Shown: positions 1 through 64,000 of the stretch, piece by piece | Numbering within the stretch: position 1 is the stretch's first letter | How the letters are laid out: each line of letters opens with the position of its first letter | Source: a virus | IMG/VR virus record: IMGVR_UViG_3300025645_000055 | Coordinates: 9,386-73,385 of that record | Length of the DNA: 64,000 nucleotides | Strand: one strand, 5' to 3' | Notes under the pieces: model-generated | Databases searched by the model: none | What the model saw: the letters and a program-made list of their open reading frames with translations, nothing else | What the model was told of the DNA's origin: nothing | Program-made: the position numbers and the translations under genes

Positions 1-1
1 A

Positions 2-682
2 GAAAAGAAAAAAACTTTTGATGGTGGTACTAAAAAGTTTAAAAACAGTTTCCCAACATCTGAAACTGAAAAGGTAGATACTTCTACCACACCAAAGGAT
101 TTCTTTAATAACCCTAAAGATGTTTTTAAACCCACAGAAACACTAACACCAAATAGTGATGTGTGTGAACCACATATGGATAAGATTATGTCTATGTATG
201 AAGAAGGGTTCAATAAAATGAACCAAGATGGATATGATTTCTTTGAATTTTTCAAGGGTGTTGTTGAAGCCGATGGTGTTGATAACCCAACCGTATATAA
301 AATGGCACTTAGCATGGCTAAGAATATGGGTGGTTCGGTAACTAAAGAATCGTTACTTAATCAAGCCGACTACTACTTAAAAGAGATTAATACTGTATAC
401 GAACACTACGTAGCACTTGGTAAAACCAAGAGAAGTAATACTCTTACCCAAAAAGAAAATGAAGAATCAACATTGAATTCAGATTTAATTAGAATCAATA
501 ATGAGATTGCAAGACTTAATCTTGAAAAGGGAACTGTTCAAAGGTCTTTAGAAACAATAGATGGTAAGTATACACCACAAGTAACAGACATTGATTGTAA
601 GCTTTTAGCTAACAATCTTGCAAAAGAAACACTTGTAAATTCAATTACAAGCGTAGTAAATGGAATCAAAAATAACATTTAA
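2..682 (+). CDS. 5'-truncated coiled-coil hypothetical protein, first gene of the envelope operon
   Basis: Frame is open from the window start through the 161..682 ORF; C-terminal heptad-like region. Confidence 0.8.
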   Translation, partial: EKKKTFDGGTKKFKNSFPTSETEKVDTSTTPKDFFNNPKDVFKPTETLTPNSDVCEPHMDKIMSMYEEGFNKMNQDGYDFFEFFKGVVEADGVDNPTVYKMALSMAKNMGGSVTKESLLNQADYYLKEINTVYEHYVALGKTKRSNTLTQKENEESTLNSDLIRINNEIARLNLEKGTVQRSLETIDGKYTPQVTDIDCKLLANNLAKETLVNSITSVVNGIKNNI

Positions 683-707
683 TAACAATCAATTTAAAAC
701 AAAAATT

Positions 708-1817
708 ATGAGCAACGGTAACACGGGTAGTAGATATCCAATTTTAAATCACTTTAATGGTGAGCAAATTAAAGAGTCAGTAGATTCTTTTAGAAAAGGT
801 GAAAAAGGATTATTCTTTTTCATGAAATTAGCAGCATTAATCTTAGTGGCTGCGGGTCTTTGGGTATATGTTTTACCACCATTATTTATTATGGCTGGTA
901 AAGCCTTAGCAGTAATTGGTACATTAGTATTAGTAGGTGCATTTATTATTGCATTACCAGTAATCGTTAAAGGATTACGTAGATTTACAAGGTTTATGCA
1001 TAAGTCCCTTATCAAACATGACCCATTCGGTGAATTGTACGAGCAAAAAGATAAGCTTAAAGCTAATAAGACTAATTTCAACCTATCTCAAGGTAAAATT
1101 AATAACCTTAGAGAACAAATGGAAGTTAGTGCATCTAAATCTGAAAATGATGCAGCCGATTACCAAGAGAAAATACTTCAATATAATAAGAAAGCATCTA
1201 AGATTAAAGCACGTATGAATGCTGCTATCGAAAAGTCTGGTGCTGCAGCTAAAGGTGAAGATGAATACATTAATGATAATGTAGAGTTAATGAAAGTAGT
1301 TTCACAAGCCAGTAGAATTGGTCATATGCTTGAACAAGCCAAAGACTTCGTTGTGAAGTATGGTCTTAGGGCAGCAACAATGAAAAGACTTGCACAAAAA
1401 CTGATTATGGTTGGTGCAGCTTTAGATATTAAAATCCTTGATTTTGATGCAACAATTGAAATTCTTGAAAAAGATTTTGAATATGCAAGAGAAGCAAGAG
1501 AAGCGACTACAGTAGTTAAAAACTCATTAGAGTTTGAGGATGGATGGGAAGTTAAGTATGCATTAGGTGTAGTAACAACTACAATTGCACAAGATAACGC
1601 AATCACAAGTGCTAATTTCACAGACATTAATGCATTAACTGCAAACTATGATATGGATTCTGATGTATTATATGACAAGTTAAACATTCTTGCCGATAAT
1701 ATTAACACTGGTAATGATATCATACCATCTGCAAACAAATTTAATGCAGTTGATTACAAGCCAACACATGAAGAGAAGATGACTGCTGGTGGTGGGTTTG
1801 GAAGTGATATGTTTTAA
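708..1817 (+). CDS. Membrane-anchored long coiled-coil protein (PspA-like architecture)
   Basis: Two N-terminal TM segments followed by a long helical region; start moved to the ATG at 708 after an A-rich leader. Confidence 0.7.
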   Translation: MSNGNTGSRYPILNHFNGEQIKESVDSFRKGEKGLFFFMKLAALILVAAGLWVYVLPPLFIMAGKALAVIGTLVLVGAFIIALPVIVKGLRRFTRFMHKSLIKHDPFGELYEQKDKLKANKTNFNLSQGKINNLREQMEVSASKSENDAADYQEKILQYNKKASKIKARMNAAIEKSGAAAKGEDEYINDNVELMKVVSQASRIGHMLEQAKDFVVKYGLRAATMKRLAQKLIMVGAALDIKILDFDATIEILEKDFEYAREAREATTVVKNSLEFEDGWEVKYALGVVTTTIAQDNAITSANFTDINALTANYDMDSDVLYDKLNILADNINTGNDIIPSANKFNAVDYKPTHEEKMTAGGGFGSDMF

Positions 1818-1912
1818 AAAATAAAAAAAAAAGGGGTAAATATTTGATTTTTAAATATATTAATCTTATATTTGCCTCATATTAATAATTAAACAATTTA
1901 AATAAACGAATT

Positions 1913-3754
1913 ATGAGTACAGAAAACAATGGATTAATTTCAAGAGACAAAGGAATGTTCTCGAAAATGACACCCTTATTAAAAGTGATATTGGTGGTAG
2001 CAGTTTTAGCAATAGTAGGAGTGGCTGTTTGGTTTGCTGCACCTGGATTAAGGGTTTCGGCTTCTCAATCGTTAGATGAACTAACATTGGATGACACGAA
2101 ATTAGACAATCAATCAGATTCAAACTTGATTGTATTACCAACAACAAGACCTTCTAATAAGGTTCAAAGTACACCTCAAGTGACTATTGGAACTTATGCT
2201 TGGAATGGTTTAACACCTCTTGCGGCTGCAACTGGTGGTCCTTTTACAACAAAAGGTTCTTTAATGGAAACTAATGGTGTAAACTTAAGAATTGTACGTC
2301 AAGACTGGTTATCTGGTTTACGTGAAATGCAAATGAAGTTCATCGAACAATTTGATGCTGGACAAGAATTCCCAGACTCTGATAGAGCTGCAATGGGAAT
2401 TACAATAATGGGTGATGGAGCACCTTTCTATATCTCCACAATGCAAGGAGCATTAGATGCTAAGTTTGGTAAGGGTAAATATCATGTTGAAGTGGTAGGT
2501 GCATTTGGAATGTCAGATGGTGAAGATAAGGTGATTGGTCCACAAGAGTGGAAAACTAATCCTAAATCAATGATTGGGGCATTAATCTCAACAGTACCAG
2601 GTGATGGTGACTGGGTTACATTGTTAAACTATTGTTTTGCAAATGGACTTAAGGTTAATCCAGACTTTAATACTTATGATGCAGATGCAGTAAATATTTT
2701 TCCATCTAAGGATGATGATTACATCAACTCTGCGAAAGAGTTAATCGCTTCTCAAACAGAAGGATTTACAGTATCACTTAAAGTGGTTAAAGATGGTCAA
2801 CTTACTGGTGAAACAATTCAAAAAGAAATTGATGGTTGTGCAACTTGGACACCTGGAGATAAAATGGTGTTTGATGCATTGGTTGGATATACTGATATTG
2901 CATCAACAAGAGACTTCCCAAATCAAATGGCAACAACACTTATAGTTGTTAAAGAATGGGCATCTACACATCCAGAGATTGTTTCAAATATTCTTAAGTC
3001 GGCATTAACGGCTGCTAATCAAATCAAACAATATGATGAATGGGCAGTTAGAGGTTCAGAAGCTATTGAAGCAACTTTTAAAGTAGAAACACCACAATAC
3101 TGGTATGATATGTTTAAAGGTCAAACTGGAACTAAGAATGGTATTACATACAATATGGGTGGTACGAGAGTACTTAACTATGCAGATGTAATGCAATACT
3201 ACGGTATCACAGATGGTACTAATAGATATAAAGCAGTTTATAATCAAGTATCGGGTTACTTAGTAAACCTTAATCCTTTTGGATTTAACGAATCGGTTGA
3301 TGGTATTGTACCTTACGCAGATGCAGTTAACTTGTTCTACCTTAAGAACATCAATGATATTGATGCTGGTACAACAGTAGAGGTTGATTATACAACAACA
3401 AAAACAGAAGTATTAGCAGATGGAGATTGGTATATCAACTTCAACACTGGTAGTGCAGAGATATTAGGTTCATCTAATACAGACTTAGCTTCGATATATA
3501 ATTTGTTAGTTCAAGCAGAACAAACAAAGATATTAGTTAGTGGTCATACAGATAGTACTGGTAGTGCTAGTGTTAACTTCCCTCTTTCAGAGAGCAGAGC
3601 AAACTCTGTTGTTAACTACTTAGTTAAACGAGGTATCTCAAGAGATAGAATACAAGAAGTAAGTGGTAAAGGAGATTCTGAACCAATTGCATCTAATGGT
3701 ACGAATAGTGGTAGAGCGACTAATCGTAGAGTACAAGTAACATTTGTTCAATAA
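1913..3754 (+). CDS. ABC-type periplasmic substrate-binding domain fused to a C-terminal OmpA-like peptidoglycan-binding domain
   Basis: N-terminal TM; C-terminal INFNTGSA..GHTDSTG..NFPLSESRANSV..NRRVQV OmpA motifs; in an operon with an ABC permease and ATPase. Confidence 0.85.
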   Translation: MSTENNGLISRDKGMFSKMTPLLKVILVVAVLAIVGVAVWFAAPGLRVSASQSLDELTLDDTKLDNQSDSNLIVLPTTRPSNKVQSTPQVTIGTYAWNGLTPLAAATGGPFTTKGSLMETNGVNLRIVRQDWLSGLREMQMKFIEQFDAGQEFPDSDRAAMGITIMGDGAPFYISTMQGALDAKFGKGKYHVEVVGAFGMSDGEDKVIGPQEWKTNPKSMIGALISTVPGDGDWVTLLNYCFANGLKVNPDFNTYDADAVNIFPSKDDDYINSAKELIASQTEGFTVSLKVVKDGQLTGETIQKEIDGCATWTPGDKMVFDALVGYTDIASTRDFPNQMATTLIVVKEWASTHPEIVSNILKSALTAANQIKQYDEWAVRGSEAIEATFKVETPQYWYDMFKGQTGTKNGITYNMGGTRVLNYADVMQYYGITDGTNRYKAVYNQVSGYLVNLNPFGFNESVDGIVPYADAVNLFYLKNINDIDAGTTVEVDYTTTKTEVLADGDWYINFNTGSAEILGSSNTDLASIYNLLVQAEQTKILVSGHTDSTGSASVNFPLSESRANSVVNYLVKRGISRDRIQEVSGKGDSEPIASNGTNSGRATNRRVQVTFVQ

Positions 3755-3770
3755 GAACAAGTAACAAGTT

Positions 3771-3812
3771 AAAGGCAATCCCACTAAAAAACAAATCGGG
3801 GTTGCCTTTATT
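3771..3812 (+). terminator. Intrinsic terminator-like hairpin
   Basis: aaggcaatccc...ggggttgccttt followed by T-rich sequence. Confidence 0.65.
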
Positions 3813-3848
3813 TATTAAATAAATGAGTATAATTAATTAAAAACAATT

Positions 3849-4346
3849 ATGAGAAAAACAATTTTATTATTATTAGTGATGTTAATGTCCACAGTGGCAT
3901 TCTCACAAACGGAAGTAGAAACTACAGAAGTAGAAACTACAAAAACTAGCTTATGGAATCCTTACATCGCAGTAGGGTTATCTGTAACAGATTCAAATGA
4001 TTTTGATGCTACATCTTATGTATCGGCAGAGTTCGGTACTACTATGGATAACTTCTCAGTAGGGGTGGTATTTGGTCGTAATAACCTAGTAGACATTGGA
4101 AAAGATGAATCTTTTAAAGGTGAAAATGGTTATTGGACTGAACTTAAGATTGCAGCTTCAACCCCATTAGGGTTTGTTGATGGATATGCTTTAGTTGGTG
4201 TTGGAACATACTTTGATGGTGGTGGAACATTCCTTGAATATGGGGCTGGACTATCTAAAAATCTAGGACCAATTGATGTTTTTGTACAAGTATCAAATTG
4301 GGATGGCACGACATACGTGACACCTGGAATAAGTGTTTCATTATAA
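3849..4346 (+). CDS. Secreted small outer-membrane beta-barrel-like protein
   Basis: Bacteroidota-type signal peptide (..VAFSQ) and alternating amphipathic strands. Confidence 0.6.
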   Translation: MRKTILLLLVMLMSTVAFSQTEVETTEVETTKTSLWNPYIAVGLSVTDSNDFDATSYVSAEFGTTMDNFSVGVVFGRNNLVDIGKDESFKGENGYWTELKIAASTPLGFVDGYALVGVGTYFDGGGTFLEYGAGLSKNLGPIDVFVQVSNWDGTTYVTPGISVSL

Positions 4347-4367
4347 TATAGTGAACAAATAGAGATT

Positions 4368-4402
4368 AAAAAAAGGGTTAACATATGTTAACCCTTTTTT
4401 TT
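4368..4402. terminator. Palindromic, probably bidirectional terminator
   Basis: aaaaaaagggttaacatatgttaacccttttttt. Confidence 0.75.
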
Positions 4403-4470
4403 ATTTAAATTAATTTGGTAGTCTCATTTATTTAACTTATCTTTGTATTATATAAATAAACAAAAACAAA

Positions 4471-6231
4471 ATGAAATTAAAACAATTATTATTATTCGGA
4501 ATTTTAACCTTAGTAATGGGGTTAACAAATGTTAACGCACAAGACTTTTATCTAAACGCTAATGGTGTCACTTGTATGTGTCCAACGGCAAATATTGGTG
4601 ATAGTGGTGTTGTTAATGGTGTTACCTATACTAAAAGAATCGCAACCGAAATAACCGATGTGAACGCATCTACTACTTGTACGAGTGGTATAACAGATAT
4701 GTCATATTTGTTTGATTCTCATTTTTCTTTTAATGGTGACATTGGAAGTTGGGATGTGAGTGATGTTATAAATATGAGTGGGATGTTTTGGGTTGCAACT
4801 GATTTTAACCAAAATATAGGAAGTTGGGATGTAAGTAATGTTATTAATATGGACAATATGTTTCGAGAAACAACTTCATTCAATCAATATTTGGGGGATT
4901 GGGATGTAAGTAATGTGATTAATATGGAGGTTATATTTTATGAATCACAATCTATTAATCAAGATTTTAGTAATTGGCAATTTAATCCTAATGTTAATTT
5001 GAATTATTTATTCAGTAAATCTGGGTTGGATACTGATAATTATGATTCCTTATTACAATCCTTTGTGAATCAGAATCTTTTAAATAAAGAGATGGTTGCT
5101 GAAGATTTAACATATTGTAATGAAACCCCCAGAAATGAATTACTCAATAATATGGGGTGGATAATTACTGAAGATTTATATCTTCAACCTAATTTAGTAG
5201 CACCAATTAATCTAAATATTGAACCCAACCCAACGACTTGTGTTGCTACTGGTGTAGACCTTGGCACACCATCCACTACAAATGGGTGTGGTGTTGGTGT
5301 TGTGACTAATAACGCACCTACTGAGTTCCCAATAGGTGAAACAATAGTTACTTGGACACTTACTGATGGAAATGGTATTACGGATACAGACACACAACTT
5401 GTTACAGTTACATTATCTGTTGATGTTGCTGAGGTTTGTTATGTGACCAGTGATGATGTTGTGGTAACTAATAATAGAATCTTTCTTTTTAATATCGATG
5501 GTCAAAATGTTGACAATTACGAAGTATTAAGAGAAACAACAACGGGTGGAGTTTATGAAACAATAGGTTTTATCATACCACCAGCAAATTCATTTTTAGA
5601 CACTACTTCCAATAATAACACTCAAGCATATCGTTACAAAGTTCAAACTTTAGATGTGTGTGGTGCAATGTCAATTGAATCACCTTATCATAAAACAATA
5701 TTATTACAAAGTAGTATTGCAGCAAATCAAACAATAAATCTTAGTTGGACACCATATGTTGGTACTGATTATACCACATATAATATTTTCAAACAGATTA
5801 ATGGTGGAACGTTTGAATTATTCACTTCAATAGCTTCAACGAATTTAACATATAATGATATTGATGTGGACATAGCATTAAATGACTATGCATACTTTGT
5901 TTCAATTGATGTTGGTGGTTGTGTCGGAACACCATTTATGTCAGAGTCGATTAAATCAAATCAAGATGGTACATTAATACTTGGTATTAATGATAATGAA
6001 CAATTGGAAAAATCAATTATATTATTTCCAAATCCAACGAGTTCAATAGTTAATATTGAATTACCAGATGATTTAACATTAAATGAAGTTAATATAATAA
6101 ACAATCTTGGTCAAATAGTTGCCCAATATAATAGTAAGTCTTTTAATATCGAAGCATTATCAACTGGATTATATTTTTTAAATATCAATACCAGTAAAGG
6201 AAGTTTCGTTAAACGTTTAATTAAAAACTAA
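4471..6231 (+). CDS. BspA/DUF285 repeat surface protein with HYR/FN3-like domains and a T9SS type A C-terminal sorting domain
   Basis: Signal peptide ending AQ; WDVSNVINM repeats; FPIGETIVTWT; C-terminal FPNPTSS...LSTGLYFLNI...KRLIKN. Confidence 0.9.
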   Translation: MKLKQLLLFGILTLVMGLTNVNAQDFYLNANGVTCMCPTANIGDSGVVNGVTYTKRIATEITDVNASTTCTSGITDMSYLFDSHFSFNGDIGSWDVSDVINMSGMFWVATDFNQNIGSWDVSNVINMDNMFRETTSFNQYLGDWDVSNVINMEVIFYESQSINQDFSNWQFNPNVNLNYLFSKSGLDTDNYDSLLQSFVNQNLLNKEMVAEDLTYCNETPRNELLNNMGWIITEDLYLQPNLVAPINLNIEPNPTTCVATGVDLGTPSTTNGCGVGVVTNNAPTEFPIGETIVTWTLTDGNGITDTDTQLVTVTLSVDVAEVCYVTSDDVVVTNNRIFLFNIDGQNVDNYEVLRETTTGGVYETIGFIIPPANSFLDTTSNNNTQAYRYKVQTLDVCGAMSIESPYHKTILLQSSIAANQTINLSWTPYVGTDYTTYNIFKQINGGTFELFTSIASTNLTYNDIDVDIALNDYAYFVSIDVGGCVGTPFMSESIKSNQDGTLILGINDNEQLEKSIILFPNPTSSIVNIELPDDLTLNEVNIINNLGQIVAQYNSKSFNIEALSTGLYFLNINTSKGSFVKRLIKN

Positions 6232-6238
6232 AAACATT

Positions 6239-7006
6239 ATGAAAATATTAAAACCTTTTGAGGTTGTAGAAACAAAAACAAAATATGCTATCATATTTGG
6301 GTGGTTATTATTGTTATTTGGAAGTTGGTTATGGTATGGTTTATCAGAAACCCATATGTTCCCAACACTTCCACAAGTTGGTGATGGATTTGTGGGTCTG
6401 TGGAATGAAGGGTTAGTAACCCACATATTTAGTTCACTAGCACTTTGTGGTAAAGCAGTGGTATTAGCAATCATAGTTGCATTATCATTTGTTTATTTAT
6501 CACCATTACCATTAATTCAACCAATAGCACATATGTTATCTAAATTTAGATATCTACCACTTACTGGTGTTGCTTTTTATATTACAATGGTTATTTCTGG
6601 TGGACGAAGTATTCAAGTATGGATACTTGTGGTATTTATGACAACATATTTAACCACCTCACTTTTATCGATGTTAAAAGACATTAAAGAAGAAGAATTT
6701 GACCACGCTAGAGCACTTGGGTGTAACAGATGGGAAATACTTTGGGAAGTAGTTGTTAAAGGTAGATTAGATTATGTAATCGAAATGGTTAGACAAAACC
6801 TTGCTATCGTATGGATGATGCTTGTTACAGTAGAAAGTATTATGGCATCGGCTGGTGGACTTGGATTTCTTATTAAGAATTCAGATAAGTTCATGAATCA
6901 CGGTAGAATCATTGCATTACAAATAGTAATATTAGGTGTAGGACTTAGTATGGATTATTTTCTTACAACAACAAGAAGATTATTATTTAGATATTCAAAA
7001 ATATAA
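6239..7006 (+). CDS. ABC transporter permease (NitT/TauT family)
   Basis: Multiple TMs; EAA-like loop DHARALGC; ESIMASAGGLGF. Confidence 0.9.
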   Translation: MKILKPFEVVETKTKYAIIFGWLLLLFGSWLWYGLSETHMFPTLPQVGDGFVGLWNEGLVTHIFSSLALCGKAVVLAIIVALSFVYLSPLPLIQPIAHMLSKFRYLPLTGVAFYITMVISGGRSIQVWILVVFMTTYLTTSLLSMLKDIKEEEFDHARALGCNRWEILWEVVVKGRLDYVIEMVRQNLAIVWMMLVTVESIMASAGGLGFLIKNSDKFMNHGRIIALQIVILGVGLSMDYFLTTTRRLLFRYSKI

Positions 7007-7009
7007 ATT

Positions 7010-7171
7010 ATGACTAAAAAAAACCATTTCGGGTTTTGGTTAATAATATTAGGTCTAATACATTTGATGTTAACATTAATATTTGAAGGACAATTTGGTA
7101 TTGATATGGCGTGGTATTGGTTTATCATTAGTTTAACAACGATATTCATTGGAATATATTTATACGAATAA
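7010..7171 (+). CDS. Small two-TM membrane protein (53 aa, not in ORF track)
   Basis: MTKKNHFGFWLIILGLIHLML...YLYE read by hand; fills the gap between neighbouring genes. Confidence 0.6.
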   Translation: MTKKNHFGFWLIILGLIHLMLTLIFEGQFGIDMAWYWFIISLTTIFIGIYLYE

Positions 7172-7173
7172 TT

Positions 7174-7479
7174 ATGAAGTTTACAAGAGAACAATTTGAC
7201 GAATTAGGACCCCTTCATGTAGATGATTTTCCTATTGATAGTTCCAACCAAGATATAATGTTTAATCTATTCAATAGTCTAGATGAATATCTTCAAGGAA
7301 TGGCACTTCAACACGGTTTTAGTGATAGTGTTTTTAGAGACGATTTATTTGAGTGTTTATGTGATAAACTATTAGGTATGACTTGTGAAGAATACTATAA
7401 GAGTGATATTGGTAAGGATTATTTTGATAATGGTGAAACAATAGAACTTGATTTTACCATTATCAAGGGGTGGATATAA
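7174..7479 (+). CDS. Hypothetical protein
   Basis: ORF in operon context. Confidence 0.7.
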   Translation: MKFTREQFDELGPLHVDDFPIDSSNQDIMFNLFNSLDEYLQGMALQHGFSDSVFRDDLFECLCDKLLGMTCEEYYKSDIGKDYFDNGETIELDFTIIKGWI

Positions 7480-7507
7480 AATATTAATAATATAAATAAT
7501 TAAAAAC

Positions 7508-8338
7508 ATGCAATACGAATTAAAAGACACTATATTATATTTAGACAAAGTTGAGTTAGGATATGGTAGTGGTAAAAATTATAAAACAGTCCTTAAGGAT
7601 GTTAATATAGTTGAAAAAGATGTGGTTAGAGATGGTCATGTAACGGGTCAAGTGATTGCCGTTGTTGGAAGAAGTGGTAGGGGAAAGTCTACCCTATTTA
7701 AAGCCATGACTGGTCTTGTAAAACCTCATAGTGGGGAAGCATTGATTACTGAGTTGGATAGTCCAGAGGGTGATGATGCAAAGAATGTAGAAGAGGGTGA
7801 TGTAGGTTTTGTAGACCAGAAATATACCTTATTCAGACATAAGACAGTTGAACAAATATTTCGCTACGCACTTAGAAAAAGTGGATTAACCAAGGTTGAG
7901 AAAACTGAAAAGGTTAATCGATATTTAGGTGAGTGGGGATTAGAAAAACAACGTAAGCAATACCCGATTGAATTATCTGGTGGGCAAAGACAACGTACTG
8001 CAATCATTGAACAAATTCTTTCATCTGGACACTTTATGGTATTAGATGAACCGTTCTCTGGATTGGATGTTGGAAACATTAGAGATGTAAAAAGGTCTAT
8101 CGAATTAATTAAGAAAGACCACGAATTAAACACTATCATCTTCTCAACACATGAGTTAAGACTTGCAGTTGAATTGGCAGATAGTATATATGTAGTTGGT
8201 TACCCAGAGGGAACAACTGATTATGCGACAATCGTTAAACATTACGATTTAAAAGAAATGGGAATAGCTTGGACAGAGTATGGTCAAGCCCACATTGATT
8301 TAGTTGCAGATATTGATAATACAATGATGAATTCATAA
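7508..8338 (+). CDS. ABC transporter ATP-binding protein
   Basis: Walker A GRSGRGKST, signature LSGGQRQR, Walker B MVLDEPF, H-loop STH. Confidence 0.95.
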   Translation: MQYELKDTILYLDKVELGYGSGKNYKTVLKDVNIVEKDVVRDGHVTGQVIAVVGRSGRGKSTLFKAMTGLVKPHSGEALITELDSPEGDDAKNVEEGDVGFVDQKYTLFRHKTVEQIFRYALRKSGLTKVEKTEKVNRYLGEWGLEKQRKQYPIELSGGQRQRTAIIEQILSSGHFMVLDEPFSGLDVGNIRDVKRSIELIKKDHELNTIIFSTHELRLAVELADSIYVVGYPEGTTDYATIVKHYDLKEMGIAWTEYGQAHIDLVADIDNTMMNS

Positions 8339-9055
8339 ATGGCAAGAGAAACCTTACTTAGTGGAAAAGCATATGATAATTGTGAAATGCAATCTATCAA
8401 TGGTGATTTTTTAGCTTTTACCAGCTTCAAAAGAATGAATTGGTATGTTAGTAGAGGTTTAGCCGAAGTTATTGATGACAACAAGTATCAATTAAATTTT
8501 GTGACCAATGGGGATTTCGGTGATAAGAGTGATTACTATCGATTAAAACTAGAGAATAAATGTGTTATATGTGGTGATGAAGATAATTTAACTAAGCACC
8601 ACATCGTACCATATCAATTTAGAAAGTTTATTCCAATGAAATATAAAAAGGGGTTATCCCGTGATGTGGTTTGTATATGCCATGGTTGTCATAAAGATTA
8701 TGAAACAATAGCAGACATCTTTAAGGAAGAACTACTAATCAAGTATGATTTGGTTGATGACTTAAATATTAGTAACACCCTTGGTAAGTATTTTAATACA
8801 CTTAAGAATTATAGTCACTATCAAACTAAAGAAACAATAGAACGTTTATCTAGTTTTATAACAACACATGTTGGTAGACCAATTGATGAAGTACTTAAAG
8901 ATGATTGGTTAGAAACAGTCGATACTTCTAAAAAATTGGTTGATTTAGTTAATGTTGATGACTTTATTATTTTATGGAGAAACCATTTTATAGAAACAAC
9001 AGAACCAAAGTACTTACCAGAAGAATGGGTTAAGGACATAAATAGAGTAATATAA
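8339..9055 (+). CDS. HNH-like zinc-binding protein resembling the EXD2 C-terminal domain
   Basis: YDNC..WY..ENKCVICG..HHIVP..FRK..DVVCICHGCH..WRNHF..PKYLP motif order. Confidence 0.75.
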   Translation: MARETLLSGKAYDNCEMQSINGDFLAFTSFKRMNWYVSRGLAEVIDDNKYQLNFVTNGDFGDKSDYYRLKLENKCVICGDEDNLTKHHIVPYQFRKFIPMKYKKGLSRDVVCICHGCHKDYETIADIFKEELLIKYDLVDDLNISNTLGKYFNTLKNYSHYQTKETIERLSSFITTHVGRPIDEVLKDDWLETVDTSKKLVDLVNVDDFIILWRNHFIETTEPKYLPEEWVKDINRVI

Positions 9056-9234
9056 TGGCAGAAAGAAAAACAAAGTGTGATGTGTGTGATAGTACTAAAT
9101 TTATAATTCAACATACTATACCCCAAAAAATGTTAGTCAAACAATTACAAATGGTACAAGCTAAATGTATATGTGGTAATATTTTTGAGTTCGTAAGACG
9201 CACACCTGGAGTGGGTAGAGGCAGAATTCTATAA
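9055..9234 (+). CDS. Small zinc-ribbon protein (59 aa, not in ORF track)
   Basis: CDVC...CICG; start overlaps the previous stop (taatg). Confidence 0.6.
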   Translation: MAERKTKCDVCDSTKFIIQHTIPQKMLVKQLQMVQAKCICGNIFEFVRRTPGVGRGRIL

Positions 9235-9261
9235 ATTTTTTAAAAGTTTTTCCAAAAAGAC

Positions 9262-9551
9262 TTGCTTTTTATAAAAAGTTGTCTTATATTTGTACCATAA
9301 TAATTACAATGACTTGTAGTCGGGGGCTTCTAATCAAACGGGAGTTATACGTAATCATACTGGAAATGGAAGTGTAAGTCTTCCCAGGTCAACAAAAAAA
9401 AATAAATTAAAAGTTTTTTAAATAAAACTTGCTTTATTAAAATAATAGTTCTATATTTGCACTGTTGTTAATTTGAAAGACAACGAAAAAAAATATATTA
9501 AAAGTTTTTTAAAAAAAACTTGCTTTATTAAAATAATAGTCTTATATTTGC
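9262..9551 (+). promoter_or_regulatory. Three tandem Bacteroidota sigma70-type promoters driving the RNA island
   Basis: cttgc-N~18-tatatttg at about 9262-9292, 9429-9459 and 9520-9550; the last two are near-identical ~50-bp repeats. Confidence 0.8.
9310..9392 (+). ncRNA. tRNA-like RNA with atypical D and anticodon regions
   Basis: Acceptor tgacttg/caggtca; T-like arm ggaag-tgtaagt-cttcc. Confidence 0.5.
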
Positions 9552-9576
9552 AGAGTCGTTTAGAAATAGATGACAC

Positions 9577-9592
9577 GTTCATTAAAATATTG
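9577..9592 (+). promoter_or_regulatory. boxA-like antitermination element
   Basis: gttcattaaaatattg between the promoters and the giant RNA; second copy at 11644-11662. Confidence 0.5.
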
Positions 9593-9597
9593 AAAAT

Positions 9598-10575
9598 ATG
9601 GGGTGCTTATACTCCAGTCTTCGGACAAGGATAGACCAGCAATGGTTTAAAGTAGTAGATTTAGTGTCTATTGCGTTGCATTAACCCTTCGGGGTTAGAC
9701 AATCCACGTAAGCATGATTACCAAACCGTATCAAGGGCATCTGCTGAGATACGAAACCCACAACTTATGGGGATTGAGTAGAAATACAATAGTAAGGTAG
9801 TTAGAATCAGATATCCTAAAAGGGGGTATTGTTTGACTAAACGGTGTAAAAGCTATTGGTTGGATTCATTAAGAAATTTTATGGGACTTATCTTCGGGTA
9901 ATAAGTGAAATGATTAACATGATGGTAAAACATTATATCGAGGCGTTGTATTCTTAACCACTCAAAAGGTGGCACGAATGTCAACCAGCAGACACGTCTT
10001 GAAACTTAGAGTGAGGCTTATACCAGAGTTAAATGGTGCATTTTTTTTTGATAAAAATAAAAAGAGAAAGTTCTGTTGGACTAGAACTGAAAATTAAGTT
10101 ATGCCGTTGAAATATATGGCTGGTTGATTCCTCTCAAGGGATGAGATTAAATTTGATGAGTACATGTCATAAGGAACGGGGTCGCACTCGTTTATTCTCG
10201 CAAGGAACCTGGGCAAAGAAAGCTAGATTATATAAGTTCTATGTAGCAGAGTTATGGTCACTCTAAGACCAACTTAATGTTATCTACTTGAAGGAAACTG
10301 ATAGTGTGTGAAAAAGCTGAAAGGCATATAAATGATAACGGGGGCAACCCACTTGCTGAACACTCAAGCATAAATCTGGGCGTACTACTTCAACTTGTTG
10401 GAGGGAGTGCAATAGGTTCAAATCCTTTTACGCCCACTAAATTATATTTCGAGAGTACTAGATAACAAATTCCAGTCGATGTACTCGTTAAGAACCTATC
10501 CGCAAGATAGGAATATACCCAAGAGTAATGGATTGTGAGGGAATTGTATAATTTAAACTAAGAATCTCATCATAT
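9598..10575 (+). ncRNA. Giant structured ncRNA, GOLLD-like
   Basis: About 980 nt with no ORF of 60 aa or more; UUCG/GNRA hairpins; long-range pairs 9603-10/9708-15, 9740-46/9986-92, 9699-9706/10529-36, 10140-48/10563-71; next to tRNAs and enclosing a tRNA-like element. Confidence 0.7.
10378..10436 (+). ncRNA. D-armless tRNA-like element, copy 1, inside the giant RNA
   Basis: gggcgta/tacgccc acceptor; agg-ttcaaat-cct T arm; one central hairpin. Confidence 0.65.
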
Positions 10576-10631
10576 GGATGAATATAAGCTTTGTAATGAA
10601 GATTATTTTAAATAAGTTGAGGTTTTTAAAC

Positions 10632-10700
10632 GGGGATTTCGTCTAAGACAAAGGCAGCACCACACCAGGTGTTAATGAAGTATCGAACCTTCAATCCCCA
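10632..10700 (+). ncRNA. tRNA-like RNA with a 6-nt ACACCA loop
   Basis: Cloverleaf ggggatt/aatcccc, gtct/aggc, gcacc/ggtgt, gaag/cttc. Confidence 0.7.
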
Positions 10701-10780
10701 CAAATATAGTTGGTTGGACTATAATAGGATTATGGTACCCCTTTGAAGGGTTTAATGTTAGAAACTTAATTTTATAAACT

Positions 10781-10848
10781 GCGAGTTTCGTCTAAGCTAA
10801 GACGCTATCCCACCAGATAGAAATGAAGTATCGAATCTTCGACTTGCA
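10781..10848 (+). ncRNA. tRNA-like RNA with a 6-nt CCACCA loop
   Basis: Cloverleaf gcgagtt/gacttgc, gtct/agac, ctatc/gatag, gaag/cttc; paralog of 10632-10700. Confidence 0.7.
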
Positions 10849-10852
10849 CAAA

Positions 10853-11021
10853 TTTTGAAGTGGTGAAAGGAAGACACCCTACGGAATATAAAACTGTCCT
10901 TTGAGAATGGTGTGTGGAGCAACTGTGATTAGTACCTCCAACAGTAAAGTAGAGTCTAACCGACTAATAATCAAAAAGTCGGAACAATTAGAATAGTTAG
11001 TTTCATGGCTAACCTTCAAAA
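10853..11021 (+). ncRNA. Expanded tRNA-like RNA (~170 nt)
   Basis: Closing stem ttttgaag/cttcaaaa; Leu-like 5' end gtggtgaaaggaagacac; terminal hairpin gttagt/gctaac. Confidence 0.45.
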
Positions 11022-11023
11022 AT

Positions 11024-11082
11024 GGGCGTACTATCACAAGTTATTGTGAGAAGTGTGTTAGGTTTAAATCCTTTTACGCCCA
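11024..11082 (+). ncRNA. D-armless tRNA-like element, copy 2
   Basis: Same acceptor and T arm as 10378-10436 but a different central hairpin (tcacaa/ttgtga). Confidence 0.65.
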
Positions 11083-11112
11083 CTATAGTTTCGAAAACTT
11101 AAATTGAGAAAC

Positions 11113-11187
11113 CGAGAGGTAGCTCAGTTTGCTCAGAGCGTCACCCATTGGGGGTGGAGGTCGTTGGTTCGAATCCAACCCTCTCGA
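11113..11187 (+). tRNA. Atypical tRNA with a Pro-type acceptor (C1:G72, A73) and anticodon loop CATTGGG
   Basis: Full cloverleaf with TTCGAAT; A33; TTG at the canonical anticodon position; no D-loop GG. Confidence 0.7.
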
Positions 11188-11276
11188 CAAAAATTAAAAT
11201 AAATTAACAAAAAACGTAACTTTAATATAGTTACACATATTTAATAGAAAGGGATAAACCCTAAACAATAGAAATT

Positions 11277-11381
11277 ATGATGAATTATACGACAACATAT
11301 CAAAAGCAGTATCCGCAAGGGGGGAAACCTAGTGGGCTGGACTTGTCGTGTATTTACTCTAAAGGTAAAACAGGTGTGTAA
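11277..11381 (+). CDS. Putative attenuator leader peptide MMNYTTTYQKQYPQGGKPSGLDLSCIYSKGKTGV
   Basis: 34-codon ORF after an A-rich start context (gaaattatg), overlapping alternative stems upstream of a terminator. Confidence 0.75.
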   Translation: MMNYTTTYQKQYPQGGKPSGLDLSCIYSKGKTGV

Positions 11382-11408
11382 ATAAATCAATTACATAACT
11401 TAAACGGT

Positions 11409-11445
11409 AAGCTCAGCTATAAAGAAATTTAGTTGGGCTTTTTTC
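11409..11445 (+). terminator. Intrinsic terminator (attenuator) ahead of the tRNA array
   Basis: aagctcagcta...tagttgggctt plus T-tract; first tRNA starts 16 nt later. Confidence 0.85.
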
Positions 11446-11460
11446 ATGCCCAAATTTCAA

Positions 11461-11555
11461 CGGGTAATGTGCGAGTGGTTTAAGCAATCGGTCTTGGAAG
11501 CCGATGACAATTTCAAGAAGGTTATTGTCCGTAGGTTCGAATCCTACTTACCCGA
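11461..11555 (+). tRNA. tRNA-Pro(TGG) with a long variable arm (class II-like body)
   Basis: cgggtaa/ttacccg, loop CTTGGAA, variable stem gacaat/attgtc, T arm gtagg-ttcgaat-cctac. Confidence 0.8.
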
Positions 11556-11563
11556 CTAAACAT

Positions 11564-11636
11564 CGGGATGTATATCAATTGGTAGATTACGTGCTTTGGG
11601 AGTACGAGGTTGCTGGTTCGAGTCCAGTCATCCCGA
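11564..11636 (+). tRNA. tRNA-Pro(TGG)
   Basis: Canonical cloverleaf, loop TTTGGGA. Confidence 0.95.
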
Positions 11637-11643
11637 CAGAATG

Positions 11644-11662
11644 AAAGTTCATTGACATGTTG
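11644..11662 (+). promoter_or_regulatory. boxA-like antitermination element
   Basis: aaagttcattgacatgttg, resembling Bacteroidota rrn boxA as recalled. Confidence 0.55.
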
Positions 11663-11732
11663 GTTAAGTAAAATATAGAAGTCTAGGGAGCCATTGCTCT
11701 TAAAACGTCCAACCTAGAAACTTCTATAATAT

Positions 11733-11805
11733 TGGGATATGGTGTAATTGGTAACACGTCTGTTTTTGGTGCAGAAGAGTATGGGTTCGAGACCCGTTGT
11801 CCCAA
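11733..11805 (+). tRNA. tRNA-Gln(TTG)
   Basis: Cloverleaf, loop TTTTGGT, U1:A72. Confidence 0.9.
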
Positions 11806-11812
11806 CTAATAT

Positions 11813-11885
11813 TGCCCTATGGTATAACGGTTAATACGTCTGGTTTTGAACCAGAAGATTGGGGGTTCGAATCCGTCTAGGGTAA
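11813..11885 (+). tRNA. tRNA-Gln(TTG)
   Basis: Cloverleaf, loop TTTTGAA. Confidence 0.9.
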
Positions 11886-11958
11886 CAATAAAGATATTTG
11901 GGAGACTGTTATTAATTCATAGAACCTATTGCGAGTGGTATCATAGAATTAAAATTAT

Positions 11959-12031
11959 TGGGGTATGGTGTAATGTGTAACATTCAAGATTTTGGTCCTT
12001 GAGAGTGTCGGTTCGAGTCCGTCTACCCCAA
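11959..12031 (+). tRNA. tRNA-Gln(TTG)
   Basis: Cloverleaf, loop TTTTGGT. Confidence 0.9.
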
Positions 12032-12182
12032 CTATATTGTGTGCGTAACTAAGGTATTTAGGAGTATACATAACAAGTAGTTGACTTAGTACTATCAATG
12101 AAAAGTATGTGGAAAATGATACAGTTTGAACGGAATCCCATGTTGGGGAGAGATATGAGTGCAAGCCTCATCAATATAAATT

Positions 12183-12264
12183 GGGAGTATTGAGCAACTG
12201 GTTGCTCAGCAGACTGTAAATCTGTGGTCTTACGACATTGGGGGTTCGAATCCCTCTACTCCCA
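12183..12264 (+). tRNA. tRNA-Tyr(GTA)
   Basis: gcaga-CTGTAAA-tctgt; variable arm; TTCGAAT. Confidence 0.92.
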
Positions 12265-12269
12265 CAATT

Positions 12270-12350
12270 GGGAACTAAAAGCCATTCGGATATGGCATCG
12301 GGACTGTAAATCTCGTCCTTCGGGGAGTGGTTCGAGTCCACTAGGTCCCA
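12270..12350 (+). tRNA. tRNA-Tyr(GTA) with an atypical D arm
   Basis: cggga-CTGTAAA-tctcg; variable hairpin cc-ttcg-gg; T arm agtgg/ccact. Confidence 0.85.
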
Positions 12351-12423
12351 CAATTGGTCACAGATGAAACGACCAGTCTTCACAGAAAGACTTCCTCATG
12401 AGGGGATATAAATAAAGCTGCAT

Positions 12424-12493
12424 GGGTTGTGAAAGGATACTAGCCGAGGTTGTAACCCTCTAGCTTTGTAGGGTTCGAGTCCCTATCAGCCCA
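12424..12493 (+). tRNA. Degenerate or atypical tRNA-Tyr(GTA) with a reduced D arm
   Basis: gggttg/cagccc; gagg-TTGTAAC-cctc; taggg-ttcgagt-cccta. Confidence 0.6.
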
Positions 12494-12498
12494 CAACT

Positions 12499-12631
12499 TG
12501 ACTATAATTGGTCGGCAATGTTAATGTAGTGTTTGAGAGCAAACCGTATAATCTCGGCAAACCATCATTAATGAATGAGTTATGTATGTTACATCATAAC
12601 CTTTTGTGGGGTTCGACTCCCCAATGGTCAA
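12499..12631 (+). ncRNA. Expanded tRNA-like RNA (~133 nt)
   Basis: tgactat/atggtca acceptor; canonical T arm tgggg-ttcgact-cccca; two internal hairpins. Confidence 0.6.
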
Positions 12632-12667
12632 CACGCTAGGCTAGTAAGTGTCCAACACGCTAGGCTA
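12629..12667 (+). repeat. Direct repeat caacacgctaggcta, two copies
   Basis: Seen directly between tRNA genes. Confidence 0.7.
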
Positions 12668-12671
12668 ATAT

Positions 12672-12743
12672 TCCTTCGTAACTCAGAGGCAGAGTACCGT
12701 GCTTTTAACACGGGAGTCGTGATATCGTAATTCACCGAGGGAA
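12672..12743 (+). tRNA. tRNA-Lys(TTT) with an atypical T loop
   Basis: ccgtg-CTTTTAA-cacgg; T loop atcgtaa. Confidence 0.8.
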
Positions 12744-12822
12744 CAAAAATTAGTAGCATATGCTCGATGAACGACTATGTACATGTAAGTAGGGATACTA
12801 GTCATGTTACTAATTTTAATTT

Positions 12823-12895
12823 GCACCCGAAGCTCAAGTGGACGGGCTTCCCGCTTTTAACGGGAAGGTTACGGGTTCGAGGCCCGTGGGGTGCA
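12823..12895 (+). tRNA. tRNA-Lys(TTT)
   Basis: tcccg-CTTTTAA-cggga; T arm acggg/cccgt. Confidence 0.88.
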
Positions 12896-12900
12896 CAAAT

Positions 12901-12984
12901 GCGATGTTAGTGTAAGTCAAAGATTCTAGATTAAACACGCAACCCATAGGGGTTGAGATGGGGGTTCAAGTCCTTTGCATCGCT
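12901..12984 (+). ncRNA. Gly-acceptor tRNA-like RNA with an enlarged D loop and a 6-nt anticodon loop
   Basis: gcgatgt/gcatcgc plus U73; caacc-catagg-ggttg. Confidence 0.6.
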
Positions 12985-12989
12985 CAAAT

Positions 12990-13083
12990 GATAGTATAGT
13001 GAAATATTCTGTGTAGACGTACATATAAAAATCACACCTTCTGCTTAGGTTGGAATAATTGGTATGAAATCCAATTACTATCT
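12990..13083 (+). ncRNA. tRNA-like RNA with a D-loop hairpin insertion and a degenerate anticodon arm
   Basis: gatagta/tactatc; gtga/tcac enclosing tgtgta-gacg-tacata; T-like arm attgg/ccaat. Confidence 0.55.
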
Positions 13084-13088
13084 TAATT

Positions 13089-13159
13089 GCCGATATCGTA
13101 TAACGGTATTACGTGCCCTTGGTAGGGGTGAAATCTCAGCTCGTTTCTGAGTATCGGCT
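13089..13159 (+). tRNA. tRNA-Thr(GGT)
   Basis: gccgata/tatcggc; loop TTGGTAG; T loop ctcgttt. Confidence 0.85.
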
Positions 13160-13160
13160 C

Positions 13161-13316
13161 TAAGTTTATTAATAAGTGGGTAAAACCTTGAGGCATCCCC
13201 CTCGGACTATGACGGCTTATATTTGACGATATAAGTGTTCAAGTTTCTGGTCAAGCAATGCACCAGGTTTGGTGGAATCACCTTACAAAAGCGAGGATTA
13301 ATATTAATAGACTTAA
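13161..13316 (+). ncRNA. Unknown structured RNA (~155 nt) between tRNAs
   Basis: 13-bp closing stem taagtttattaat/attaatagactta enclosing GC-richer hairpins. Confidence 0.5.
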
Positions 13317-13318
13317 CT

Positions 13319-13401
13319 GCGAATATCGTATAATGGAGGGGAAACCCGTATTATAGTGGCCTTCCAAGTCACGGATGAGAGTTCGATTCTCTCTATTCGC
13401 T
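13319..13401 (+). tRNA. tRNA-Gly(TCC) with a GAAA hairpin in the D loop
   Basis: Loop CTTCCAA; U73; insert ggg-gaaa-ccc. Confidence 0.88.
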
Positions 13402-13409
13402 CAATAATT

Positions 13410-13496
13410 GCCTCTATAGCTCAGTTGGTTTGGCGAAAGCCTTAGAGCAGCCCCCTTTTAAGGGGCAGGTCGTAGGTTCGAATCCTACTGGGGGTA
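13410..13496 (+). tRNA. tRNA-Lys(TTT) with a GAAA hairpin in the D loop
   Basis: gcccc-CTTTTAA-ggggc; insert ggc-gaaa-gcc. Confidence 0.88.
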
Positions 13497-13555
13497 CTAA
13501 GTTAGTTATGACATTATGATTTGAGGCTTAATCATCCTCTTTAACTAACTTTATT

Positions 13556-13626
13556 GCGAGATGTAGCTTAATGGCAAAGCATCGGCCTTCCAAGTCGAGG
13601 ATGCGGTTCGACCCCGACATTTCGCA
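13556..13626 (+). tRNA. tRNA-Gly(TCC) with an 8-bp acceptor and short T stem
   Basis: gcgagatg/catttcgc; loop CTTCCAA; A73. Confidence 0.75.
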
Positions 13627-13634
13627 CTAAAAAT

Positions 13635-13720
13635 GCCCCCCTAGTATAATGGAGACGAAAGTCGTATTACCTTGGATTTGTAACCCAAAGATATCAGTTC
13701 GATTCTGATGGGGGGCTCCA
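13635..13720 (+). tRNA. tRNA-Thr(TGT) with a GAAA hairpin in the D loop; CCA encoded
   Basis: Loop TTTGTAA; insert gac-gaaa-gtc. Confidence 0.88.
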
Positions 13721-13725
13721 TACCA

Positions 13726-13810
13726 GCCGATGTCGCATAGTGGTCTATTGCACTTGATTTGTAATCAAGAGAAAGAAATTTCATCGTCAGTTCGAATCTG
13801 ACCATCGGCT
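13726..13810 (+). tRNA. tRNA-Thr(TGT) with a long variable arm
   Basis: cttga-TTTGTAA-tcaag; variable stem gaaa-gaaa-tttc. Confidence 0.88.
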
Positions 13811-13825
13811 CACATATTTATTAGT

Positions 13826-14287
13826 ATGAAAAACTTAATCAACAAAATCTGGGCGTTCATCAAACTAATGCTACCTAATAGCTGGTTTCCAGAAGACGTA
13901 ATAATTTACGCTATCGAAGATGATATGAAATCGTGGAAACTTATTGAAGTTCTCATTGTTAGAGAAATAAATAAGTATAGAATCGAAAATGGTCTTAAAC
14001 CAGTATCTGGTGAGTTAAACACCAAGCTAGAAACAAAGATAAGAAGCGACTTTATGTCGGATGAAGAAAAACTATCCCACGATGGTTTTGGTGTATCATC
14101 AAGAAGACTTAAAGATATGGGGTTTAAAAGTGTTGGTGAAATTATAGCCTATGGTTATACAAATGGTGGTGATGTGGTTCATGCTTGGAAAAATAGTCCA
14201 AGTCATAATCGTGTATTACTTGGAAATTATAAATACCTGGGTGTTAGTAAAACTGATAGATATTATTGTGTAATATTTACCAGATAA
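13826..14287 (+). CDS. CAP/SCP domain protein
   Basis: INKYRIENGL, LSHDGF, GEIIAYG, WKNSPSHNRVLL. Confidence 0.9.
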   Translation: MKNLINKIWAFIKLMLPNSWFPEDVIIYAIEDDMKSWKLIEVLIVREINKYRIENGLKPVSGELNTKLETKIRSDFMSDEEKLSHDGFGVSSRRLKDMGFKSVGEIIAYGYTNGGDVVHAWKNSPSHNRVLLGNYKYLGVSKTDRYYCVIFTR

Positions 14288-14289
14288 AT

Positions 14290-14400
14290 GCGAGTGTAGC
14301 TCAGTTGGTTAGAGCGTTATTTAAATCATGCGGGAGTAGCTCAATGGTAGAGCGATACGTTACCAACGTATAGGTTGAGGGTTCGAATCTGATTACTCGC
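14290..14400 (+). pseudogene. Chimeric tRNA: 5' fragment (14290-14317) plus a tRNA-Gly(ACC) body (14330-14400)
   Basis: atacg-TTACCAA-cgtat; the 3' end tactcgc pairs with the upstream gcgagtg, not with its own 5' end. Confidence 0.65.
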
Positions 14401-14406
14401 CAAATT

Positions 14407-14434
14407 AAGGATGACATAAATGTTATCCTTTTTT
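14407..14434 (+). terminator. Terminator closing the tRNA array
   Basis: aaggatgacat-aa-atgttatcctt plus T-tract. Confidence 0.8.
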
Positions 14435-14469
14435 ATTTGTTTTATTCGATTAATTGAACTATATTTGTT

Positions 14470-14540
14470 AAATGATAGGAGTATGAGTCCGTACATAAAA
14501 ATTGGTCGAATAGGACATCGCTACCAAAACCTATCATTTT
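14470..14540 (+). ncRNA. Three-way-junction leader RNA with a possible kissing loop
   Basis: aaatgatagg/cctatcattt; loop gtcc complementary to loop ggac; starts just after the promoter tatatttg. Confidence 0.45.
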
Positions 14541-14562
14541 TTAATAAATAAAACAAAGAATT

Positions 14563-14802
14563 ATGATTAGAATTATTAAAGTATTAATGGATTTCGGGAT
14601 GGATTTTGAATATGAAAATCGTGGGTCTGAAGGTGAGAAGATTGTTTCCTATGAACTAGGGTTAGATATATCCAACCAAAATGGTAAGATATATTACTCT
14701 TGTGGTTGTGAACCAGAAACAGTTGAAGATGTAGATTTTGAATACATGCGACTTGCTAGTGAAGTACAAGACGAATGTATCGCACAAACAGCATCCTTTT
14801 AA
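14563..14802 (+). CDS. Hypothetical protein
   Basis: ORF with A-rich start context. Confidence 0.7.
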   Translation: MIRIIKVLMDFGMDFEYENRGSEGEKIVSYELGLDISNQNGKIYYSCGCEPETVEDVDFEYMRLASEVQDECIAQTASF

Positions 14803-14803
14803 T

Positions 14804-15127
14804 ATGAGTGATGATGTAGCTTGCCCATATTGTGGCACATACCAAGAGATTAACCACGATGATGGTTATGGGTATGAAGAAGATGGAAATCATGAACAAC
14901 AATGTTATAATTGTGAAAAGAATTTTATCTTCACAACCGCAATAATATATCATTATGAAGGTTATAAAGCAGATTGTTTGAATGGTGATGAACACTTATA
15001 TAAACCAGTGCCAACTGCACCTAGGTGTTACGCTAAAATGAGGTGTGAAATGTGTGGTATTGAAAGAGAACCAACGGAAGATGAAAAAGTAACATATAGT
15101 ATACCAGAAAAACCGAATTATGATTAA
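14804..15127 (+). CDS. Zinc-ribbon phage protein
   Basis: CPYC, CYNC, CEMC; start moved to 14804. Confidence 0.75.
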
Positions 15128-16391
15128 AAACCCAACCATAGCAATAATAGGATTAGGATATGTTGGGCTACCACTTGCCGTTGCTTTTGCAAAAAAGTAT
15201 AAGGTGATTGGTTTTGATATTGATAATAAACGAGTATCACAATTACAAGAAGCATTTGATTCAACATTAGAGATGAGTTCACCAGAACTAATAGAGGTGT
15301 TACACCCAAATGGTTTAACTGTTACAACAGACCCATATGTCCTTGGTAAAGCAGATGTTTTTATCATTGCAGTTCCAACACCAACAAATCATAATAATGA
15401 GTCTGTATTAACACCACTTATTAAGGCATGTGAGAATGTTGCATGTGTACTTGAAAAAAATAAGGTTGTGATTATAGAATCAACTGTATACCCAGGTGTT
15501 ACAGAAGATATTCTAGTTCCAATACTTGAAAAAGAATCTGGTCTTAAATTCAATGAAGATTTCTTCGTTGGTTATTCACCAGAAAGAATCAACCCAGGTG
15601 ATAAGAAACACACAGTTACAAAGATACTTAAGGTTACATCTGGTTCAACACCAGAGTCTGCCAAATACATAGATGAACTATATGCATCAATCATTACGGC
15701 TGGTACATACTTAGCACCATCTATTAAAGTGGCAGAAGCAGCGAAGGTAATTGAGAACACCCAAAGAGACATTAACATAGCATTTATGAATGAATTGGCT
15801 AAGATATTTAGTCTATTGGATATTGATACTAAAGAGGTGTTGGATGCTGCTGCAACCAAGTGGAATTTCTTAAAATTTACACCAGGTCTTGTTGGTGGTC
15901 ATTGTATTGGGGTTGACCCATATTACTTGGCTCAAAAAGCAAGGGCAGAGGGTTATAACCCAGAGTTAATATTAGCAGCTCGTAGACTTAACGATGGTAT
16001 GGGTGCTTATGTTGGTAGAGAAGTCATCAAGTTGATGATTAAACACAATAAACAAATAAATGGTGGTAATGTATTGGTTTTGGGAATTACTTTTAAAGAG
16101 AATTGTCCAGACATTAGAAATACCAAGGTGGTTGATATTGTTTCAGAGTTAGAGAAATTCTACGTTAATGTAGATGTATATGACCCTTGGGCAAATCATG
16201 ATGAGGTTGAAGATGTGTTTGGTATAGATTTACTACATGTAGAAGACTTAAATATAAAAAAATATGATGGTATAGTATTAGCCGTTGGACATGATGAGTT
16301 TAAAACAATTATAAATATTAATAACTTTGATGGTGTGGTATATGATGTTAAGTCGTTCCTACCAAAAGAAAATGTAAATGATAGATTATGA
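15120..16391 (+). CDS. UDP-N-acetylhexosamine 6-dehydrogenase (TviB/WbpO family)
   Basis: [35 protein letters not shown]. Confidence 0.95.
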
Positions 16392-16585
16392 ATAAAGAAG
16401 AATTTGAAGAATGGGTTGTTGATGTGCACTGTGATTTATTTCACGTGATGCCAACATACATGGATGACGAACATGGTGTTAGGATAGACCAACTAAGGGT
16501 TTTAAGTGCTATTAACAAACACCCAAAGGTATTACAACATAAAACATTAAAACAACTACTCGAACAATTCGAGGTATTAAATTAA
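16388..16585 (+). CDS. Hypothetical protein
   Basis: Translationally coupled ORF. Confidence 0.6.
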
Positions 16586-16590
16586 GAGAT

Positions 16591-16797
16591 ATGGATGAAT
16601 GGGAAAGCAGATTGTTTAAATACAATTACACTTCGTATTGTCAAGGTACGGCAGATAGAGGTGTTGGATATGCACTTTTAAATGTGCCAAGAAGTACTAC
16701 ATTTAATAACAATAGAAGTGTACTAATGAATAGTAGGCATAACGATAATCATGAGATTGATATTGAAAGTGTTGAGGATTTAACAATTCACTTCTAA
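16591..16797 (+). CDS. Hypothetical protein
   Basis: ORF in gene run. Confidence 0.6.
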   Translation: MDEWESRLFKYNYTSYCQGTADRGVGYALLNVPRSTTFNNNRSVLMNSRHNDNHEIDIESVEDLTIHF

Positions 16798-16835
16798 TAT
16801 TTGGTTATTAAAAATAATTATTATATATTTGTAAA

Positions 16836-17258
16836 ATGAAATTACTTAAAGAATTTAAAGACTTTGCCATTAAGGGTAATATGATGGATATGGCAATCGG
16901 TATCATTATCGGTGCATCATTTAATGGTATCATCAATATCTTGGTTAAGAAAATAATTCTACCACCAATTGCTTATATATCTAACGGTATCAATTTAAAA
17001 GATAAACGTATGGTATTACAAGAAGCCACTGGTGATACTACAGAAATAGTAGTTGAATATGGTGAACTAATAGAAGCCTTTATAGACTTCTTTATTATTG
17101 GTCTGGTATTGTTTATAGTTGTTAAGATTATGAACAAATGGATGGACAGAGCACAAGACCCAAGAGATATTACCGTTAAAACACCTAAAAATATTCAACT
17201 ATTAAGTGATATTTCAGATTTACTTGAAAAACAAAATGAATTATTAAAAAACAAATAA
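16836..17258 (+). CDS. mscL: Large-conductance mechanosensitive channel
   Basis: KEFKDFAIKGNMMDMAIGIIIGASF, YGELIEAFIDF, LLSDISDLL. Confidence 0.95.
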   Translation: MKLLKEFKDFAIKGNMMDMAIGIIIGASFNGIINILVKKIILPPIAYISNGINLKDKRMVLQEATGDTTEIVVEYGELIEAFIDFFIIGLVLFIVVKIMNKWMDRAQDPRDITVKTPKNIQLLSDISDLLEKQNELLKNK

Positions 17259-17263
17259 ATATT

Positions 17264-18208
17264 ATGGGAAGCTTCTATTCAACATGTTCGATATCGGATA
17301 TGACATTAACAAATCAAAAAACAAGTATTCAATTACTAGTACCAACCTTTTCTAAAGATTTTTCAGAACATAAGGGTATGATAGTATCTAACGATGGGGC
17401 AATGTGTTTCTTTGCACCATTTGGGTTTCCAATCCATGGTAGATATTATGACTATGGGCAAATTGAAGATATAGAAAGAGATGCAAACGTTGAAATGCTT
17501 GAGGATTTCTTCAACCTATCAATAGAACAAATACTAGAGAATGTTGGTGATGACCGTTGGCATAAATATGGTGAAAAAAGAGATGGTGATTCAACTGATA
17601 ACCACTGGAAAATCACTGGTAAAGATGGTGGTGCTGTTAAGAATCAAGATGTGTTCCTTGAATTGGGGATGACATATTTTAGAACTGAGGTTTTAGAATA
17701 CCTAGAAGAAGGTTGGAAAGATTTAATACCTGGGGCTAAAGAACATGGTCAATACACAATTGGTGGTAGAATAGGACAATACTTTGATGAATTAAAAAAA
17801 TTAAGAAAAGAAGATAAATCAATATTTGGTTCAAAATATGAATCAAAATATGGTACTAGTTTATATCTACCAAGTTTGATTGAAATTAGTATGTGGGATT
17901 TATTACCAATCACTCAAGAAACATCTGGTGATGAAATGCTTAAGCAAGTTACGTTCTTATACAATCTTGGATATCGTAAACTAGGTAAAATGTTATTACC
18001 ATCAGTTTATGGTTCACAACAAGACAATTGGTTTGAAACACTTAAGTTTAATAAATTCACCAATGATTTATTGGTTAAAGATATTAACGAATATAATAGT
18101 TGGATGATTGAAGATTATACCACTGATGGTGTTTTTGATAAAGAAGGTTTTATTGAAGACTATGGTGAAAAATATCTTGAACAAATAGAAATGATTCAAA
18201 ATGGGTAA
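17264..18208 (+). CDS. Hypothetical phage protein
   Basis: 314-aa ORF. Confidence 0.8.
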   Translation: MGSFYSTCSISDMTLTNQKTSIQLLVPTFSKDFSEHKGMIVSNDGAMCFFAPFGFPIHGRYYDYGQIEDIERDANVEMLEDFFNLSIEQILENVGDDRWHKYGEKRDGDSTDNHWKITGKDGGAVKNQDVFLELGMTYFRTEVLEYLEEGWKDLIPGAKEHGQYTIGGRIGQYFDELKKLRKEDKSIFGSKYESKYGTSLYLPSLIEISMWDLLPITQETSGDEMLKQVTFLYNLGYRKLGKMLLPSVYGSQQDNWFETLKFNKFTNDLLVKDINEYNSWMIEDYTTDGVFDKEGFIEDYGEKYLEQIEMIQNG

Positions 18209-18743
18209 AAAAGATGTAAGTAGATTTTTAAGTCTTGTATTAAGACATAAACCAGAGACGATTGGAATTACCCTAGATGAAAATGGGTGGGTAGATGTTG
18301 ATGTGTTATTATCTTCACTAAAATCTCATAATAGAGAAATTACTTTTGGTGAACTTAAAGAATCGGTCATCACCAATAATAAGCAACGATTTACCTTTAA
18401 CGATGATGAAACCCAAATTAGGGCTAATCAAGGACATAGTGTTGATGTTGATTTACAATTAAAACCTTCTAAACCACCAAGTAAATTATACCATGGGACT
18501 GTTGAGAAAGCAATTCAAGGTATAAAAGAGACTGGTTTAAAGAAAATGAATCGTCACGCACTACATTTAAGTGAAGATGTGGCTACGGCTACTAATGTGG
18601 GTTCTAGACGTGGTGATGCAATCATACTAGAAATTGATTCTGGTGCAATGGACATAGATGGATTTGAATTCTGTCAATCAAAAAATGGTGTGTGGCTTAT
18701 TGATATAGTACCACATAGATATATTAACTTTGAAAACTATTAA
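18201..18743 (+). CDS. kptA: RNA 2'-phosphotransferase (Tpt1/KptA)
   Basis: LSLVLRHKP, KQRF, IRANQGHS, LYHGT, HLS, NGVWL. Confidence 0.95.
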   Translation: MGKKDVSRFLSLVLRHKPETIGITLDENGWVDVDVLLSSLKSHNREITFGELKESVITNNKQRFTFNDDETQIRANQGHSVDVDLQLKPSKPPSKLYHGTVEKAIQGIKETGLKKMNRHALHLSEDVATATNVGSRRGDAIILEIDSGAMDIDGFEFCQSKNGVWLIDIVPHRYINFENY

Positions 18744-18746
18744 ATA

Positions 18747-18974
18747 ATGAAAGGACTTATTGATAGATATATGAGCAGTTACCTTAGATTGGTGGTACTC
18801 ATAGTTATTAGTATTATGGCTGGACTATCATTATTATTAAGCCCAGAAAACGTTAGCCATTTGGTTATTAGATTTGTTGGGGTTATATGGGTAATAGATG
18901 GTATTAATTATATTGGGTTGTATAAACTTAAACGACTTAAAGATAAATCAGATACAGAAGAATGGGTGAAATAG
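18747..18974 (+). CDS. Small membrane protein
   Basis: Two hydrophobic segments. Confidence 0.6.
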   Translation: MKGLIDRYMSSYLRLVVLIVISIMAGLSLLLSPENVSHLVIRFVGVIWVIDGINYIGLYKLKRLKDKSDTEEWVK

Positions 18975-19165
18975 ATAAAAAATTAGACGAACTAATAGAC
19001 TTAGTGGTAAAGGAAAAGGACTATAGTAGTGGGACTGTTCTTTATGCTCTAAAGGGTGCAAAGTGCATACCACATCACCATAGGGTGTTTGCTTTAGAGG
19101 TTTGTAGGTTGGTTAAAGATAAGATGAGACCAATGCTTGAAGCAGAAAAAGCATCATGGAACTAA
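18962..19165 (+). CDS. Hypothetical protein
   Basis: Overlapping gene run. Confidence 0.55.
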   Translation: MGEIDKKLDELIDLVVKEKDYSSGTVLYALKGAKCIPHHHRVFALEVCRLVKDKMRPMLEAEKASWN

Positions 19166-19416
19166 TGAAAAAATTAAGATATAATATTAAGAAGTGGTTT
19201 TTAAAGAGAAAATTAAAAAAGTTCTTTAAAAAACTTAATTGGTCACATGATGATATCATGGGGATGACTAGTCATTGTGGTTCATTAGATGATGCCACGA
19301 AACACCTTACATATAGATTATTACAAAAATTCTTATGTGATGAAAGGGAAGAGAAAATTTTACACATGACGGCTAAAGTATTGGTTAGAGATGGGTTTAT
19401 TAGGGGTTGGAAATAA
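19156..19416 (+). CDS. Hypothetical protein
   Basis: Overlapping gene run. Confidence 0.55.
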   Translation: MELMKKLRYNIKKWFLKRKLKKFFKKLNWSHDDIMGMTSHCGSLDDATKHLTYRLLQKFLCDEREEKILHMTAKVLVRDGFIRGWK

Positions 19417-19802
19417 TGTATAAAGTTAGATTCAATTTAGGTAGGGGTCCTCGGTATATGACCTGGAAGATAGAAAACCCAGATGGTACTGTAGAGTATT
19501 TAGAACCAAATGACATATCTTTATCAATGTATGGTTGTGAACTTAAAAACAACCCTAAAGCTGCTAAAAGAATATTTGATGGTGCAAACAAATATGTGTG
19601 TGCATTTATTAAGTGTAAAACGTTAATTATTAGTGAACCATTAACCGAAGACAAAGATATTAGTATGTCTTTAATGTATAACCCAAGGGTTAAACCTTAT
19701 TGGGTTAATAATAATGGTGATAACTTAGATGGTAAAAAGATTGATTGGGTGATAACCAATGGTCGTAAATTATGGTTTAAAAACCTTGACTATTTCAAAT
19801 AA
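19416..19802 (+). CDS. Hypothetical phage protein
   Basis: KVRFNLGRG..WKI, YNPRVKPYW; taatg coupling. Confidence 0.7.
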   Translation: MYKVRFNLGRGPRYMTWKIENPDGTVEYLEPNDISLSMYGCELKNNPKAAKRIFDGANKYVCAFIKCKTLIISEPLTEDKDISMSLMYNPRVKPYWVNNNGDNLDGKKIDWVITNGRKLWFKNLDYFK

Positions 19803-19820
19803 TGTTATTATATTGGTGCT

Positions 19821-20069
19821 ATGAAAAACAAAATATTTATAGACCTAGATAGTGAACGAGATGAAACCATCTTAATAACCAAACCAGAGAACATTGTTGA
19901 AGAAATATCTGATGAAGAATCTGCAAAGAAGATGATTCTTGAGGATATAACAACGGTATGTCAAGCATTGGGTACACTAATCAAAGTAGGTAACGACAGT
20001 GAGTATTTCGATGGTGAAAAATCTGCAAAGATTTGTATCAAATACTTAGAAGATAACTTTATAAAATAA
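19821..20069 (+). CDS. Hypothetical protein
   Basis: ORF in gene run. Confidence 0.65.
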   Translation: MKNKIFIDLDSERDETILITKPENIVEEISDEESAKKMILEDITTVCQALGTLIKVGNDSEYFDGEKSAKICIKYLEDNFIK

Positions 20070-20072
20070 AGG

Positions 20073-20342
20073 ATGATAAATTGTGAATTATGTAATAGAG
20101 AAAAAGAGCTAACCTCACATCATCTAATACCAAAACAAGTACACGCTAAGAGTTATACCATGGGTCTTTACACTAAAGAGGAAATGAGGTCTAATAGAGC
20201 AATGCTTTGTCGTTTATGTCATCGAGAGATACATAAGTTTTTCACCCATAAAGAATTAGCAACTATTTATTATACAGTAGAGTTGTTAAAAAATAATGAG
20301 ACCGTAAAGAAGTTCTTGGTCTGGGCTAGAAAACAAAAGTAA
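20073..20342 (+). CDS. Small HNH endonuclease-like protein
   Basis: CELC..TSHHLIP..LCRLCHREIH. Confidence 0.8.
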   Translation: MINCELCNREKELTSHHLIPKQVHAKSYTMGLYTKEEMRSNRAMLCRLCHREIHKFFTHKELATIYYTVELLKNNETVKKFLVWARKQK

Positions 20343-20344
20343 TT

Positions 20345-20908
20345 ATGAAACTAACCAAAATTTACAAAAAACTAATCACCGAAGCAAGTAATTCACATTC
20401 ATACGGATGTGTCATGCTTTATTTTGATGCTAAAGAACCATTGTTCAAACAAGCACAAAAAATAATAGAAAAAGATGACCTATACTTAGGTACTGAAGAT
20501 GACCCAGGTTATGGTTTAGAAACAGAACCACATGTTACTGTATTATATGGTATTCATGGTGATGTTCCAGATGAAGATGTTGAAGCTAAAATAGATAACT
20601 TCACCCAACCAGAAATAAACTTGAAGGATATATCAATATTTGATAATGCAGCCAAGGGGTTTGATGTGGTTAAATTTGATATCACCAATAAGGAACTGAA
20701 TAAGATGAATAAGGATGTATCTAAATTACCCCACACAACAGATTACCCAGATTATCATGCACATATTACAATTGCATATGTTAAAGCTGGTAAAGGTGAG
20801 AAATATGTTCAAACATTATCAGAGGATAAACAAATTAACATTAAACCCAATAAGATAGTCTACAGTAAACCAGATGATTCCAAAAAAACTTATGATTTTA
20901 ACGGATAA
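20345..20908 (+). CDS. 2H phosphoesterase, Acb1/T4 57B-like
   Basis: GCVMLY, EPHVTVLYG, HAHITIAYV (two HxT motifs). Confidence 0.8.
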   Translation: MKLTKIYKKLITEASNSHSYGCVMLYFDAKEPLFKQAQKIIEKDDLYLGTEDDPGYGLETEPHVTVLYGIHGDVPDEDVEAKIDNFTQPEINLKDISIFDNAAKGFDVVKFDITNKELNKMNKDVSKLPHTTDYPDYHAHITIAYVKAGKGEKYVQTLSEDKQINIKPNKIVYSKPDDSKKTYDFNG

Positions 20909-20945
20909 ATAACTAGGTTTGTTGATAGGTTTAATATTTATTAAT

Positions 20946-21704
20946 ATGACAACATTTAATATAATAATTTATTCAACACTACCAACATTCTTATATATAT
21001 TCTTTATATATTCGGTTTTACCATATAACACATTTAAGATAAGAAAGTCTTTATTGTACTGGGGTTTTGGTGCACTTTCTATTTTACTTGTCATGGGTTT
21101 TTATAAGTTATTCCCAAATTGGAGTAACCTACCAAGCATTCTTACTAATATGTATACCGATAAACTTGGTTATTTACACATTAGGAACTTCATACAGATA
21201 GGTTTATTAGAAGAATTGAGTAAGATGATTATGTTCTTATTGTTGGGTGTACTTGGAAGTAGGTTACCAATGTTTAAGGCGTTATCACCAATTGAAACTA
21301 TGCTTTATTGTGGTTTTCTAGCACTTGGATTTGCGGGTGTTGAAAACATATACTATGGTCAAAATGTTAATAACCCAGAATTTGTTTTAAAACTTCGTTC
21401 AATTACTTCAGTACCAGCTCATCTTATATTTGGGTTATATATGGGGTATTTTATAGCTAAGGGTAAATTAATTTTGCGTATTAAAAATAAATCATATATC
21501 GATTTATTACTAAGTAACAATAAATTTAGAAAGGTAATATTTGGATTATTTGGGTTGTTTGTTGCCATGGTTCTTCATGGTATTTATAACCTACACATAG
21601 CTTTAAACACCTATTCATTTATAAGTGGAACGTATATATTTTTATTTGCAGCCACATTTGGATTATATTGGTGTTACAACGACATCCGAAAAATAACTTC
21701 ATAA
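20946..21704 (+). CDS. PrsW-family intramembrane glutamic protease
   Basis: EELSK, GFAGVENIYY, PAH, LHGIYN; multiple TMs. Confidence 0.9.
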   Translation: MTTFNIIIYSTLPTFLYIFFIYSVLPYNTFKIRKSLLYWGFGALSILLVMGFYKLFPNWSNLPSILTNMYTDKLGYLHIRNFIQIGLLEELSKMIMFLLLGVLGSRLPMFKALSPIETMLYCGFLALGFAGVENIYYGQNVNNPEFVLKLRSITSVPAHLIFGLYMGYFIAKGKLILRIKNKSYIDLLLSNNKFRKVIFGLFGLFVAMVLHGIYNLHIALNTYSFISGTYIFLFAATFGLYWCYNDIRKITS

Positions 21705-21798
21705 TCCCTTGTTTTTATAGAAAATTAGAACTATATTTGTACTATAATAATATTTCAAACCATTGATTTATTATTAAAAAATAGTATATTAGTTACCT

Positions 21799-22197
21799 AT
21801 GGCAAAGAAAAGGGTAATTAAAAAGGTAACACCTAAGAAACCAGCACCTAAAAAAAAGACGGTGGTGACAAAAAAGGCAGTACCTAAGAAAAGGGTTACA
21901 AAGAAAACTGTAACTAAAAAAAATGTAGTGGCGAAGAAGGTTGTTATTAAAAAGAAAACAACATCTTCACGTAGACCAGTTAAGAAAACTAGTGTAACAG
22001 AAGCTAAACACGATAAAGTACCAGTTAAAACGGTTAAGAAACCTAAAAACGTTAAAAACTTTGTTAAGATTAGTACCACATCCAAACATAGTAAGTTTGT
22101 TGATGCTGGTAAAAGAGTTCAAGCTGGTGAGTTACAATGGTCAAGATATGTGGTAGAGGGTAATGTCTCATATCACTATTATTTAATATTAAAATAA
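21799..22197 (+). CDS. Lys-rich, histone H1-like basic protein
   Basis: KK-rich repeats across the N-terminal ~90 aa. Confidence 0.6.
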   Translation: MAKKRVIKKVTPKKPAPKKKTVVTKKAVPKKRVTKKTVTKKNVVAKKVVIKKKTTSSRRPVKKTSVTEAKHDKVPVKTVKKPKNVKNFVKISTTSKHSKFVDAGKRVQAGELQWSRYVVEGNVSYHYYLILK

Positions 22198-22203
22198 AAG
22201 ATA

Positions 22204-22587
22204 ATGACAATTTTTGAAAAAATGTGTGCGGATTTCTTAGCGGCTTATAAGGCCAAAGAAATGGAAAAGAAAGATTTTTTAGGTTTCCTTAAATCGGAAA
22301 TTCTTAGAGAGGGTAAACCCACAGATGATGCTTATGTGATTCTTAAACTTAAATCTATGTTTAATAAATTAGAGGATTCTGATTCAATCACTGAAATGGA
22401 GTTTAATGTGTTTCATTCATATATTCCAAAACAAATGAGTGAAGAAGAATTAACTGTTATTATTGGTTTAGTGGTTCAAGAATCGTTAAACGCAAATATG
22501 GGTACAATCATGAAACATTTGATTAAAACATACCCAGGTCAATATGATGGTAAAATGGCATCAATAATTGCTAAAAAATTATTATAA
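22204..22587 (+). CDS. GatB/YqeY domain protein
   Basis: AYKAKE..LKSEI, YIPKQMSEEEL, MGTIMK, DGKMAS. Confidence 0.85.
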   Translation: MTIFEKMCADFLAAYKAKEMEKKDFLGFLKSEILREGKPTDDAYVILKLKSMFNKLEDSDSITEMEFNVFHSYIPKQMSEEELTVIIGLVVQESLNANMGTIMKHLIKTYPGQYDGKMASIIAKKLL

Positions 22588-22589
22588 AA

Positions 22590-22785
22590 AATAAGTCAGA
22601 GAACGTATCGCACTACGGTGAGAAACCTCCAGACATCACAGTTTAAGGTAGGAGACGAAAGTCGATTGCACTACCGAGGATGCAACTCAAACAGACCGAG
22701 GGGATGAACTGCCCGTTGAGGTCGGGTTAGAGGCAAATAGGTAAATGATACGATAAAGCAGAATTTGGGGTAAGCTCAACTTATT
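22590..22785 (+). ncRNA. rnpB: Minimal RNase P RNA (catalytic domain only)
   Basis: P1 aataagt/acttatt; P2 cgtatc/gatacg; P3 cac-tacg-gtg; P4 GAGAAA-CC(U)CCAGA pairs with CAGAA-UUUGGGG-UA with the bulged U; P5 catc/gatg. Confidence 0.8.
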
Positions 22786-22803
22786 ATTAAAAAAAACAAT
22801 TAA

Positions 22804-23370
22804 ATGAATAGAGAAAAAATCTTTGATAACTTAGATAACTTACTTGCTAATAAGCATGGTAAGAATTTCATAAACCATCTAGTGATGGCTTATGTACCAG
22901 TGAATAAAGTTGATAAGGTTTTTATCAGACCACAGAAGGTTAAATTTAAATGTGCAATCATTGATGAACAATTAATATCTGTTAATGAAATACTTAAGGG
23001 TGTTACAGAAGATGCGTTTAAAGATGATGTATTCAAGTATCTTCACACAATGTTTGATACTAAAAGTGAACCAGAAACACCAATTAAGAAATTAATGGGT
23101 GATAAGAAGCTTGGTATCCAAGGTACTAAAACCGATACCTTTATGTCTATTGATGGTTATTTCCTTTTCTATGATTGGCTTTCAACTAAAATTATGTTGG
23201 GTGATAAACATATCACCTGGTTAATGAGAAAGGCTAAGGAAACCCTTACTGATAGCACTGGTAATAGGGTTAAAAAAGAGGTGGAGAAAAAAGAGGTTAG
23301 AGCAACCTTTGCCCTTGGTGACCTACCAGCACTACAAGCCCTTAAGGATAAATTAGATGGGAAAAAATAA
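22804..23370 (+). CDS. Hypothetical protein
   Basis: 188-aa ORF; C-terminal TFALGDLPALQALK. Confidence 0.75.
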   Translation: MNREKIFDNLDNLLANKHGKNFINHLVMAYVPVNKVDKVFIRPQKVKFKCAIIDEQLISVNEILKGVTEDAFKDDVFKYLHTMFDTKSEPETPIKKLMGDKKLGIQGTKTDTFMSIDGYFLFYDWLSTKIMLGDKHITWLMRKAKETLTDSTGNRVKKEVEKKEVRATFALGDLPALQALKDKLDGKK

Positions 23371-23553
23371 ACATGTTAAGAGTGGGTGGAATAAGGGTAA
23401 CTATTGTGGTTGCCACTATTGTACTGGTACTACTTATGAAGATTGGTTGGAGTTAAAACATAATCTAAAACCTAAACATAAAAATACTCTATAAATGTTT
23501 GCTTATTAAATATATTATACTTATCTTTGTCCTATAATTGTAAAACAATATAT

Positions 23554-24537
23554 ATGGATATTAAGAAAACAGTAAACCCAGAAGATTATAGTGTTGGTGT
23601 GATAGTTGCACGGTTTCAAACCCACGAATTACATGACCCACACAAAGAGATGATTGATATCGTCTGTGATAATCATAAAAAGGTACTTATTTTCCTTGGA
23701 ATATCTACAATTCCAAATACCAAAAGAAACCCATTAGATTTTGCCACTAGAATGGTGATGATACAAGAATATGCACCAAAAGCGGTGATTATACCAATTA
23801 AGGATAATCGTTCTAATTTAGTATGGAGTAAATATTTAGATTCACAAATATCATTAATATTTGGTGATGCTAATGTTAAACCATTACTATATGGTAGTAG
23901 AGATTCTTTTATCCCATTCTATGAGGGTAGATTTGATACTGCTGAATTAACAAGCGATGTTATGATTAGTGGTACTGAAATAAGAAATAACGTTTCCAAA
24001 GAAATCCTAATGTCTCAAGACTTCCGAGCTGGGGTTATACACGCAAATTACGCACAAAGAGCAGTATCATATCCAACGGTTGATGTTGTTGCATATAATG
24101 ATAAAGGTCAAATCTTAATGGCTAAGAAACCAAACGAAGACAAGTATAGATTTGTTGGTGGATTTGTTGACACAAGTGATAATAGACTTGAACATTCTGC
24201 TAGACGAGAGTTTATGGAAGAAACTGGTGGTAGTGGTGAAATAGGTGAATTAAAATATGTTTGTTCACAAGCCATTGATGATTGGAGATATAAGAAAGAA
24301 GACTCTGGTATTATGACCACACTCTTTATTGGTTATTTCAGATGGGGTTATGTAAGACCCTCAGATGATATTAGTGAACTTAAATGGATGGACTTCTCTA
24401 GATTCTTAGATATGGGTTATATTAAACATAATATGATGCCAGAACACGAAACCTTAATGATTACCCTTGTTAATAAAATTAAAGATGGTACATTAGGTAT
24501 TAAAACACTTGAAGAACAAAATACAGAAAAACTATAA
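23554..24537 (+). CDS. Bifunctional NMN adenylyltransferase / Nudix hydrolase (NadM-Nudix)
   Basis: VARFQTHELHDPH, RNPLDF, SGTEIR; Nudix box GGFVD..ARREFMEETG. Confidence 0.9.
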   Translation: MDIKKTVNPEDYSVGVIVARFQTHELHDPHKEMIDIVCDNHKKVLIFLGISTIPNTKRNPLDFATRMVMIQEYAPKAVIIPIKDNRSNLVWSKYLDSQISLIFGDANVKPLLYGSRDSFIPFYEGRFDTAELTSDVMISGTEIRNNVSKEILMSQDFRAGVIHANYAQRAVSYPTVDVVAYNDKGQILMAKKPNEDKYRFVGGFVDTSDNRLEHSARREFMEETGGSGEIGELKYVCSQAIDDWRYKKEDSGIMTTLFIGYFRWGYVRPSDDISELKWMDFSRFLDMGYIKHNMMPEHETLMITLVNKIKDGTLGIKTLEEQNTEKL

Positions 24538-24538
24538 T

Positions 24539-26200
24539 ATGGAAACATTAGAACTAAATAAACAAGGGGTTAAGACAGTTACCTTACCCAAGCGTAAGAT
24601 AGCAGACGTACCTAGACTATTATGGGCAGATGCCTATACTGCTGGGTCAAATAAGTTTCAATCGGCTAAAGCTAAACAAGAATCTGTTTACTATGTCACA
24701 TTCCGTAGACAACTATCTACTGTTAATCCACTCTTATATAATGTGGGTGATGATAGAATTATCTTCGGTGGTCTACAACGACTATTAGAGAAGATTTTCT
24801 ATGAACCAGTAACACATAAAGAGATTGATGATGCTAAGGAATTTCTTTCTACATTCAAAGCCACAACATTAGGTTATGCAGAATATGAGTTTCCAGAGGA
24901 AATGTGGAGAACAGTTGTAGACGAATATAACGGTAGACCACCAATCCTTATTAAAGGGATGCCAGAGGGTTCTGTTGTATATCCTAATGAACCAGTTGTA
25001 CAAGTTACATCAATGGTTGATGGTATGGGTGAATTAGCAGCTTGGTTTGAATCTACCATCCTTAAGGTATGGGCAGTTTCAGAACGTATCACACAGAACG
25101 AACATTGGATTACAAAACTTAAAGGTATGATTCATGGAATTGAACCAGATTTAGATGATGAATCTGTTCACTTTCAAGCATCACTTATGCTTACCGATTT
25201 CGGTGACAGAGGTGGTATAACACCAGAAGAATCAGAAGAATTAGGTATGGCTCACTTATATACGTTCCCAGGTACAGACACATGTTCTGGGGCATATCAA
25301 GCTTGGTATAATGCTAATAAAACACCAGTGGGTAGTAGTGTTAATGCACTTGCCCATAGAAACGTACAAGCATATAAATTAGAAAATGATGTTTATGAAG
25401 CGATTTATAACTCATGTAAAGATAACGAAATCATTTCGATGGTTGCCGATTGTTACGATTTCTACTATGCAGTAAGAGAATACTTATTACCACTAGCACT
25501 CCGTAGTATCAAAGAAGAAAATGGAAAGGTTGTAGTGGGTAGACCAGACTCTGGAAATGCAGTAGAACAAGTCCTATGGCTTTGTAGACTAGCTAAGAGA
25601 TATGGTTTATATACCACAAAGGTAATTGATGGTGTTGAGTGGTACTTCGGTACAACACTTAAGTTCATCGAGGGTGATGGAATGAAATATGATACAATGT
25701 GGGAAATCATTCAAGCATTAGAAAAAGAAGGATTTGCACCACACGGTTGGGGATTATTTGGCGTAGGTGGTGGACTAAGAAATGGTATCAAAAGAGATAA
25801 CCTTTCTGCTAAATACGCACTATGTTCAATGGGTTACGACCACGTTGGTGTTACAAAGTTCTCTGAAACACTAGGTAAAACTACTTTACCTGGACCTTTC
25901 AAAGTTTTAAGAAGTGCCGAAGCATTACATAATAAAGAAACCATAGTGTTTGATACTGAAAAAGGAGAAGATGCAATGGTGGTTTACTATGATGGTTCTA
26001 ATATATACAAACCATTTGGTGAGGGTCAAGATGATGACTTCTTAGTTATTAGAGCAAGGATTAGAGAACAGTGGGATAGTATGCCACTTAATCTAACATC
26101 TGATACTAATCATAATTATCCAGCTAGTAAAGCAATACTTGCAAAACGTATTGAATTACTTAAGGAATATGCACCTAATAAACACGCTAAAAACTACTAA
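24539..26200 (+). CDS. nadV: Nicotinamide phosphoribosyltransferase (Nampt/NadV)
   Basis: ADAY, DFGDRG, GTDT, VADCYD, RPDSG, EGDG, FGVGGGL. Confidence 0.9.
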   Translation: METLELNKQGVKTVTLPKRKIADVPRLLWADAYTAGSNKFQSAKAKQESVYYVTFRRQLSTVNPLLYNVGDDRIIFGGLQRLLEKIFYEPVTHKEIDDAKEFLSTFKATTLGYAEYEFPEEMWRTVVDEYNGRPPILIKGMPEGSVVYPNEPVVQVTSMVDGMGELAAWFESTILKVWAVSERITQNEHWITKLKGMIHGIEPDLDDESVHFQASLMLTDFGDRGGITPEESEELGMAHLYTFPGTDTCSGAYQAWYNANKTPVGSSVNALAHRNVQAYKLENDVYEAIYNSCKDNEIISMVADCYDFYYAVREYLLPLALRSIKEENGKVVVGRPDSGNAVEQVLWLCRLAKRYGLYTTKVIDGVEWYFGTTLKFIEGDGMKYDTMWEIIQALEKEGFAPHGWGLFGVGGGLRNGIKRDNLSAKYALCSMGYDHVGVTKFSETLGKTTLPGPFKVLRSAEALHNKETIVFDTEKGEDAMVVYYDGSNIYKPFGEGQDDDFLVIRARIREQWDSMPLNLTSDTNHNYPASKAILAKRIELLKEYAPNKHAKNY

Positions 26201-26201
26201 G

Positions 26202-26441
26202 ATGAATTTAACAGATTTATTAAAAGATAAGGTCGTATTGTATATGACCGATGCGTTGGTTGAGGTAGAACTCACCATTAAAACGGCTGAGGAAGTAAAA
26301 CACTCAAGAGACTTAGAACCCTCAACAAGAGAGAACGATTGGTGGCCTGCCTCTGAGTCTTGGAGAACAGTAAGTGTTGTATTTACTAATGGATTTAGGA
26401 AGTCTTATGGTAGCCTATCAGAAATTAAATTAAAAGAGTAA
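26202..26441 (+). CDS. Hypothetical protein
   Basis: Start moved to MNLTD. Confidence 0.65.
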   Translation: MNLTDLLKDKVVLYMTDALVEVELTIKTAEEVKHSRDLEPSTRENDWWPASESWRTVSVVFTNGFRKSYGSLSEIKLKE

Positions 26442-26445
26442 AATT

Positions 26446-26772
26446 ATGGAAAGAAAGATAAGTGAAACACCCAACAAGTGGGTTATATTAGGATTACCAG
26501 ATAACCATTATAAAGTTTATGGAACTTGGGCTGGTGGTTATTTGGATGGTGATAGATGGAAATTAAATTCTGGAATAAAAGAGGTTGAACAAGATGATGA
26601 CTTCTATTATTTTATTGGATATAGTGGAAGTTGTTATAAATGCGATAAAAAAGGATATGGTGTGATGACATCCTTTGGTCATGATGTTTTAGATAAGATG
26701 ATAGGATTAGCAAAAGGACAAGTTGAAGTACTTGATGATGTTGATGATTGGGCAGAACACATAAAAGAATAG
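26446..26772 (+). CDS. Hypothetical phage protein
   Basis: WAGGYLDGDRWKLNSGI motif familiar from phage proteins. Confidence 0.75.
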   Translation: MERKISETPNKWVILGLPDNHYKVYGTWAGGYLDGDRWKLNSGIKEVEQDDDFYYFIGYSGSCYKCDKKGYGVMTSFGHDVLDKMIGLAKGQVEVLDDVDDWAEHIKE

Positions 26773-27063
26773 TCGAAAAAGGGTTAACAGTAGACTTTAA
26801 AGACACAAACCAGTAACCTTGCGGGGCATATGTCCCCAATACACCAAACCCTAAGCATATGTAGTGGGTGAGAAAGCTGTTAGGTGTCATTTTTAAATAA
26901 AAAATTATGGAAATTAAACCACTAGATTTAACATTACAACAATGGGTTAAAGACCATATAGAGTTTAGAGAATTCCTAGAGAAAAAGATGCGTGAGTATT
27001 GTATGTCTGAATTAAAGATAGATAAGTCTAGGTTTGGTGAAAAATAATTAGTATCTTTGTATT

Positions 27064-27300
27064 ATGGAAACAGAAGAAATTTATAAAAAAGCATATAGTA
27101 GATATATCTCACCATCTATGTATGATAAGATGTTTAGTAATGGGTGGCGTTTTCAAGAGTTCCCATTCGGTGGAGGAAATAAAGATATTATACTTGCTAG
27201 AATTGAAGAATTATTGATAACTAAACAAGTTAAATGTGGTTATATGGCTACGTCAATACGAGGATATCATAACTACTATTATATATACAAAAAGAAATAA
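27064..27300 (+). CDS. Hypothetical protein
   Basis: Follows promoter tatctttg. Confidence 0.65.
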   Translation: METEEIYKKAYSRYISPSMYDKMFSNGWRFQEFPFGGGNKDIILARIEELLITKQVKCGYMATSIRGYHNYYYIYKKK

Positions 27301-27303
27301 AAT

Positions 27304-27525
27304 ATGGAAATAATAGGTTATATAATCAATTTCATTGTTTTTGGGGTATTAATCCTTGCATGGATTGCTATGTGGACACATGATGATTCACGAATGACCG
27401 ATGAACAACTCTATGGTATGAGTGCCGAAGAGTACTCCCGTAAGATGATGGGTGATGAAACCTATGAAAAATATTTAAATCAAGGTAAAGATGAAAAGAG
27501 TTTGGAGAAACCTAAGTCGGAGTAA
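27304..27525 (+). CDS. Small membrane protein
   Basis: N-terminal TM. Confidence 0.6.
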   Translation: MEIIGYIINFIVFGVLILAWIAMWTHDDSRMTDEQLYGMSAEEYSRKMMGDETYEKYLNQGKDEKSLEKPKSE

Positions 27526-27709
27526 ACCACCAGTAAATGAAGAGGTCGAACTACAACATATGATTGTGGGTATCGGTGCACCAGAACGTGAGGGTTGGTT
27601 TAGCACTGGTAGGATGAGAGAGAGTGGTACATATAGTATATTACAAAATAAAAGTGGAACTGTAGATTACAGACCACCAACCCATTGGAGAGCAATTAAA
27701 ACAGATTAA
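27491..27709 (+). CDS. DUF551-like phage protein
   Basis: W....KPP...PTHWR pattern. Confidence 0.55.
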   Translation: MKRVWRNLSRSKPPVNEEVELQHMIVGIGAPEREGWFSTGRMRESGTYSILQNKSGTVDYRPPTHWRAIKTD

Positions 27710-27710
27710 G

Positions 27711-28493
27711 ATGAAAAACGATTTAGGAAAACGAATGAAAGAGAACTACGAGTATAGGACTAAATCCTATATTCCTAGACGAACATATACAATAATTAGA
27801 TTAGATGGTAAAGCTTTTCACACCTTTACAAAAGGGTTTGAAAGACCATATGATACTAAGTTAATGGATGCAATGAATTATGCAACCAAGATGCTTTGTG
27901 AGAATGTACAAGGTTGTAAGTTGGGTTATACACAGTCTGATGAAATTAGTTTATTATTAACTGATTTTGATAAGATTGGTACTGATGCTTATTTAGATGG
28001 TGCTATTCAAAAGATAGTATCAATTACTGCATCTATGGCTACGGCATACTTCAATAGATACATGCTTGAAAATGATATTACTGCTAAATTGGCTTTCTTC
28101 GATAGTCGAGTGTTTAGTATTCCAGAAGCAACTGAAGTTGAAAACTATTTCATTTGGCGACAAGAGGATTGTGTTAGAAACTCAATTAGTATGACTGCAC
28201 AGTCACTTTATAGTCACAAAGAACTACACGGTGTTAACACATCTGGTATGCAAGATTTATGTATGGAGAAGGGTGTTAATTGGAACGACCAACCCGATGG
28301 GTTTAAAAGGGGTCGTATGATTGTTAAAGAGCAATATGAAATCCAAGCATTTGACCTGGAGACTAGTGGTTTAGATAACAACCATAGACCAATTAATGTT
28401 GGTACTGCAATCAGAAATAGGTGGGCTATCAAACCAGCTACTTGGATTCTAAGAGATAGAGAAGAGTTTAGCGATTTAATACCAAAACGATAA
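27711..28493 (+). CDS. tRNA(His) guanylyltransferase Thg1-like protein
   Basis: RLDGKAFHTFT, YTQSDEISL, FDSRVF, YFIWRQEDCVRNS. Confidence 0.95.
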   Translation: MKNDLGKRMKENYEYRTKSYIPRRTYTIIRLDGKAFHTFTKGFERPYDTKLMDAMNYATKMLCENVQGCKLGYTQSDEISLLLTDFDKIGTDAYLDGAIQKIVSITASMATAYFNRYMLENDITAKLAFFDSRVFSIPEATEVENYFIWRQEDCVRNSISMTAQSLYSHKELHGVNTSGMQDLCMEKGVNWNDQPDGFKRGRMIVKEQYEIQAFDLETSGLDNNHRPINVGTAIRNRWAIKPATWILRDREEFSDLIPKR

Positions 28494-29380
28494 TGAATGT
28501 ATTATCACTTTTCGATGGATTATCTGGTGGACAGATAGCATTACGTAACTTGGGTATTACACCCACTAATTACTATGCATCTGAAATAGACAAGTTCGCT
28601 ATCAAGGTTACCCAACATAATTTTCCAAATACTATACAGCTTGGTGACATCACAAATATAGGTGTTGCCAAGCCTTTTATGGATTCTTGGATATATGATA
28701 AAACCACCATGGAAAAACTTCATAATATAGGTGGTGGTATCGATTTACTAATGGGTGGAAGCCCTTGCCAATCATTTAGTAAGGCTGGTGATGGCACTGG
28801 TTTTGATGGTAAGAGTAAGTTATTCTGGGAATACCTAAGAATACTTAAAGAGGTGAAACCTAAATACTTCTTACTAGAGAATGTAGTAATGAAAAAGGAG
28901 TGGGAAGATGTTATAACAGAGGCAATGGGTGTTGAACCCATCATGATTAACTCTAATCTTGTAAGTGCTCAAAATAGAAAACGATTATTCTGGACTAATA
29001 TACCAAATGTAGAACAACCAGAAGATAGGGGTATCCTACTTAAAGACATTCTTGAGGACGATGCAGACCCTAAGTATGCTATTAGTGATTCTAAGATAGA
29101 TAGAGTACTAAACTCTCAATGGGGTAAAGGTTTCTTCTATGATAAGTCACATGATAAGATTGGAACTGCAATTGCTGGTTATCATAAACTACCAACAGAT
29201 GGTACATACATTGACCTGGGTTACCCAAGGAAGATAACACCAACAGAATTTGAAAAATTACAGACTGTACCAGTGGGATATACTGATTGTGTGAGTGATA
29301 CACAACGCTATGCTATGGTGGGTAATGGGTGGACAATTGATGTTATAAGTCATATCTTAAAAAATATGGAATTGGGTTGA
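28493..29380 (+). CDS. DNA cytosine-5 methyltransferase
   Basis: LSLFDG, GSPCQ, ENV, QNRKR, GNGW. Confidence 0.95.
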   Translation: MNVLSLFDGLSGGQIALRNLGITPTNYYASEIDKFAIKVTQHNFPNTIQLGDITNIGVAKPFMDSWIYDKTTMEKLHNIGGGIDLLMGGSPCQSFSKAGDGTGFDGKSKLFWEYLRILKEVKPKYFLLENVVMKKEWEDVITEAMGVEPIMINSNLVSAQNRKRLFWTNIPNVEQPEDRGILLKDILEDDADPKYAISDSKIDRVLNSQWGKGFFYDKSHDKIGTAIAGYHKLPTDGTYIDLGYPRKITPTEFEKLQTVPVGYTDCVSDTQRYAMVGNGWTIDVISHILKNMELG

Positions 29381-29422
29381 TTAATTCAATTAATAGAACT
29401 ATATTTGTTTAAACAACAAAAT

Positions 29423-30337
29423 ATGAATGTATTATCACTATTTGATGGGATGTCTTGTGGACAGATTGCGTTAGAAAGAATAGGAGTAAAAGTAGACAAT
29501 TATTATTCAAGTGAGATTGATAAGCATGCTTTGAAAGTTACCGAAAAGAATTACCCAAATACAATACAAGTGGGTGATGTAAAAGAATTAAAGGGTAGTG
29601 ATTTACCTAAGATTGATTTAATGATGGGTGGAAGCCCATGTCAAGGGTTTAGCTTTAGTGGTAAACAATTGAATTTCGATGACCCAAGGAGTAAGTTGTT
29701 CTTTGAATTTGTTAGATTAATAGATGAAATCAAACCTAAATACTTCTTACTAGAGAATGTGGTGATGAAGCAAGAGTTTCAAGATGTGATAACAGAAGCA
29801 TTAGGTGTTGAACCTATTATGATTAATTCTCAATTGGTAAGTGCTCATCATAGAAAGAGGTTGTATTGGACTAACATTCCAAATATAGAGCAACCAGAAG
29901 ATAAGGGTATTGGTTTAATAGATATACTTGAGGATGATGAAATGATAGGACCCTCAGCGATTAGAGGTCGAAGACTTAACAAGGCAACAATACTTGGTAG
30001 AAGACTAAATGAACGTGGTAAGAGGGATGATTATAATAAAGAGATACCTATTACCCAATGTCTTGAAGTAAGGGCATCAAATAGGACTAAATCAAACTGT
30101 TTAACAACAGTTGCCAAAGATAATGTATTAACAACAATGCCGATTGGGAGACACCCAGATGCGTTTAAAAAGGGTTTACCCTTTAGATATTATACAATAA
30201 AAGAATATTGCAGACTACAAACAGTGCCAGATGATTATTTTGAAGGTGTTGCAAGTGAAAATCAAGCCAGAAAAATGATTGGTAATGGTTGGACTGTAGA
30301 TGTAATAGGACACATATTAAAAAACATGGAATTATGA
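29423..30337 (+). CDS. DNA cytosine-5 methyltransferase (paralog)
   Basis: LSLFDG, GSPCQ, ENV, GNGW; start moved to 29423. Confidence 0.95.
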   Translation: MNVLSLFDGMSCGQIALERIGVKVDNYYSSEIDKHALKVTEKNYPNTIQVGDVKELKGSDLPKIDLMMGGSPCQGFSFSGKQLNFDDPRSKLFFEFVRLIDEIKPKYFLLENVVMKQEFQDVITEALGVEPIMINSQLVSAHHRKRLYWTNIPNIEQPEDKGIGLIDILEDDEMIGPSAIRGRRLNKATILGRRLNERGKRDDYNKEIPITQCLEVRASNRTKSNCLTTVAKDNVLTTMPIGRHPDAFKKGLPFRYYTIKEYCRLQTVPDDYFEGVASENQARKMIGNGWTVDVIGHILKNMEL

Positions 30338-30816
30338 TTAATGATAAATCAGTATTTTTCTGGGGTGGTATCTGTAGCCAATGGTATCCTTCGGATTTTG
30401 AAATAAACGAAGAAAAATTTACATCTGCTGAACAGTATATGATGTATAAGAAAGCATTACTATTTGAAGATGAAGAAGTAGCCAATGCAATAATGAGAAC
30501 CAACAACCCTAAAGACCAAAAAGCTTTAGGTAGAAAAGTGAGGGGATTTGATAAAGATGTATGGGAAGAAGTATGTCGTGAGTATGTTTACGAAGGTAAT
30601 TATGCTAAATTCACACAAAACCCAGAGTTACTTGAAGAATTACTTAGCTATGGCGATAGAGAGATAGTAGAAGCTAGTCCAGAAGACCCAATTTGGGGTA
30701 TTGGACTACATGAAAACGATAAAAGAGTCCTTGATAAAGAACAATGGTTAGGAACTAACTGGTTGGGTGAGGCAATAATGAGAGTGAGAGACGAATTAAA
30801 CGCACATAAACCATAA
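30334..30816 (+). CDS. NADAR (YbiA-like) protein
   Basis: SQWY, AEQYMM, KALGRKVRGF, KFTQN, EASPEDPIWGIG, NWLGEAIM. Confidence 0.95.
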   Translation: MINDKSVFFWGGICSQWYPSDFEINEEKFTSAEQYMMYKKALLFEDEEVANAIMRTNNPKDQKALGRKVRGFDKDVWEEVCREYVYEGNYAKFTQNPELLEELLSYGDREIVEASPEDPIWGIGLHENDKRVLDKEQWLGTNWLGEAIMRVRDELNAHKP

Positions 30817-30819
30817 GAT

Positions 30820-31176
30820 ATGAAACCAATACCATTTAAAGAACAAACAAACGTAGCAGCCGAAACACAAGATGAATATGGTGACTTACCATTTCTTGAT
30901 ATGAAGGGTAAAACGGGTACAATAGTATCTTGTTGGGGATTATCCGAAGAAGAAATAGCAGAGGTTGTTAAGACTGGTAAGATATGGGTTGGGTTAATGT
31001 GTTTTGGTAACCCATTAACACCAAGCCTTTTGACCGTTAATAAAACGGATTTATTTGAAACAACAACCATACCATGTACCTCTTGTGGTATTAACGATGT
31101 TGAAGGAATTGTTAATATGGTTGAGGATAACCTGGTTAATGAAAAAGAATGTAAAGATTGTGATAGTGTAAAATAA
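30820..31176 (+). CDS. Hypothetical phage protein
   Basis: MKPIPF..VSCW..GKIW. Confidence 0.7.
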   Translation: MKPIPFKEQTNVAAETQDEYGDLPFLDMKGKTGTIVSCWGLSEEEIAEVVKTGKIWVGLMCFGNPLTPSLLTVNKTDLFETTTIPCTSCGINDVEGIVNMVEDNLVNEKECKDCDSVK

Positions 31177-31181
31177 AGATT

Positions 31182-31850
31182 ATGGAACAAAAACCTAAAG
31201 ACAACTTCAGATTTAACTTTGGTGGGTTACCACCAAACAAGATATGGTTCACATCAGACCCACACTTTTTTCATACTAACATCATTAAATATACCGATAG
31301 ACCATTTGATAATGTTGGTGAAATGAATATGGCGTTGGTTAGAAATTGGAATAATACGGTTAAAGATGATGACCTTATATTTTGCCTTGGGGATTTTGCC
31401 TTGGGGAAGAATCAAGAATGTAACGACCTACTTCAAGTATTAAATGGTCAGAAGGTTTTAATCATTGGTAATCATGAAAGAACGATTATGAAACACCCAG
31501 CAAATAGAGATATGTTTGATGGTGGTATCTATGAAAGACTAGAGATTAAGGTTAATGATGATGAGGTTTCAGATAACTTTCAACACTTAACACTTTCACA
31601 TTACCCAATGATTACTTGGAATCATTCACATAGGGGTTCTTGGCAACTATTTGGACACGTACATGGTGTTTTGGATGGTAACCCTAAGTTATCACCAAAC
31701 CAATTAGATGTAGGTGTTGATTCACATAACTTCACCCCCATTTCTTATCAAACAGTTAAGGAATTAATAACCATAGAAAATATAAATAGGGTTAAAATAA
31801 CAAGAGTGAATAACCACAATAAAGATGATAATAGTAACAGTAACCGATGA
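31182..31850 (+). CDS. Calcineurin-like metallophosphoesterase
   Basis: SDPHFFH, LGDF, GNHE, HYP, GHVH. Confidence 0.92.
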   Translation: MEQKPKDNFRFNFGGLPPNKIWFTSDPHFFHTNIIKYTDRPFDNVGEMNMALVRNWNNTVKDDDLIFCLGDFALGKNQECNDLLQVLNGQKVLIIGNHERTIMKHPANRDMFDGGIYERLEIKVNDDEVSDNFQHLTLSHYPMITWNHSHRGSWQLFGHVHGVLDGNPKLSPNQLDVGVDSHNFTPISYQTVKELITIENINRVKITRVNNHNKDDNSNSNR

Positions 31851-32325
31851 ACAAAGAGAAAGGGCGAGTAAGCTTTATGATTTTGAAGCATTAAATAATA
31901 GTATTACAAAGGGAGAGGGCAACGTTGTCGGCTCAATAGGTGAAATAGTCGTTTGTGATTATTTTGATGGTACACAAGCCAACACATATGATTATGATAT
32001 AATCTTAAATAATAAAAAGATAGATGTTAAAACTAAAAAATATCAGAGTCATTTAGTACCACATATGGGTTGGAACTTAAACATACCAGTGTTTAACACA
32101 ACTCAAGAGTGTGACCACTATTGTTTTGTTGTTGTATCTGATGACTTAAAAAAGGCTTGTATATTTGGTTTCATTAAAAAAGAAAACTTTTATAAAAGGG
32201 CAGTGTTAGGTAAGAAAGGTGAAGTAGACCCAAATGGTAATGGTGTGTGGAAGTTTAGGTCAGACTGTTATAATCTATCACCAAAAGAATTAAAGTTACC
32301 TAAAAAAATTGAACAAAATGGATAA
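31825..32325 (+). CDS. PD-(D/E)XK-like nuclease-fold protein
   Basis: GE..YDYDI..IDVKTK. Confidence 0.6.
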   Translation: MIIVTVTDEQRERASKLYDFEALNNSITKGEGNVVGSIGEIVVCDYFDGTQANTYDYDIILNNKKIDVKTKKYQSHLVPHMGWNLNIPVFNTTQECDHYCFVVVSDDLKKACIFGFIKKENFYKRAVLGKKGEVDPNGNGVWKFRSDCYNLSPKELKLPKKIEQNG

Positions 32326-32764
32326 TTTAACAAAATGGGATAAGAAGTTTATTAGTCTGGTGGCGGAAGTAGCCTCTTGGTCTAAGGACACTAATAGGCA
32401 AGTAGGGTGTGTTATCGTAAATGATGATAAAGATGTACTTACACAAGGTTATAATGGTTTCCCAAGGGGTTCAGATGACGACAAAGACCCTAGACGTTAT
32501 GAGAAACCAGCGAAATACATGTGGACTGAACACGCAGAACGAAATGCGATATATAATGCAGCTAGGTCTGGGACAATATTAAAGGGTGGAACACTCTATT
32601 GTAGTTTCTTCCCTTGTGTTGATTGTTGTAGGGCTACGATTCAAGTAGGGATAAAAAAAGTATATGCACCTAAACCAGATTTAAATCATAAAACATGGGG
32701 TGATGGGTGGATAGAAGGTATCATCATGTTAAAAGAATGTGGTGTTGAAATAATTTGGATATAA
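32318..32764 (+). CDS. dCMP deaminase
   Basis: GYNGFPRG, HAERNAI, PCVDC. Confidence 0.95.
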   Translation: MDNLTKWDKKFISLVAEVASWSKDTNRQVGCVIVNDDKDVLTQGYNGFPRGSDDDKDPRRYEKPAKYMWTEHAERNAIYNAARSGTILKGGTLYCSFFPCVDCCRATIQVGIKKVYAPKPDLNHKTWGDGWIEGIIMLKECGVEIIWI

Positions 32765-32774
32765 AAAATTAATT

Positions 32775-32960
32775 ATGAGTGAAAAAAAAATGATATTATT
32801 AGGTGTTGCCAATGAAGGGGAACAGAACTTTGAATTAGCACTTGTTAAAGAGTGGGTAATCAATAAAACTACCTTGGTTGGTAATACTGTGTTCTTCGAA
32901 GTAGATGGCACATATTTTTCAGTAGATAGACAAAAATTTGATAACATAATAACAAAATAA
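32775..32960 (+). CDS. Hypothetical protein
   Basis: ORF in gene run. Confidence 0.55.
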   Translation: MSEKKMILLGVANEGEQNFELALVKEWVINKTTLVGNTVFFEVDGTYFSVDRQKFDNIITK

Positions 32961-32961
32961 T

Positions 32962-33381
32962 ATGGTATTACGAGCAATTAAAAACGCCTTTAAATTAAAG
33001 GAAAACAGAGGTTGGGATAGAATATACTTTGCAATTGATTTACATAGTACGGTGGTTAAACCAAACTACAGTACTGATTCAATTCCAACAGAGTTCTACC
33101 CACACTCAAAAGAGGTGTTACAAGCACTAACTAAGCGTGATGATATCGCACTTATTATGTGGACTTGTTCACACCCACACGAAATAGTTAAATACGTTAA
33201 GTTCTTCAAGGACATGGATATTGTATTTGACCATATAAATAAAAATCCAGAAGTTAAAACCGATGTTAATGGTTATGGTAACTATGATGATAAGCCTTAT
33301 ATGAGTGCAATCATTGATGATAAAGCTGGGTTTGATGCCGACACCGAATGGGAAGGTATAAAAGAATATTTTGAATTATGA
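32962..33381 (+). CDS. HAD-superfamily-like phosphatase
   Basis: FAIDLHST, MWT, KP..IIDDKAGF. Confidence 0.65.
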   Translation: MVLRAIKNAFKLKENRGWDRIYFAIDLHSTVVKPNYSTDSIPTEFYPHSKEVLQALTKRDDIALIMWTCSHPHEIVKYVKFFKDMDIVFDHINKNPEVKTDVNGYGNYDDKPYMSAIIDDKAGFDADTEWEGIKEYFEL

Positions 33382-33575
33382 AAAAATTTGTATTAACAAC
33401 AAAGAGTGAAAGTGGTGACGATTATATTTATTTAATCGAACACAAAAAACAACCCACTATGAAAGAATTAGATAAATTCTTAATGATTAACGGTTGTGAT
33501 ATGGATGAAGAAAGGACATATGAAGATGTCGTACATCTAGAAGAAATAAAAGAATTTGAAACAATACCATCATGA
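33378..33575 (+). CDS. Hypothetical protein
   Basis: Coupled ORF. Confidence 0.6.
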   Translation: MKKFVLTTKSESGDDYIYLIEHKKQPTMKELDKFLMINGCDMDEERTYEDVVHLEEIKEFETIPS

Positions 33576-34282
33576 AAAAAATAGTAGTATTTACGGGAGC
33601 TGGTGTATCAGCCGAATCGGATATCTCAACATATAGAGACATCACAGATGGTCTTTGGTATAACTATAAGGTTGAAGAAGTTGCAACCATTGAAGGTTGG
33701 AAGGCCGATAAAGAAAAGGTGTTGGAATTTCATAACATGCTTAGGGGTAAATTACATGATAAGAAACCTAACTTAGCACATACCTTAATTGGTGACCTGG
33801 AAGATGATTTTGAGGTAACAGTCATCACCCAAAATGTAGATGAACTACATGAAAAGGGTGGTTCTAAAAATGTACTTCATATCCACGGTGAGTTAATGAA
33901 GTGTAAAAGTAGTGTTGACCCAAGCTTATTTTATGATGCTAGGGGAAGTATCAATATAGGTGATAAGTGTGTTAAGGGGTCACAGTTAAGACCCGCCACT
34001 GTATTATTTGGTGAGTTCCCATACTTTATGCCAGAATCAATAAAAGCTTTAAAGAGATGTGATATCTTGATTATTGTTGGTACTGGGTTTGACATTCAAT
34101 ATACCACTGGTATGATTACTGAGGTTAAACAAAGTTGTAAAATATACTACGTAGACCCACAACCAGCTAAGTTTTTGGAGTCATATCCAAATTTGGGTGG
34201 TCGAATTAACTATGTTGAAAAACCAGCAACCACGGGGGTTCAAGAGGTGTTTGATGAAATATATGAAAAATTTGTAGGATAA
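33572..34282 (+). CDS. Sir2/CobB NAD-dependent deacylase
   Basis: TGAGVSAES, TQNVDELHE, HIHGEL, LRP..VLFGE. Confidence 0.93.
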   Translation: MKKIVVFTGAGVSAESDISTYRDITDGLWYNYKVEEVATIEGWKADKEKVLEFHNMLRGKLHDKKPNLAHTLIGDLEDDFEVTVITQNVDELHEKGGSKNVLHIHGELMKCKSSVDPSLFYDARGSINIGDKCVKGSQLRPATVLFGEFPYFMPESIKALKRCDILIIVGTGFDIQYTTGMITEVKQSCKIYYVDPQPAKFLESYPNLGGRINYVEKPATTGVQEVFDEIYEKFVG

Positions 34283-34331
34283 TAGAATTATTATTTGTAT
34301 ATTTGTAATCAACAATTTAAAATATAGTATT

Positions 34332-34865
34332 ATGAAGCGATTAATTTTTATTATGGTGATGCTTATCACCTTTACAAGTCAAGCACAATTTAACTGGTTC
34401 GAGTGGAATCAAGATGAAGAATTTCTTTTAAATGTTTGGGTTGACCCCACATTTACAGATAAGGGTGAACAGTATGGTATTGGAGTCACCAAAGAACTTG
34501 GTGGTGGATGGGTATCTGCTGAAATCTCTTATTATGGAGCATTAGAACCTTATTACTTAGATTTGGTTGGTAGTGGTGGTGCAAACTTTCATTTATTTAG
34601 AAATGATGCAGTTAAATACTATGTAGGTGGTAGACTTGGTTGGATACATCGTGGAGATGGATATTCACCACACGCACTTATGGGTGTTACTGGTGGGTTT
34701 GATATAAAGATTAATGATATTATACGTGGCTTTCCCGATGTACGACTTGGGTTGAGGTATTGGGGTGATTTTAGAACCGACCAACACGAAGATTTCTTAG
34801 GTGGTACAGATGATAACCAATGGCGAGATAACGTTGGTGGTGTGGTAACATTTCCACTCAATTAA
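34332..34865 (+). CDS. Secreted outer-membrane beta-barrel-like protein
   Basis: Signal peptide ending SQAQ; Gly/aromatic amphipathic strands. Confidence 0.55.
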   Translation: MKRLIFIMVMLITFTSQAQFNWFEWNQDEEFLLNVWVDPTFTDKGEQYGIGVTKELGGGWVSAEISYYGALEPYYLDLVGSGGANFHLFRNDAVKYYVGGRLGWIHRGDGYSPHALMGVTGGFDIKINDIIRGFPDVRLGLRYWGDFRTDQHEDFLGGTDDNQWRDNVGGVVTFPLN

Positions 34866-34979
34866 GATGAGAGATACAACAGATGGTAAAGTAATTATAA
34901 ACAGTGATGATTGCTTTGGTCAATTAGGTACATTAACACACCTTAAAGATGGTGAAAAATTCACATTAAGACAATAGTT

Positions 34980-35486
34980 ATGGGATGGATTAAAACATTT
35001 AAACGTGGTGATGGTGGTTACGATAGTTTCGATTGGAAAATATCTGATTCAATTGCCGTAGATTTTATTACAGTATTATTTGGAATCATCTTAGGTTTCA
35101 TTCTTGGTATTATCATACCAATATTAATGTTATTCTTTTATGCTTGGAGTATTGATAGTCACCGTAGAAAACAATCCATAGTTGGGTTGGTGTGTTGTAT
35201 ACTTTGGGTATTGGATTTCATATTTGGTGGTCTTGCTTATAGTATGTGGGCACATGAGTATCCAAACTTCTTTTTATCTCTAGCTACCCTATTTTTAAGT
35301 ATGGGAACTATATTTGTTGTGTTATTGAGGTTTGATGATTTCTTATTTGATATGTTTCAGTCTTTTAACTATCCAGTACTAACATCGTTGGTTTGGTTTG
35401 GTGCTATAATATTTTTCACCCACCCAATATTTAAGATATTATTAGAGTTTATTGGTGTAGCTAGTAAACCATTTATAACATTTTAA
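34980..35486 (+). CDS. Multi-pass membrane protein
   Basis: About four TM segments. Confidence 0.7.
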   Translation: MGWIKTFKRGDGGYDSFDWKISDSIAVDFITVLFGIILGFILGIIIPILMLFFYAWSIDSHRRKQSIVGLVCCILWVLDFIFGGLAYSMWAHEYPNFFLSLATLFLSMGTIFVVLLRFDDFLFDMFQSFNYPVLTSLVWFGAIIFFTHPIFKILLEFIGVASKPFITF

Positions 35487-35488
35487 TA

Positions 35489-36364
35489 CTAGTTAAAGCT
35501 AAACATATTTGATTCTTTTTCTCTTCTTGAGGCGTGTCCACTATATGATACGGCTGTAGTTTTAATCTTTTCTTTTGCTTTGGTTAATTCATTATTTTTA
35601 ACCAATTGAATGAACTTAGACTTTCTGAAGTTACCAATCCCCATATTATAAATCATTGATACCATTGCATCATACATTCCTTGGGTAATTTTAACATCCA
35701 ATTTCTTAGTATCCCATTTATGTAGTATTCTATTAAGGGCATCACTGGCAACCTTAATATCTTTTGCTAATAAGGTTTCTGCTTGTTTATCATTTATTTT
35801 AGTCTCACCACTAACCATTTTTGTTTTACTTTTACGTTCCGAATGTCCCCAACCAATGGTGATTCTACCATCACCAATATCATATGCGGTTAAAACTGGT
35901 TCACCTTTTTTTCTGGCAGAACCTTCTTCATCTTTAATAAATTCAATAAGACTTTCACTAACATTTCTAATTTGTAAATTAGATTTAGGTGTTGTTGTTT
36001 CATCCTTTATTTTATTAATAACTTGGTTATCAAGTTCGATAACACTTGCTTTCACATCTGGTGGTAATTTGTTTAAAACCTTTTTAGTTTCACCAACATT
36101 AGAAAGCATTATAACCCCTAATCCTACGATAGCCATACTCAATACTTTTTTCTTAGTGTTTGTTGGAAGACCCTTAATTTTCTTATGTAACATAATTAAA
36201 TAGTTTTTAGCTTTATCAAGCGTATTAACGCCCTCAATTGATTTATCTATGGTAACACCTATGTCATCCCAATTAACCTCGTTAGGGGTATCTGGATTAA
36301 CCTTACCAGAGAAATCCTCAAGTAGTGTGTTTAGTTTATGAATATGATATGCGTTAACTAACAT
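35489..36364 (-). CDS. GH24 lysozyme with an N-terminal extension
   Basis: IKDEEG..AYD..TIGWGH; YDAMVSMIYNMG; RREKE; the only minus-strand gene. Confidence 0.88.
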   Translation of the reverse strand: MLVNAYHIHKLNTLLEDFSGKVNPDTPNEVNWDDIGVTIDKSIEGVNTLDKAKNYLIMLHKKIKGLPTNTKKKVLSMAIVGLGVIMLSNVGETKKVLNKLPPDVKASVIELDNQVINKIKDETTTPKSNLQIRNVSESLIEFIKDEEGSARKKGEPVLTAYDIGDGRITIGWGHSERKSKTKMVSGETKINDKQAETLLAKDIKVASDALNRILHKWDTKKLDVKITQGMYDAMVSMIYNMGIGNFRKSKFIQLVKNNELTKAKEKIKTTAVSYSGHASRREKESNMFSFN

Positions 36365-36468
36365 ATGTTTGTTTTTAATATAAATATACGGGATTTATTC
36401 AAAAATATATCAGATAAGTTGATTTTTAAATTCTTTTGAACTATATTTGTTTAAACTAAATACAAACC

Positions 36469-36972
36469 ATGGTAATAAACCACATTAAACCACCAAAAAC
36501 CATTTGTACTATAACCGATGAGGGACATAGAGTCTTTCTAGCTGGTAGTATTGAAATGGGTAAAGCCGAAGACTGGCAACAAAAAATAACAGATACCTTA
36601 CATAAGGATAAGTATAGACCATTTATAATATACAACCCAAGACGAGATGATTGGGACTCATCTTGGAAACAAGGTATGGAAGAACCACAATTTTATCAAC
36701 AAGTAAATTGGGAGATGAACGCATTAGACAAATGTGATACCATCTTTATGTACTTTGATAAGAATACCAAATCACCAATCTCATTACTTGAATTAGGACT
36801 CTATGCGTCATCTAAAAAGATGGTAGTATGTTGTCCAGACGGTTTTTGGAGAAAGGGCAACGTGGTAGCTGTATGTGAGAAATACGGCATCCCAATGTAT
36901 AATGACTTTGATGAAGCTACAGAAAGTTTAATCAAAAAGGTTAAAACGAGTGGTAAGCAATTATTAACCTAA
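36469..36972 (+). CDS. Nucleoside 2-deoxyribosyltransferase-like protein
   Basis: VFLAGSI, WQ, NPRR, QVNWE, SPISLLELGL. Confidence 0.9.
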   Translation: MVINHIKPPKTICTITDEGHRVFLAGSIEMGKAEDWQQKITDTLHKDKYRPFIIYNPRRDDWDSSWKQGMEEPQFYQQVNWEMNALDKCDTIFMYFDKNTKSPISLLELGLYASSKKMVVCCPDGFWRKGNVVAVCEKYGIPMYNDFDEATESLIKKVKTSGKQLLT

Positions 36973-37029
36973 GTTGCTTTATTGAAAAATTAGAACTATA
37001 TTTGTTCAAACCAAAACCAAAAACTAAAC

Positions 37030-37389
37030 ATGAGCATATTAAAATTTGAATTAAAAAAAGAACACATTGAGTTGGTGAAGTACCTTAATTGGGATAATCT
37101 AAAGGATGGTACAATTAGTACAGAACCTTCAGAACCATTTGGTAGTAATAACTCGTATGATGATATGGGTATCATTTTATATGGTAAACCAGAAGATTTT
37201 GACCCATTTAATTATGATGGTGATGAAATAGGTAATCCATTTAAATGGTCTTTAGAGCAATTAGAAGAAATGGAAACGTTATTAAGTGAATTACCACAAG
37301 CCATCGAAGTGATATTAAATGCACAAACATTCGAACCTGGTATGTATAAAACCAGATATAACGATAAGTCTTGGAAAAAGATTAAATAG
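37030..37389 (+). CDS. Hypothetical phage protein
   Basis: Follows a promoter; PFGSN motif. Confidence 0.7.
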   Translation: MSILKFELKKEHIELVKYLNWDNLKDGTISTEPSEPFGSNNSYDDMGIILYGKPEDFDPFNYDGDEIGNPFKWSLEQLEEMETLLSELPQAIEVILNAQTFEPGMYKTRYNDKSWKKIK

Positions 37390-37934
37390 TGGGTTTTTTA
37401 ACAACACTTAAGGCTGCTGTAGATGGTAATGAACCTGCGTTGGAAAAAATTCATGATAAAATATTTAATGTCGTAGATTTTAACTGTATGAGATTTAGCA
37501 CATCCAAATTGGATGGTGAAGATAATATACAAGAATGCTACATTAAGATTATGAATAAACTTCACACCTTTAATGGTAGAAGTTATAAGTCATTAAACAC
37601 ATGGGTTAAACATATATGTGTTAACTATTCGATAGACCAGTATCGTAAGAAGAATAATATTATTTCTGGAGAAGATATTTCTGAATATATAAACCACTAT
37701 TCAGATGAAGAAGAAACCGAAGCTAAAACATATTCTATTGATGATTTTATAGATGTTATTGATAGATTAGGTGATAAACAACGTATGATATTTAACCTAT
37801 TCGTACTTGATGGTTTTAGTCATAAAGAAATAAGTGTGGAACTTAACATAAGTATTGATGCATCCAAAAGTGGTCTTTACTTAGCTAAAAAAAACCTAAG
37901 AAAGTTCTCAAAAACAAAACAACAAAAACTATGA
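37389..37934 (+). CDS. ECF (sigma24-like) sigma factor
   Basis: EDNIQECYIKI, TWVKHICVNYSID, region 4 DGFSHKEISVELNIS. Confidence 0.85.
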   Translation: MGFLTTLKAAVDGNEPALEKIHDKIFNVVDFNCMRFSTSKLDGEDNIQECYIKIMNKLHTFNGRSYKSLNTWVKHICVNYSIDQYRKKNNIISGEDISEYINHYSDEEETEAKTYSIDDFIDVIDRLGDKQRMIFNLFVLDGFSHKEISVELNISIDASKSGLYLAKKNLRKFSKTKQQKL

Positions 37935-39634
37935 AATTTAAACAATTAACAAGGGAAAACAAAAACTTTATTGCAAACACTTATCGTGATAATAATCTAA
38001 GTTGGCAAGAGAGAATTCGTTTATTAGAAGATTATTGTGGGGTAAATGAACGAACTGTTAGAAATTGGGTTAAGAAATTAAACCTTAAATTAACAGAAGT
38101 GGTGGATTCACCAGAACTTAAAAAGGCAAAGGATAAAAACTTTAATAAGGATGCAACCAGATTTATTGTTACTTGGGCACAAAATGATACACCAGTACAT
38201 CTTAAATTCTTAAATAACATAGAACACTATGCTAAAGAAATAAATGCAGATATACATGTGATAGCTGGAAGGTATAAAAACCCAACATCTGTATTCACAG
38301 ATTCGACACATGATAAATGGTCAGATGATGTGGTAGAATATTTAGATGCTGCTAGACATGATATTCATAAGTATGTTAGTATAATGTCTGATGTAAAGGT
38401 ACAACCAACGGCAATAAACCCAATGACTGGATTACAAGGTATGTCTGGTGTTAATTCTTGTATTTTTGGCTCACCAAAGGTTCAATTAGAGATGATACCA
38501 GTGTTGGAAAAGGCAAAACCAAAGATGATGGTTACAACTGGTGCTTGTACTGTTTCAAACTATACAGATTCTAAGGCTGGTAAGAAGGGTGAATTCCACC
38601 ACCAACTTGGTTTTGTTATTGTTGAGATAAAGGATGATAACATATTCTATATGCGACAAGTAACCGCAGATGATGATGGTAACTTTACTGATTTATATTA
38701 CAATGTACAGTTTAAAGGTATAAGAGCACCTATAGAGTTTAGTGGTGAAACATTAATAGAGCAATTATTAAATAAAAGTGATTGGATTAAAAACCATTGT
38801 GGTTCTGAACCACTTATGTTATTAGGTAAGACTAAAATTAAAAAGGTTAAGAAGATAGCAGCTTGTATTCTTGGTGATATACATTATGGTCATCACGATA
38901 AAAAGGTGTTAAAGAAAACATATGAATTATTAGATAGGGTAATGCCAGAGCACGTTGTACTTCATGATGTATTTGATGGTGATTCAATATCACACCATGC
39001 AATGAAGGACCCCTTTATCCAATATGGTAAAGAAATGAACAATACCAACAACTTAGCTAACGAGGTTAACTTCATGATGAAGAAACTTAAAAAGTTTAAG
39101 AAATATGATAATGTGGTTATTGTTAGAAGTAATCATGATGATTTCTTGGATAGATGGCTTAAGTTGGGTGATTGGAAGAAACAACCAACCTATAAGAACT
39201 CACCATTATATATGGAATACAGTGGTATTCTACTTAAACAATATGCCGAAACACCAGAGGATGTTAAAGGTGTTATTCCAGAATTAATTAATAGAAAATT
39301 CCCTAAGTTTATAACACTTGGTAGGAGAGATTCATATAGGGTTAATGATTGGGAGTTAGGACAACATGGTGACTACGGTTCAAACGGTTCTAGAGGTTCA
39401 TTAGTACAAATGAGAAAACTTAACACAAAAATTGTGGTAGGTCATTATCATAGTCCAGGTCGTAAAGATGGTGCATTAGCCGTTGGAACATCAACCAAAT
39501 TAAGGGTTGGTTATAACCAAGGTCCAAGTTCTTGGGCACAATCACACGTAATTATACATGAAGATGGTAAAGCACAACATATCGTGTTTGTATCAGATGA
39601 TGATGGTAATGTGAATTATACAACCTTTGAATGA
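37931..39634 (+). CDS. N-terminal HTH plus metallophosphoesterase phage protein
   Basis: ERTVRNW HTH; GDIH, HDVFDG, SNHDD, HGD, GHYH. Confidence 0.8.
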   Translation: MKFKQLTRENKNFIANTYRDNNLSWQERIRLLEDYCGVNERTVRNWVKKLNLKLTEVVDSPELKKAKDKNFNKDATRFIVTWAQNDTPVHLKFLNNIEHYAKEINADIHVIAGRYKNPTSVFTDSTHDKWSDDVVEYLDAARHDIHKYVSIMSDVKVQPTAINPMTGLQGMSGVNSCIFGSPKVQLEMIPVLEKAKPKMMVTTGACTVSNYTDSKAGKKGEFHHQLGFVIVEIKDDNIFYMRQVTADDDGNFTDLYYNVQFKGIRAPIEFSGETLIEQLLNKSDWIKNHCGSEPLMLLGKTKIKKVKKIAACILGDIHYGHHDKKVLKKTYELLDRVMPEHVVLHDVFDGDSISHHAMKDPFIQYGKEMNNTNNLANEVNFMMKKLKKFKKYDNVVIVRSNHDDFLDRWLKLGDWKKQPTYKNSPLYMEYSGILLKQYAETPEDVKGVIPELINRKFPKFITLGRRDSYRVNDWELGQHGDYGSNGSRGSLVQMRKLNTKIVVGHYHSPGRKDGALAVGTSTKLRVGYNQGPSSWAQSHVIIHEDGKAQHIVFVSDDDGNVNYTTFE

Positions 39635-40059
39635 AAATATTTAAAAAGGGTAGAATTGAATTAGGTGAAGGTCATATAATCCAATACACCTTATTCGAAT
39701 GGAAACCATTGGGTGGTATTTGGTTTTACCACTGGAAGACAATAGACCAAAATAGATTTCACACACACGCCTTTAATAGTATAGCTACCACACTTAGTGG
39801 TGGTTATACTCAAGAGGTTATAAAGGATGGTGTAGTAACAAAAGAATATGTTAGTAAACTATTTAGACCAAGATTCTTACCAAGGAATTACTGTCATAGA
39901 ATATTAGAAGCAAAACCAAATACCTGGACAATGGTAATGTTTGGTAGATGGATACCATATTGGTGGGAATATTTCTCTGATACAAAAACTTGGGTGAAAT
40001 ATACTTGGGGTCGAAAAGTGGTGGATAAACGAAATGGTGATGAAACAACAATACTTTAG
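39631..40059 (+). CDS. Cupin-fold protein
   Basis: FHTHAF..GGY.Q..HRI..WT. Confidence 0.6.
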   Translation: MKIFKKGRIELGEGHIIQYTLFEWKPLGGIWFYHWKTIDQNRFHTHAFNSIATTLSGGYTQEVIKDGVVTKEYVSKLFRPRFLPRNYCHRILEAKPNTWTMVMFGRWIPYWWEYFSDTKTWVKYTWGRKVVDKRNGDETTIL

Positions 40060-40062
40060 ACT

Positions 40063-40422
40063 ATGAAATTTAAAACCAGAAAAGAAAGATTAAAACATAG
40101 ACTAGAAAATGAAACCAATGGTGAAAATATTGATAAGTTGATGGAAATCTTTGAGTATTATGAACGTAACAATTTAAATACTATAGAAAAATTAAACAGA
40201 CGAAAGAAGATATATACCAATGGTATTAATGGAGCATTGAGGGGTGCAATAACAGCTCATGGTCCTATTACTAAGTTACTTATAGGTAGTGCATCCAAAC
40301 GAATATATGGTAGTCTTCTTAAAAGTGAGACTGAAGCCAAATACAGATTTTCACTTATTTCCTACATTTTAGGTATATTTTCTTTGTTAGTTGGATTATT
40401 TGTAGTATATTTGCTGTATTAA
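40063..40422 (+). CDS. Hypothetical protein with a C-terminal TM
   Basis: Hydrophobic C-terminus. Confidence 0.65.
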   Translation: MKFKTRKERLKHRLENETNGENIDKLMEIFEYYERNNLNTIEKLNRRKKIYTNGINGALRGAITAHGPITKLLIGSASKRIYGSLLKSETEAKYRFSLISYILGIFSLLVGLFVVYLLY

Positions 40423-40423
40423 T

Positions 40424-40654
40424 ATGATAAAACAACAACAATTACATGAGGCAATTTTAAATGATACAGTTTTAAAGGATATGTATCAATACATAAATCA
40501 TATCTACTCTGTCTCATTCCCAACAATTATTTATGAAATTGGTAGTAACACCATTACGTATAAATACAGTGAGGTGGTTGAATCGTTAGTTGGTAATGTT
40601 AAACATGTAATAAAACATAGAGAAAATCAAATAATAGGATATTATGAACGGTAA
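40424..40654 (+). CDS. Hypothetical protein
   Basis: ORF in gene run. Confidence 0.55.
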   Translation: MIKQQQLHEAILNDTVLKDMYQYINHIYSVSFPTIIYEIGSNTITYKYSEVVESLVGNVKHVIKHRENQIIGYYER

Positions 40655-40988
40655 AGACTTAAAAAAGGATTCTTATGTAAAATGGGAAGCTAGAAGAATG
40701 TTAAAGGGGTGGAATACATTTGGGAAAGTAACCAACTTAACCAAGAAGGAAGTTACAATACTTACCTTTGATGATTTTAAAGAAACAACAATATCAAGAA
40801 CTGGTGAAGCAGTTGATGATGAGATATATCTTGTTACTAAACAAGATGTTGAAGATAATCTATTGTTATCTCGTATCGAACTAGATGCCCAAATAGGTAA
40901 AGTAGAACTTGAAGCATTAAAAGAGGTGCGTGAGTTACAAAAAATAAAAAGAAAAATAACAGAATATATAGATGGAGAAGATAACTAA
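40644..40988 (+). CDS. Hypothetical protein
   Basis: ORF in gene run. Confidence 0.65.
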   Translation: MNGKDLKKDSYVKWEARRMLKGWNTFGKVTNLTKKEVTILTFDDFKETTISRTGEAVDDEIYLVTKQDVEDNLLLSRIELDAQIGKVELEALKEVRELQKIKRKITEYIDGEDN

Positions 40989-41505
40989 AATAACATACTT
41001 TGATTTTGATGGAACATCCGTTAAAACACAAATGCCAGACTCTGGTAAAATAATTTGGGAAAATGTTACTGGTAATGTTTGGCCTCACATTGGGTGGTGG
41101 TCTAAACCAGAATCACTAGATATTGAGGTATTTGAACACCCAGTTAATCCATTGGTAAAAGAGGCTAATGACATCCACAATGGTTGTGATGAAACCCTTA
41201 CTGTTATGCTTACTGGTCGTAGAAAACACCTAGCAACGTTGGTTGAAGATTTATTGGATAAGTATGAATACAAATTCGATAGACACCAGTATAACTACGG
41301 TGGTTCTACAGAACAAAATAAGATAGACCAAATGAACAATGCACTTGAAGAATTTAAAAATGTTAAAACCATAACATTCTTTGATGATAGGTTAGAACAC
41401 CTACCAATCTTTAAGGACTACTTAACATCATTGGTTGACAACGGTAGATTAGACACATTTAACCTTTACCATGTAGATGGTCAAGGTGAAATCAACGTAT
41501 ACTAA
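40972..41505 (+). CDS. HAD phosphatase, RNA-repair (Swiss Army Knife)-like
   Basis: FDFDGT, GWW, MLTGR, K, FDDR..H. Confidence 0.8.
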   Translation: MEKITKITYFDFDGTSVKTQMPDSGKIIWENVTGNVWPHIGWWSKPESLDIEVFEHPVNPLVKEANDIHNGCDETLTVMLTGRRKHLATLVEDLLDKYEYKFDRHQYNYGGSTEQNKIDQMNNALEEFKNVKTITFFDDRLEHLPIFKDYLTSLVDNGRLDTFNLYHVDGQGEINVY

Positions 41506-41738
41506 TGGATACTAAAGAAAACTTAGTTAAACAACTCTTATCAGAGTGTAAGATATACACGGACAAACCAACGACAAAACTCGGTGGTCAAAGTGCTGGT
41601 ATGACTTATTACCCAACAATCGTTGAGCATGAGAGTCTGGAAATTAAGTTTAGTATCAATTACCATAAGTCTATGTACAAGAATAGGGAATTGGGCTTAA
41701 CTCTTATGGAGTTAGCCCTTTCTGAGATTATAAAATAA
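41505..41738 (+). CDS. Hypothetical protein
   Basis: taatg coupling. Confidence 0.6.
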   Translation: MDTKENLVKQLLSECKIYTDKPTTKLGGQSAGMTYYPTIVEHESLEIKFSINYHKSMYKNRELGLTLMELALSEIIK

Positions 41739-41741
41739 AAT

Positions 41742-43661
41742 ATGAATAAAATAGAAATAGGAGACATACTAGAAGGAACAATACATTTTAACAAATTTGG
41801 TTCTGCATATCTAGTAAGTAATAAATTAAAAAAAGACATCTACATACATAAAAATAACACTAATAAATCTATTCATTTAGATACTATTAGTCTTAGGGTT
41901 GTGAAAGGAGTAAATCGTTCAATAGAAGGTGTCGTTGAAGAAGTAATAGAACGGTTTAAAACAACATTCGTTGGTACAATACAAATTAATAATGGGTTTG
42001 GGTTTCTGGTTGCAGATTCCGATAAAATGCCATTTGATTTGTTTATTCCACAAATTAAATTAATGGGTGCAACCAACGGTCAAAAGGTGGTTGGTAGATT
42101 GGTTGATTGGCTTGATGGTATGAAAACACCAAACGGTGAAATCATTGAGATACTTGGTGATATTAACGATAACGATGTTCAAACAAATGCTATCGTTCAC
42201 CAGTATGAATTACCAGGTGTGTTCGATGAAGATGTTAAAGCAGAGTCTGAAATGATATCTGATGTGATTACTGATGAAGATATTTCAAATAGGTTAGACC
42301 TAAGAGAGATATTAACATTTACAATTGACCCAGATACCGCAAAAGACTTTGATGATGCACTATCATACGAAGACTTACCAAATGGTGATATAAAGATTGG
42401 AATACATATAGCAGATGTTAGTCATTATGTGAGACCTGGAACTGCATTAGATAAAGAAGCATACGAAAGAGGAACATCCATCTATTTAACCGACACGGTT
42501 ATTCCGATGCTCCCAGAGAGACTTTCTAATGGGATATGTTCACTAAGACCTAATGAAGATAAACTAACGTTCTCAGCCATCTTTACGTTCAATAAGAACT
42601 ATGAGGTTATTGATGAATGGTTTGGTAGAACGGTAATACATTCTAACCATAGACTTACATATGGTGAGGCAGAAAATCTTATATTATTAAGTAAACCCAC
42701 TAGTGATGATGAAATGGAAAGTGTGTTACCAGTAATAAATGATATTGCAAAGGAATTAAGGAGTATTAGAGATGATGATGGTGCAATTACATTTCAACGT
42801 GATGAATTAAAGTTCTTCACCAATGGAGCTGGTGAGTTGGATATAATGGTGAAACCAACATTAAGTTCTAATATTCTTATTGAAGAATTCATGCTACTAG
42901 CCAACAGAAGGGTTGGTAGATTATTAAAGAGTAAGAAGATTCCGACTGTTAATAGAATACACGAAGAACCTAATCCAGAGAAGCTTGGTGATGTTCAAAA
43001 ATCACTTAAAGAGTTTGGATATAATGTTGATTTATTAAGTCCTAAAAACTTAAGGAGAAACATTAACAACTTATTAAGAGAAGTACATGGTAAGGATGAT
43101 GAGCATTTGGTGAATAACCTATTGCTTAGGTCGATGCAAAAGGCAGTATATTCAACAGAACACGCAGGTCACTTTGGTTTGTCGTTTGATGATTATACAC
43201 ACTTTACATCACCAATTAGACGTTACCCAGATATCATGGTTCATAGAATACTTAATCGAGTGTTGGAAGGTAAAAGCCAACATAAGGAGAGTAAACTATC
43301 CACAAGATGTAATCACTTATCCAATATGGAAGTTAGAGCACAAAAAGCATCTAGGGAGTCTATCAAGTATAAGCAATGTGAGTACATGAAAGAAAGGGTT
43401 GGTAAACTATTTACTGGTGTTGTTTCATCAATAAACACACATGGGATATATGTTGAAATAGTAGGTGCAAACTGTGATGGTTTCATCAATACTTCATCAT
43501 ATTCTAAAGATGAATCATATACCATTAATTCAAATAAAGTATCTACAATTGGAAACGATAGTGGAAAGACAATTACATTAGGTGATAAGATACCAATTCT
43601 AATTAAAAGTGTAGACTTTGTAAGTAAAACTATCAACGTTAAGCATTTTAATTTAAAATAA
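41742..43661 (+). CDS. rnr: Ribonuclease R (RNB family)
   Basis: TIDPDTAKDFDDALS, HIADVSHYV, HFTSPIRRYPD, C-terminal S1 domain. Confidence 0.95.
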   Translation: MNKIEIGDILEGTIHFNKFGSAYLVSNKLKKDIYIHKNNTNKSIHLDTISLRVVKGVNRSIEGVVEEVIERFKTTFVGTIQINNGFGFLVADSDKMPFDLFIPQIKLMGATNGQKVVGRLVDWLDGMKTPNGEIIEILGDINDNDVQTNAIVHQYELPGVFDEDVKAESEMISDVITDEDISNRLDLREILTFTIDPDTAKDFDDALSYEDLPNGDIKIGIHIADVSHYVRPGTALDKEAYERGTSIYLTDTVIPMLPERLSNGICSLRPNEDKLTFSAIFTFNKNYEVIDEWFGRTVIHSNHRLTYGEAENLILLSKPTSDDEMESVLPVINDIAKELRSIRDDDGAITFQRDELKFFTNGAGELDIMVKPTLSSNILIEEFMLLANRRVGRLLKSKKIPTVNRIHEEPNPEKLGDVQKSLKEFGYNVDLLSPKNLRRNINNLLREVHGKDDEHLVNNLLLRSMQKAVYSTEHAGHFGLSFDDYTHFTSPIRRYPDIMVHRILNRVLEGKSQHKESKLSTRCNHLSNMEVRAQKASRESIKYKQCEYMKERVGKLFTGVVSSINTHGIYVEIVGANCDGFINTSSYSKDESYTINSNKVSTIGNDSGKTITLGDKIPILIKSVDFVSKTINVKHFNLK

Positions 43662-43740
43662 TACCAAATATAGTTGAAACTCTATTTTAATAGAACTATC
43701 TTTGTCATCAATAATAACTATAATAACATCCTTAACCTAT

Positions 43741-44616
43741 ATGAGAGTACTAAAAATCGGTAGTGGCTACACTATAAAAGAATCTGAAAGTTTAAAACAA
43801 TATTTAAAGGATGTATCAAAAATACCTTTATTCGCATCATCTGATGCTGAAGCTGAATGTGCTCAAAGAGCATTTGGGGGTGATAAAAGGGCTATTGATG
43901 AATTAGTAAGTAGAAACCTAAGATTTGTTATTAGTGTTGCAAAACAACACAAGACCACCAACGTACTATTAGATGATTTAATCAACGAGGGTAATATAGG
44001 TTTGCTTGAAGCTGCTACCAAGTTTGACCCAAGTCATGGTAATAAATTTATATCCTTTGCCGTTTGGTATATTAGGAAAGATATCATGAAGTATGTATAC
44101 ACCCATGAAAGGGTTGTAAGGGTACCTCTCAACAAGTTAAACGCATTAAATATGCTTAATAATGAAATCTGTGCTGCCGAACAAGAAACTGGTGGTAAGG
44201 TATCTATGAGTGAAATTCAAGAAAGAGAAAATTTAAACCATTTAACAACATCTAAAATGTCAGATTTATTGGCATTAAGCACTAGTAATACCATGTCAAT
44301 TGACACACCATTAACTGGTGGTGAATCAACAAGATATTCTGATGTGATGGAATCTAAGGAGTTTGATGATACTGATGGAAAGTTAATTAATGAACAACAA
44401 TTAGATAGATTAAACCTATTGTTAGATAGGCTTGATTATGATACTGCTTTTGTTGTTAAGATGTACTATGGTATTGATTGTTTTTATCCTTTAAAACTAG
44501 AAGAAATAGGTGAAATCCTAGGTTTATGTAGTGAACGTGTTAGACAAATTAAAATCAGTGGACTTAAAAAACTTAAAGAATTAGGTAATGTGGTTGAGTT
44601 TAGAGATATGCTTTAG
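43741..44616 (+). CDS. Sigma70 RpoD/SigA-family sigma factor (Bacteroidota-like)
   Basis: YLKDVSK, NLRFVISVAKQ, DLINEGNIGL, KFISFAVWYIR, ERVRQIK. Confidence 0.93.
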   Translation: MRVLKIGSGYTIKESESLKQYLKDVSKIPLFASSDAEAECAQRAFGGDKRAIDELVSRNLRFVISVAKQHKTTNVLLDDLINEGNIGLLEAATKFDPSHGNKFISFAVWYIRKDIMKYVYTHERVVRVPLNKLNALNMLNNEICAAEQETGGKVSMSEIQERENLNHLTTSKMSDLLALSTSNTMSIDTPLTGGESTRYSDVMESKEFDDTDGKLINEQQLDRLNLLLDRLDYDTAFVVKMYYGIDCFYPLKLEEIGEILGLCSERVRQIKISGLKKLKELGNVVEFRDML

Positions 44617-44663
44617 TGTTTTCTATAATTTTATAATATTTATTACTATAAAAGATATTTAAA

Positions 44664-45038
44664 ATGGCAAAAAATACAATAAAAAGACTGGTTAGAGAAT
44701 CACTATTTGGTGAGGTAGCAAAGAAGAAAGAAAAGAATCAATCCAAACTTAAGGGTAGTCAAGATAATAATGACAAAGAAAAGGGTAACGAAGTTAATCA
44801 TGAGAAGAACACCAAAAAGGATTATACAGATGTTCAACACGCATTAGATAAGGATAGAAACCCTACGGGTCCTTCAAATGTTGGGATAATGAAAGCTATG
44901 GGTATTGAAGATGATGCTGGTGGTATCGCTAGGTCTTTATTTGGTAAGAAATTAAACCAAGATAAAAATGACCAAGGTGGTTTATATCAATTTGATGATA
45001 CAGAATTGGCAACAATTAGAGGTCTTATACCAAAATAA
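44664..45038 (+). CDS. Hypothetical protein, possibly virion-internal
   Basis: Upstream TATTTAT; N-terminal IKRLVRES. Confidence 0.65.
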   Translation: MAKNTIKRLVRESLFGEVAKKKEKNQSKLKGSQDNNDKEKGNEVNHEKNTKKDYTDVQHALDKDRNPTGPSNVGIMKAMGIEDDAGGIARSLFGKKLNQDKNDQGGLYQFDDTELATIRGLIPK

Positions 45039-45058
45039 AATACATAACATATATAATT

Positions 45059-45086
45059 AAATCACCTATCCAGGTGATTTTTTTTG
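45059..45086 (+). terminator. Intrinsic terminator
   Basis: aaatcacct-atcc-aggtgattt plus T-tract. Confidence 0.8.
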
Positions 45087-45131
45087 TTTAAAAACTTGTA
45101 TAACCCAATTATTAGTCTTATATTTGTGGTG

Positions 45132-45398
45132 ATGAAAAAATTAGGTAAATATTTAATCGTTATCGGTCTGTTGTTTGGGTGTGAAGAATTCCCATCAACC
45201 TATACCAAAAAAACTATCAAAGAATATAATAAGATGGATAAACCAATCACCCTATTAGCCAAGGCTAAGGATGGAAATGGTTATTACTCTGTTACACTTC
45301 TTGATGGTAGTGGCGAAGCACACCAATTCAGTAGTATGAGTAGGTTCGCCAATGATATAGGTCAAACATACAAGAAAGGTGACACAATAAAACAATAA
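45132..45398 (+). CDS. Putative lipoprotein
   Basis: MKKLGKYLIVIGLLFGC lipobox-like signal. Confidence 0.6.
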   Translation: MKKLGKYLIVIGLLFGCEEFPSTYTKKTIKEYNKMDKPITLLAKAKDGNGYYSVTLLDGSGEAHQFSSMSRFANDIGQTYKKGDTIKQ

Positions 45399-45401
45399 AT
45401 T

Positions 45402-45884
45402 ATGGGAATTAGTGTATGTCCTAGGATTATCCTAGGTGTTAATATGAGTTACTTAATCAGAACAAGGATTGAGAAAGAAGAGTTTGAAATCCACGATGAG
45501 CGAGGACAAAAAACTGGTAATATTGGTGTAGATAAAAAAACCTTCTACGATATTGATTATAAAGGTGGAACTTTAACCACTGGTGATGCTACTGGTGAAG
45601 GTCTATATACTGATGAAATCTGTGATTTAATTAATGTACCAGAAGAACCAAATGAAAACAAATTAGGTGTCTTCCAAACTGATTACGAAGAAGAAAATAC
45701 ACCAGATAATTTAATATTAGGTGTTAAATTAATAGAAGGAGACGATGCCATGTATGGTAGCACTACTGATATTCTAAATACTGATAAATTAGCTAGGGAC
45801 ATTGAACAGTTAAAGAAAACACTTAAAGATGACTTTAATTGTGATATCATACCTTCATTATATCTTAATACAAATGTTGGATAA
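45402..45884 (+). CDS. Hypothetical protein
   Basis: 160-aa ORF. Confidence 0.7.
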   Translation: MGISVCPRIILGVNMSYLIRTRIEKEEFEIHDERGQKTGNIGVDKKTFYDIDYKGGTLTTGDATGEGLYTDEICDLINVPEEPNENKLGVFQTDYEEENTPDNLILGVKLIEGDDAMYGSTTDILNTDKLARDIEQLKKTLKDDFNCDIIPSLYLNTNVG

Positions 45885-46093
45885 TGGAAACATTAAAATT
45901 TCATAACCCACAACTAAGTAACTTCTTAATTGAAGCGAAAGAAAATGAGTACCCAATGTCTAAAACGGATATTGGGCATAACTCAATAACATTTGTTATG
46001 AATGAATACACCCAATTCACCTTCACATATTATGATAATAAGGTGGCTAGGGATGAAGACTTTGAACAATTTAAAAATTACTCATTAACATGA
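45884..46093 (+). CDS. Hypothetical protein
   Basis: Coupled ORF. Confidence 0.6.
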   Translation: METLKFHNPQLSNFLIEAKENEYPMSKTDIGHNSITFVMNEYTQFTFTYYDNKVARDEDFEQFKNYSLT

Positions 46094-46320
46094 CACAATT
46101 ACCAGCTTTAATAGCAATTGGTACATTACTATATATGACCATTGTAAATAAGGAGATTAAAATACTATATTTAATCTCTGCAATATGTGGTGGAATCGTT
46201 GCTATTGGTAGTACCATTAAAGTTTTTAGTGGTGGTATGGTTATATTCTACGTTATTGGTAGTATATTCTGGATAATTTTTACATATTTTATATTTAAAC
46301 AATGGAAGAAATCCGTTTAA
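46090..46320 (+). CDS. Small membrane protein
   Basis: Three hydrophobic segments. Confidence 0.6.
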   Translation: MTQLPALIAIGTLLYMTIVNKEIKILYLISAICGGIVAIGSTIKVFSGGMVIFYVIGSIFWIIFTYFIFKQWKKSV

Positions 46321-46437
46321 GTGTAACAAAACATAGATAAAGAGTACAATTTTAATAAAAAATATGTTAAAATATTATGGAATTAATAACTTTTTGGTTA
46401 TAACATAGTTTTAAGATATTTATAACAATATAGTATT

Positions 46438-46746
46438 ATGGATATAATGAACATATTAATAGTGATAATCATAATATTGGTGGTTGCGTTAATAGTTATT
46501 CCACCAATAGTTAAGAATAACATAACCTTAAATACAACACTTAGCTTATCGTTGGTTGTTGCTTGTGGGTCGTTATCGGTTCTATTAGCAACTAGGGGTA
46601 ATTGGTTTGGTTGTGCATTATGGGCTGTTTATTCGGTCTTATTTGTTACCAGAATGGTTAATCATAGGTCATGTAGATTAAAAACTAAAGATATTGAAAA
46701 ACGATTAGAGAAACTAATTGAAAAAGAGAATCTAGATAAAAAATAA
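46438..46746 (+). CDS. Three-TM membrane protein
   Basis: Hydrophobic with a basic C-terminal tail; TATTTATA upstream. Confidence 0.6.
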   Translation: MDIMNILIVIIIILVVALIVIPPIVKNNITLNTTLSLSLVVACGSLSVLLATRGNWFGCALWAVYSVLFVTRMVNHRSCRLKTKDIEKRLEKLIEKENLDKK

Positions 46747-46752
46747 CATATT

Positions 46753-47046
46753 ATGTATAGTCTTATTTTATTCATCACCATCACGGTGATTGAAACAATT
46801 TTTGTTTTATGGAAATGGTCCGACATTAGAGACTACCAAAACATCGCAACAGATGTTGCCTCGGTTACCAACTTAGATAAACAAACTAAGTATAAGAAGA
46901 TAACTAAAATCTTCGGTAACCTATTAAACAACTTCAGAAAATTTCTTATTATACCAATAATTTTAATCCTATTGGTTAACTTTATTGCCTCAACAATCGT
47001 TGGGTCATTGATTCATTTGGTGGTTTATTTAATTTCTTTGATTTAA
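46753..47046 (+). CDS. Membrane protein
   Basis: Two hydrophobic segments. Confidence 0.6.
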   Translation: MYSLILFITITVIETIFVLWKWSDIRDYQNIATDVASVTNLDKQTKYKKITKIFGNLLNNFRKFLIIPIILILLVNFIASTIVGSLIHLVVYLISLI

Positions 47047-47083
47047 ATTAGGTAGTGTCATTTATTTTTTATATCTTTGTAAT

Positions 47084-47842
47084 ATGAAAAACATAACTAG
47101 AAATACAATTAAGGTAAACGTTCCACTTCCAAGGAAAGATTTTTTAAAGTGGGAAGATGAACAACAAACCCTTAGTGTTCAAACTGAATTTAATGGTGAC
47201 ACTAATAACTTCACATTTAGATTAACAATACCTAAATTCGTTTACGATAAGGTTAAGGACACAGATTCTGGTTACTACACAAACCCACTAAAGGTTGAAG
47301 CTTGGGAAACCAAAGAAAAGAAATTTACAAAAACAATGTCATATAGTCAATTGGGTTATTTACTAACACAACTAACAGACTTATGTGTCTATGCTATGTC
47401 ATTAGCAGAGAGAGAAGAAGCTAAGACTGAAAAGTATATTGCTATTAACTTCGTTCATGGTAATCTACAAAGAAAGGATGATTTTAACTTTGCATCGATG
47501 GGAAAACAAACCCAAAACAGTTTTCAATTCTTTACAGTATATAAGATAATTAAATCCCCACATTCACTTGATAGATACAATTACAAATCTGATGTTAGAA
47601 TCGGAAGTAAGATGGAAACCAATAAAAATGCTAATAATAAGAAATGGCATTACTATGGTGTGGGTACAGTTGAACGATTTAAACTAGTTAGATGGACTCA
47701 AGAAAGAGAAGACTTCTTAACTAAGGTTCAAACTAAGTTTGTAGATATGAATGATTCACTAGATGTGTTTCTTGGTAATATCACAGATGATAAAATAGAA
47801 GAACTAATGACTAATAGTCCAAAATTTTTACTAGAAAACTAA
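47084..47842 (+). CDS. Hypothetical protein
   Basis: 252-aa ORF after a promoter. Confidence 0.75.
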   Translation: MKNITRNTIKVNVPLPRKDFLKWEDEQQTLSVQTEFNGDTNNFTFRLTIPKFVYDKVKDTDSGYYTNPLKVEAWETKEKKFTKTMSYSQLGYLLTQLTDLCVYAMSLAEREEAKTEKYIAINFVHGNLQRKDDFNFASMGKQTQNSFQFFTVYKIIKSPHSLDRYNYKSDVRIGSKMETNKNANNKKWHYYGVGTVERFKLVRWTQEREDFLTKVQTKFVDMNDSLDVFLGNITDDKIEELMTNSPKFLLEN

Positions 47843-48150
47843 TGGAAAAAACGACAACACAAAGAGGTTTTGATATCACAAATTTCAAAGACCTATACGA
47901 CAATGACTGTTCACTACAAGAGTCTAGCCTAGCAACACAAGCTGCTATTTGGTTAGGTATCAGTCGTCCAACCCCAAAGATTATGGCCTCACAAGCTAAA
48001 CAATTTGGTGTTGAAACAGATGAAACAACTGGTTGGGTAGAATATCCAATTCCAGAAGAGGTTTTAATATCCACTAGGATGCATTTATCTGTTGACCTGG
48101 CTAAAGAACTTATAACAGAATTAGAAACCTTTGTAAAAGAAAACGAATAA
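47842..48150 (+). CDS. Hypothetical phage protein
   Basis: RGF..F.D.Y..CSLQESSLA..IWLG..RMHL. Confidence 0.75.
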   Translation: MEKTTTQRGFDITNFKDLYDNDCSLQESSLATQAAIWLGISRPTPKIMASQAKQFGVETDETTGWVEYPIPEEVLISTRMHLSVDLAKELITELETFVKENE

Positions 48151-48515
48151 TGACAGAAGAAGATATTAAATTACAATACGAAGACTTTAAGTTGAATAAT
48201 AAACTTACCTATGAGACATTGGGGAAGCTATTATTTGATGCTAAGGTTGTTAGAATAGACAATGACTATGTTGAAAGTTATAACTATGCTGGTAAACACC
48301 CAACGGTAGATAACTACTCTATGTTGGTAAAAACTAATGATGTTGAACGAATTCAAGTGGTTTATAAGTCATTTAAAGGTGAGTACTATGTATGTACTGA
48401 ACCACTACATGATTTGTTCATTGATAAGATAATCATTGAAAATAGAATAGCCAAAGCTGAGCACATACATAATGGGGTTAAAGAAAAGTTGGTACAATAT
48501 ATAGAAAACCAATAA
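48150..48515 (+). CDS. Hypothetical protein
   Basis: Coupled ORF. Confidence 0.65.
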   Translation: MTEEDIKLQYEDFKLNNKLTYETLGKLLFDAKVVRIDNDYVESYNYAGKHPTVDNYSMLVKTNDVERIQVVYKSFKGEYYVCTEPLHDLFIDKIIIENRIAKAEHIHNGVKEKLVQYIENQ

Positions 48516-48582
48516 AAAACTTGTGAGTAACAATTAAAAGAACTATATTTGCTAAACAATAACGAACTTTAATATAATAATT

Positions 48583-48876
48583 ATGAATGAAATAGGTGGT
48601 AGTATAATTTTTTTTCTTGGGGCATTCGGTCTCATGTGGGTAATCAGTGCTGGTCTTAGAAGCACATATCAAATTACAGATTACAATGCAAAAACACAAA
48701 TAGAACGAGTTGTGGGTACTAAAGAGTATAAAATACTTGATAGAAGTAACAATTCAATATGGGTTGGGTCACCTGGTGATGTAACTTACAATCTTGAACT
48801 ACCAAGTGGTGAAGTAGTATCTTGTCGATGTACAGATAGTTTCTTCCAACCATTAATTTGTAGAAAATATCAATAA
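48583..48876 (+). CDS. Membrane-anchored hypothetical protein
   Basis: N-terminal TM. Confidence 0.6.
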   Translation: MNEIGGSIIFFLGAFGLMWVISAGLRSTYQITDYNAKTQIERVVGTKEYKILDRSNNSIWVGSPGDVTYNLELPSGEVVSCRCTDSFFQPLICRKYQ

Positions 48877-48878
48877 TT

Positions 48879-49142
48879 ATGGGAAAATATGTAAATGTAA
48901 TTGGTGGAGAAGTAATTGGTGCATCCTTTAGAGATAAAGTACAAGCATTAATTGGGGGTGGTGCAAAAGAAACCACGGGTGATAAATTTGAAGAAAACTT
49001 GGTTTGTGTCGTAGATAATGGATTCTTCGCTGCAGCAGGTTATGCTTATAACGAATCAGAGTATGAAGAATTTAGTGACCCAGATGACCCAAGACCAAAA
49101 AGATGGTTCACACTTGATGATGTTGAAAACATAGCCAAATAA
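48879..49142 (+). CDS. Hypothetical phage protein
   Basis: VCVVDNGFF.AA..D.RPKRW. Confidence 0.7.
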   Translation: MGKYVNVIGGEVIGASFRDKVQALIGGGAKETTGDKFEENLVCVVDNGFFAAAGYAYNESEYEEFSDPDDPRPKRWFTLDDVENIAK

Positions 49143-49161
49143 TAACATAAAAAAATAAAAC

Positions 49162-50250
49162 ATGAGTCATTTTGCAGTATTAGTAATAGGAGAAAATATT
49201 GAGGGTCAATTAGCACCATACCAAGAGAGTATGGATGATAACTCCAATGAAGAATATTTTGAATTTCATGACCTTACACCAGAGTATAAAGAAGATTATG
49301 AAACTGGAACATCTAGTGAGTTTTATTGTTCTAGTAATTCTTCTTGGGGTCAAGAAATTACCGAAGACTTATTTAAAACACTTGAAGATGCCGTAGTTGG
49401 TAGACGAATAATCCATACGGTTGAAAAATCAATGGGTTTAGGTAGTTACTATAAACTTAATGGAAACTACAGAGGTTATTACCCATTACCCGAAAACAAA
49501 AGATGTGAGGGTGATGTATGGTTTAAGGTAACCAAAATCATAGAATCTACACACCCAACTGAAGGTGTGTGTTTTGATGGTGTAATTCAAGTTCAAAAGA
49601 TTGACCCACCAAAAGAACTTCCCAATAAAGATGCATATACAACATTTGAAGAGTTTTGTCTTGACTACTGTGGTAGTGAACCAGAAGAAGATGGTAGATA
49701 TGGTTATATGACAAACCCAAATGCTAAATGGGATTGGTTTCAAATTGGTGGTAGATACAGAGATAGACTTAAAATGAAACAACCAGAGTTAGCCTTGAAA
49801 GGTGGGGGTATGGAGGCATTCCCGACACTTTATCGTGAATCAACAGATGGTTATGGGGATGTGGGTTTAAAATCCGACATTGATTTCGATGCAATGCATG
49901 GTAACCAAAAAGACTATGATGAAGCAATTCGTTTCTGGGAAATGAAAATAGATGGTTCTGAACCAACTACACCAGAAGAAGAAGAACAAATGAAATTTTC
50001 TTACTATAAAGATGCTTACTACACTGATAGATACAAAACCAAAGAGGTTTACGCTAAGTGTATGGCTAATTTCACGATGTGGGCTATTTTAAAAGATGGT
50101 AAATGGTATGAGAAAGGTGAGATGGGTATGTTTGGTATGTCTGGTGAGTCTGGTGATGAAGCATTAGAATGGGAACTTAACTTCTATGATACATTCATAG
50201 CACCATTAGACGATAATACATTAATAACAGTTGTAGACTGTCACATATAA
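49162..50250 (+). CDS. Hypothetical phage protein
   Basis: MSHFAVLVIG..NPNAKWDWFQIGGRY..VVDCHI motif set. Confidence 0.8.
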   Translation: MSHFAVLVIGENIEGQLAPYQESMDDNSNEEYFEFHDLTPEYKEDYETGTSSEFYCSSNSSWGQEITEDLFKTLEDAVVGRRIIHTVEKSMGLGSYYKLNGNYRGYYPLPENKRCEGDVWFKVTKIIESTHPTEGVCFDGVIQVQKIDPPKELPNKDAYTTFEEFCLDYCGSEPEEDGRYGYMTNPNAKWDWFQIGGRYRDRLKMKQPELALKGGGMEAFPTLYRESTDGYGDVGLKSDIDFDAMHGNQKDYDEAIRFWEMKIDGSEPTTPEEEEQMKFSYYKDAYYTDRYKTKEVYAKCMANFTMWAILKDGKWYEKGEMGMFGMSGESGDEALEWELNFYDTFIAPLDDNTLITVVDCHI

Positions 50251-50721
50251 ATGGATATACCCAAAGTAAATCAAAGAATAAGAAATGTTGAGGAAGAAAT
50301 AGAAAATCAATATGTGTATGATATATACAGAACTGAAATCTATGAAACCTTTAGCGATAAAGCCCATACTAATGGGTGGAAACTATCCTTACAAGGTCAT
50401 ACAACCAAAGATGGTCTATTCCTATATCATAGGCTTATAGACTTCTTAGATGAGACCCAAACGGCTTATAAATTAGCAACAGTTAGAAGGTATAATCATA
50501 CGAAGGACTTTAAACCAACGGAACAATCCAAAAAGGGTATGACCATCTATATCAGAAATGATTGGGATACAATGCTCTTCGCAGAAGAGATATACAAACG
50601 AATTAAAGACTATAAAGGTTGGCAAGATATTCCAACCCCAACGTCTTATGAGCACTACGCAGGTGCTGTCTATATTAGAAATGATAGAGACGAAAATGGC
50701 GAATATATAAGAGCAAATTAA
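50251..50721 (+). CDS. Hypothetical protein, possible phosphothreonine-lyase-like fold
   Basis: GWKLSL..YK..K.MTIY. Confidence 0.5.
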   Translation: MDIPKVNQRIRNVEEEIENQYVYDIYRTEIYETFSDKAHTNGWKLSLQGHTTKDGLFLYHRLIDFLDETQTAYKLATVRRYNHTKDFKPTEQSKKGMTIYIRNDWDTMLFAEEIYKRIKDYKGWQDIPTPTSYEHYAGAVYIRNDRDENGEYIRAN

Positions 50722-50740
50722 TAATAAAAAACAAGAAATT

Positions 50741-51142
50741 ATGAGTGGAACAAAAATTACGGTAATAGCAGTAATAGGGGTGGTTGGAATAATTCTATCA
50801 CTAATGTTTGGGATTCCCAAATATAATGTATGGCAATCTAAAATAGCAATTGAAACTGCCCAAAACAATGGTAAGGCTCAAATGGCTCAAGCCGAAGAAA
50901 ACCGTAAGATTGCAGTGTTAGAAGCACAAGCAAACCTGGAAGTGGAAACACTTAATGGTCAAGCCGAAGTTGAAAGAGCAACCTATATGGCACAAGCTAT
51001 TGAAATAGAGAATGGTAAACTTACCACTAAATATATTCAATATCTATGGGTTAGAAATATCGATAAAATGGATGGTGATGTAATCTATATCCCAACCGAA
51101 GCTAATCTTCCAATATTGGAAGCAACAAAGAAAAACCAATAG
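50741..51142 (+). CDS. Membrane-anchored coiled-coil protein (SPFH C-terminal-like)
   Basis: TM, A/E-rich coil, YIQYLW..IYIPTE. Confidence 0.65.
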   Translation: MSGTKITVIAVIGVVGIILSLMFGIPKYNVWQSKIAIETAQNNGKAQMAQAEENRKIAVLEAQANLEVETLNGQAEVERATYMAQAIEIENGKLTTKYIQYLWVRNIDKMDGDVIYIPTEANLPILEATKKNQ

Positions 51143-51144
51143 TC

Positions 51145-51381
51145 ATGAGAGGTATATTAGGACTAGTATTAATGGTAGTGGGGTTGATTGGGGCTGGATA
51201 CATCGCAATTTGGTGGGGTATCGTACAACCAATAATGACAATAGCAGAAGCTATTGATACAGACACAGTTTCGGCAACGTTGATTGGAAAAGAAGTGATT
51301 AAGTTCTTCTTAAAAGAGGTGGTAGCTGGAATATGGTTTTATGTATTTGTTATCTGGGGATATACAAGATTATTAAAATAA
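51145..51381 (+). CDS. Membrane protein
   Basis: Two TMs. Confidence 0.6.
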   Translation: MRGILGLVLMVVGLIGAGYIAIWWGIVQPIMTIAEAIDTDTVSATLIGKEVIKFFLKEVVAGIWFYVFVIWGYTRLLK

Positions 51382-51550
51382 TGAAGTATTTACCATTTTT
51401 AATACCATCAATACTACTTGCTCTAGGGACTGTGTGGTTAGCCTATAATGGGATAAATGGATGGGGTTGGTTACTATTTGGAGCAATAATACTGTTCCCA
51501 ACAATTAAAAGTGATTCAGATGATGAATAATATATAAAAAAAAAACAATT

Positions 51551-52471
51551 ATGGATACAACAATAACAGAAAGAGAAATTATCATAAACGAAGATTTAGA
51601 GTTTGGTGATATTAGTACGTGGGGAGACCCAATAGAAAATTTAGTTAAGACTTTTAGAGGGTCTAACATCGTTAGAACGGTAGTAAGTGGTAAATATACC
51701 CACTATACCTTTATTGAGTACCTAAAGATGGCTTATGATAACCATAAGGGTTTGATTATTAAGCCAGATTTCATTTGGCATACGGTTCTTTATGAATTGT
51801 CTCAACTAATCATTGCAGACCCAGAAAAATATCGTGATTTCTTTACAACCACAGAGGGTAAACAAAAAATTACTGTACCAACTAATGACCCACAATTAAT
51901 TGATTTACAACTAATCATAGATATTCTACACGAACTAGTGCCAACAGACACACGTGATTATTTATTAGATTTTTCAACAACAGATGAATTATCTAAGATG
52001 GCGATTAATGCAGCTTTTTGTGAAGCAGTATCACCGTTTTATGATTATGGTATGTTCATGTGTGGTATCCCCAAGATGAAGATACTTGGTACTGAAGAAG
52101 ATTGGGACAAGATAAAAACTTCATGTGAAAACCTAAAAGAAACATTCAGTGACCATACATCATATTTTGATGGTGTAATTAATTTGGTTGATAAGTTTAA
52201 TGATGGTACAGATATAGAATATTTGGGTCAAATATTTAATAGCCAACGAGAAGGTTCTGGAAGTAAATTACACATTGATGGTTGGGTTAAAGATTTGTTC
52301 GCAGATAAAACCCACACCAAGTATAAAGAAATGCCAAGGCAATTGTCTAGTGTTAAGTATGAATTTCTTAATACTGGTCAAAACTTTAAACTACATTGTG
52401 GTCTGTTTTCTTCTAACTTAGAAGATGACTATTTAGTACCAGAATACGGATATCTAATAGAAGAATTATAA
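51551..52471 (+). CDS. DUF4419-like protein
   Basis: AYDNH..L.IKPDFIW, DFSTT, CGIP...LGT.EDW, I.GW. Confidence 0.75.
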   Translation: MDTTITEREIIINEDLEFGDISTWGDPIENLVKTFRGSNIVRTVVSGKYTHYTFIEYLKMAYDNHKGLIIKPDFIWHTVLYELSQLIIADPEKYRDFFTTTEGKQKITVPTNDPQLIDLQLIIDILHELVPTDTRDYLLDFSTTDELSKMAINAAFCEAVSPFYDYGMFMCGIPKMKILGTEEDWDKIKTSCENLKETFSDHTSYFDGVINLVDKFNDGTDIEYLGQIFNSQREGSGSKLHIDGWVKDLFADKTHTKYKEMPRQLSSVKYEFLNTGQNFKLHCGLFSSNLEDDYLVPEYGYLIEEL

Positions 52472-52492
52472 TAATTTAAAAAACATTTAATT

Positions 52493-52750
52493 ATGAAAAC
52501 ACAAGAGGAAAAAGATTTAATGATTCAAAGACTAAGTGATGAACGAGATTCAACACCAGAGTATAGTTTTTTCAATGAGAATAATTGGATAAAACTTGAT
52601 GCCAAGATTGATATAATTAGTGGTGATATGTCCTTAGAGGATTTTGATGAGGGTGATTGGGAAGAAATGGATGATGTTAACATGGCGTTTCGAGCAGCAG
52701 AAGAAGCTGAAGATTGGTTAAATGGGGACTTAGATGATGAAGACCTATAG
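52493..52750 (+). CDS. Acidic hypothetical protein
   Basis: D/E-rich ORF. Confidence 0.65.
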   Translation: MKTQEEKDLMIQRLSDERDSTPEYSFFNENNWIKLDAKIDIISGDMSLEDFDEGDWEEMDDVNMAFRAAEEAEDWLNGDLDDEDL

Positions 52751-52752
52751 TC

Positions 52753-53112
52753 ATGGGTTTTTTCACTAAGAGAAGTAAAGAGAAAATATGCAGTGAAACC
52801 AAGAAACACCGATATAATTCGGAAGCACAAGCTGTAAGGGCTATCAATAATTATGACAAACTAAAAAGGTCATACTATTGTGAACATTGTGATGGATTCC
52901 ATAACACCAGTGCATCGATAACAGATGTACTTGAACATGGTCAATTATCACTTGAAGAAGAAAATAGACTATTAAAAATTAAGGTTAATGAAATCGTTAA
53001 ACGTAATGATATGTTAATCGAGAAAAGTCGTAATCAAAAACATGCATTGGCAACTGCCAATCTTAAGATTAAATCAATGAATGCTGGGTTTAAACCTGGT
53101 GATAAGTGTTAA
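52753..53112 (+). CDS. Zinc-finger hypothetical protein
   Basis: K.RY..A..R.YYCEHCDGFH.TS. Confidence 0.65.
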   Translation: MGFFTKRSKEKICSETKKHRYNSEAQAVRAINNYDKLKRSYYCEHCDGFHNTSASITDVLEHGQLSLEEENRLLKIKVNEIVKRNDMLIEKSRNQKHALATANLKIKSMNAGFKPGDKC

Positions 53113-53122
53113 AATAAACAAT

Positions 53123-53377
53123 ATGAAAGGATTATTTAACGTAGACGATTATAATGACTGGTTTAATGACAAAGGTAAAAAAACCGAATCATACGCAAAC
53201 CCAGGTATCTTCCTAAGATTAGATAAGTTATCTGATGACCTAATATTTGATTACTTTAGAGAATGTAGGGTTGATGATGTTGAGAACCTAATGTATGGTC
53301 AATATAAAGAAGAATTTAATAAATTCCGAACTGACATAAGAGCAGATTGGAGAGATAAACTAGATAAAAAAGAATAG
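53123..53377 (+). CDS. Hypothetical protein
   Basis: Start moved to MKGLF. Confidence 0.6.
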   Translation: MKGLFNVDDYNDWFNDKGKKTESYANPGIFLRLDKLSDDLIFDYFRECRVDDVENLMYGQYKEEFNKFRTDIRADWRDKLDKKE

Positions 53378-53382
53378 AAATT

Positions 53383-53739
53383 ATGAGTGGAACAAAAATT
53401 ACAGTAAAGAAAAAAGACCTTATCACTAAGATTAAGGAGAACAAAGCATTACATGTTGAAGAATTCAATCAAGCAGTTGTTGATTATAAAGTAGAAGCAT
53501 TAAGACAACTTAATGAACAAATCAGTGAGGTTGCAAATGGTGGGCTTGAGGCAAAATTAGACTTGGTAACACCAATTGATAACTCTTCAGAGTATGATGA
53601 CCTTATCGATATGTTTGGTTGGACAACCAAAAAAGAGATTGAGTTAGAAAAGCATGAGTATAATCAATATATTAAGGATGATACCCAATCATCTATTCAT
53701 GCTAAATTTCAAAACACCTTTTATTCTTCAACACACTAA
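53383..53739 (+). CDS. Hypothetical phage protein
   Basis: 118-aa ORF. Confidence 0.7.
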   Translation: MSGTKITVKKKDLITKIKENKALHVEEFNQAVVDYKVEALRQLNEQISEVANGGLEAKLDLVTPIDNSSEYDDLIDMFGWTTKKEIELEKHEYNQYIKDDTQSSIHAKFQNTFYSSTH

Positions 53740-53742
53740 GAC

Positions 53743-54060
53743 ATGGAAAAGTTTTTAGAAATTAAAGAAGCAACCACCAAACTCCTTACTACTAAGTTAA
53801 AGGAACTGATGGTTCAAGATATTAAATACCTAATGGTTGGTAAGTTAACCAGTGTTAAGGTAATAGGTGTAAGCCTAGGTGATGTTGTTACCCACTTAGA
53901 AGAACTGGGTTTTACAGAGTCTAGAGACCTTGAATCAAATGGTTGGCAAATGGACTTCTGGATGCAATTCACCAATGGTGATGTAACATATGACCTGGGT
54001 GGTAGTGGTTACTACGGTAACGCTATATCAATCGAACTTAATACTGATAAAGATGAGTGA
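53743..54060 (+). CDS. Hypothetical protein
   Basis: ORF in gene run. Confidence 0.65.
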   Translation: MEKFLEIKEATTKLLTTKLKELMVQDIKYLMVGKLTSVKVIGVSLGDVVTHLEELGFTESRDLESNGWQMDFWMQFTNGDVTYDLGGSGYYGNAISIELNTDKDE

Positions 54061-54397
54061 GACCGTACATTATAGGGGAACACTAACTAAGGTTGATACC
54101 AAAGGTAAGACCGTTAACGAGTACGCTACAGAGTTTATAGACTCAAAAGGTATTGGTGTGGATGATTATTATGATAGTCCAGTAGAACATCTGGTAGACG
54201 ATTTCTATGAAATATTCTATTATCATAAACCATCAAAGACCTTGTATCTGATTAAAAGACAAAGGGTTGAAATTGATGAAGACATCATCAAAGCTGAACG
54301 ATTAGATAGTGGTGTCATTGAATTTGAACTAAAGTATTATAACGGTGGAGCTGGGTTTGAAGAATGCCTAGATGAAGCAATAGAAAATATGCAATAA
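54053..54397 (+). CDS. Hypothetical phage protein
   Basis: MSETVHYRG..YYNGGAGF. Confidence 0.7.
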   Translation: MSETVHYRGTLTKVDTKGKTVNEYATEFIDSKGIGVDDYYDSPVEHLVDDFYEIFYYHKPSKTLYLIKRQRVEIDEDIIKAERLDSGVIEFELKYYNGGAGFEECLDEAIENMQ

Positions 54398-54765
54398 TGG
54401 ATAAAGAGAAACTATTTCAAGACGTTAAATTCCCATTACATTGGGGTTGTGAAGAATATAAAATGTATATATTTGATGCCGATGATGAAATGGTTGCAAT
54501 GACCTATTATGATGTATTAGATGCAACAGCTACGTATCACCCATTTGAGAAATTGATTGGTGAATACAAGGATGTGGAAGAACCACCAAATGCCAAATAT
54601 GCACATACCAAAGGGGATTATTACGATAAGGGTATTTCAGACGAACCAATTGGTTGTGTTAGGGGTTGGGGTCATATCTCCAACAAGTATAGAAAGAATA
54701 TAACAGAGGCAGAAAATCGCCAAGATAATATTGGGGAATATATATTCCTCGTAATAAATTCATAA
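54397..54765 (+). CDS. Hypothetical protein
   Basis: Coupled ORF. Confidence 0.65.
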   Translation: MDKEKLFQDVKFPLHWGCEEYKMYIFDADDEMVAMTYYDVLDATATYHPFEKLIGEYKDVEEPPNAKYAHTKGDYYDKGISDEPIGCVRGWGHISNKYRKNITEAENRQDNIGEYIFLVINS

Positions 54766-54921
54766 TGACCGAAGAAAAGGCAAGAAGAATACTTGATAAA
54801 CATGATAAGTTTGTCGTTAAACACGGACTTAAGATTAGATACTTCATCAATGGATTTGTATGTGGTGTTATGATGTGTGTTGTTATGTTGGTAATAGGTA
54901 CAATTTTAAAACAATAATATA

Positions 54922-55146
54922 ATGGGTAAAAAAATACATAATGTAGATTGGGTAAATTCATCAAATGGATGTATCGGTATAGTATTATACGAAAACGAAT
55001 ATGGTGATAAGTTCGCCTATGTTAAACAAGTAAAGGGTCAAGACGAAGCTACTGATGTAGATGACGTTATCGATTGGGGTGGTAAAATACACCCACACCA
55101 AGCAAAAAGAATAAGTGAATTTTTAAATACAGAAGAAGATGCATAA
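54922..55146 (+). CDS. Hypothetical protein
   Basis: ORF in gene run. Confidence 0.6.
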   Translation: MGKKIHNVDWVNSSNGCIGIVLYENEYGDKFAYVKQVKGQDEATDVDDVIDWGGKIHPHQAKRISEFLNTEEDA

Positions 55147-55804
55147 AATATATGGGGAAAATGATGGTGAACTAGAGGGTCAACCAATGTCTGAATCAAT
55201 GGGTAATGACATAGAAGCAAAGTTTATAAATGAAATGTGTAATATGATAATTAATACATTAGATATTAATTATAATGATAGACGAATATTTTGGGCATTA
55301 TTTAAAGGTGTTTTTAATGATAAGTTAGATAATCGAGGTAAAAATAACCCAGGTCTTCTACAACAATATGAAGCATATGTTTTAGATAAGTCTTCTGAAA
55401 GGATTATTGGTTTTTTAGAATTGGGTGATGTGAAGGTTAACCATTCCCACGCAACACATGCCAAGTTTGCAGACATAATTAAAGCTATTGAAGATAAGTT
55501 TGCAGAACCAGTAATAGAAGAACCTAATGTTGTGGATTATAGAGATGAAACTAAGAATTGTAAATGTAGTGGTGATGGTTGGACAGAACATTCTCCAGGT
55601 CAAATAAGAACTTGCACTTGTAAAAGAAAAGAAGAACCAACTAGTATACCAGACTTAATCAAAACGTATAAAGGTAGAATCAACGAGATTAACGAATTGA
55701 TAGAAGATGGTGGTATGAATGAACATCTTATATATGAAACAGAACGTGCTACTCTTGAAGCTGTTGTTAACAATCTATCTAGTTGGTTGGTGTATCACTA
55801 CTAA
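55139..55804 (+). CDS. Hypothetical protein with a Cys cluster
   Basis: CKCSGDGW..CTC. Confidence 0.65.
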   Translation: MHKIYGENDGELEGQPMSESMGNDIEAKFINEMCNMIINTLDINYNDRRIFWALFKGVFNDKLDNRGKNNPGLLQQYEAYVLDKSSERIIGFLELGDVKVNHSHATHAKFADIIKAIEDKFAEPVIEEPNVVDYRDETKNCKCSGDGWTEHSPGQIRTCTCKRKEEPTSIPDLIKTYKGRINEINELIEDGGMNEHLIYETERATLEAVVNNLSSWLVYHY

Positions 55805-55980
55805 GAATGAGTAATAGTAAACGTTATCGACTGCATAGAAAGGTAAGAGATGAAGGGTATAGGGTTGATGCTTATATCAGAACAGTATATACCCCTTGGA
55901 ATAGTGTAACAGTAACAGATAGTGTGAGGACCCTTATGGATATCTATCACTACTCACTTCAAACAGAAATAGTATAAATT

Positions 55981-56508
55981 ATGACAAAGACATTTACAAT
56001 AGAAAAAAAACAAATTGAATCCTATAAGATTCGTAATACCGATGGTGGATTTGCTTGGGCAGATATTACAATTGATGATAGTGGTGGTAAGAACGCTGGA
56101 AGAATACAAATAGCATCTGACTATGGTCAATGGCAAAACTATTGGGGGGCTTGTGGTACACCATTTAAGAAATTCTTAGGTCAATTAGATATCCATTATG
56201 CTGCTGGTAAGTTTGGTACTGGAAACCATTTTGACCACGATGCAACCATCAAAAATCTAGAAAATAGGGTTGATGAATATAGTGAAGATTATCCAGAGCT
56301 TAAATCTGTTCTATTAGAAGAATTAGATGTGTTAAGGGATGCATATAACATGAATGAGTTTGAAGCACAAATGTGGAATTGTGATAACATACTAAGTATG
56401 GAAGGTCACCAACCAGATATCATTAAATGTGTCGAACCAGGTTTCAGACGATTCTGGGAAGAAATTTGGCCAAGTTTTATTGAACACTTAAATACAGAAG
56501 ATGAATAA
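55981..56508 (+). CDS. Hypothetical phage protein
   Basis: 175-aa ORF. Confidence 0.7.
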   Translation: MTKTFTIEKKQIESYKIRNTDGGFAWADITIDDSGGKNAGRIQIASDYGQWQNYWGACGTPFKKFLGQLDIHYAAGKFGTGNHFDHDATIKNLENRVDEYSEDYPELKSVLLEELDVLRDAYNMNEFEAQMWNCDNILSMEGHQPDIIKCVEPGFRRFWEEIWPSFIEHLNTEDE

Positions 56509-56935
56509 ATATGAAGGTTCAAGGTTAGAAGCAATACACTCATTTGTTGTAATGCCAAAGGATTGTAACTTCAACAACAACACCGATAATAACGATAAGA
56601 ACGATATACTGTTCGGTGGTACGTTAATGTATAACATAGACTATTCTGGTGCTAAAATTGCCAGAAGAGCAACCTATGGTGTTGACTGTGATATGATTGT
56701 TACTGCATCTATGGATAGACTTAACTTTGAGAAACCAGCTTTCTTAGGTGATATTATTACAATGGTGGCAACTATCAAATCTCTAGGCACTAGTTCAATT
56801 AGTATAAGAGTTAAGGTAACAAGAGAAAGCCCAGTTGGTGATATGGAACAAATATGTTCTGCTAATATGACTTTCGTTACAATGAAACAAGGAAGACCAA
56901 CACCACATAAATTAAGTTTTAACAATTTAACATAA
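56501..56935 (+). CDS. Hotdog-fold acyl-CoA thioesterase (YciA-like)
   Basis: VMPKDCN..LFGG.LM..D, VTAS.D...F.KP...GD, GTSS, MTFV. Confidence 0.88.
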   Translation: MNKYEGSRLEAIHSFVVMPKDCNFNNNTDNNDKNDILFGGTLMYNIDYSGAKIARRATYGVDCDMIVTASMDRLNFEKPAFLGDIITMVATIKSLGTSSISIRVKVTRESPVGDMEQICSANMTFVTMKQGRPTPHKLSFNNLT

Positions 56936-56940
56936 ACAAT

Positions 56941-57159
56941 ATGGCACTACATAGACCAGATTATACAATGGAAAATGCACGTAAGGTGGTTGAAAACCTT
57001 GGTGATTCAGAAGAACATGAGGCTATTAAATATTATATCAAGAAAACAAAGGAGTGGACTGATAAGCAAGAGGTTAAATTAAAAGAATATGAATCATTCT
57101 TTAACTTAATGAAGAAGCTTTTACCAAGAAGCTTTAGCACTAATAGACCACTAATATAA
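56941..57159 (+). CDS. Hypothetical protein
   Basis: ORF in gene run. Confidence 0.6.
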   Translation: MALHRPDYTMENARKVVENLGDSEEHEAIKYYIKKTKEWTDKQEVKLKEYESFFNLMKKLLPRSFSTNRPLI

Positions 57160-57509
57160 TGGATAAGAAAGATATTAAAAATGGAAACCTGGTGTTTGAT
57201 AGAGATTCTGACACATACTGTAGAATCCAAGATGTTGGTAATGCAATAGAAAAGGGTGATAGAAATGAACATAATCTAAATAAAGAAGAATTATCATACA
57301 GTATTGTAGAGATTATTAGTGGTAAGGTACATGATGGTATATGTGAAAATTCTGGTATGACCGCACAATTTTTAAGACTTGTATCCAAACAAGAGGTTTC
57401 TATGGCATTTGAAAGACTACAAGCAAAATGTACAATAAAACTAGGTAAAGCTAAACGAAATCTACTCGATATCGAAGCTACAATTTTTGAATTTAATAAT
57501 AAACTATAA
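57159..57509 (+). CDS. Hypothetical protein
   Basis: Coupled ORF. Confidence 0.65.
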   Translation: MDKKDIKNGNLVFDRDSDTYCRIQDVGNAIEKGDRNEHNLNKEELSYSIVEIISGKVHDGICENSGMTAQFLRLVSKQEVSMAFERLQAKCTIKLGKAKRNLLDIEATIFEFNNKL

Positions 57510-57510
57510 T

Positions 57511-57732
57511 ATGGATAAAGTGTTAGGAATGTACGAAGTAACAACAACAAAATATAAGAGGTATTTTGTTATGGCAAATGGATATGATGATGCCAAAGAT
57601 AAAGTAGAAAATAGAATACTAGATGACGACACTGGTGGTAGTATATTAGATTCTGATGGTTCACTTAAAAGTGGATACACTTTAGATGTGGTTAATAATA
57701 TTAAATGTATAGGGGATGACTTTATACGATAA
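57511..57732 (+). CDS. Hypothetical protein
   Basis: Start moved to MDKVL. Confidence 0.6.
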   Translation: MDKVLGMYEVTTTKYKRYFVMANGYDDAKDKVENRILDDDTGGSILDSDGSLKSGYTLDVVNNIKCIGDDFIR

Positions 57733-57744
57733 AAGATAAAAATT

Positions 57745-58068
57745 ATGGATAAATTTGACAAATTAGTAAAAGAACTAAACGACCTACAGATTCACCAACA
57801 AAGTGGTGACTGGGCTGAAGACTTACCAGAAGAAATCTGGAATGAACACTTTAAAGATAATCATAACTTTGTTAAGTATGGACTGGACGTGGATAAACAT
57901 CGATGGTATGAACTATCAACACAAGTTGTTGAAATATATGGTAGACTATTAGGTGTAACATCAGTAACAGATACATCTGGTAATGGTGATGTTGGGGATA
58001 ATTACCATCACCTATACTTTAGAGAAATGGAAGAATTTACAACCATATCATATAAAGATAAAAAATAA
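57745..58068 (+). CDS. Hypothetical phage protein
   Basis: LDVDKHRWYE. Confidence 0.7.
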   Translation: MDKFDKLVKELNDLQIHQQSGDWAEDLPEEIWNEHFKDNHNFVKYGLDVDKHRWYELSTQVVEIYGRLLGVTSVTDTSGNGDVGDNYHHLYFREMEEFTTISYKDKK

Positions 58069-58141
58069 ATAAGGATTATTTGGTAATACCAAATAAAAGT
58101 TATATATTTGCTAAACATAATATAAATTAAAACTAAAACAA

Positions 58142-58762
58142 ATGAAAACATTTTTAACACTAATTATGATACTTTTAGTATCAACAGTGACATTATCACA
58201 AAGTTCATCAGTATTTGATGAAGTACTAGACACTGGTCAAGACCTTATCGGACTATCAAACTTAGCCGATATTGACACGATTAAAGACCTCTTTATTCAT
58301 TATACCAAAGAAGCAATTGAAGGGTCTAAGGATGCCGTTTCTAGTGGTGTAACACTTGTAGAGGATGCAGTTAATATGCTTATAGAAGAAAGTACCATTG
58401 TTGTTAGACAATTTATAATCTTTACTGCCATTAGCTTTGCAATCCCATTAGTATTTGGATTCCTATTACTATGGTTTGGTTTTAAGAAAGTATCAAAATA
58501 CTTCGTGACCCCACAATTGGTGGCAACACAATTTAATGAAGAAGCAGATAAAGAAGAAGTTGAATGGAGAAAAGAAAATAAATATATCCTATATATGGGT
58601 AACTACTTTAGAAACAAGTTAACACTAATAGGTTTTAAAACCACACAATTTGGAATATATGCATGTGGTGGACTATTAATTGGTGCGAACCTTATGTCCT
58701 TTATTAAGGTGACATTCTTTAGTAAATTGTATTTAGTTGAATTATTAACTCAATACCTATAA
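58142..58762 (+). CDS. Membrane protein with a signal peptide
   Basis: Signal peptide plus two TMs; follows a promoter. Confidence 0.7.
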   Translation: MKTFLTLIMILLVSTVTLSQSSSVFDEVLDTGQDLIGLSNLADIDTIKDLFIHYTKEAIEGSKDAVSSGVTLVEDAVNMLIEESTIVVRQFIIFTAISFAIPLVFGFLLLWFGFKKVSKYFVTPQLVATQFNEEADKEEVEWRKENKYILYMGNYFRNKLTLIGFKTTQFGIYACGGLLIGANLMSFIKVTFFSKLYLVELLTQYL

Positions 58763-58765
58763 AAA

Positions 58766-59587
58766 ATGTCTAGAACATCAAATAAACTATATAAGCACAA
58801 AAATGATGTGTTGAATAGAAAAGAAGAAAGTGTTGGTGTTGCCAACAAAGAAGAACTATTACTTCTTTCTGCACCAAAAGAAACTGATATTGTGTTTGAT
58901 TCTTTACACATTAGAAGTCTAAGTGACTTTGCAGCAGAACAAATGAAAGATACTATCGAAATAGATACTGTATCTAAATTGTATAATGGGGCTGAAACCT
59001 TTAAAGGGTCACACCTTAAGACAATCTGTAATAAATACTTCCTAGCAGTTGTATCTATTGATACTTTCAAAGGTATATTTCCAGACGATGCTGCCAAAGC
59101 AATCCTAGACTTCACAAAGGCTAATAAGTCTACTATGTTATCAACTAGTAGATTATACATCATGACCCATAAAAAGTGGTTTAGAAAGTCTATGAGTGAT
59201 AAACTAATCAAAGATGCTTTCATTATCTTTTATAAAGAAAATAATAACGATGAGAGAGGAAATGGTATGTATATAATGGATGATAGTAATGCAACCCAAA
59301 TTTATTCATCGGGTAATGACTTCTCTGAGTTTAATAAGGTTACTAAGTATTTTACACTTGAGGGGTTTTGGAATGAATCAGACCTAGCAGTAGGATATGC
59401 AAATTATGCAATGATATTCATATATACAATACTAATGTTTTTTGCTATATATAATACATCATTTGGTGCTATTTTAATAATCAACCTAGTGTTTTTATTT
59501 GGTGCAATAAGGTTTAATTTTAAAGCCGAGTATAAAAAATATTGGAATTCAATCCCTAAAGAAAGAGGTTATGATGAAGTATCTTAA
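58766..59587 (+). CDS. Hypothetical membrane protein
   Basis: C-terminal TMs. Confidence 0.7.
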   Translation: MSRTSNKLYKHKNDVLNRKEESVGVANKEELLLLSAPKETDIVFDSLHIRSLSDFAAEQMKDTIEIDTVSKLYNGAETFKGSHLKTICNKYFLAVVSIDTFKGIFPDDAAKAILDFTKANKSTMLSTSRLYIMTHKKWFRKSMSDKLIKDAFIIFYKENNNDERGNGMYIMDDSNATQIYSSGNDFSEFNKVTKYFTLEGFWNESDLAVGYANYAMIFIYTILMFFAIYNTSFGAILIINLVFLFGAIRFNFKAEYKKYWNSIPKERGYDEVS

Positions 59588-59864
59588 CATATCAACAATA
59601 CTTATATTGGTTGTAGTAGCAACCATCGCACTACCTTGGTATCTAGCACCAAACGAACCTTACTACGATATTGTAGATACAAAAGAATATCTATCATTTG
59701 AGGATGCAAATTCTCTTCTTGTGAAACCACTAAATGAAGATAATGATTATTATTATACAGAATCTAGAACTTATGAGAAAAAAAGAGGTAAGTTTCCATT
59801 TGTGTATGATAAGAAACAAATAACAAAAACACCAAGGTCTTATTGGTCAAGTAGTAAGAAATAA
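59571..59864 (+). CDS. Membrane-anchored hypothetical protein
   Basis: N-terminal TM. Confidence 0.6.
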   Translation: MMKYLNISTILILVVVATIALPWYLAPNEPYYDIVDTKEYLSFEDANSLLVKPLNEDNDYYYTESRTYEKKRGKFPFVYDKKQITKTPRSYWSSSKK

Positions 59865-59867
59865 ATT

Positions 59868-60293
59868 ATGGAAAATTATTATCTGTTTGGAGTAGACGGT
59901 TCAATGAATAAATTGGTTAAAACACCAGAGGAAATGTTAGAGTTCTTTAGTATAAATAATATACCAAAGATTTATAAACATCAATATTTCCAACTGGTGT
60001 TAACTGACCAATTAAACAATCTTATGGATTTAGGATTACTTGGTGGTGATAGAGTACCAGATGAAAAAATAATTGGTGCTGAGAACCTAAAAAACATTAT
60101 AGAAGAACACCTAGACTATACACTAGGTGAAGATGTTGTTGATGGTTTAAAAGCTGAACTAGAGGTTAAATGGCAAGTTACATTTAATGACGAAGATATA
60201 CCACAAGAGATACTAGATAAGACAAACGAAATGTTTGATGACTTAAATATAGAAACGGAAGAAGAGATTGTTCCACCAAAAATGTTCCCATAA
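59868..60293 (+). CDS. Hypothetical protein
   Basis: 141-aa ORF. Confidence 0.7.
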   Translation: MENYYLFGVDGSMNKLVKTPEEMLEFFSINNIPKIYKHQYFQLVLTDQLNNLMDLGLLGGDRVPDEKIIGAENLKNIIEEHLDYTLGEDVVDGLKAELEVKWQVTFNDEDIPQEILDKTNEMFDDLNIETEEEIVPPKMFP

Positions 60294-60579
60294 TGATACT
60301 AATAGAATTAGCGGCTGAATTAATGATGGCTGGTGCTGAATCAAAATCTAAAGGTGGATGTATATTCGCAGTGATTATACTTCTCCTAACAATAGGTGGG
60401 TGCATATTATATTTCAATTATGTTGAATAATATTTGGTAGTTAAATTTATTTGACCTATATTTGTAATCTAAAATAAAAACATATGGATTTTACAGTAAA
60501 TAAAAGAGGTCAATATTATAGGTGACATTAGAGAAAGCAGAAAAACTATTAGAAGAACTAATTAAATTAAGAAAATAAA

Positions 60580-60825
60580 ATGGAAGCAATAGAAAACTAT
60601 AATAAAAAAGAATTCTTAGCAAAAGAAAGTATTACCTCAATGGGTGCCATCTTTTGTAAAAAATATGATGATGGTATAGCCATTGTAAGAATAAGCGATT
60701 GCCATAGAAGCATTAAACTGTGGAATAACCTAAATGAAATAGGTGCAAAAGAAGAAATGCTAGAAAAATTAGAAACCCTAGAAAGAAATATAATAGAATT
60801 TAAAATCTTTATTAAAAATCAATAA
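60580..60825 (+). CDS. Hypothetical protein
   Basis: ORF in gene run. Confidence 0.6.
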   Translation: MEAIENYNKKEFLAKESITSMGAIFCKKYDDGIAIVRISDCHRSIKLWNNLNEIGAKEEMLEKLETLERNIIEFKIFIKNQ

Positions 60826-61005
60826 AATAAAGTGGTACTTAAATCAATATACTAATGGCAACATATAAAAAAAGATTAGATAGACTAAAACCACGTTATC
60901 CAAATAACGAAGATGACAAACCAAAATTCGTTTGGTTAAAAAGTAATAAATTTAACCTACTAGTTGGTATTTTAATAGGTTTAATAATAGGTTTAATAAT
61001 ATAAT

Positions 61006-61194
61006 ATGGGAAATAAAACAAAAGCATATAGTAATTTAATAATTGGGTTGGTGGGATTCTTTATGCTAGGTGCATATGCAACTTCTCAATTCAAATTTGA
61101 TGAACCCGTTGAAATATTTAGATGGTGTTTAACTGGTGGTTTCGCAGTTATCTTTATTGGTATGGCTATTAACCAATTTAAACAAACTAAATGA
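61006..61194 (+). CDS. Small two-TM protein
   Basis: Hydrophobic. Confidence 0.55.
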   Translation: MGNKTKAYSNLIIGLVGFFMLGAYATSQFKFDEPVEIFRWCLTGGFAVIFIGMAINQFKQTK

Positions 61195-61595
61195 CCAAAA
61201 AGAAAAATGATAGTGAATTAATTGAAACCACAATAGGTTTCGATACCGCAAAATTAGCCAACGAAAGAGGTTTCATATGTAAGAGTAGTATGTGTGATGA
61301 AATATACCTAGAAGATGGTACTAAACATTGGAATCTAGGTACACCACTTAAGGATTGGGATGCACCAGCACCAATAACATATCAAGCACCAACACAAGCT
61401 CTGCTACAAAGATGGCTTAGAGAAGAACATAATATCCACCTTAACCCAGATGTGGCAAACCTATACCCCAAAACTACATATCATAGTAGCATATATTATG
61501 AGGGATATAGAACGTGGGTGGAAAAAGAATATAATAGCTATGAAGGTGCATTCGAAAATGGACTCCAAGCTGCACTAAAATTTATGAAAACATGA
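61191..61595 (+). CDS. Hypothetical Bacteroidota-phage-type protein
   Basis: F.TAKLA.E.GF..APTQALLQRWLRE.H..YE.A.E.GL..AL. Confidence 0.75.
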   Translation: MTKKKNDSELIETTIGFDTAKLANERGFICKSSMCDEIYLEDGTKHWNLGTPLKDWDAPAPITYQAPTQALLQRWLREEHNIHLNPDVANLYPKTTYHSSIYYEGYRTWVEKEYNSYEGAFENGLQAALKFMKT

Positions 61596-61786
61596 AAGGA
61601 AAATATATACTGGTTTCAGAAGATGGTAAAGACTTCTATAAAGATAAAGATGATAAATTAATATTACTTGATGATTTAAGTTATGCATGTAATATGATGG
61701 GGATGCTTGAAGTAGATGGATATGTATGTGAAATCAAACATCACCACATAGAAAGTGAATTGAGTGGTAATGATAAAAATATTTGA
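61592..61786 (+). CDS. Hypothetical protein
   Basis: Coupled ORF. Confidence 0.55.
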   Translation: MKGKYILVSEDGKDFYKDKDDKLILLDDLSYACNMMGMLEVDGYVCEIKHHHIESELSGNDKNI

Positions 61787-61787
61787 G

Positions 61788-62048
61788 ATGAACGTAGTTA
61801 AAAGAAGAATCAAGTCTTGGTGTAGATACTGGCATTATAATGTGACTGGTGTGTTGCGTGATAACGAAGGGCATTCAAACTACCTAAACGTTATATCTAA
61901 CTTAGACGATTGGCACAATACAAATGCTTGGGGTATAGATGATGAAAATGACTTAGATGAAGCTTGGAAAATAGTGCTACAAAATATTGGTAAATGTAAC
62001 GAAGAACAACTTAGTGTGTTAGAAAGGTTGTGCTCAACTAAAAATTAA
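61788..62048 (+). CDS. Hypothetical protein
   Basis: Start moved to MNVVK. Confidence 0.55.
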   Translation: MNVVKRRIKSWCRYWHYNVTGVLRDNEGHSNYLNVISNLDDWHNTNAWGIDDENDLDEAWKIVLQNIGKCNEEQLSVLERLCSTKN

Positions 62049-62052
62049 AATA

Positions 62053-62334
62053 ATGAGGAACATTAAATACCATAGCGAAAGAGAAGACCAAGTTGAAAAA
62101 GAAATTGATAACCTATTTACCATCGGTAAATGGATTAGGTCTTGTGAAACCCTTGAACAACTAAATACTATAGATGACTTCTTAAGTAACTATTGTAAAC
62201 GAACTGGAAAATGGTATCACTCAGAATTATCAGCACTAAACTATCACCTGGGTATCATAGATGGATTCTATATGTCAATGGTGGATAAACTAAAACCTAA
62301 AGATGAAAAAACTACCTTGGAAATGGACAGTTGA
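62053..62334 (+). CDS. Hypothetical protein
   Basis: ORF in gene run. Confidence 0.6.
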   Translation: MRNIKYHSEREDQVEKEIDNLFTIGKWIRSCETLEQLNTIDDFLSNYCKRTGKWYHSELSALNYHLGIIDGFYMSMVDKLKPKDEKTTLEMDS

Positions 62335-62396
62335 AGAAGCTGTTGAATTTATAAAATAAATTTGGTAGTGTCAATTCTTTTAACTATATTTGTAAT

Positions 62397-62672
62397 ATGA
62401 AAACATTTGAAAACTTAACAATAGACGGATACGATGGAAAATATGACTTCGAGGTATATGATAACACAGAAATAATAAACATTGGGGATGAATTTATATT
62501 CTTCTTCGCTGGTATCGTGGATGTACAAGTTTGTATTGGTGAGAATATGAAAGAAGAAATAAACCCAAATGATAGAGTCTATGACCATACTAAAATTGAC
62601 CTAACGACTGGCTTCTGGATGAAGTGCTATAAGATAAAGAATACTAACTTTGACCTAAGTAAAATACACTAG
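62397..62672 (+). CDS. Hypothetical protein
   Basis: Follows a promoter. Confidence 0.65.
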   Translation: MKTFENLTIDGYDGKYDFEVYDNTEIINIGDEFIFFFAGIVDVQVCIGENMKEEINPNDRVYDHTKIDLTTGFWMKCYKIKNTNFDLSKIH

Positions 62673-62674
62673 AT

Positions 62675-62869
62675 ATGATAACACTAATAATAATAATTCT
62701 AACATTTCTCGCAACCATATACTATGCTGTGATAATAGCAACCTTTATAATGGGTGACTATGAATCTAACGACACCCTAATAACACCCAAAGACTTTGCA
62801 TTAGCATTAATACCATTCTACCATTGGATTTATTTAATAGTAAGAAGGTTTAAAGAACTTAACTCATGA
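62675..62869 (+). CDS. Small membrane protein
   Basis: Hydrophobic. Confidence 0.55.
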   Translation: MITLIIIILTFLATIYYAVIIATFIMGDYESNDTLITPKDFALALIPFYHWIYLIVRRFKELNS

Positions 62870-63040
62870 ATAAAGAAGAAATAAATGTAGAAAGGGGTTG
62901 GACTAAAATGATATTAAATTCTTTTTATGGTTTCCCACCAATTGTATTATCACCATTTGTGTTCTTCGATGAAAATAAAGCACTTCAAATTACTGAAGAA
63001 GGTAAAAAGAATTTAAGATTGATACAAAAAACACGTAAAA

Positions 63041-63370
63041 ATGAACGATAAGAAAGAAGCAAGCGATGCTATAATTGATGGGATGATGTGGAAACTTAAA
63101 ACACACGCACTACTCAAAGGCCTTAAAGCTGAAAAAATTGACGAGTTTATGACCAAGGCTACAGAAATTGATAACTATGAAAGCTATGGTGAAACATATT
63201 TTAACATTGTATTCAAAATCAAACAAGAACTAGATTGTGTGAGAGGATTCATTAGAAGTAAACACCTATCAAGTGAACTAAGTGAATGGATTGAAGTGTG
63301 GCTGGAAACTAGAAATGATATCTTTGAAGATGAAGAAGATGAAGACGTAAATGTAGATTCCGATGACTAA
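63041..63370 (+). CDS. Hypothetical protein with an acidic tail
   Basis: 109-aa ORF. Confidence 0.65.
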   Translation: MNDKKEASDAIIDGMMWKLKTHALLKGLKAEKIDEFMTKATEIDNYESYGETYFNIVFKIKQELDCVRGFIRSKHLSSELSEWIEVWLETRNDIFEDEEDEDVNVDSDD

Positions 63371-63463
63371 TAAAAAACAATTTGAACCTTGTGATAAATG
63401 TGGAGAAGCATGTTACGGAACATGTAATACCCACTCTAACTTTATCGATAAAGACTTCCCGAT

Positions 63464-63874
63464 ATGAACAGAACAAACCAAGAGTGTAGAGACTTAATAG
63501 ATGAAACCGTGGCTTACTATAGTGCTGATACAAGTAAACGTGGACTCTTAAATATTGGTGATGATATTATCGCATTCACCAATGGTAACTGTACATACTT
63601 TAATGATGATACGGGTAACATGTGTGCTGTGGGTAGATGTATGATTGCACCAGATAAACTTAATAGTATAGAAAGAACACATAGTGTTGATGTATTTGAT
63701 AACCTAGACTCTTACCTTAAAGATGAATATAAAGGATATGATATGTTATTCTGGGGTAGATTACAATGGTTACATGATAATACCCAAAATTGGGATGAAA
63801 AATCTATTACCGAAGATGGAAAAGAGTGTGTAAAAATACTTAAAGCAAAATACCCCGTAGCAATTGAATTATGA
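63464..63874 (+). CDS. Hypothetical phage protein
   Basis: C.Y....G.MCAVG.C..LQ.LHD. Confidence 0.7.
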   Translation: MNRTNQECRDLIDETVAYYSADTSKRGLLNIGDDIIAFTNGNCTYFNDDTGNMCAVGRCMIAPDKLNSIERTHSVDVFDNLDSYLKDEYKGYDMLFWGRLQWLHDNTQNWDEKSITEDGKECVKILKAKYPVAIEL

Positions 63875-64000
63875 CCAACGAAAAACGAAAAGTGTTGTGA
63901 AGTAAAGTAGCAACACGCCCTTTTTTTAAATCAAATAATATGAAAACAAAATCAATAATAGCATTAGCAGTAGTAATTATACTATCAACAACCTCAACAC

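What the first reader, a model, noticed from the sequence alone, without database searches (positions are those of the whole stretch)
9598..10575. ~1-kb GOLLD-like giant RNA that base-pairs around an embedded D-armless tRNA-like element
Seen: a stretch with no long ORF, rich in tetraloop hairpins, with long-range complementarities. Two of them (acaatcca 9699-9706 with tggattgt 10529-36; gatgagatt 10140-48 with aatctcatc 10563-71) span the tRNA-like element at 10378-10436, placing it inside the RNA. Established: GOLLD RNAs are large phage-associated RNAs near tRNAs, sometimes contain tRNAs, and form multimeric cages. Inference: this is a Bacteroidota-phage GOLLD or a new giant RNA class carrying a non-canonical tRNA-like insert.
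Basis: partly seen in the sequence, partly recalled or inferred. Interest (0 to 1): 0.75.

Follow-up and report, generated by a model that had tools for sequence, protein, structure and literature searches.

The report
Phage GOLLD RNA flanked by tRNA-mimic
This is a divergent copy of the known giant phage RNA called GOLLD, highly abundant in lake RNA samples, and the small tRNA-like element lies just past its 3' end, most likely as a cutting signal, rather than inside it.

Summary
There is no ORF of 60 aa or more, there are many tetraloop hairpins, the two complementary pairs sit at the stated coordinates, and a D-armless tRNA-like element (TLE) lies at 10378-10436.

The "GOLLD-like" call holds. 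Rfam GOLLD (RF02032) matches 9938-10370 over the full model, at 57 bits and E about 1e-13. That is below the curated cut-off of 150. In 22 distinct relatives from phage and metagenome contigs, 58 of 74 pairs of the GOLLD 3'-domain structure show compensatory changes.

The "RNA pairs around an embedded TLE" reading does not hold:
- The GOLLD model ends 7 nt before the TLE.
- Both 5' arms of the proposed long-range pairs sit in conserved, covarying local GOLLD helices.
- Both 3' arms lie in 10437-10629, which has no homolog except a 98.6%-identical strain.
- In three metatranscriptome runs, contig depth falls from 381-1235 over the GOLLD body to 0-30 before 10378. A DNA run stays flat at about 12.

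In 11 of 13 close relatives, a tRNA or tRNA-like element starts 5-7 nt after the GOLLD terminal hairpin.

Best reading: a GOLLD RNA of about 0.8-0.9 kb from a freshwater Bacteroidota jumbo phage, whose 3' end is set by RNase P-type cleavage at the adjacent tRNA mimic. It is a new member of a known family.

The parts
9261..9292 (+). Promoter repeat P1 (CTTG..N18-19..TATATTTG, Bacteroidota -33/-7 type). It lies upstream of a possible 82-nt tRNA-shaped RNA, X0.
   Evidence: Three-copy 80-nt direct repeat. Motif CTTGN{17,20}TANNTTTG: 6 matches, all on +, against 1.34 expected, with 0 of 100 shuffles reaching 6. That this consensus is the Bacteroidota one is recalled knowledge.
9310..9391 (+). X0: candidate tRNA-shaped RNA. 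It has a 7-bp acceptor-type stem (tgacttg/caggtca) and a GGAAG-UGUAAGU-CUUCC T-arm abutting the 3' strand.
   Evidence: Read from the sequence. Not called by ARAGORN or Rfam. My fold of 9311-9386, which does not include the full 3' acceptor strand, was not better than shuffles. Weak.
9428..9459 (+). Promoter repeat P2; predicted start near 9466.
   Evidence: One RNA-run contig (X7, 835 nt, depth 381) begins at 9477 and runs unbroken into the GOLLD body.
9519..9550 (+). Promoter repeat P3; predicted start near 9557.
   Evidence: The same promoter-plus-leader arrangement is found at -396 to -428 relative to the 3' domain in relatives L095, L138, L092, L084, L151, L130 and L176.
9557..9597 (+). 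Conserved single-stranded leader (..CGTTCATTAAAATATTGAAAATA..).
   Evidence: Conserved in sequence in the 9 sequences of alignment A3.
9598..9937 (+). GOLLD 5' domain. It includes the hairpin 9599-9617, the GGAT(9629-32)/ATCC(9702-05) helix, and the conserved motifs GGATAnACCAGCAATGG and GAGTAGAAATACAATA.
   Evidence: Alignment A3 of 9 sequences: 32 predicted pairs, 19 with compensatory changes. The GGAT/ATCC helix is kept 4/4 in 9 of 9 rows and changes to AGAT/ATCT (3 rows) and GAAT/ATTC (1 row).
9938..10370 (+). GOLLD 3' domain: first hairpin with UCAAAAG loop, A/U-rich linker 10003-10072, two pseudoknotted long-range helices, CNCAAGG hairpins, and the terminal hairpin 10355-10369.
   Evidence: RF02032 positions 1-416 of 416, 57.1 bits, E 9e-14 to 3e-13, cut-off 150. 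On 22 distinct relatives, 86.8% of cells are paired against 67.7% in shuffles and 37-43% when partners are slid; 58 of 74 pairs carry changes on both sides; 0 of 500 shuffles reach the observed values.
10371..10377 (+). 7-nt spacer (TAAATCT); proposed RNase P cleavage at its 3' edge.
   Evidence: A spacing of 5-7 nt to an acceptor-type stem recurs in 11 of 13 close relatives. High-depth RNA contigs stop at 10341-10368, and one (X7) runs into adapter sequence after 10368. Cleavage itself is inferred.
10378..10436 (+). TLE1: D-armless tRNA-like element. Acceptor stem 7 bp, 6-bp hairpin with CUUG tetraloop, T-loop UUCAAAU, discriminator A.
   Evidence: Rfam tRNA 17.3 bits, E 3, below the cut-off of 29. 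Not called by ARAGORN. My model R1 finds 50-nt look-alikes in a second phage lineage, one of them 12 nt after that phage's GOLLD.
10437..10629 (+). It contains local hairpins (GAGTAC..GTACTC; CCTATC-CGCAA-GATAGG).
   Evidence: No similarity in any fetched locus except the 98.6%-identical strain L205. RNA depth is 0 in 2 of 3 RNA runs and 30.5 (against 1218) in the third.
10632..10700 (+). X1: cloverleaf-shaped tRNA-like RNA with a 6-nt loop ACACCA in the anticodon position and an 8-nt T-loop UAUCGAAC.
10781..10848 (+). X2: second copy of the X-type element (loop CCACCA).
11024..11082 (+). TLE2: second copy of the D-armless element, 78% identical to TLE1.
   Evidence: The strain L205 carries this exact version at the TLE1 position.
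11113..14401 (+). tRNA array: 15 genes by ARAGORN, all on +.

Best explanation
The window carries one gene for a divergent GOLLD RNA in a fragment of a freshwater jumbo phage that probably infects Bacteroidota.

Transcription starts at one or both of two tandem Bacteroidota-type promoters, with predicted starts near 9466 and 9557. The RNA folds into a 5' domain (9598-9937) and the conserved GOLLD 3' domain (9938-10370). By homology with solved GOLLD RNAs it is expected to assemble into a multimeric cage; that step is inferred, not tested.

The D-armless tRNA-like element at 10378-10436 is not part of the mature RNA. It keeps the acceptor stem and T-arm, which is the part that bacterial RNase P recognises. 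It most likely serves as a punctuation mark: RNase P cuts at its 5' edge, which releases the GOLLD 3' end, and that end is then trimmed back to the terminal hairpin (about 10368). This is analogous to how MALAT1 is released from mascRNA.

Shown: family relationship, conserved structure, conserved adjacency, high RNA abundance with a sharp drop before the element.
Inferred: the enzyme, the exact ends, cage formation.
For: 1. RF02032 matches 9938-10370 end to end, at E 9e-14 to 3e-13. Relatives score 57.6-96 bits.
2. The GOLLD helices, including the Rfam pseudoknot, are kept on 22 distinct sequences. 58 of 74 pairs have changes on both sides and 86.8% of cells are paired; 0 of 500 shuffles reach this, and slid controls give 37-43%.
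3. A conserved 5' domain preceded by a promoter gives a total of about 815-900 nt.
4. In 11 of 13 close-clade sequences (7 of 9 lineages once near-identical pairs are merged), a 7-bp acceptor-type stem with an abutting T-arm starts 5-7 nt after the terminal hairpin. The rate at random positions is 262 of 9200 (2.8%). The element type varies: a tRNA-Gln called by ARAGORN, a tRNA with a 22-nt insert, X-type mimics, and the TLE. So position and shape are conserved, not decoding parts.
5. RNA. Of 24 runs listed, 22 hold the stretch or part of it and 12 of those are on record as RNA. I laid 3 RNA runs. Contigs of depth 1218, 381 and 1235 cover 9477/9653 to 10341/10368. Depth over 10428-10595 is 30.5, 0 and 0, and over 9000-9419 it is 0 in all three. 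The DNA run stays at 9-25 in every bin, about 12 across the GOLLD body and the element. Adapter sequence follows 10368 in X7 and 10341 in X10.
6. No terminator-like site lies between 10272 and 11400 on the + strand.
7. The two TLE copies differ by compensatory changes in 3 of 6 hairpin pairs, so the fold is under selection.
Against: - The score is far below Rfam's curated cut-off (57 against 150 bits), and no match appears at gathering threshold.
- The RNA data are assembled contigs, not reads. They give one mean depth per contig, no strand and no true ends. Breaks at 10341/10342 coincide with a variant bubble, so only the depth collapse is robust. The tool itself calls such stops a weak hint.
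- One RNA run (X6) has a low-depth contig (30.5, with 10 substitutions and 3 indels, so another strain) running from 10313 through the element to 10727. It could be precursor, read-through or DNA.
- Library size selection would lose a free 59-nt RNA in any case.
- RNase P cleavage is not tested.
- 2 of 13 close relatives lack an element by my strict criteria. L105 has none; L097 has a TLE-like one 12 nt downstream. 0 of 9 distant relatives meet the criteria.
- The 13 sequences are not independent.
Confidence: 0.72

Rival explanations
1. One reading: a single RNA of about 1 kb (9598-10575) whose 5' and central parts pair with sequence downstream of the tRNA-like element, so that the element is an internal insert of a GOLLD or of a new giant RNA.
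For: - Both complementarities exist.
- 8-mer complements spanning the element are somewhat enriched: 8 against 2.3, reached by 3% of shuffles.
- The single-sequence MFE and centroid folds place a 13-nt helix (10153-65 with 10479-91) around the element.
- Embedded tRNAs are known in some GOLLD RNAs, in the linker between domains (passages of PMC12990946, PMC6582537 and 10.1101/2024.12.08.627333).
- One relative (L084) has an 8/8 complement, G-U allowed, to its own arm-1 equivalent downstream.
Against: - Arm 9699-9706 overlaps ATCC, which pairs locally with GGAT 9629-32. That helix is kept 4/4 in 9 of 9 rows, with double changes in 4 rows.
- Arm 10140-48 is the 3' strand of a hairpin in which 5 of 5 pairs covary (helix 8).
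- The 3' arms lie in 10437-10629, which matches nothing but a near-identical strain.
- 7 of 8 relatives show only chance-level complements for arm 1, and 8 of 8 for arm 2. L084's sister L092 lacks the L084 match.
- RNA depth collapses before 10378.
- Known embedded tRNAs sit in the linker, and the linker here (10003-10072) holds none.
Confidence: 0.04
2. The tRNA-like element stays attached in a functional fraction of molecules as a 3' tRNA-like tail, for example to recruit CCA-adding enzyme, EF-Tu or a tRNA-binding partner to the cage, or to present a covalently linked tRNA mimic as suggested for linker tRNAs.
For: - An immediate 3' tRNA or tRNA-like neighbour is conserved in 11 of 13 close relatives.
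- The fold of the element is under selection.
- A contig in run X6 joins 10313 to 10727 through the element.
- Authors of the cryo-EM study propose cages that expose covalently linked tRNAs (discussion and figure-4 legend passages of 10.1101/2024.12.08.627333).
Against: That joining contig has 2.5% of the depth of the GOLLD body and belongs to a variant strain. The other two RNA runs have no cover over the element. The element type is interchangeable between lineages, which fits a generic processing signal better than a specific ligand.
Confidence: 0.12
3. The element is merely a decayed tRNA gene of the array with no role, and the GOLLD 3' end is made some other way (endonuclease such as RNase E, or exonuclease stalling at the terminal hairpin).
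For: - It lacks a D arm and an anticodon loop, and scores below the tRNA cut-off.
- tRNA arrays of phages carry many odd or degenerate tRNAs, as this one does.
- 0 of 9 distant relatives have such a neighbour by my criteria.
Against: - Two copies are kept in the window, with compensatory changes.
- A strain variant carries an exact conversion of one copy into the other while the flanks stay identical.
- The 5-7 nt spacing is fixed across lineages that carry different element types.
- TLE-like 50-nt elements recur in a second lineage.
Confidence: 0.12

Closest known systems
GOLLD RNA (Rfam RF02032; cryo-EM structures of env-38 and Streptococcus agalactiae GOLLD)
   Same: Full-length match to the 3'-domain model. 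It has the same helices and pseudoknot, with covariation, and the same signature loops (UCAAAAG, CGCAAGG, terminal ..ACUCA.. hairpin). It has a variable 5' domain, a total of about 0.8-0.9 kb, phage origin and a position beside a tRNA array (passages).
   Different: Only 57 bits against a cut-off of 150. It belongs to a clade from freshwater, marine and other metagenome and phage contigs whose members score 57-96 bits or are missed by the Rfam search altogether. Multimerisation is untested. An extra GGGGGCAACCC hairpin before the terminal hairpin occurs only in the window and in strain L205.
Mycobacterial GOLLD with an embedded (pseudo-)tRNA in the inter-domain linker
   Same: A GOLLD gene physically coupled to a tRNA-like sequence inside a tRNA cluster (passages of PMC6582537, and PMC12990946).
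   Different: There the tRNA lies inside the RNA, in the linker J13/15. Here the linker holds none, and the element lies 7 nt beyond the 3' end of the model. The primary paper (Morgado 2020) is not held.
MALAT1/MEN-beta with mascRNA (vertebrates): a tRNA-like element that directs RNase P to make the 3' end of a long non-coding RNA
   Same: A proposed working analogy: a long structured RNA followed directly by a non-decoding tRNA-like fold whose 5' edge defines the long RNA's 3' end.
   Different: A different domain of life, with no sequence relationship. The only Rfam mascRNA-menRNA match in the region is a chance-level one at 12300-12349, inside a tRNA-Tyr (23 bits, E 0.29). The mechanism in MALAT1 is recalled knowledge and was not tested here.
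ROOL RNA (the other phage-associated cage-forming RNA near tRNA arrays)
   Same: Same genomic niche and presumed cage biology (passages).
   Different: No ROOL match at E up to 10 in 9200-14600.
Canonical tRNA (RF00005)
   Same: 7-bp acceptor stem, T-loop UUCAAAU, discriminator base, location in a tRNA array.
   Different: No D arm. The anticodon arm is replaced by a 6-bp hairpin with a 4-nt loop. 17.3 bits against a cut-off of 29. Not called by ARAGORN.

Membership tests
GOLLD RNA (RF02032) | Statistically significant, full-length match to the family covariance model | tested here: met
   9938-10370 on +, model positions 1-416 of 416, 57.1 bits; E 2.7e-13 (5.4 kb searched), 9.2e-14 (1.9 kb), 8.5e-16 (one genome). 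The cryo-EM study collected GOLLD sequences at E below 1e-5 (methods passage).
GOLLD RNA (RF02032) | Score at or above Rfam's curated gathering cut-off (150 bits) | tested here: not met
   57.1 bits, and no GOLLD row at gathering threshold. This is a curation threshold, not a biological feature. Relatives reach 57.6-96 bits.
GOLLD RNA (RF02032) | Conserved 3'-domain helices and pseudoknot, supported by covariation | tested here: met
   74 pairs in 16 helices on 22 distinct sequences. 86.8% of cells are paired, 58 pairs have changes on both sides, 0 of 500 shuffles reach this, and slid controls give 37-43%. The pseudoknot helix (columns 178-183 with 362-367) is weakest at 65.5% paired, but 6 of 6 of its pairs covary.
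GOLLD RNA (RF02032) | Signature conserved loops and linker motifs | tested here: met
   The UCAAAAG loop is invariant in 22 of 22 sequences. AAAG..AAAGU, CNCAAGG, CGCAAGG and the ..ACUCA.. terminal loop are aligned to the model's upper-case positions.
GOLLD RNA (RF02032) | Variable 5' domain upstream, giving an RNA of roughly 700-850 nt | tested here: met
   340-nt structured 5' domain preceded by a promoter. RNA contig of 835 nt covering 9477-10311. Sizes of known GOLLDs come from passages. No model of the published 5' domain was available for comparison.
GOLLD RNA (RF02032) | Phage or prophage location near tRNA genes | tested here: met
   Virus record of 73,385 bases, phage protein families, 15 tRNA genes starting 743 nt downstream.
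GOLLD RNA (RF02032) | Self-assembly into a closed homo-oligomeric cage | not testable with these tools
   Known only from cryo-EM of other members.
tRNA (for the element 10378-10436) | Cloverleaf with D arm and 7-nt anticodon loop; score above the family cut-off | tested here: not met
   No D arm, and a 4-nt loop in place of the anticodon loop. 17.3 bits against 29. Not called by ARAGORN.
tRNA-like 3'-end processing element (mascRNA-type function) | RNase P cleavage at its 5' edge releases the upstream RNA | not testable with these tools
   Consistent with, but not shown by, the depth collapse before 10378 and the fixed 5-7 nt spacing in 11 of 13 relatives.
ROOL RNA | Match to the Rfam ROOL model | tested here: not met
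   No ROOL row at E up to 10.

The most novel reading that the evidence does not exclude
GOLLD and a non-decoding tRNA mimic form a conserved two-part module in this phage clade. The mimics are the 59-nt D-armless TLE, or the X-type cloverleaf with an 8-nt UAUCGAAY T-loop and a 5-8-nt loop where the anticodon would be. In this reading they are not only cutting signals. They are products in their own right, made stoichiometrically with the cage RNA, and they act as its cargo or as decoys for host tRNA-targeting defences. Supporting hints: X-type elements also have their own promoter upstream of GOLLD in relatives L095/L138, and they recur twice more in the window.
Probability: 0.12. Interest if true: 0.75.

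Novelty: new member of a known kind. Interest (0 to 1): 0.4.

Why it matters
GOLLD is one of the largest bacterial or phage RNAs with no known function, and it was recently shown to build RNA-only cages. This copy adds three usable facts.

1. A divergent clade exists in large phages of aquatic Bacteroidota. The curated Rfam threshold misses it, and it supplies many new sequences for covariation analysis.
2. The RNA is very abundant in natural lake metatranscriptomes: contig depth is hundreds to over a thousand while neighbouring phage genes read zero. So it is made in quantity during real infections.
3. Its 3' end coincides with a tRNA or tRNA mimic at a fixed distance. That gives a simple, testable rule for how GOLLD is cut out of tRNA-array transcripts, and it explains why the family sits beside tRNAs.

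None of this overturns current views.

Tried and rejected
- blastn of 9235-11110 against cultured phage genomes: no match.
- Exact 18-mer of the element in viral contigs: 0 hits.
- Single-protein searches for related loci with the upstream 238-aa protein and the 639-aa nuclease: none confirmed.
- GOLLD search of records found through the A1-like marker protein: 2 of 49 matched, with one further handle not held. The first look scored at most 21 candidates in large records, so absences are weak.
- Of the 18 new viral-contig records found with the 17-mer, only 4 matched RF02032. nhmmer with a clade profile later showed that at least 4 of the 14 'negatives' (L084, L085, L092, L096) carry divergent copies.
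- cmscan in E-value mode did not list the L083 copy that the genome search had found, presumably because of filters.
- Three cultured Flavobacteriia phages with the closest marker protein (Cellulophaga phi17:2_18, phi13:1, Maribacter Panino): 0 of 3 matched, with no first-look candidates. This is no proof of absence.
- My first, loose acceptor-stem scan hit 30% of random positions and was discarded for a stricter one.
- Single-sequence folding of the 978 nt gave no significant z-score and placed a window-specific long-range helix that relatives do not support.
- MAFFT misaligned part of the 5' domain by one column, so the GGAT/ATCC helix was counted with anchored motif extraction instead.
- Parts of the stretch without RNA contig cover in X6 and X10 (9477-9652) are not interpreted.
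- Morgado 2020 is not held. Supplements, including the list of 806 GOLLD sequences in the cryo-EM study, could not be seen, so this clade may already be in that list.
Full report
**What is in the sequence**

From 9235 to about 14400 the window has no ORF of 60 aa or more. This stretch holds 15 tRNA genes, all on the + strand, from 11113 onward.

Upstream of the finding lie three copies of an 80-nt repeat. Each ends in CTTG..N18-19..TATATTTG. This motif occurs 6 times in the window, always on +, against 1.34 expected. I recall it as the Bacteroidota -33/-7 promoter consensus.

The element at 10378-10436 is real and has a second copy at 11024-11082. The two copies fold alike: a 7-bp acceptor stem, a 6-bp hairpin closed by a tetraloop, and a UUCAAAU T-loop, with no D arm. 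They differ by compensatory changes in 3 of the 6 hairpin pairs.

The complementarities themselves are near chance:
- 20 perfect 8-mer complements, against 10.4 +/- 4.2 in shuffles.
- 8 spanning the element, against 2.3 +/- 2.1; 3% of shuffles reach this.
- Two spanning 9-mers, against 0.5; 14% of shuffles reach this.

**What it is**

At Rfam's curated thresholds only tRNAs are found. With E-value reporting, the GOLLD model RF02032 matches 9938-10370 on the + strand over all 416 model positions, at 57.1 bits and E 9e-14 to 3e-13, against a cut-off of 150 bits. No ROOL match appears at E up to 10.

The Rfam model covers the conserved 3' domain of GOLLD. Published GOLLD RNAs have a variable 5' domain ahead of it and total 700-830 nt (passages of PMC12990946 and 10.1101/2024.12.08.627333). 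The match ends 7 nt before the tRNA-like element.

**Relatives**

The window is part of a 73,385-base virus record with an estimated completeness of 20%. Several observations point to a jumbo phage of Bacteroidota:
- One protein carries a type-IX secretion sorting domain.
- An A1-like DNA-transfer protein has 2739 relatives at E below 1e-20, on contigs of up to 355 kb.
- The closest cultured phages by that protein infect Maribacter and Cellulophaga, at 42-45% identity.

Searching 49 related virus records with RF02032 gave 2 matches. One of them, L083/L095, is syntenic with the window: promoter repeat, conserved leader, 5' domain at 72% identity, 3' domain at 66%, then a similar tRNA order.

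A 17-nt motif shared by three copies found 20 viral and at least 119 metagenome stretches. A clade profile (nhmmer) confirmed 37 hits, which collapse to 25 distinct 3' domains besides the window's. Twenty-two full-length ones were aligned, the window's among them (A2).

**Structure**

RNAalifold on A2 predicts 50 pairs, 37 with compensatory changes. I wrote out the GOLLD helices, including the Rfam pseudoknot and a second crossing helix, and counted them on A2:
- 74 pairs in all, with 86.8% of cells paired.
- Column shuffles give 67.7%, and sliding the partners gives 37-43%.
- 58 pairs have changes on both sides.
- 0 of 500 shuffles reach any of the observed measures.

The 5' domain, aligned for 9 sequences, gives 32 predicted pairs, 19 with compensatory changes. 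It is preceded in relatives by the same promoter and a conserved leader. So this is a genuine, structured GOLLD-family RNA of about 815 nt from promoter P3, or about 900 nt from P2.

**Is the tRNA-like element inside it?**

Four lines of evidence say no.

1. The family model ends at 10370.

   - 9699-9706 overlaps ATCC (9702-05), which pairs with GGAT (9629-32). This helix is kept 4/4 in 9 of 9 rows. It changes to AGAT/ATCT in L151, L130 and L113, and to GAAT/ATTC in L176.
   - 10140-48 is the 3' strand of a hairpin in which all 5 pairs covary (helix 8).

3. The 3' arms lie in 10437-10629.
   - This stretch resembles nothing in any fetched locus except L205, a strain 98.6% identical over 9000-10545.
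   - In 7 of 8 relatives, the arm-1 equivalent has only chance-level complements downstream.
   - The exception, L084, is not shared by its sister L092.
   - Arm 2 is at chance in 8 of 8 relatives.

4. RNA data.
   - Of 24 sequencing runs listed, 22 hold the stretch or part of it, and 12 of those are on record as metatranscriptomes of fresh or other natural waters or sediment.
   - I laid three RNA runs and one DNA run on 9000-11500.
   - In the RNA runs, contigs of mean depth 1218, 381 and 1235 cover the GOLLD body: 9655-10272, 9477-10311 and 9653-10341.
   - Depth is 0 over the upstream genes (9000-9419) in all three.
   - Depth over 10428-10595 is 30.5, 0 and 0.
   - The DNA run stays at 9-25 across the whole stretch, and at about 12 over the GOLLD body and the element.
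   - In X7 a contig ends at 10368 and runs into sequencing adapter. In X10 the same happens at 10341.

   These are contigs, so strand and true ends are not shown, and breaks at 10341/10342 coincide with a variant bubble. The robust point is the 40-fold or greater collapse in depth before 10378. The only cover of the element is a 414-nt contig in X6, at 2.5% of the body's depth and from a variant strain.

**What the element is for**

I compared what follows the terminal hairpin in the relatives.

In 11 of 13 close-clade sequences, a 7-bp acceptor-type stem with an abutting T-arm begins 5-7 nt downstream. That is 7 of 9 lineages once near-identical pairs are merged. The rate at random positions of the same loci is 262 of 9200. 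Of the two exceptions, L097 has a TLE-like element 12 nt downstream and L105 has none. None of the 9 distant relatives meets the criteria, although L117 has a tRNA about 9 nt downstream.

The neighbour is of several kinds:
- a tRNA-Gln called by ARAGORN (L101/L106);
- a tRNA with a 22-nt insert in the anticodon loop (L107);
- an X-type cloverleaf with an odd T-loop (L095, L138, L092, L084, L151, L130);
- a long variant (L113);
- the D-armless TLE (the window and L205).

A covariance model of the two window copies also finds two 50-nt look-alikes in the L082/L097 phage, one of them directly after its GOLLD (E 0.004 and 2e-4).

Position and acceptor/T-arm shape are therefore conserved, while the decoding parts are not. 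No terminator-like site follows the GOLLD on the + strand.

The simplest reading is that the neighbour is the substrate that lets RNase P cut the GOLLD 3' end free from the array transcript, followed by trimming to the terminal hairpin. I recall from the literature that bacterial RNase P accepts acceptor/T-arm minihelices; I did not test this. The vertebrate MALAT1-mascRNA pair works this way, which is also recalled.

**Strain variation**

L205 differs from the window at 23 of 1546 positions. All of them lie in two clusters: 9 in the A/U-rich linker (10021-10059) and 14 in the element (10376-10419). At the element L205 carries the exact TLE2 sequence. The DNA run X2 shows linker differences at positions overlapping those of L205, while all three RNA runs match the window's version there. 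This looks like conversion between the two TLE copies, and it shows the two versions are interchangeable.

**Comparison with what is known**

GOLLD beside tRNA arrays, and (pseudo-)tRNAs embedded in its inter-domain linker, are in print (passages). In three full-text searches I found no paper whose listing describes a tRNA-like element that sets the GOLLD 3' end:
- GOLLD with tRNA: 131 papers, 20 listed.
- GOLLD with RNase P: 7 papers.
- GOLLD with tRNA-like: 2 papers.

I saw only listings for most of these. Morgado 2020 is not held, and supplements are closed.

**Verdict**

- "GOLLD-like" is right; "embedded" and "about 1 kb with long-range pairs" are wrong.
- The object is a new, divergent member of a known family.
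- The useful side result is a conserved tRNA or tRNA-mimic boundary at a fixed distance, together with very high natural expression.

Noticed in passing
window 10632-10700 and 10781-10848; L095 1816-1858 and 2733-2781 (-); L092 6354-6402 (-); L151 3168-3217 (-): A family of cloverleaf-shaped tRNA-like RNAs ('X-type'). Features: 7-bp acceptor stem, a D arm starting UCGNCUAA, an 8-nt T-loop UAUCGAAY (one base more than a normal T-loop), and a loop of 5-8 nt where the anticodon would be (ACACCA, CCACCA, CGUGAAG, CUAUUAAA, UAUUAAA). Neither ARAGORN nor the Rfam tRNA model calls them. In six relatives one sits directly after GOLLD. In L095/L138 another sits between two promoter repeats just upstream of GOLLD.
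   Followed up: partly
window 9310-9391: Behind promoter repeat P1 there is a possible 82-nt tRNA-shaped RNA, with a 7-bp acceptor-type stem and a clean 5-bp T-arm abutting it. No tool calls it, and my fold of 9311-9386 (short of the full 3' acceptor strand) was not better than shuffles.
   Followed up: partly
window 11277-11381 (+); L083 about 1172-1061 (-): A 34-aa ORF inside the tRNA array (MMNYTTTYQKQYPQGG...) has a 36-aa counterpart at the same relative place in the related phage. Several codon differences are synonymous, so it may be a real micro-protein gene.
   Followed up: no
window 11113-11188, 11461-11556, 13438-13496; L082 1999-2072; L107 2784-2857 and 2952-3024: The arrays hold several irregular tRNAs: a tRNA-Gln with A rather than U before the anticodon, a 96-nt tRNA-Pro, a 59-nt match to the tRNA model that ARAGORN skips, and in relatives 'tRNA-???' calls with 6-nt anticodon loops.
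   Followed up: no
window 10021-10059 and 10376-10419, against L205: All 23 differences from a 98.6%-identical strain fall in the GOLLD linker and in the tRNA-like element. The element is replaced by an exact copy of the window's second element, which suggests gene conversion between copies.
   Followed up: yes
window 1913-8338, 15120-16391, 23527-26200, 43702-44616: The phage fragment encodes cell-like functions: an OmpA-domain protein, a DUF285 protein with a type-IX secretion sorting tail, ABC-transporter permease and ATPase, UDP-glucose dehydrogenase, a NUDIX/cytidylyltransferase fusion next to nicotinamide phosphoribosyltransferase, two DNA methyltransferases and a sigma factor.
   Followed up: no
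window 9557-9597 and relatives: A sequence-conserved A/U-rich leader (CGTTCWTTAAAATATTRAAAA) lies between the promoter and the first GOLLD hairpin. It is kept in lineages whose helices have diverged. Its role is unknown.
   Followed up: no
window 10340-10350: A GGGGGCAACCC tetraloop hairpin is inserted just before the terminal GOLLD hairpin. It is present only in the window and its strain variant among the 22 aligned sequences.
   Followed up: no

What the first reader, a model, noticed from the sequence alone, without database searches (positions are those of the whole stretch)
11277..14434. Candidate new system: a tRNA-depletion-sensing attenuator controlling a matched phage tRNA array
Seen: a 34-aa ORF (11277-11381) lies just upstream of an intrinsic terminator (11409-11445), and the tRNA array begins 16 nt after it. 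Codons 4-18 (11286-11330) read YTTTYQKQYPQGGKP, 15 consecutive codons using only Tyr, Thr, Gln, Lys, Pro and Gly. These are exactly the six isotypes with readable anticodons downstream (Pro x2, Gln x3, Tyr x3, Lys x3, Thr x3, Gly x3); no other isotype was found. Alternative pairings are visible. First, tatacgacaa (11286-95) pairs with ttgtcgtgta (11343-52), enclosing 11330-38. Second, tagtgggct (11330-38) is a near copy of the terminator 3' arm (tagttgggct) and can pair with its 5' arm agctcagcta, forming an antiterminator. Established: trp/his/thr-type ribosome-stalling attenuation; host defences that cleave tRNAs (PrrC and PARIS on tRNA-Lys, retron PtuAB on tRNA-Tyr); rescue by phage tRNAs. 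Inference: when the host depletes or cleaves any of these tRNAs, the ribosome stalls in the leader, the antiterminator forms and replacement tRNAs are transcribed. This would be a multiplexed, inducible anti-defence switch. I know of no described attenuator controlling phage tRNA genes, but I cannot search the literature. Caveat: a stall on the last codons (GGKP) may itself cover the antiterminator.
Basis: partly seen in the sequence, partly recalled or inferred. Interest (0 to 1): 0.96.

Follow-up and report, generated by a model that had tools for sequence, protein, structure and literature searches.

The report
Codon-matched leader attenuator before phage tRNAs
A tiny gene written almost only in the six amino acids whose tRNAs follow it, wired to a switchable transcription stop, sits in front of this phage's tRNA genes, and related phages with other tRNA sets carry matching tiny genes, so the phage probably makes these tRNAs only when ribosomes run short of them.

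Summary
The 34-codon ORF (11277-11381), the hairpin plus T-run (11409-11444) and the tRNA array starting 16 nt later are all there. The run of 15 codons drawn from Pro/Gln/Tyr/Lys/Thr/Gly is the longest in all six frames of the 73-kb contig (next 7; 3e-4 expected). In five related phage contigs, 10 of 10 arrays of four or more tRNAs with upstream sequence have a short ORF and terminator. Leader composition follows array content: PQYKTG, PHQ, SHWIMNR, CVL, FEDA, plus an 11-isotype class. The true pairing is the best of 5040 permutations. In one 306-kb phage four such units partition all 20 amino acids. An ORF segment just after the sensor codons pairs with the terminator 5' arm and changes with it. 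Footprint-constrained folding switches at the end of the sensor run in most units. This is a trp/his-type, multivalent leader-peptide attenuator applied to tRNA genes. Seven literature searches found no published account. This scan has noted the same class on other DNA. The anti-defence purpose, translation and regulation in vivo remain untested; negative feedback on tRNA supply is the simpler reading.

The parts
11113..11188 (+). tRNA-like gene upstream of the leader. Its anticodon loop is atypical (A at position 33). It is conserved in L032 with a different 'anticodon'.
   Evidence: ARAGORN calls it Gln(ttg). Rfam tRNA 54.7 bits. The L032 homologue is called Ser(tga).
11216..11276 (+). Conserved 5' leader region: small hairpins at 11216-11234 and 11251-11261, then an A-rich stretch before the ATG. 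No Bacteroidota-type -7 box was found here.
   Evidence: Near-identical in L032. No TAnnTTTG within 160 nt upstream in W and L032, although 8 of 10 units have one.
11277..11381 (+). Leader ORF, 34 codons
   Evidence: Homologous ORFs in L032, G001 and G004 have in-frame indels and residue changes that stay within the set.
11286..11330 (+). Sensor run: 15 consecutive codons for Y, T, Q, K, P and G. They are read by 6 of the 8 distinct anticodons of the array.
11286..11295 (+). Region 1: 5' strand of the anti-antiterminator hairpin P1
   Evidence: MFE fold. Duplex -14.9 kcal/mol.
11330..11345 (+). Region 2: antiterminator strand, a near copy of the terminator 3' arm that pairs with the terminator 5' arm
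   Evidence: Duplex -9.1 and -9.7 kcal/mol. It forms in the MFE when the sensor is held single-stranded.
11343..11352 (+). 3' strand of P1, which pairs with 11286-11295
11409..11444 (+). Intrinsic terminator: 11-bp stem (11409-11419 with 11430-11440), 10-nt loop, T-run 11439-11444
   Evidence: Not listed by the consensus scan because of its loop limit.
11461..14401 (+). Regulated tRNA array: Pro x2, Gln x3, Tyr x2-3, Lys x2-3, Thr x2-3, Gly x3, plus tRNA-like elements without a readable anticodon. A CAP-domain ORF is embedded at 13826-14287.
14407..14430 (+). Terminator-like hairpin plus T-run that closes the unit

Best explanation
The element is a ribosome-mediated (leader-peptide) transcription attenuator that gates a roughly 3-kb tRNA operon.

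Transcription enters the 34-codon leader. With no ribosome, or once a ribosome has run through, region 1 (11286-95) pairs with 11343-52 and sequesters region 2 (11330-45). The terminator (11409-44) then forms and RNA polymerase stops 16 nt before the first tRNA. If the ribosome lingers on the Tyr/Thr/Gln/Lys/Pro/Gly sensor codons, it holds region 1 open. Such lingering would follow when the cognate charged tRNAs are scarce. Region 2 then pairs with the terminator 5' arm and transcription reads into the array.

The products of the array are the tRNAs that decode the sensor, so the circuit is a negative-feedback regulator of tRNA supply, with 'any of six isotypes limiting' as its input.

Shown here: the parts, their geometry, their conservation, and the co-variation of leader codons with array content.

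Inferred: that the leader is translated, that readthrough is conditional, and the direction of the response.
For: (1) Rarity and position. The 15-codon run is unique in the contig: next longest 7, expected 3e-4. 22 of 33 residues are in the set against a background of 0.32, p = 3.6e-5.

(2) Homologues. Three homologous leaders sit in front of syntenic arrays: L032, G001/L113 and G004/L115/L118. Sensor columns are 60 of 63 in the set and tail columns 21 of 63. By eye, indels in the sensor are whole codons and many changes are synonymous.

(3) Co-variation with array content:
- Pro/His/Gln arrays have MKNL[LV]NIQP[QV]PQQHPQ...
- The Ser/His/Trp/Ile/Met/Asn/Arg array has MRTINIHMISISNWRRNSH...
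- The Cys/Val/Leu array has ...LVLLSLCLLVV...
- The Phe/Glu/Asp/Ala array has ...FDFAFFAAEED...
- An 11-isotype array has ...SINHISNSVQPQFKNCWS...
The true leader-array pairing scores best of 5040 permutations, and 6 of 7 leaders rank their own set first. The four G004 sets partition all 20 amino acids.

(4) Anticodon level. All distinct anticodons are sampled by codons before the switch point in 8 of 10 units. W samples 6 of 8 and G001 7 of 8.

(5) Frequency. 10 of 10 arrays of four or more tRNAs with upstream sequence have an ORF plus terminator.

(6) Antiterminator. The best ORF partner of the terminator 5' arm lies at codons 18-29, just after the sensor. Its energy is -9.7 to -15.6 kcal/mol in 9 of 10 units. 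Shuffled ORFs reach that value in 3.3% of trials or fewer in 8 of 10 units. Its sequence follows the terminator. W has arm AGCUCAGCUA with copy UAGUGGGCU. Relatives have ACCCAGUU with ACUGGG or ACUGAG. The PHQ units have CCCCAUUC with GAAUGGGG.

(7) Footprint-constrained folding of the transcript lacking the 3' arm. In W the probability that the 5' arm is paired upstream is 0.34 with no ribosome, 0.7-0.8 with the A site on codons 1-16, and 0.3-0.5 from codon 17 to the stop. I read a clear drop near the end of the sensor run in 8 of 10 units.

(8) No room for a promoter. The T-run to tRNA distance is 13-16 nt in 6 of 10 units, and no Bacteroidota -7 box lies between the stop codon and the first tRNA in 10 of 10. 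The array must therefore be reached through the terminator.

(9) Weak expression evidence. Contigs from RNA libraries of three studies cover the leader. Those of three runs cross the terminator into tRNA-Pro: X9 11224-11517, X11 11263-11477, X13 11370-11517, at depth 2-5.
Against: There is no experimental evidence of translation, stalling or regulated readthrough.

The RNA-library contigs are shallow and could be DNA carry-over.

In W the antiterminator is the weakest of the nine that have one: -9.7 kcal/mol, matched by 15% of shuffled ORFs. The G004 Phe/Glu/Asp/Ala unit has no convincing antiterminator inside the ORF (-4.7; 68% of shuffles).

In 5 of 10 units the folding model predicts the antiterminator even without a ribosome (P 0.7-0.9). 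In L032 and the FEDA unit the drop is weak or not clean. So the default state is not uniform and the thermodynamic model is crude.

The L117 Asp/Glu leader matches its called array only over five codons (p = 0.53 over the whole ORF). That array runs to the contig end and holds undecoded tRNA-like genes.

W and L032 show no recognisable promoter before the leader.

The PQYKTG leaders also share residue order, so a function of the peptide itself is not excluded for that class.

All related units come from one broad phage group found by sequence-based probes, so they are not fully independent.
Confidence: 0.8

Rival explanations
1. Same attenuator, but its biological purpose is counter-defence. 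It is a tripwire that fires when host anticodon nucleases or other tRNA-depleting defences remove any of the six tRNAs, releasing replacement phage tRNAs.
For: The architecture would respond to any fall in cognate charged tRNA. The array holds two to three divergent copies per isotype and unusual bodies: a class-II-like tRNA-Pro, D-loop hairpin inserts and odd loops. Such features would fit nuclease evasion. Published work proposes that phage tRNAs escape anticodon nucleases (PMC10264068: title and abstract start from the listing, two passages). Lys and Tyr as nuclease targets are recalled, not checked here.
Against: Nothing here points to defence in particular. In G004 the same device covers all 20 amino acids in four operons. 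That looks like general supply control rather than a response to particular nucleases. No tRNA repair or nuclease-inhibitor genes were looked for or seen next to the array.
Confidence: 0.25
2. An ordinary terminator ends the upstream GOLLD/tRNA-like transcription unit, and a small ORF happens to lie before it. The codon match is chance and the array has its own promoter.
For: A tRNA-like gene and a GOLLD-like RNA lie directly upstream. W has no recognisable promoter before the leader.
Against: The run is expected 3e-4 times per genome. The ORF, the residue set and the geometry are conserved. Other arrays have other matching leaders, with the true pairing 1 of 5040 permutations. Only 16 nt separate the T-run from the first tRNA, and there is no -7 box there.
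Confidence: 0.03
3. The leader is a functional micro-protein, or a translation-independent RNA sensor whose codon triplets pair directly with tRNA anticodons (T-box-like or a tRNA sponge). It is not a stalling sensor.
For: Residue order is conserved in the PQYKTG class (TTY.KQY.P.GGK). The sensor triplets are by construction complementary to the array's anticodons.
Against: Across classes the peptides are unrelated apart from a short N-terminus, yet each matches its own array. The start codon, frame and stop are kept, with whole-codon indels. The tail of the ORF is conserved as RNA pairing, not as peptide. No T-box or other riboswitch family scored at E <= 1 in 10500-15000.
Confidence: 0.07

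Closest known systems
Multivalent leader-peptide attenuators of amino-acid operons (E. coli/Salmonella ilvGMEDA: Ile/Val/Leu; thr: Thr/Ile; also trpL, hisL, leuL, pheL). Recalled textbook knowledge; pheL paper PMC3082878 seen only as a search listing.
   Same: A short translated leader enriched in regulatory codons. Three overlapping hairpins: 1:2 anti-antiterminator, 2:3 antiterminator, 3:4 intrinsic terminator. A stall on the regulatory codons frees region 2. Several amino acids are sensed by one leader.
   Different: The regulated genes are tRNAs, not biosynthetic enzymes, so the output feeds back directly on decoding of the sensor. Six to eleven isotypes are sensed at once, in runs of 9-17 codons. 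The sensor samples individual anticodons of the array. The element is phage-borne and comes in sets of up to four per genome that partition the code. No Rfam leader family matched.
pheST (pheM leader) attenuator controlling phenylalanyl-tRNA synthetase in E. coli. Recalled, not checked here.
   Same: Leader-peptide attenuation applied to a component of the translation apparatus rather than to a biosynthetic pathway. It senses charged tRNA through ribosome speed.
   Different: It has one amino acid and a protein product. Here many isotypes are sensed and the tRNAs themselves are the product.
T-box riboswitches
   Same: Conditional terminator/antiterminator choice that reports the state of a specific tRNA and controls genes of the tRNA-charging supply chain.
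   Different: A T-box binds uncharged tRNA directly through a specifier codon and the T-box bulge, without translation. Here an ORF with start and stop codons is conserved, and no T-box model scored.
Inducible tRNA L-array (trn operon) of Anabaena sp. PCC 7120 (PMC8421152, PMC10272220)
   Same: A supernumerary, horizontally mobile tRNA array that is silent by default and switched on when translation is impaired (abstract starts seen in the listing).
   Different: Control there is attributed to a protein repressor, TrcR (title and abstract start). The words 'attenuat', 'leader' (in PMC8421152, 'leader peptide') and 'terminator' occur 0 times in the main texts. It is a cellular megaplasmid, not a phage.
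Phage tRNAs as counter-measures to tRNA-targeting defences (PMC10264068; T5 tRNAs versus PARIS or retron systems are recalled only)
   Same: Phage tRNA clusters proposed to replace host tRNAs lost during infection.
   Different: Those studies concern the tRNAs themselves. 'attenuat', 'leader' and 'promoter' occur 0 times in PMC10264068. No sensing or regulatory device is described.

Membership tests
Ribosome-mediated (leader-peptide) transcription attenuators | Short ORF with a start codon in the transcribed leader, upstream of the regulated genes | tested here: met
   34-codon ATG ORF at 11277-11381. ORFs of 24-35 codons are present in 10 of 10 units.
Ribosome-mediated (leader-peptide) transcription attenuators | Clustered regulatory codons that correspond to the regulated pathway or product | tested here: met
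   15-codon run unique in the genome. Binomial p = 3.6e-5. Leader-array pairing is the best of 5040 permutations. Anticodon sampling is complete in 8 of 10 units.
Ribosome-mediated (leader-peptide) transcription attenuators | Intrinsic terminator between the leader ORF and the regulated genes, with no promoter after it | tested here: met
   Hairpin plus T-run at 11409-11444, -12.8 kcal/mol. 16 nt to the first tRNA and no -7 box there. No transcription start mapping was possible.
Ribosome-mediated (leader-peptide) transcription attenuators | Antiterminator mutually exclusive with the terminator, placed just downstream of the regulatory codons | tested here: met
   Present in 9 of 10 units at codons 18-29. 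It changes together with the terminator arm across units. In W it is only moderately strong: -9.1 and -9.7 kcal/mol, with 15% of shuffles as good.
Ribosome-mediated (leader-peptide) transcription attenuators | Anti-antiterminator (1:2) pairing that a stalled ribosome disrupts | tested here: met
   11286-95 with 11343-52 in the MFE fold. Duplexes of -12.6 to -16.1 kcal/mol in the four PQYKTG units. The footprint model switches at codon 16/17. In 5 of 10 units the model does not need this pairing.
Ribosome-mediated (leader-peptide) transcription attenuators | Leader is translated, and readthrough responds to charged-tRNA supply in vivo | not testable with these tools
   The only data are shallow RNA-library contigs that cover the leader and cross the terminator.
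Ribosome-mediated (leader-peptide) transcription attenuators | Regulated genes are amino-acid biosynthesis or aminoacyl-tRNA synthetase genes (the classical scope) | tested here: not met
   The regulated genes are tRNAs plus one CAP-domain ORF. This is the point of novelty.
Rfam leader families (His_leader, Thr_leader, Leu_leader, Trp_leader and similar) | Match to the family covariance model | tested here: not met
   cmscan of 10500-15000 at E <= 1 returned only tRNA, Plastid-ycf2 and mascRNA rows. The gathering scan of the whole window returned tRNA only.
T-box riboswitch | Specifier loop and T-box sequence (match to the Rfam T-box model) | tested here: not met
   No T-box row.

The most novel reading that the evidence does not exclude
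Large phages of Bacteroidota carry a complete, self-regulating decoding supply. Their tRNA genes are split into a few operons, four in G004, which together cover all 20 amino acids. Each operon sits behind a multivalent leader peptide that samples every anticodon of its own operon. The phage thereby measures, codon family by codon family, how well the infected cell decodes, and tops up only what is limiting. The same circuit doubles as a tripwire against host tRNA-cleaving defences. This would be the first attenuation system whose output is the very molecule that it senses.
Probability: 0.35. Interest if true: 0.93.

Novelty: new variant of a known kind. Interest (0 to 1): 0.88.

Why it matters
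Why phages carry tRNAs, and how those tRNAs are expressed, has been debated for decades: codon compensation, replacement of degraded host tRNAs, or escape from anticodon nucleases. A codon-matched attenuator in front of each array would show that the phage itself measures decoding speed at exactly the codons its tRNAs read, and expresses the tRNAs on demand.

That makes the competing hypotheses directly testable. One can ask what induces readthrough: nuclease attack, starvation or late-gene codon demand.

It would also extend a textbook mechanism, trp/his attenuation, to RNA genes, with the product feeding straight back on the sensor. It would show sensing of up to eleven amino acids by one leader. 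And it would give a compact natural part that reports the availability of chosen tRNAs.

The pattern is easy to search for, so many phage tRNA arrays could be re-annotated as regulated operons.

Tried and rejected
Relatives by single proteins. The CAP-domain ORF, the 238-aa upstream ORF and the 639-aa nuclease gave no relative in viral contigs. blastn of 9200-14500 against deposited phages gave only tRNA-sized hits.

The CAP-protein alignment in viral contigs gave 30 distant loci (38% identity or less). I saw no PQYKTG-type array among their ARAGORN lists, and I did not inspect them for leaders. The metagenome scan gave 80 loci, of which only L032 was syntenic.

The contigs of the closer CAP homologues P0002 (61%, 191 kb) and P0003 (58%) could therefore not be fetched.

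The exact leader-upstream 20-mer gave 0 hits in viral contigs.

119 loci were screened and 7 of them held attenuator-like units. The other 112 were not inspected further.

Genome contigs gave 0 hits for the leader pattern. The tRNA-Pro pattern gave one hit there (L243), which lies in what looks like coding sequence of a MAG labelled Anaerovoracaceae, with no tRNA called at the place. I rejected it as chance.

L112 holds a single tRNA-Gln and was not used.

The MAFFT alignment A2 of the four PQYKTG units misaligned the terminators. I therefore did not run the count of structure pairs or build a covariance model. Covariation is described from per-sequence duplexes instead.

RNA evidence. Contig depth cannot rank expression. 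Parts without cover, and the shared contig end at 11517, are not interpreted. Joints in tables 5 and 5c look like other organisms' tRNAs. Runs with small shares were not used for habitat.

Structure prediction, fold search, complex prediction, the protein-atlas search and the search of protein representatives were not used, since no protein question was open.

Supplements of papers were not opened.

The idea that the leader of the contig's first array (Glu/Asp/Phe/Ala, genome 51-2807) could be checked failed, because the contig starts 50 nt before its first tRNA.

Full report
WHAT IS THERE. The window is bases 9386-73385 of a single 73,385-bp, 33% G+C virus record. Its nearest deposited relatives by one protein (the T5 A1-like DNA transfer protein) are phages of Flavobacteriia: Maribacter, Cellulophaga and Flavobacterium, at 39-45% identity. 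Runs that hold the stretch are mostly freshwater metagenomes.

Between 9200 and 14430 there is almost no long ORF. The region holds a GOLLD-like RNA, a tRNA-like gene (11113-11188), the 34-codon ORF (11277-11381) and a hairpin plus T-run (11409-11444). Then come 14 ARAGORN tRNAs from 11461 to 14401: Pro 2, Gln 3, Tyr 2, Lys 2, Thr 2, Gly 3. Relaxed settings and Rfam add a third Tyr and Lys and, with its anticodon read by eye, a third Thr. A terminator-like hairpin closes the unit at 14407-14430.

IS IT MORE THAN CHANCE? Codons 4-18 of the ORF use only the six amino acids of the array. In all six frames of the contig this run of 15 is the longest. The next is 7, the expected number of runs of 15 or more is 3e-4, and 100 shuffles reached 7-11. 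Over the whole ORF, 22 of 33 residues are in the set against a background of 0.32 (p = 3.6e-5).

RELATIVES. An alignment of homologues of the CAP-domain ORF inside the array found one syntenic locus among 80 in metagenomes, L032. DNA patterns from the array's tRNA-Gln and from its odd long-armed tRNA-Pro found L113 (record G001), L114/L115/L118/L119 (records G002 and G004), L116 and L117 (record G003).

Upstream of each array lies a homologous or analogous short ORF plus hairpin and T-run. The ORFs are:
- L032: MMNTTTYQGKQYPKGGKLIALGLLCQNILTRTKVL
- G001: MTTVTTYTKQYQPKGGKPQGQLSMRCYNDEEEG
- G004: MKTQTTYQTQYQPKGGKPFRSTGCVMFSDLTTI

Against W, the sensor differs by whole-codon indels, synonymous changes and replacements that stay within the set. 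In the peptide alignment, 60 of 63 cells in columns 4-19 are in the set. In the tail only 21 of 63 are, which is the background level. The tail is conserved as RNA pairing, not as peptide.

THE CO-VARIATION TEST. Arrays with other contents have other leaders:
- Pro x3, His x2, Gln x3: MKNLLNIQPQPQQHPQDGEWGSSA (L116) and MKNLVNIQPVPQQHPQMPEWGRYT (L117)
- Ser, His, Trp, Ile, Ile, Met, Asn, Asn, Arg, Arg, Ser: MRTINIHMISISNWRRNSHQMSGMSNCQGGTEV
- Cys, Val, Leu, Leu, Val, Leu: MRNTFNILVLLSLCLLVVNTAGLCVC
- Phe, Glu, Asp, Ala: MRTLTNIFDFAFFAAEEDYSFGRSNTVIS
- Gln, Phe, His, Arg, Ser, Pro, Asn, Lys, Val, Cys, Trp: MKTSINHISNSVQPQFKNCWSADSYGSGGIS

Binomial p-values are 4e-6 to 2e-2, except for the L117 Asp/Glu unit (0.53). 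There only DDAEE matches, and the array is incompletely decoded and reaches the contig end.

With seven leader classes and their seven sets, the true pairing has the highest score of all 5040 permutations, and 6 of 7 leaders rank their own set first.

In G004 the four sets contain 7+3+4+6 = 20 different amino acids. The enrichment matrix is 1.8-3.6 on the diagonal and 1.1 or less off it.

At anticodon level, every distinct anticodon of the array is sampled by a codon before the switch point in 8 of 10 units. For example, both Arg, both Ser, all three Leu and both Gly anticodons are sampled in G004. W samples 6 of 8.

All 10 arrays of four or more tRNAs that have upstream sequence carry such a unit. 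Four clusters of one or two tRNAs in G004 do not. The first array of the window's own contig is cut by the contig end.

STRUCTURE. All 10 units fold a terminator in the MFE structure. The best partner of the terminator 5' arm within the ORF lies at codons 18-29, directly after the sensor. Its energy is -9.7 to -15.6 kcal/mol in 9 of 10 units and rarely reached by shuffled ORFs: 0-3.3% in 8 units, 15% in W. The Phe/Glu/Asp/Ala unit fails.

This partner is a near copy of the 3' arm and follows it from unit to unit. The 5' end of the sensor pairs with the stretch just behind region 2, at -12.6 to -16.1 kcal/mol in the four PQYKTG units. That gives the classical 1:2, 2:3, 3:4 layout.

I folded the transcript without the 3' arm and blocked a 28-nt footprint around each A-site codon. 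In W, the 5' arm is paired upstream with P 0.34 without a ribosome, 0.7-0.8 for codons 1-16, and 0.3-0.5 from codon 17 to the stop. I read a clear drop near the end of the sensor run in 8 of 10 units. It is weak or not clean in L032 and in the Phe/Glu/Asp/Ala unit. In 5 of 10 units the model already predicts the antiterminator without a ribosome, so there the running ribosome itself would have to cover region 2.

The distance from the stop codon to the 5' arm is 22-33 nt in all units. The T-run to tRNA distance is 13-16 nt in 6 of 10. A Bacteroidota-type TAnnTTTG box lies 36-89 nt before the ATG in 8 of 10 units, but not in W or L032. No such box lies between the stop codon and the first tRNA in any unit. 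That TAnnTTTG is the Bacteroidota -7 consensus is recalled.

EXPRESSION. Contigs from three metatranscriptome runs of three studies cover the leader at 100% identity. In all three runs they cross the terminator into tRNA-Pro, at depth 2-5. This shows that the readthrough form occurs in RNA libraries. It does not show regulation, and DNA carry-over cannot be excluded.

MECHANISM AND RIVALS. The best-supported reading is a multivalent leader-peptide attenuator whose output, the tRNAs, decodes its own sensor. That is negative feedback on tRNA supply. The anti-defence reading is compatible but unsupported by anything specific. Chance, a plain terminator, a micro-protein and a translation-independent RNA sensor are each disfavoured by the conserved frame, the class-specific match and the lack of T-box or leader family hits.

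KNOWN OR NEW? Seven full-text searches found no paper describing a leader-peptide attenuator before tRNA genes. The nearest in print, the inducible Anabaena tRNA array, does not contain the words attenuat, leader (or leader peptide) or terminator. The phage-tRNA/anticodon-nuclease paper has no attenuat, leader or promoter. Subscription journals outside the library were not searched.

This scan's own notes describe the same class in several other phage genomes, including Caulobacter phiCbK-like, marine Bacteroidota and lake phages, and on this genome. I treat those as leads, not evidence.

VERDICT. The attenuator with codon-isotype matching is strongly supported in silico, and its purpose and in vivo behaviour are open. 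It is a new variant of a known kind of regulation and of high interest.

Noticed in passing
window 9477-10370 (+); L032 about 5740-6180: GOLLD-like large RNA directly upstream of the tRNA region. The Rfam GOLLD model is matched over its full length at 57 bits, E = 1e-13, but below the gathering score of 150. It is conserved in L032 with what look like compensatory stem changes (by eye). Contigs from three metatranscriptomes cover 9477/9653-10341/10368 at word depth 381-1235, against 30 or less for neighbouring parts. Sequencing adapter follows directly at 10341 and 10368.
   Followed up: partly
window 11113-11188; L032 6484-6558: tRNA-like gene between the GOLLD-like RNA and the leader. Its anticodon loop lacks U33 (A in W, G in L032), and its 'anticodon' differs between the two phages (ttg versus tga) although the rest is nearly identical. 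It may be a 3' tRNA-like end of the upstream RNA rather than a decoder.
   Followed up: no
window 11461-11556: tRNA-Pro(UGG) of 96 nt with a long variable arm (class-II-like body). A degenerate pattern over its D arm to variable arm hit 7 stretches of viral contigs, all in tRNA arrays of this phage group, and it is present in L032.
   Followed up: partly
window 13319-13720: Gly(tcc), Lys(ttt) and a probable Thr(tgt) tRNA carry an extra short hairpin with a GAAA loop inside the D loop. Because of this, ARAGORN needs intron or relaxed settings for two of them.
   Followed up: no
window 12496-12640 and 12901-12985: Elements with acceptor and T-arm features of tRNAs but long, odd interiors and no readable anticodon. 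Similar split-looking tRNA-like genes occur in the first array (L001 2046-2175) and in L117.
   Followed up: no
L001 (genome 51-2807, outside the window): Second tRNA array of the same phage: Glu x3, Asp x4, Phe x3, Ala x2, interspersed with small ORFs. It is the same four-isotype set as the G004 Phe/Glu/Asp/Ala operon. Any leader it has would lie beyond the contig start.
   Followed up: partly
L120 and L121 (record G004, 306 kb): Four leader-gated tRNA operons whose isotype sets (SHWIMNR, CVL, FEDA, PQYKTG) partition all 20 amino acids without overlap. The CVL and FEDA operons are adjacent, with the second attenuator sitting inside the tRNA cluster.
   Followed up: yes
all leader units: Leaders of different classes share an N-terminus of the form M-(K/R)-(T/N)-x-x-N-I and an AACAUAY word around codons 5-7, which forms the 5' strand of hairpin P1. 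This suggests that the units arose by duplication and then re-coding of the sensor.
   Followed up: no
window 13826-14287: A 153-aa CAP/SCP-domain protein (Pfam PF00188, PHROG 16914) is encoded inside the tRNA array, before the last tRNA-Gly. It lies at the same place in L032, so it would be co-regulated with the tRNAs.
   Followed up: partly
window 24509-26200, 43702-44616, 37931-39634: Nicotinamide phosphoribosyltransferase homologue (PHROG 448, 1e-55), a phage sigma factor (PHROG 351) and a T5 A1-like DNA transfer protein (PHROG 1745). No structural genes turned up among the ten ORFs scanned, so the contig is probably a fragment of a larger genome.
   Followed up: no

What the first reader, a model, noticed from the sequence alone, without database searches (positions are those of the whole stretch)
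11461..11555. tRNA-Pro(UGG) on a class II (Ser/Leu-like) body with A37
Seen: Pro identity (C1:G72, A73, UGG) combined with a Ser-like D loop (gagtggtttaa), a long variable arm, and A37 instead of G37. Established: bacterial tRNA-Pro is class I and needs TrmD-made m1G37; SerRS recognises long variable arms. Inference: a TrmD-independent or nuclease-resistant Pro tRNA, or one that inserts Ser at Pro codons.
Basis: partly seen in the sequence, partly recalled or inferred. Interest (0 to 1): 0.7.

Follow-up and report, generated by a model that had tools for sequence, protein, structure and literature searches.

The report
Phage proline tRNA on serine scaffold
A giant freshwater phage carries a transfer RNA that has the body of a serine tRNA but the two ends of a proline tRNA, and it belongs to a conserved, apparently undescribed family that sits beside an ordinary proline tRNA in many related phages.

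Summary
Window 11461-11555 (+) is a 95-nt, five-arm tRNA with C1:G72, A73, a 3-bp D stem, the D loop GAGTGGTTTAA, the anticodon loop CUUGGAA (UGG, A37) and a 26-nt variable arm. It is not a one-off. Pattern scans that left the acceptor end free found 47 distinct class II UGG tRNAs in 75 phage or metagenome loci. 46 of the 47 carry C1:G72 plus A73, and all five helices covary. The body is tRNA-Ser(UGA)-like, while the Ser acceptor determinants (G73, C72, mostly G2:C71) are replaced. The single exception has a full Ser acceptor end, a normal 20-nt arm and no array around it. 59 of 64 metagenome loci also hold a canonical class I tRNA-Pro(UGG). One complete 322-kb carrier phage encodes no class II synthetase core and no TrmD. 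The same arrays hold long-arm Trp, Cys, His, Thr and Asp tRNAs that keep their own cognate discriminators. My best reading (0.6) is that host ProRS charges it and it reads CCN as proline, as a TrmD-independent back-up of different shape in a conflict over tRNAs. Serine insertion is unlikely (0.1). No charging data exist.

The parts
11461..11555 (+). Class II (five-arm) tRNA with anticodon UGG, a Pro-type acceptor end and a Ser(UGA)-type body. No CCA is encoded (A73 is followed by CTA).
   Evidence: family covariation
11461..11467 (+). Acceptor stem 5' strand CGGGTAA. It pairs with 11548-11554 (TTACCCG). C1:G72 is invariant in the family; the other six pairs covary.
11470..11486 (+). D arm: 3-bp stem TGC/GCA and 11-nt loop GAGTGGTTTAA (tRNA-Ser type, with extra residues after G18 G19).
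11488..11504 (+). Anticodon arm TCGGT-CTTGGAA-GCCGA. The anticodon UGG is at 11495-11497 and A37 at 11498. It differs from the phage tRNA-Ser(UGA) arm TCGGT-CTTGAAA-ACCGA at positions 36 and 39.
11505..11530 (+). Variable region, 26 nt: U44, stem GACAAT/ATTGTC (6 bp), 12-nt loop TTCAAGAAGGTT, C48. One unpaired base on each side, as in tRNA-Ser.
11531..11547 (+). T arm GTAGG-TTCGAAT-CCTAC
11555..11555 (+). Discriminator A73
11564..11636 (+). Canonical class I tRNA-Pro(UGG), loop TTTGGGA (G37), C1:G72, A73. This is the partner gene, 8 nt downstream.
11113..14401 (+). tRNA array (15 ARAGORN calls plus further Rfam-only hits) in which most anticodons occur two to four times. The record's first 2.8 kb, upstream of the window, hold a second array.

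Best explanation
This is a functional, phage-encoded elongator tRNA that reads CCN codons and is most likely charged with proline by the host's ProRS. It arose from a tRNA-Ser(UGA)-type class II gene. The anticodon was shifted (A36 to G) and the top of the acceptor stem was rebuilt to the bacterial proline signature (C1:G72, A73), while the Ser-type acceptor determinants were lost. Because position 37 is A, it cannot be and need not be methylated by TrmD. Its anticodon loop (C32, A37) and its shape (3-bp D stem, 11-nt D loop, 24-26-nt variable arm) differ from every canonical tRNA-Pro. It is therefore expected to escape factors that recognise canonical tRNA-Pro by loop sequence or by shape. 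It is co-encoded with a canonical class I tRNA-Pro(UGG, G37), so the pair gives the phage two dissimilar decoders for the same codons, as a back-up in a conflict fought over tRNAs. What is shown: the anatomy, the conservation, the covariation, the Ser-type ancestry of the body, the Pro-type ends and the synteny. What is inferred: charging by ProRS, use on the ribosome, TrmD independence as a benefit, and nuclease evasion.
For: (1) It is a real, selected RNA. 99.3% of pair cells are paired, 21 of 27 pairs have compensatory changes, and 0 of 500 shuffles reach this. (2) The proline ends are conserved. In scans that never constrained the acceptor end, 46 of 47 distinct class II UGG tRNAs from 75 loci have C1:G72 and A73. 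Pairs 2:71 to 7:66 vary freely, with 2:71 being A:U 23, U:A 16, G:C 7 and G:U 1. G15, C48 and G30:C40 occur in 47 of 47, and G49 in 43 of 47. The published bacterial Pro set is A73, G72, G15:C48, G49, G35, G36, G37 (PMC9976931 Table 1, passage seen). (3) Anticodon and acceptor end are coupled. A pattern without any anticodon letters gave 9 stretches, 8 of them family tRNAs, and all 8 have UGG and A37. An enzyme that ignores the anticodon (SerRS, LeuRS) would not impose this coupling. (4) There is an internal contrast. The one exception (L153) has G1:C72, G2:C71, G73, C11:G24, a 20-nt arm with a GCAA loop and no other tRNA in 12.9 kb. That is what a Ser-charged UGG tRNA looks like, and the family does not look like that. 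(5) Sister tRNAs point the same way. Long-arm tRNAs in the same arrays keep cognate discriminators: Trp G73 in 4 of 4, His C73 in 3 of 3, Cys U73 in 1 of 1, Thr U73 in 5 of 5, Asp G73 in 5 of 6. In the complete phage G009 the only ARAGORN-called Trp and Cys tRNAs are long-arm ones. (6) No phage enzyme is available for the job. The class II synthetase core PF00587 was found in 0 of 11 carrier records and TrmD (PF01746) in 0 of 6, both sets including the complete 321,624-bp G009. (7) The body has Ser ancestry. With acceptor stem, anticodon and variable arm removed, the 25 nearest non-family tRNAs are long-arm Gln, tRNA-Ser(UGA), long-arm Trp and Cys and one CUA tRNA, with no class I tRNA-Pro among them. 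The nearest GenBank phage sequences are cyanophage tRNA-Ser at 74-75% identity. (8) The pairing is conserved. 59 of 64 metagenome loci also hold a short tRNA-Pro(UGG), and 11 of 12 short Pro calls in the viral loci have the loop UUUGGGA. (9) The context fits a tRNA conflict. The window encodes Tpt1/KptA, a 2H phosphoesterase, a Thg1-like protein and an RNase II/R-like protein. (10) There are precedents. E. coli evolving without TrmD recruited A37-bearing tRNA-Arg genes by anticodon mutation (PMC8643618, passage seen). The hypothesis that phage tRNAs escape anticodon nucleases through loop changes is in PMC10264068 (abstract seen). Engineered long-arm tRNAs given His identity did not insert Ser (PMC7590224, passage seen).
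Against: No aminoacylation, expression-level or decoding data exist. G37 is listed among the E. coli ProRS determinants, and G37-unmodified tRNA-Pro is charged less well than the methylated form (PMC9976931; PMC8643618 abstract). An A37 tRNA may therefore be a poor ProRS substrate. The variable-arm junction (one unpaired base on each side) and the D loop are the Ser geometry that SerRS reads, so some serylation cannot be excluded. The window's own copy does have G2:C71 and G4:C69. ProRS is a class II enzyme, and whether a 24-26-nt arm fits on it is unknown. The benefit (nuclease evasion, TrmD independence) is inferred from context only. The complete carrier G009 lacks the Tpt1 homologue. The metagenome pattern fixed CTTGGA, so its 64 hits say nothing about conservation of UGG or A37. 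Many loci come from related samples and are not independent. The RNA evidence is weak: contigs of depth 2-5 in three metatranscriptome libraries cover 11220-11517 and 11541-11710, and DNA carry-over is not excluded.
Confidence: 0.6

Rival explanations
1. Mistranslator. SerRS grips the Ser-type variable arm and core and charges the tRNA with serine, so a fraction of CCN codons is read as Ser (statistical proteome or host poisoning).
For: The D arm, the anticodon arm and the variable-arm junction are tRNA-Ser(UGA)-like. Serine identity rests mainly on the variable arm and ignores the anticodon, and tRNA-Ser with a UGG anticodon stays serylated in yeast (PMC9976931). The window copy has G2:C71, G4:C69 and G30:C40.
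Against: G73 and C72 are replaced in 46 of 47 distinct members, G2:C71 is kept in 7 of 47 and C11:G24 in 1 of 47. Had Ser charging been the point, the Ser acceptor end would have been kept, as it is in the lone L153. The strict link of this body to UGG (8 of 8) is not expected for an enzyme blind to the anticodon. Long-arm Trp, Cys and His tRNAs with similar Ser-type D loops would then also insert Ser, yet they are the only phage Trp and Cys tRNAs called in complete G009.
Confidence: 0.1
2. Not an adaptor. It is a tRNA-shaped RNA used as a decoy or sponge for a host tRNA nuclease or modification enzyme, or as a handle bound through the conserved purine-rich variable-arm loop, without being charged or used on the ribosome.
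For: The variable arm is longer (24-26 nt, 7-9-bp stem) than in the phage Ser tRNAs compared. Its loop keeps an A-N-A-G-G-like motif (AAAGG in 27 of 46 parsed distinct sequences, ACAGG in 4, ATAGG in 2) while the stem covaries, which suggests that something reads the loop. Irregular tRNAs that are charged but not used in translation have been reported (PMC5389517).
Against: All elements needed for translation are kept: 7/5 acceptor/T stems, U8, G18 G19, U33, a 7-nt loop, the T loop TTCGAAT and an intact anticodon. A decoy for a tRNA-Pro-specific nuclease should copy the canonical loop UUUGGGA, and this one differs at positions 32 and 37. Invariant ProRS determinants are hard to explain without charging.
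Confidence: 0.15
3. Leucine acceptor. A73 on a class II body makes it a LeuRS substrate, so CCN would be read as Leu.
For: A73 is the crucial E. coli Leu determinant, and LeuRS ignores the anticodon and the arm sequence (PMC9976931).
Against: The Leu core elements are not present: the Levitt pair is G15:C48 in 47 of 47, not A15:U48, and the D loop is of the Ser type, with U rather than the A20a determinant by my numbering of GAGTGGTTTAA. C1:G72 is unexplained. The anticodon-coupling argument against SerRS applies here too.
Confidence: 0.03
4. Evolutionary debris: a decaying duplicate of a tRNA-Ser gene with a chance anticodon mutation.
For: tRNA arrays duplicate readily. The window copy is the family outlier, with the shortest arm stem (6 bp) and the largest arm loop (12 nt).
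Against: There are 46 distinct relatives with compensatory changes in every helix and invariant functional positions, and the synteny is conserved.
Confidence: 0.04

Closest known systems
Canonical bacterial and phage tRNA-Pro(UGG)
   Same: C1:G72, A73, G35, G36, U34, G15:C48 and a 7/5 acceptor/T architecture. It is encoded next to one in the same array.
   Different: Class II instead of class I: a 3-bp D stem, an 11-nt D loop and a 26-nt variable arm. It has A37 and C32 instead of G37 and U32, so there is no TrmD substrate site.
Bacterial and phage tRNA-Ser(UGA)
   Same: The D arm (GAGYGGTTKAA loop), the anticodon arm (..GGU-CUUGAAA-ACC..) apart from position 36, a variable arm flanked by one unpaired base on each side, and the T arm. 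It is the nearest relative by body sequence.
   Different: The anticodon is UGG. G1:C72 and G73 are replaced by C1:G72 and A73, and G2:C71 is not conserved. The variable arm is longer (24-26 nt in the family, against 16-17 nt in the four phage tRNA-Ser by my parse), with a larger purine-rich loop.
allo-tRNAs (Mukai et al. 2017, PMC5389517; passages seen)
   Same: A long-arm, Ser/Sec-like scaffold that carries many non-Ser anticodons, found in metagenomes and sometimes in polycistrons of irregular tRNAs.
   Different: allo-tRNAs have 8/4 or 9/3 acceptor/T stems, a long D stem with a tetraloop and mostly G73 or U73, which predicts Ser identity. This family is 7/5 with a Pro acceptor end and one fixed anticodon.
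Class II tRNAs with class I anticodons in nematodes (nev-tRNAs; recalled; only the Hamashima 2016 title was seen, in the reference list shown)
   Same: A long variable arm on a tRNA whose anticodon belongs to a class I family.
   Different: As I recall, those are eukaryotic and are charged with leucine irrespective of the anticodon. Here the acceptor end matches the anticodon's own amino acid.
Anticodon-shift recruitment of A37 tRNAs under TrmD loss (Clifton et al. 2021, PMC8643618; abstract and one passage seen)
   Same: A tRNA body that carries A37 is re-addressed by an anticodon mutation to read codons normally served by an m1G37 tRNA, which makes decoding independent of TrmD.
   Different: That is a laboratory event within one amino acid (Arg), so no identity switch was needed. 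Here the amino-acid identity changed as well, and the result is fixed in a phage lineage.
Phage tRNAs with anticodon-loop changes proposed to escape host anticodon nucleases (van den Berg et al. 2023, PMC10264068, abstract seen; Azam et al. 2024, PMC11555353, search listing only)
   Same: A phage-encoded isoacceptor whose loop differs from the canonical one, in a genome with RNA-repair genes.
   Different: Those are ordinary class I tRNAs with point differences. Here the whole architecture differs.

Membership tests
tRNA (Rfam RF00005) | Cloverleaf that scores above the gathering threshold | tested here: met
   54.2 bits against 29; ARAGORN call; the minimum-free-energy fold is the cloverleaf.
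Bacterial tRNA-Pro (ProRS identity set, PMC9976931 Table 1) | A73 and G72 (C1:G72) | tested here: met
   Present in the window and in 46 of 47 distinct family members.
Bacterial tRNA-Pro (ProRS identity set, PMC9976931 Table 1) | G35 and G36 | tested here: met
   Anticodon UGG. It is conserved in 8 of 8 members found without anticodon letters in the pattern.
Bacterial tRNA-Pro (ProRS identity set, PMC9976931 Table 1) | G15:C48 and G49 | tested here: met
   G15 and C48 in 47 of 47, G49 in 43 of 47, and the window copy has all three. G15:C48 is also usual in tRNA-Ser, so it is not discriminating.
Bacterial tRNA-Pro (ProRS identity set, PMC9976931 Table 1) | G37 (m1G37 made by TrmD) | tested here: not met
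   A37 in the window and in 8 of 8 members found without anticodon letters. The canonical partners have G37.
Bacterial tRNA-Pro (canonical architecture) | Class I body: 4-5-nt variable loop and 4-bp D stem | tested here: not met
   26-nt variable region and 3-bp D stem.
Bacterial tRNA-Pro | Aminoacylated with proline | not testable with these tools
   This needs charging assays.
Bacterial tRNA-Ser (SerRS identity set, PMC9976931 Table 1) | Large variable region with Ser-type core | tested here: met
   Variable arm flanked by one unpaired base on each side. The D-arm pattern is otherwise found only in tRNA-Ser (22 of the 23 tRNA hits).
Bacterial tRNA-Ser (SerRS identity set, PMC9976931 Table 1) | G73 and C72 | tested here: not met
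   A73 and G72 in the window and in 46 of 47.
Bacterial tRNA-Ser (SerRS identity set, PMC9976931 Table 1) | G2:C71, R4:Y69, C11:G24 | tested here: inconclusive
   The window has G2:C71 and G4:C69 but G11:C24. In the family, G2:C71 occurs in 7 of 47 and C11:G24 in 1 of 47. Four phage tRNA-Ser with the same D loop also have G11:C24, so this element may be lineage-specific.
allo-tRNA (PMC5389517) | 8/4 or 9/3 acceptor/T stems, long D stem with tetraloop | tested here: not met
   7/5 stems, 3-bp D stem and 11-nt D loop.

The most novel reading that the evidence does not exclude
A lineage of roughly 300-kb phages runs a second set of tRNAs with shifted architecture. One tRNA-Ser-like class II scaffold has been re-addressed to Pro, and apparently also to Gln, Trp, Cys and His, by swapping the anticodon together with the cognate acceptor-end determinants. 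Other members of the arrays carry a GNRA-capped hairpin inside the D loop. These bulky variants would stay charged by host synthetases but would be sterically or chemically invisible to whatever attacks or limits canonical tRNAs (defence nucleases, TrmD supply). The conserved A-N-A-G-G loop of the proline arm would be a handle for a factor not yet identified. This would be a natural case of class II tRNAs with non-Ser/Leu/Tyr identity.
Probability: 0.3. Interest if true: 0.85.

Novelty: new variant of a known kind. Interest (0 to 1): 0.7.

Why it matters
The split between class I and class II tRNAs (long arm only in Leu, Ser, bacterial Tyr and Sec) is one of the most stable features of the translation apparatus. 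A conserved natural family of class II tRNAs that carries the proline identity set would be notable for three reasons. It would show that ProRS, and probably several other synthetases, tolerate a long variable arm. It would give a natural example of a full identity switch from Ser to Pro. It would also supply a tRNA-Pro that lacks the m1G37 site which makes TrmD essential and a drug target. For phage biology, it points to whole-architecture diversification of tRNAs as a possible counter-measure in conflicts over tRNAs, beyond the point changes in the anticodon loop proposed so far.

Tried and rejected
Searches that found no family member:
- GenBank phages (50,697 records): blastn with the window tRNA gave no match. 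Blastn with a typical member gave only cyanophage tRNA-Ser (4 records, 74-75% identity). Megablast of window 10500-15000 gave no match.
- Representative bacterial and archaeal genomes: an exact D-arm plus CTTGRA pattern gave 6 stretches, none a tRNA.
- 401 genomes of the phylum of a Bacteroidetes MAG: 6 pattern hits, none a tRNA. This is a sample, not proof of absence.

Other checks:
- Phage-encoded synthetase or TrmD: none found. Ten of the 11 records are fragments; only G009 is complete.
- The Tpt1 homologue is found in 1 of 10 other carrier records, so RNA-repair genes are not a fixed companion.
- RNA runs: only assembled contigs were available. They cannot show a mature tRNA, its ends or its charging, so low-depth cover of parts of the gene is no proof of expression. 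Two RNA-run contigs from two studies both end at 11517, inside the arm loop; I make nothing of this.
- The weak Rfam GOLLD hit at 10011-10370 did not reappear when a wider stretch was searched.
- 39 of the 103 metagenome pattern matches were not ARAGORN tRNAs. Most are 5' halves of tRNA-Ser-like sequence followed by unrelated DNA, and a few are family members that were missed or cut (L071, L121, L144). They are left out of the counts.
- Complex prediction was not used, because it takes no RNA.

Literature: ten full-text searches found no description of a class II tRNA-Pro or of these arrays. Supplementary files were not opened; those of PMC5389517 (phage tRNA clusters, irregular tRNA polycistrons) might show related genes.

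Full report
WHAT IS THERE. The window is bases 9386-73385 of a 73,385-bp IMG/VR virus record that CheckV rates 20% complete, which implies a phage of roughly 300 kb or more. Its genes include a Thg1-like protein, NAMPT, DNA methyltransferases, a T5 A1-like DNA-transfer protein, a sigma factor, Tpt1/KptA, a 2H phosphoesterase, NUDIX, Sir2, an RNase II/R-like protein and a lysozyme. It also encodes proteins with OmpA and T9SS sorting domains. Runs that hold the DNA are labelled freshwater metagenomes. A 4.7-kb stretch without long ORFs (about 9100-13800) holds a tRNA array. ARAGORN finds 15 tRNAs in the window and 27 in the whole record, and Rfam finds 28. Most anticodons occur two to four times.

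THE OBSERVATION. Both ARAGORN and Rfam (54.2 bits) call a tRNA at 11461-11555. Read directly, it has:
- acceptor stem CGGGTAA/TTACCCG (C1:G72) and discriminator A73;
- U8 G9, a 3-bp D stem and the 11-nt D loop GAGTGGTTTAA;
- anticodon arm TCGGT-CTTGGAA-GCCGA (C32 U33 UGG A37 A38);
- a 26-nt variable region (U, GACAAT, 12-nt loop, ATTGTC, C);
- T arm GTAGG-TTCGAAT-CCTAC.
No CCA is encoded. The thermodynamic fold gives the same five-arm cloverleaf. Eight bases downstream lies an ordinary class I tRNA-Pro(UGG) with the loop UUUGGGA.

IT IS A FAMILY. All pattern scans left the acceptor stem free.
- D loop plus CTTGGAA, exact: 1 further copy in IMG/VR (L001, a 152-kb contig).
- A looser version: 21 stretches, 9 of them tRNAs (L001 and 8 new).
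- A pattern with no anticodon letters (D arm plus the start of the variable arm): 9 stretches, 8 of them family tRNAs, one new. All 8 have UGG and A37, seven with the loop CUUGGAA and one with CUUGGAC.
- The metagenome collection: 102 stretches, of which 64 are ARAGORN tRNAs.
Pooled, there are 47 distinct sequences from 75 loci. 46 have C1:G72 and A73. Pair 2:71 is A:U 23, U:A 16, G:C 7 and G:U 1. G15, C48 and G30:C40 are invariant (after moving one ARAGORN call, L087, by one base).

On an alignment of the 11 viral-contig members, 99.3% of pair cells are paired and 21 of 27 pairs show changes on both sides. This holds in all five helices, the variable arm included. No shuffle (0 of 500) and no slid register comes near. 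C1:G72 never varies, while the other six acceptor pairs do.

WHERE THE BODY COMES FROM. The D-arm pattern alone hits 28 stretches in IMG/VR. Of these, 23 are tRNAs: 22 tRNA-Ser (20 GCU, 2 UGA) and L001. Beside phage tRNA-Ser(UGA), the window tRNA has the same D loop and almost the same anticodon arm (TCGGT-CTTGAAA-ACCGA against TCGGT-CTTGGAA-GCCGA). With acceptor stem, anticodon and arm removed, its 25 nearest non-family neighbours among 483 distinct tRNAs are long-arm 'Gln' tRNAs, tRNA-Ser(UGA), long-arm Trp and Cys, and one CUA tRNA. One of the Gln tRNAs has an identical anticodon stem and T arm. No class I tRNA-Pro is among the 25. The nearest GenBank phage sequences are cyanophage tRNA-Ser at 74-75% identity, and no family member is in that collection. 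So this is a Ser(UGA)-type gene whose anticodon and acceptor top were changed.

WHO CHARGES IT. The published identity sets (PMC9976931 Table 1; passages seen) are:
- Pro: A73, G72, G15:C48, U17a, G49, G35, G36, G37.
- Ser: G73, C72, G2:C71, R4:Y69, C11:G24, large variable region, G30:C40.
- Leu: A73, tertiary core, A20a.
The family meets the Pro set except G37. U17a could not be assigned in this Ser-type D loop and is left untested. It lacks G73, C72 and mostly G2:C71 of the Ser set. Four points favour ProRS.
- The tie between this acceptor end and UGG is what an anticodon-reading enzyme imposes. Scaffolds served by anticodon-blind SerRS carry many anticodons (allo-tRNAs, PMC5389517).
- The single exception, L153, has the whole Ser acceptor set, C11:G24 and a 20-nt arm with a tetraloop, and it stands alone on its contig. 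It shows what a Ser-charged UGG tRNA looks like.
- Other long-arm tRNAs of these arrays keep their own cognate discriminators: Trp G73 in 4 of 4, His C73 in 3 of 3, Cys U73 in 1 of 1, Thr U73 in 5 of 5, Asp G73 in 5 of 6. Gln has U1:A72 in 21 of 24 but a mixed discriminator.
- In G009 (321,624 bp, terminal repeats, rated 100% complete), which has 44 ARAGORN tRNAs for all 20 amino acids plus a CUA tRNA, the only Trp and Cys tRNAs called are long-arm ones. G009 has no class II synthetase core and no TrmD, so host enzymes must serve.
Against ProRS: A37 replaces a listed determinant, unmethylated G37 already lowers charging in E. coli (PMC8643618 abstract), and the Ser-type arm geometry is intact. 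I put proline charging at about 0.6, serine at 0.1, leucine at 0.03, a non-adaptor role at 0.15 and debris at 0.04.

WHY A PHAGE WOULD KEEP IT. This part is inference. In 59 of 64 metagenome loci a short tRNA-Pro(UGG) is present too. The commonest order is Pro, class II Pro, His, Pro, His, Gln(CUG), long Gln, Gln. In the viral loci, 11 of 12 short Pro calls carry the canonical loop UUUGGGA. The phage therefore holds two decoders of the same codons that differ at positions 32 and 37 and in overall shape.
- A37 removes the need for TrmD. E. coli evolving without TrmD did the analogous thing by re-addressing A37 tRNA-Arg genes (PMC8643618).
- Loop changes in phage tRNAs have been proposed to defeat anticodon nucleases (PMC10264068 abstract).
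- The window's Tpt1, 2H phosphoesterase, Thg1-like and RNase R-like genes fit a genome engaged in tRNA damage and repair, although the complete carrier G009 lacks the Tpt1 homologue.
- The arm itself (7-9-bp stem in 44 of 46 parsed sequences, loop with AAAGG in 27 of 46) is longer than in the Ser tRNAs compared. Its conserved loop hints at a reader that I cannot name.

EXPRESSION. Contigs from three metatranscriptome libraries cover 11220-11517 and 11541-11710 at depth 2-5 with 0-2 mismatches. Part of the array (12416-13774) has no cover, and 10000-10341 has depth 380-1235. This is compatible with a precursor transcript but proves nothing about a mature tRNA.

NOVELTY. Ten full-text searches found no report of a class II tRNA-Pro or of such arrays. 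Supplementary files were not opened. The family is absent from 50,697 GenBank phage records at blastn sensitivity, from the exact-pattern scan of representative genomes and from 401 sampled genomes of one phylum. It is a new variant of a known kind: a tRNA, but one that crosses the class I / class II boundary with a matched identity switch.

Noticed in passing
window about 9650-10368 (+): A very abundant RNA lies just upstream of the tRNA array. Contigs from three metatranscriptome libraries have depth 380-1235 over 10000-10341, against 2-8 nearby, and the records run on upstream of 10000 (718-835 nt long). A weak Rfam GOLLD match (34.6 bits, gathering score 150) at 10011-10370 appeared but not when 8800-11200 was searched. 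It may be a large structured phage ncRNA of a new or divergent family.
   Followed up: partly
window 13319-13401, 13410-13497, 13635-13717 (+): By my reading, three tRNAs carry a GNRA-capped hairpin inserted in the D loop (GGGGAAACCC, GGCGAAAGCC, GACGAAAGTC). Their anticodons are UCC, UUU and UGU, and each is near a canonical copy with the same anticodon. ARAGORN misses or shortens them, and Rfam shows a 14-nt insert in one.
   Followed up: partly
window 13726-13810 (+); record G000 1383-1462; loci L046, L051, L052, L159, L160: The same arrays hold long-arm (class II-like) versions of Thr(UGU), Glu, Gln(UUG), His, Trp, Cys, Asn, Asp and Met tRNAs. Several (His, Trp, Cys, and similarly Gln) have D loops of the Ser type, and the Trp and Cys ones also share the ..GGU-CU-NNN-AA-ACC.. 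anticodon arm, as if one scaffold had been re-addressed.
   Followed up: partly
window 11113-11187 (+): A tRNA with a Pro-type acceptor end (C1:G72, A73) has the anticodon loop CAUUGGG. ARAGORN reads it as Gln(UUG) with A33. Read one base further on, it is UGG followed by G. The register and the identity are unclear.
   Followed up: no
L159 (G009:123031-123106); L001 about 2296-2368 (-): Class I-sized tRNAs with C1:G72, A73, UGG and A37 (loops CUUGGAC and AUUGGAA) also occur. A37-type proline tRNAs are therefore not confined to the long-arm form.
   Followed up: no
L160 (G009:159544-159617): The complete 322-kb carrier phage encodes a tRNA with a CUA anticodon, which ARAGORN labels 'Pyl'. It may be an amber suppressor and may point to TAG recoding in that phage. 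I did not test this.
   Followed up: no
window 18201-18743, 20345-20908, 27711-28493, 41742-43661 (+): The window holds an RNA repair and processing gene set: Tpt1/KptA RNA 2'-phosphotransferase, a 2H phosphoesterase (Acb1 / 2'-5' ligase superfamily), a Thg1-like tRNA-His guanylyltransferase and an RNase II/R (RNB) protein. It also holds NAMPT, NUDIX and Sir2.
   Followed up: partly
metagenome loci such as L058, L079, L081, L105, L133: Many contigs hold the 5' half of a tRNA-Ser-like sequence that ends at ...GGTCTTGGA and is followed by unrelated DNA containing a conserved GTCACCGCAGGTGAC hairpin. ARAGORN calls no tRNA there. These may be tRNA-derived fragments at the ends of an element.
   Followed up: no
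L153 (metagenome contig, tRNA at about 3372, - strand): A lone tRNA has a complete tRNA-Ser acceptor end and body (G1:C72, G2:C71, G73, C11:G24, 20-nt arm) but the anticodon UGG. It is a candidate natural Pro-to-Ser mistranslator, or a sequence variant of a tRNA-Ser(UGA) gene.
   Followed up: no
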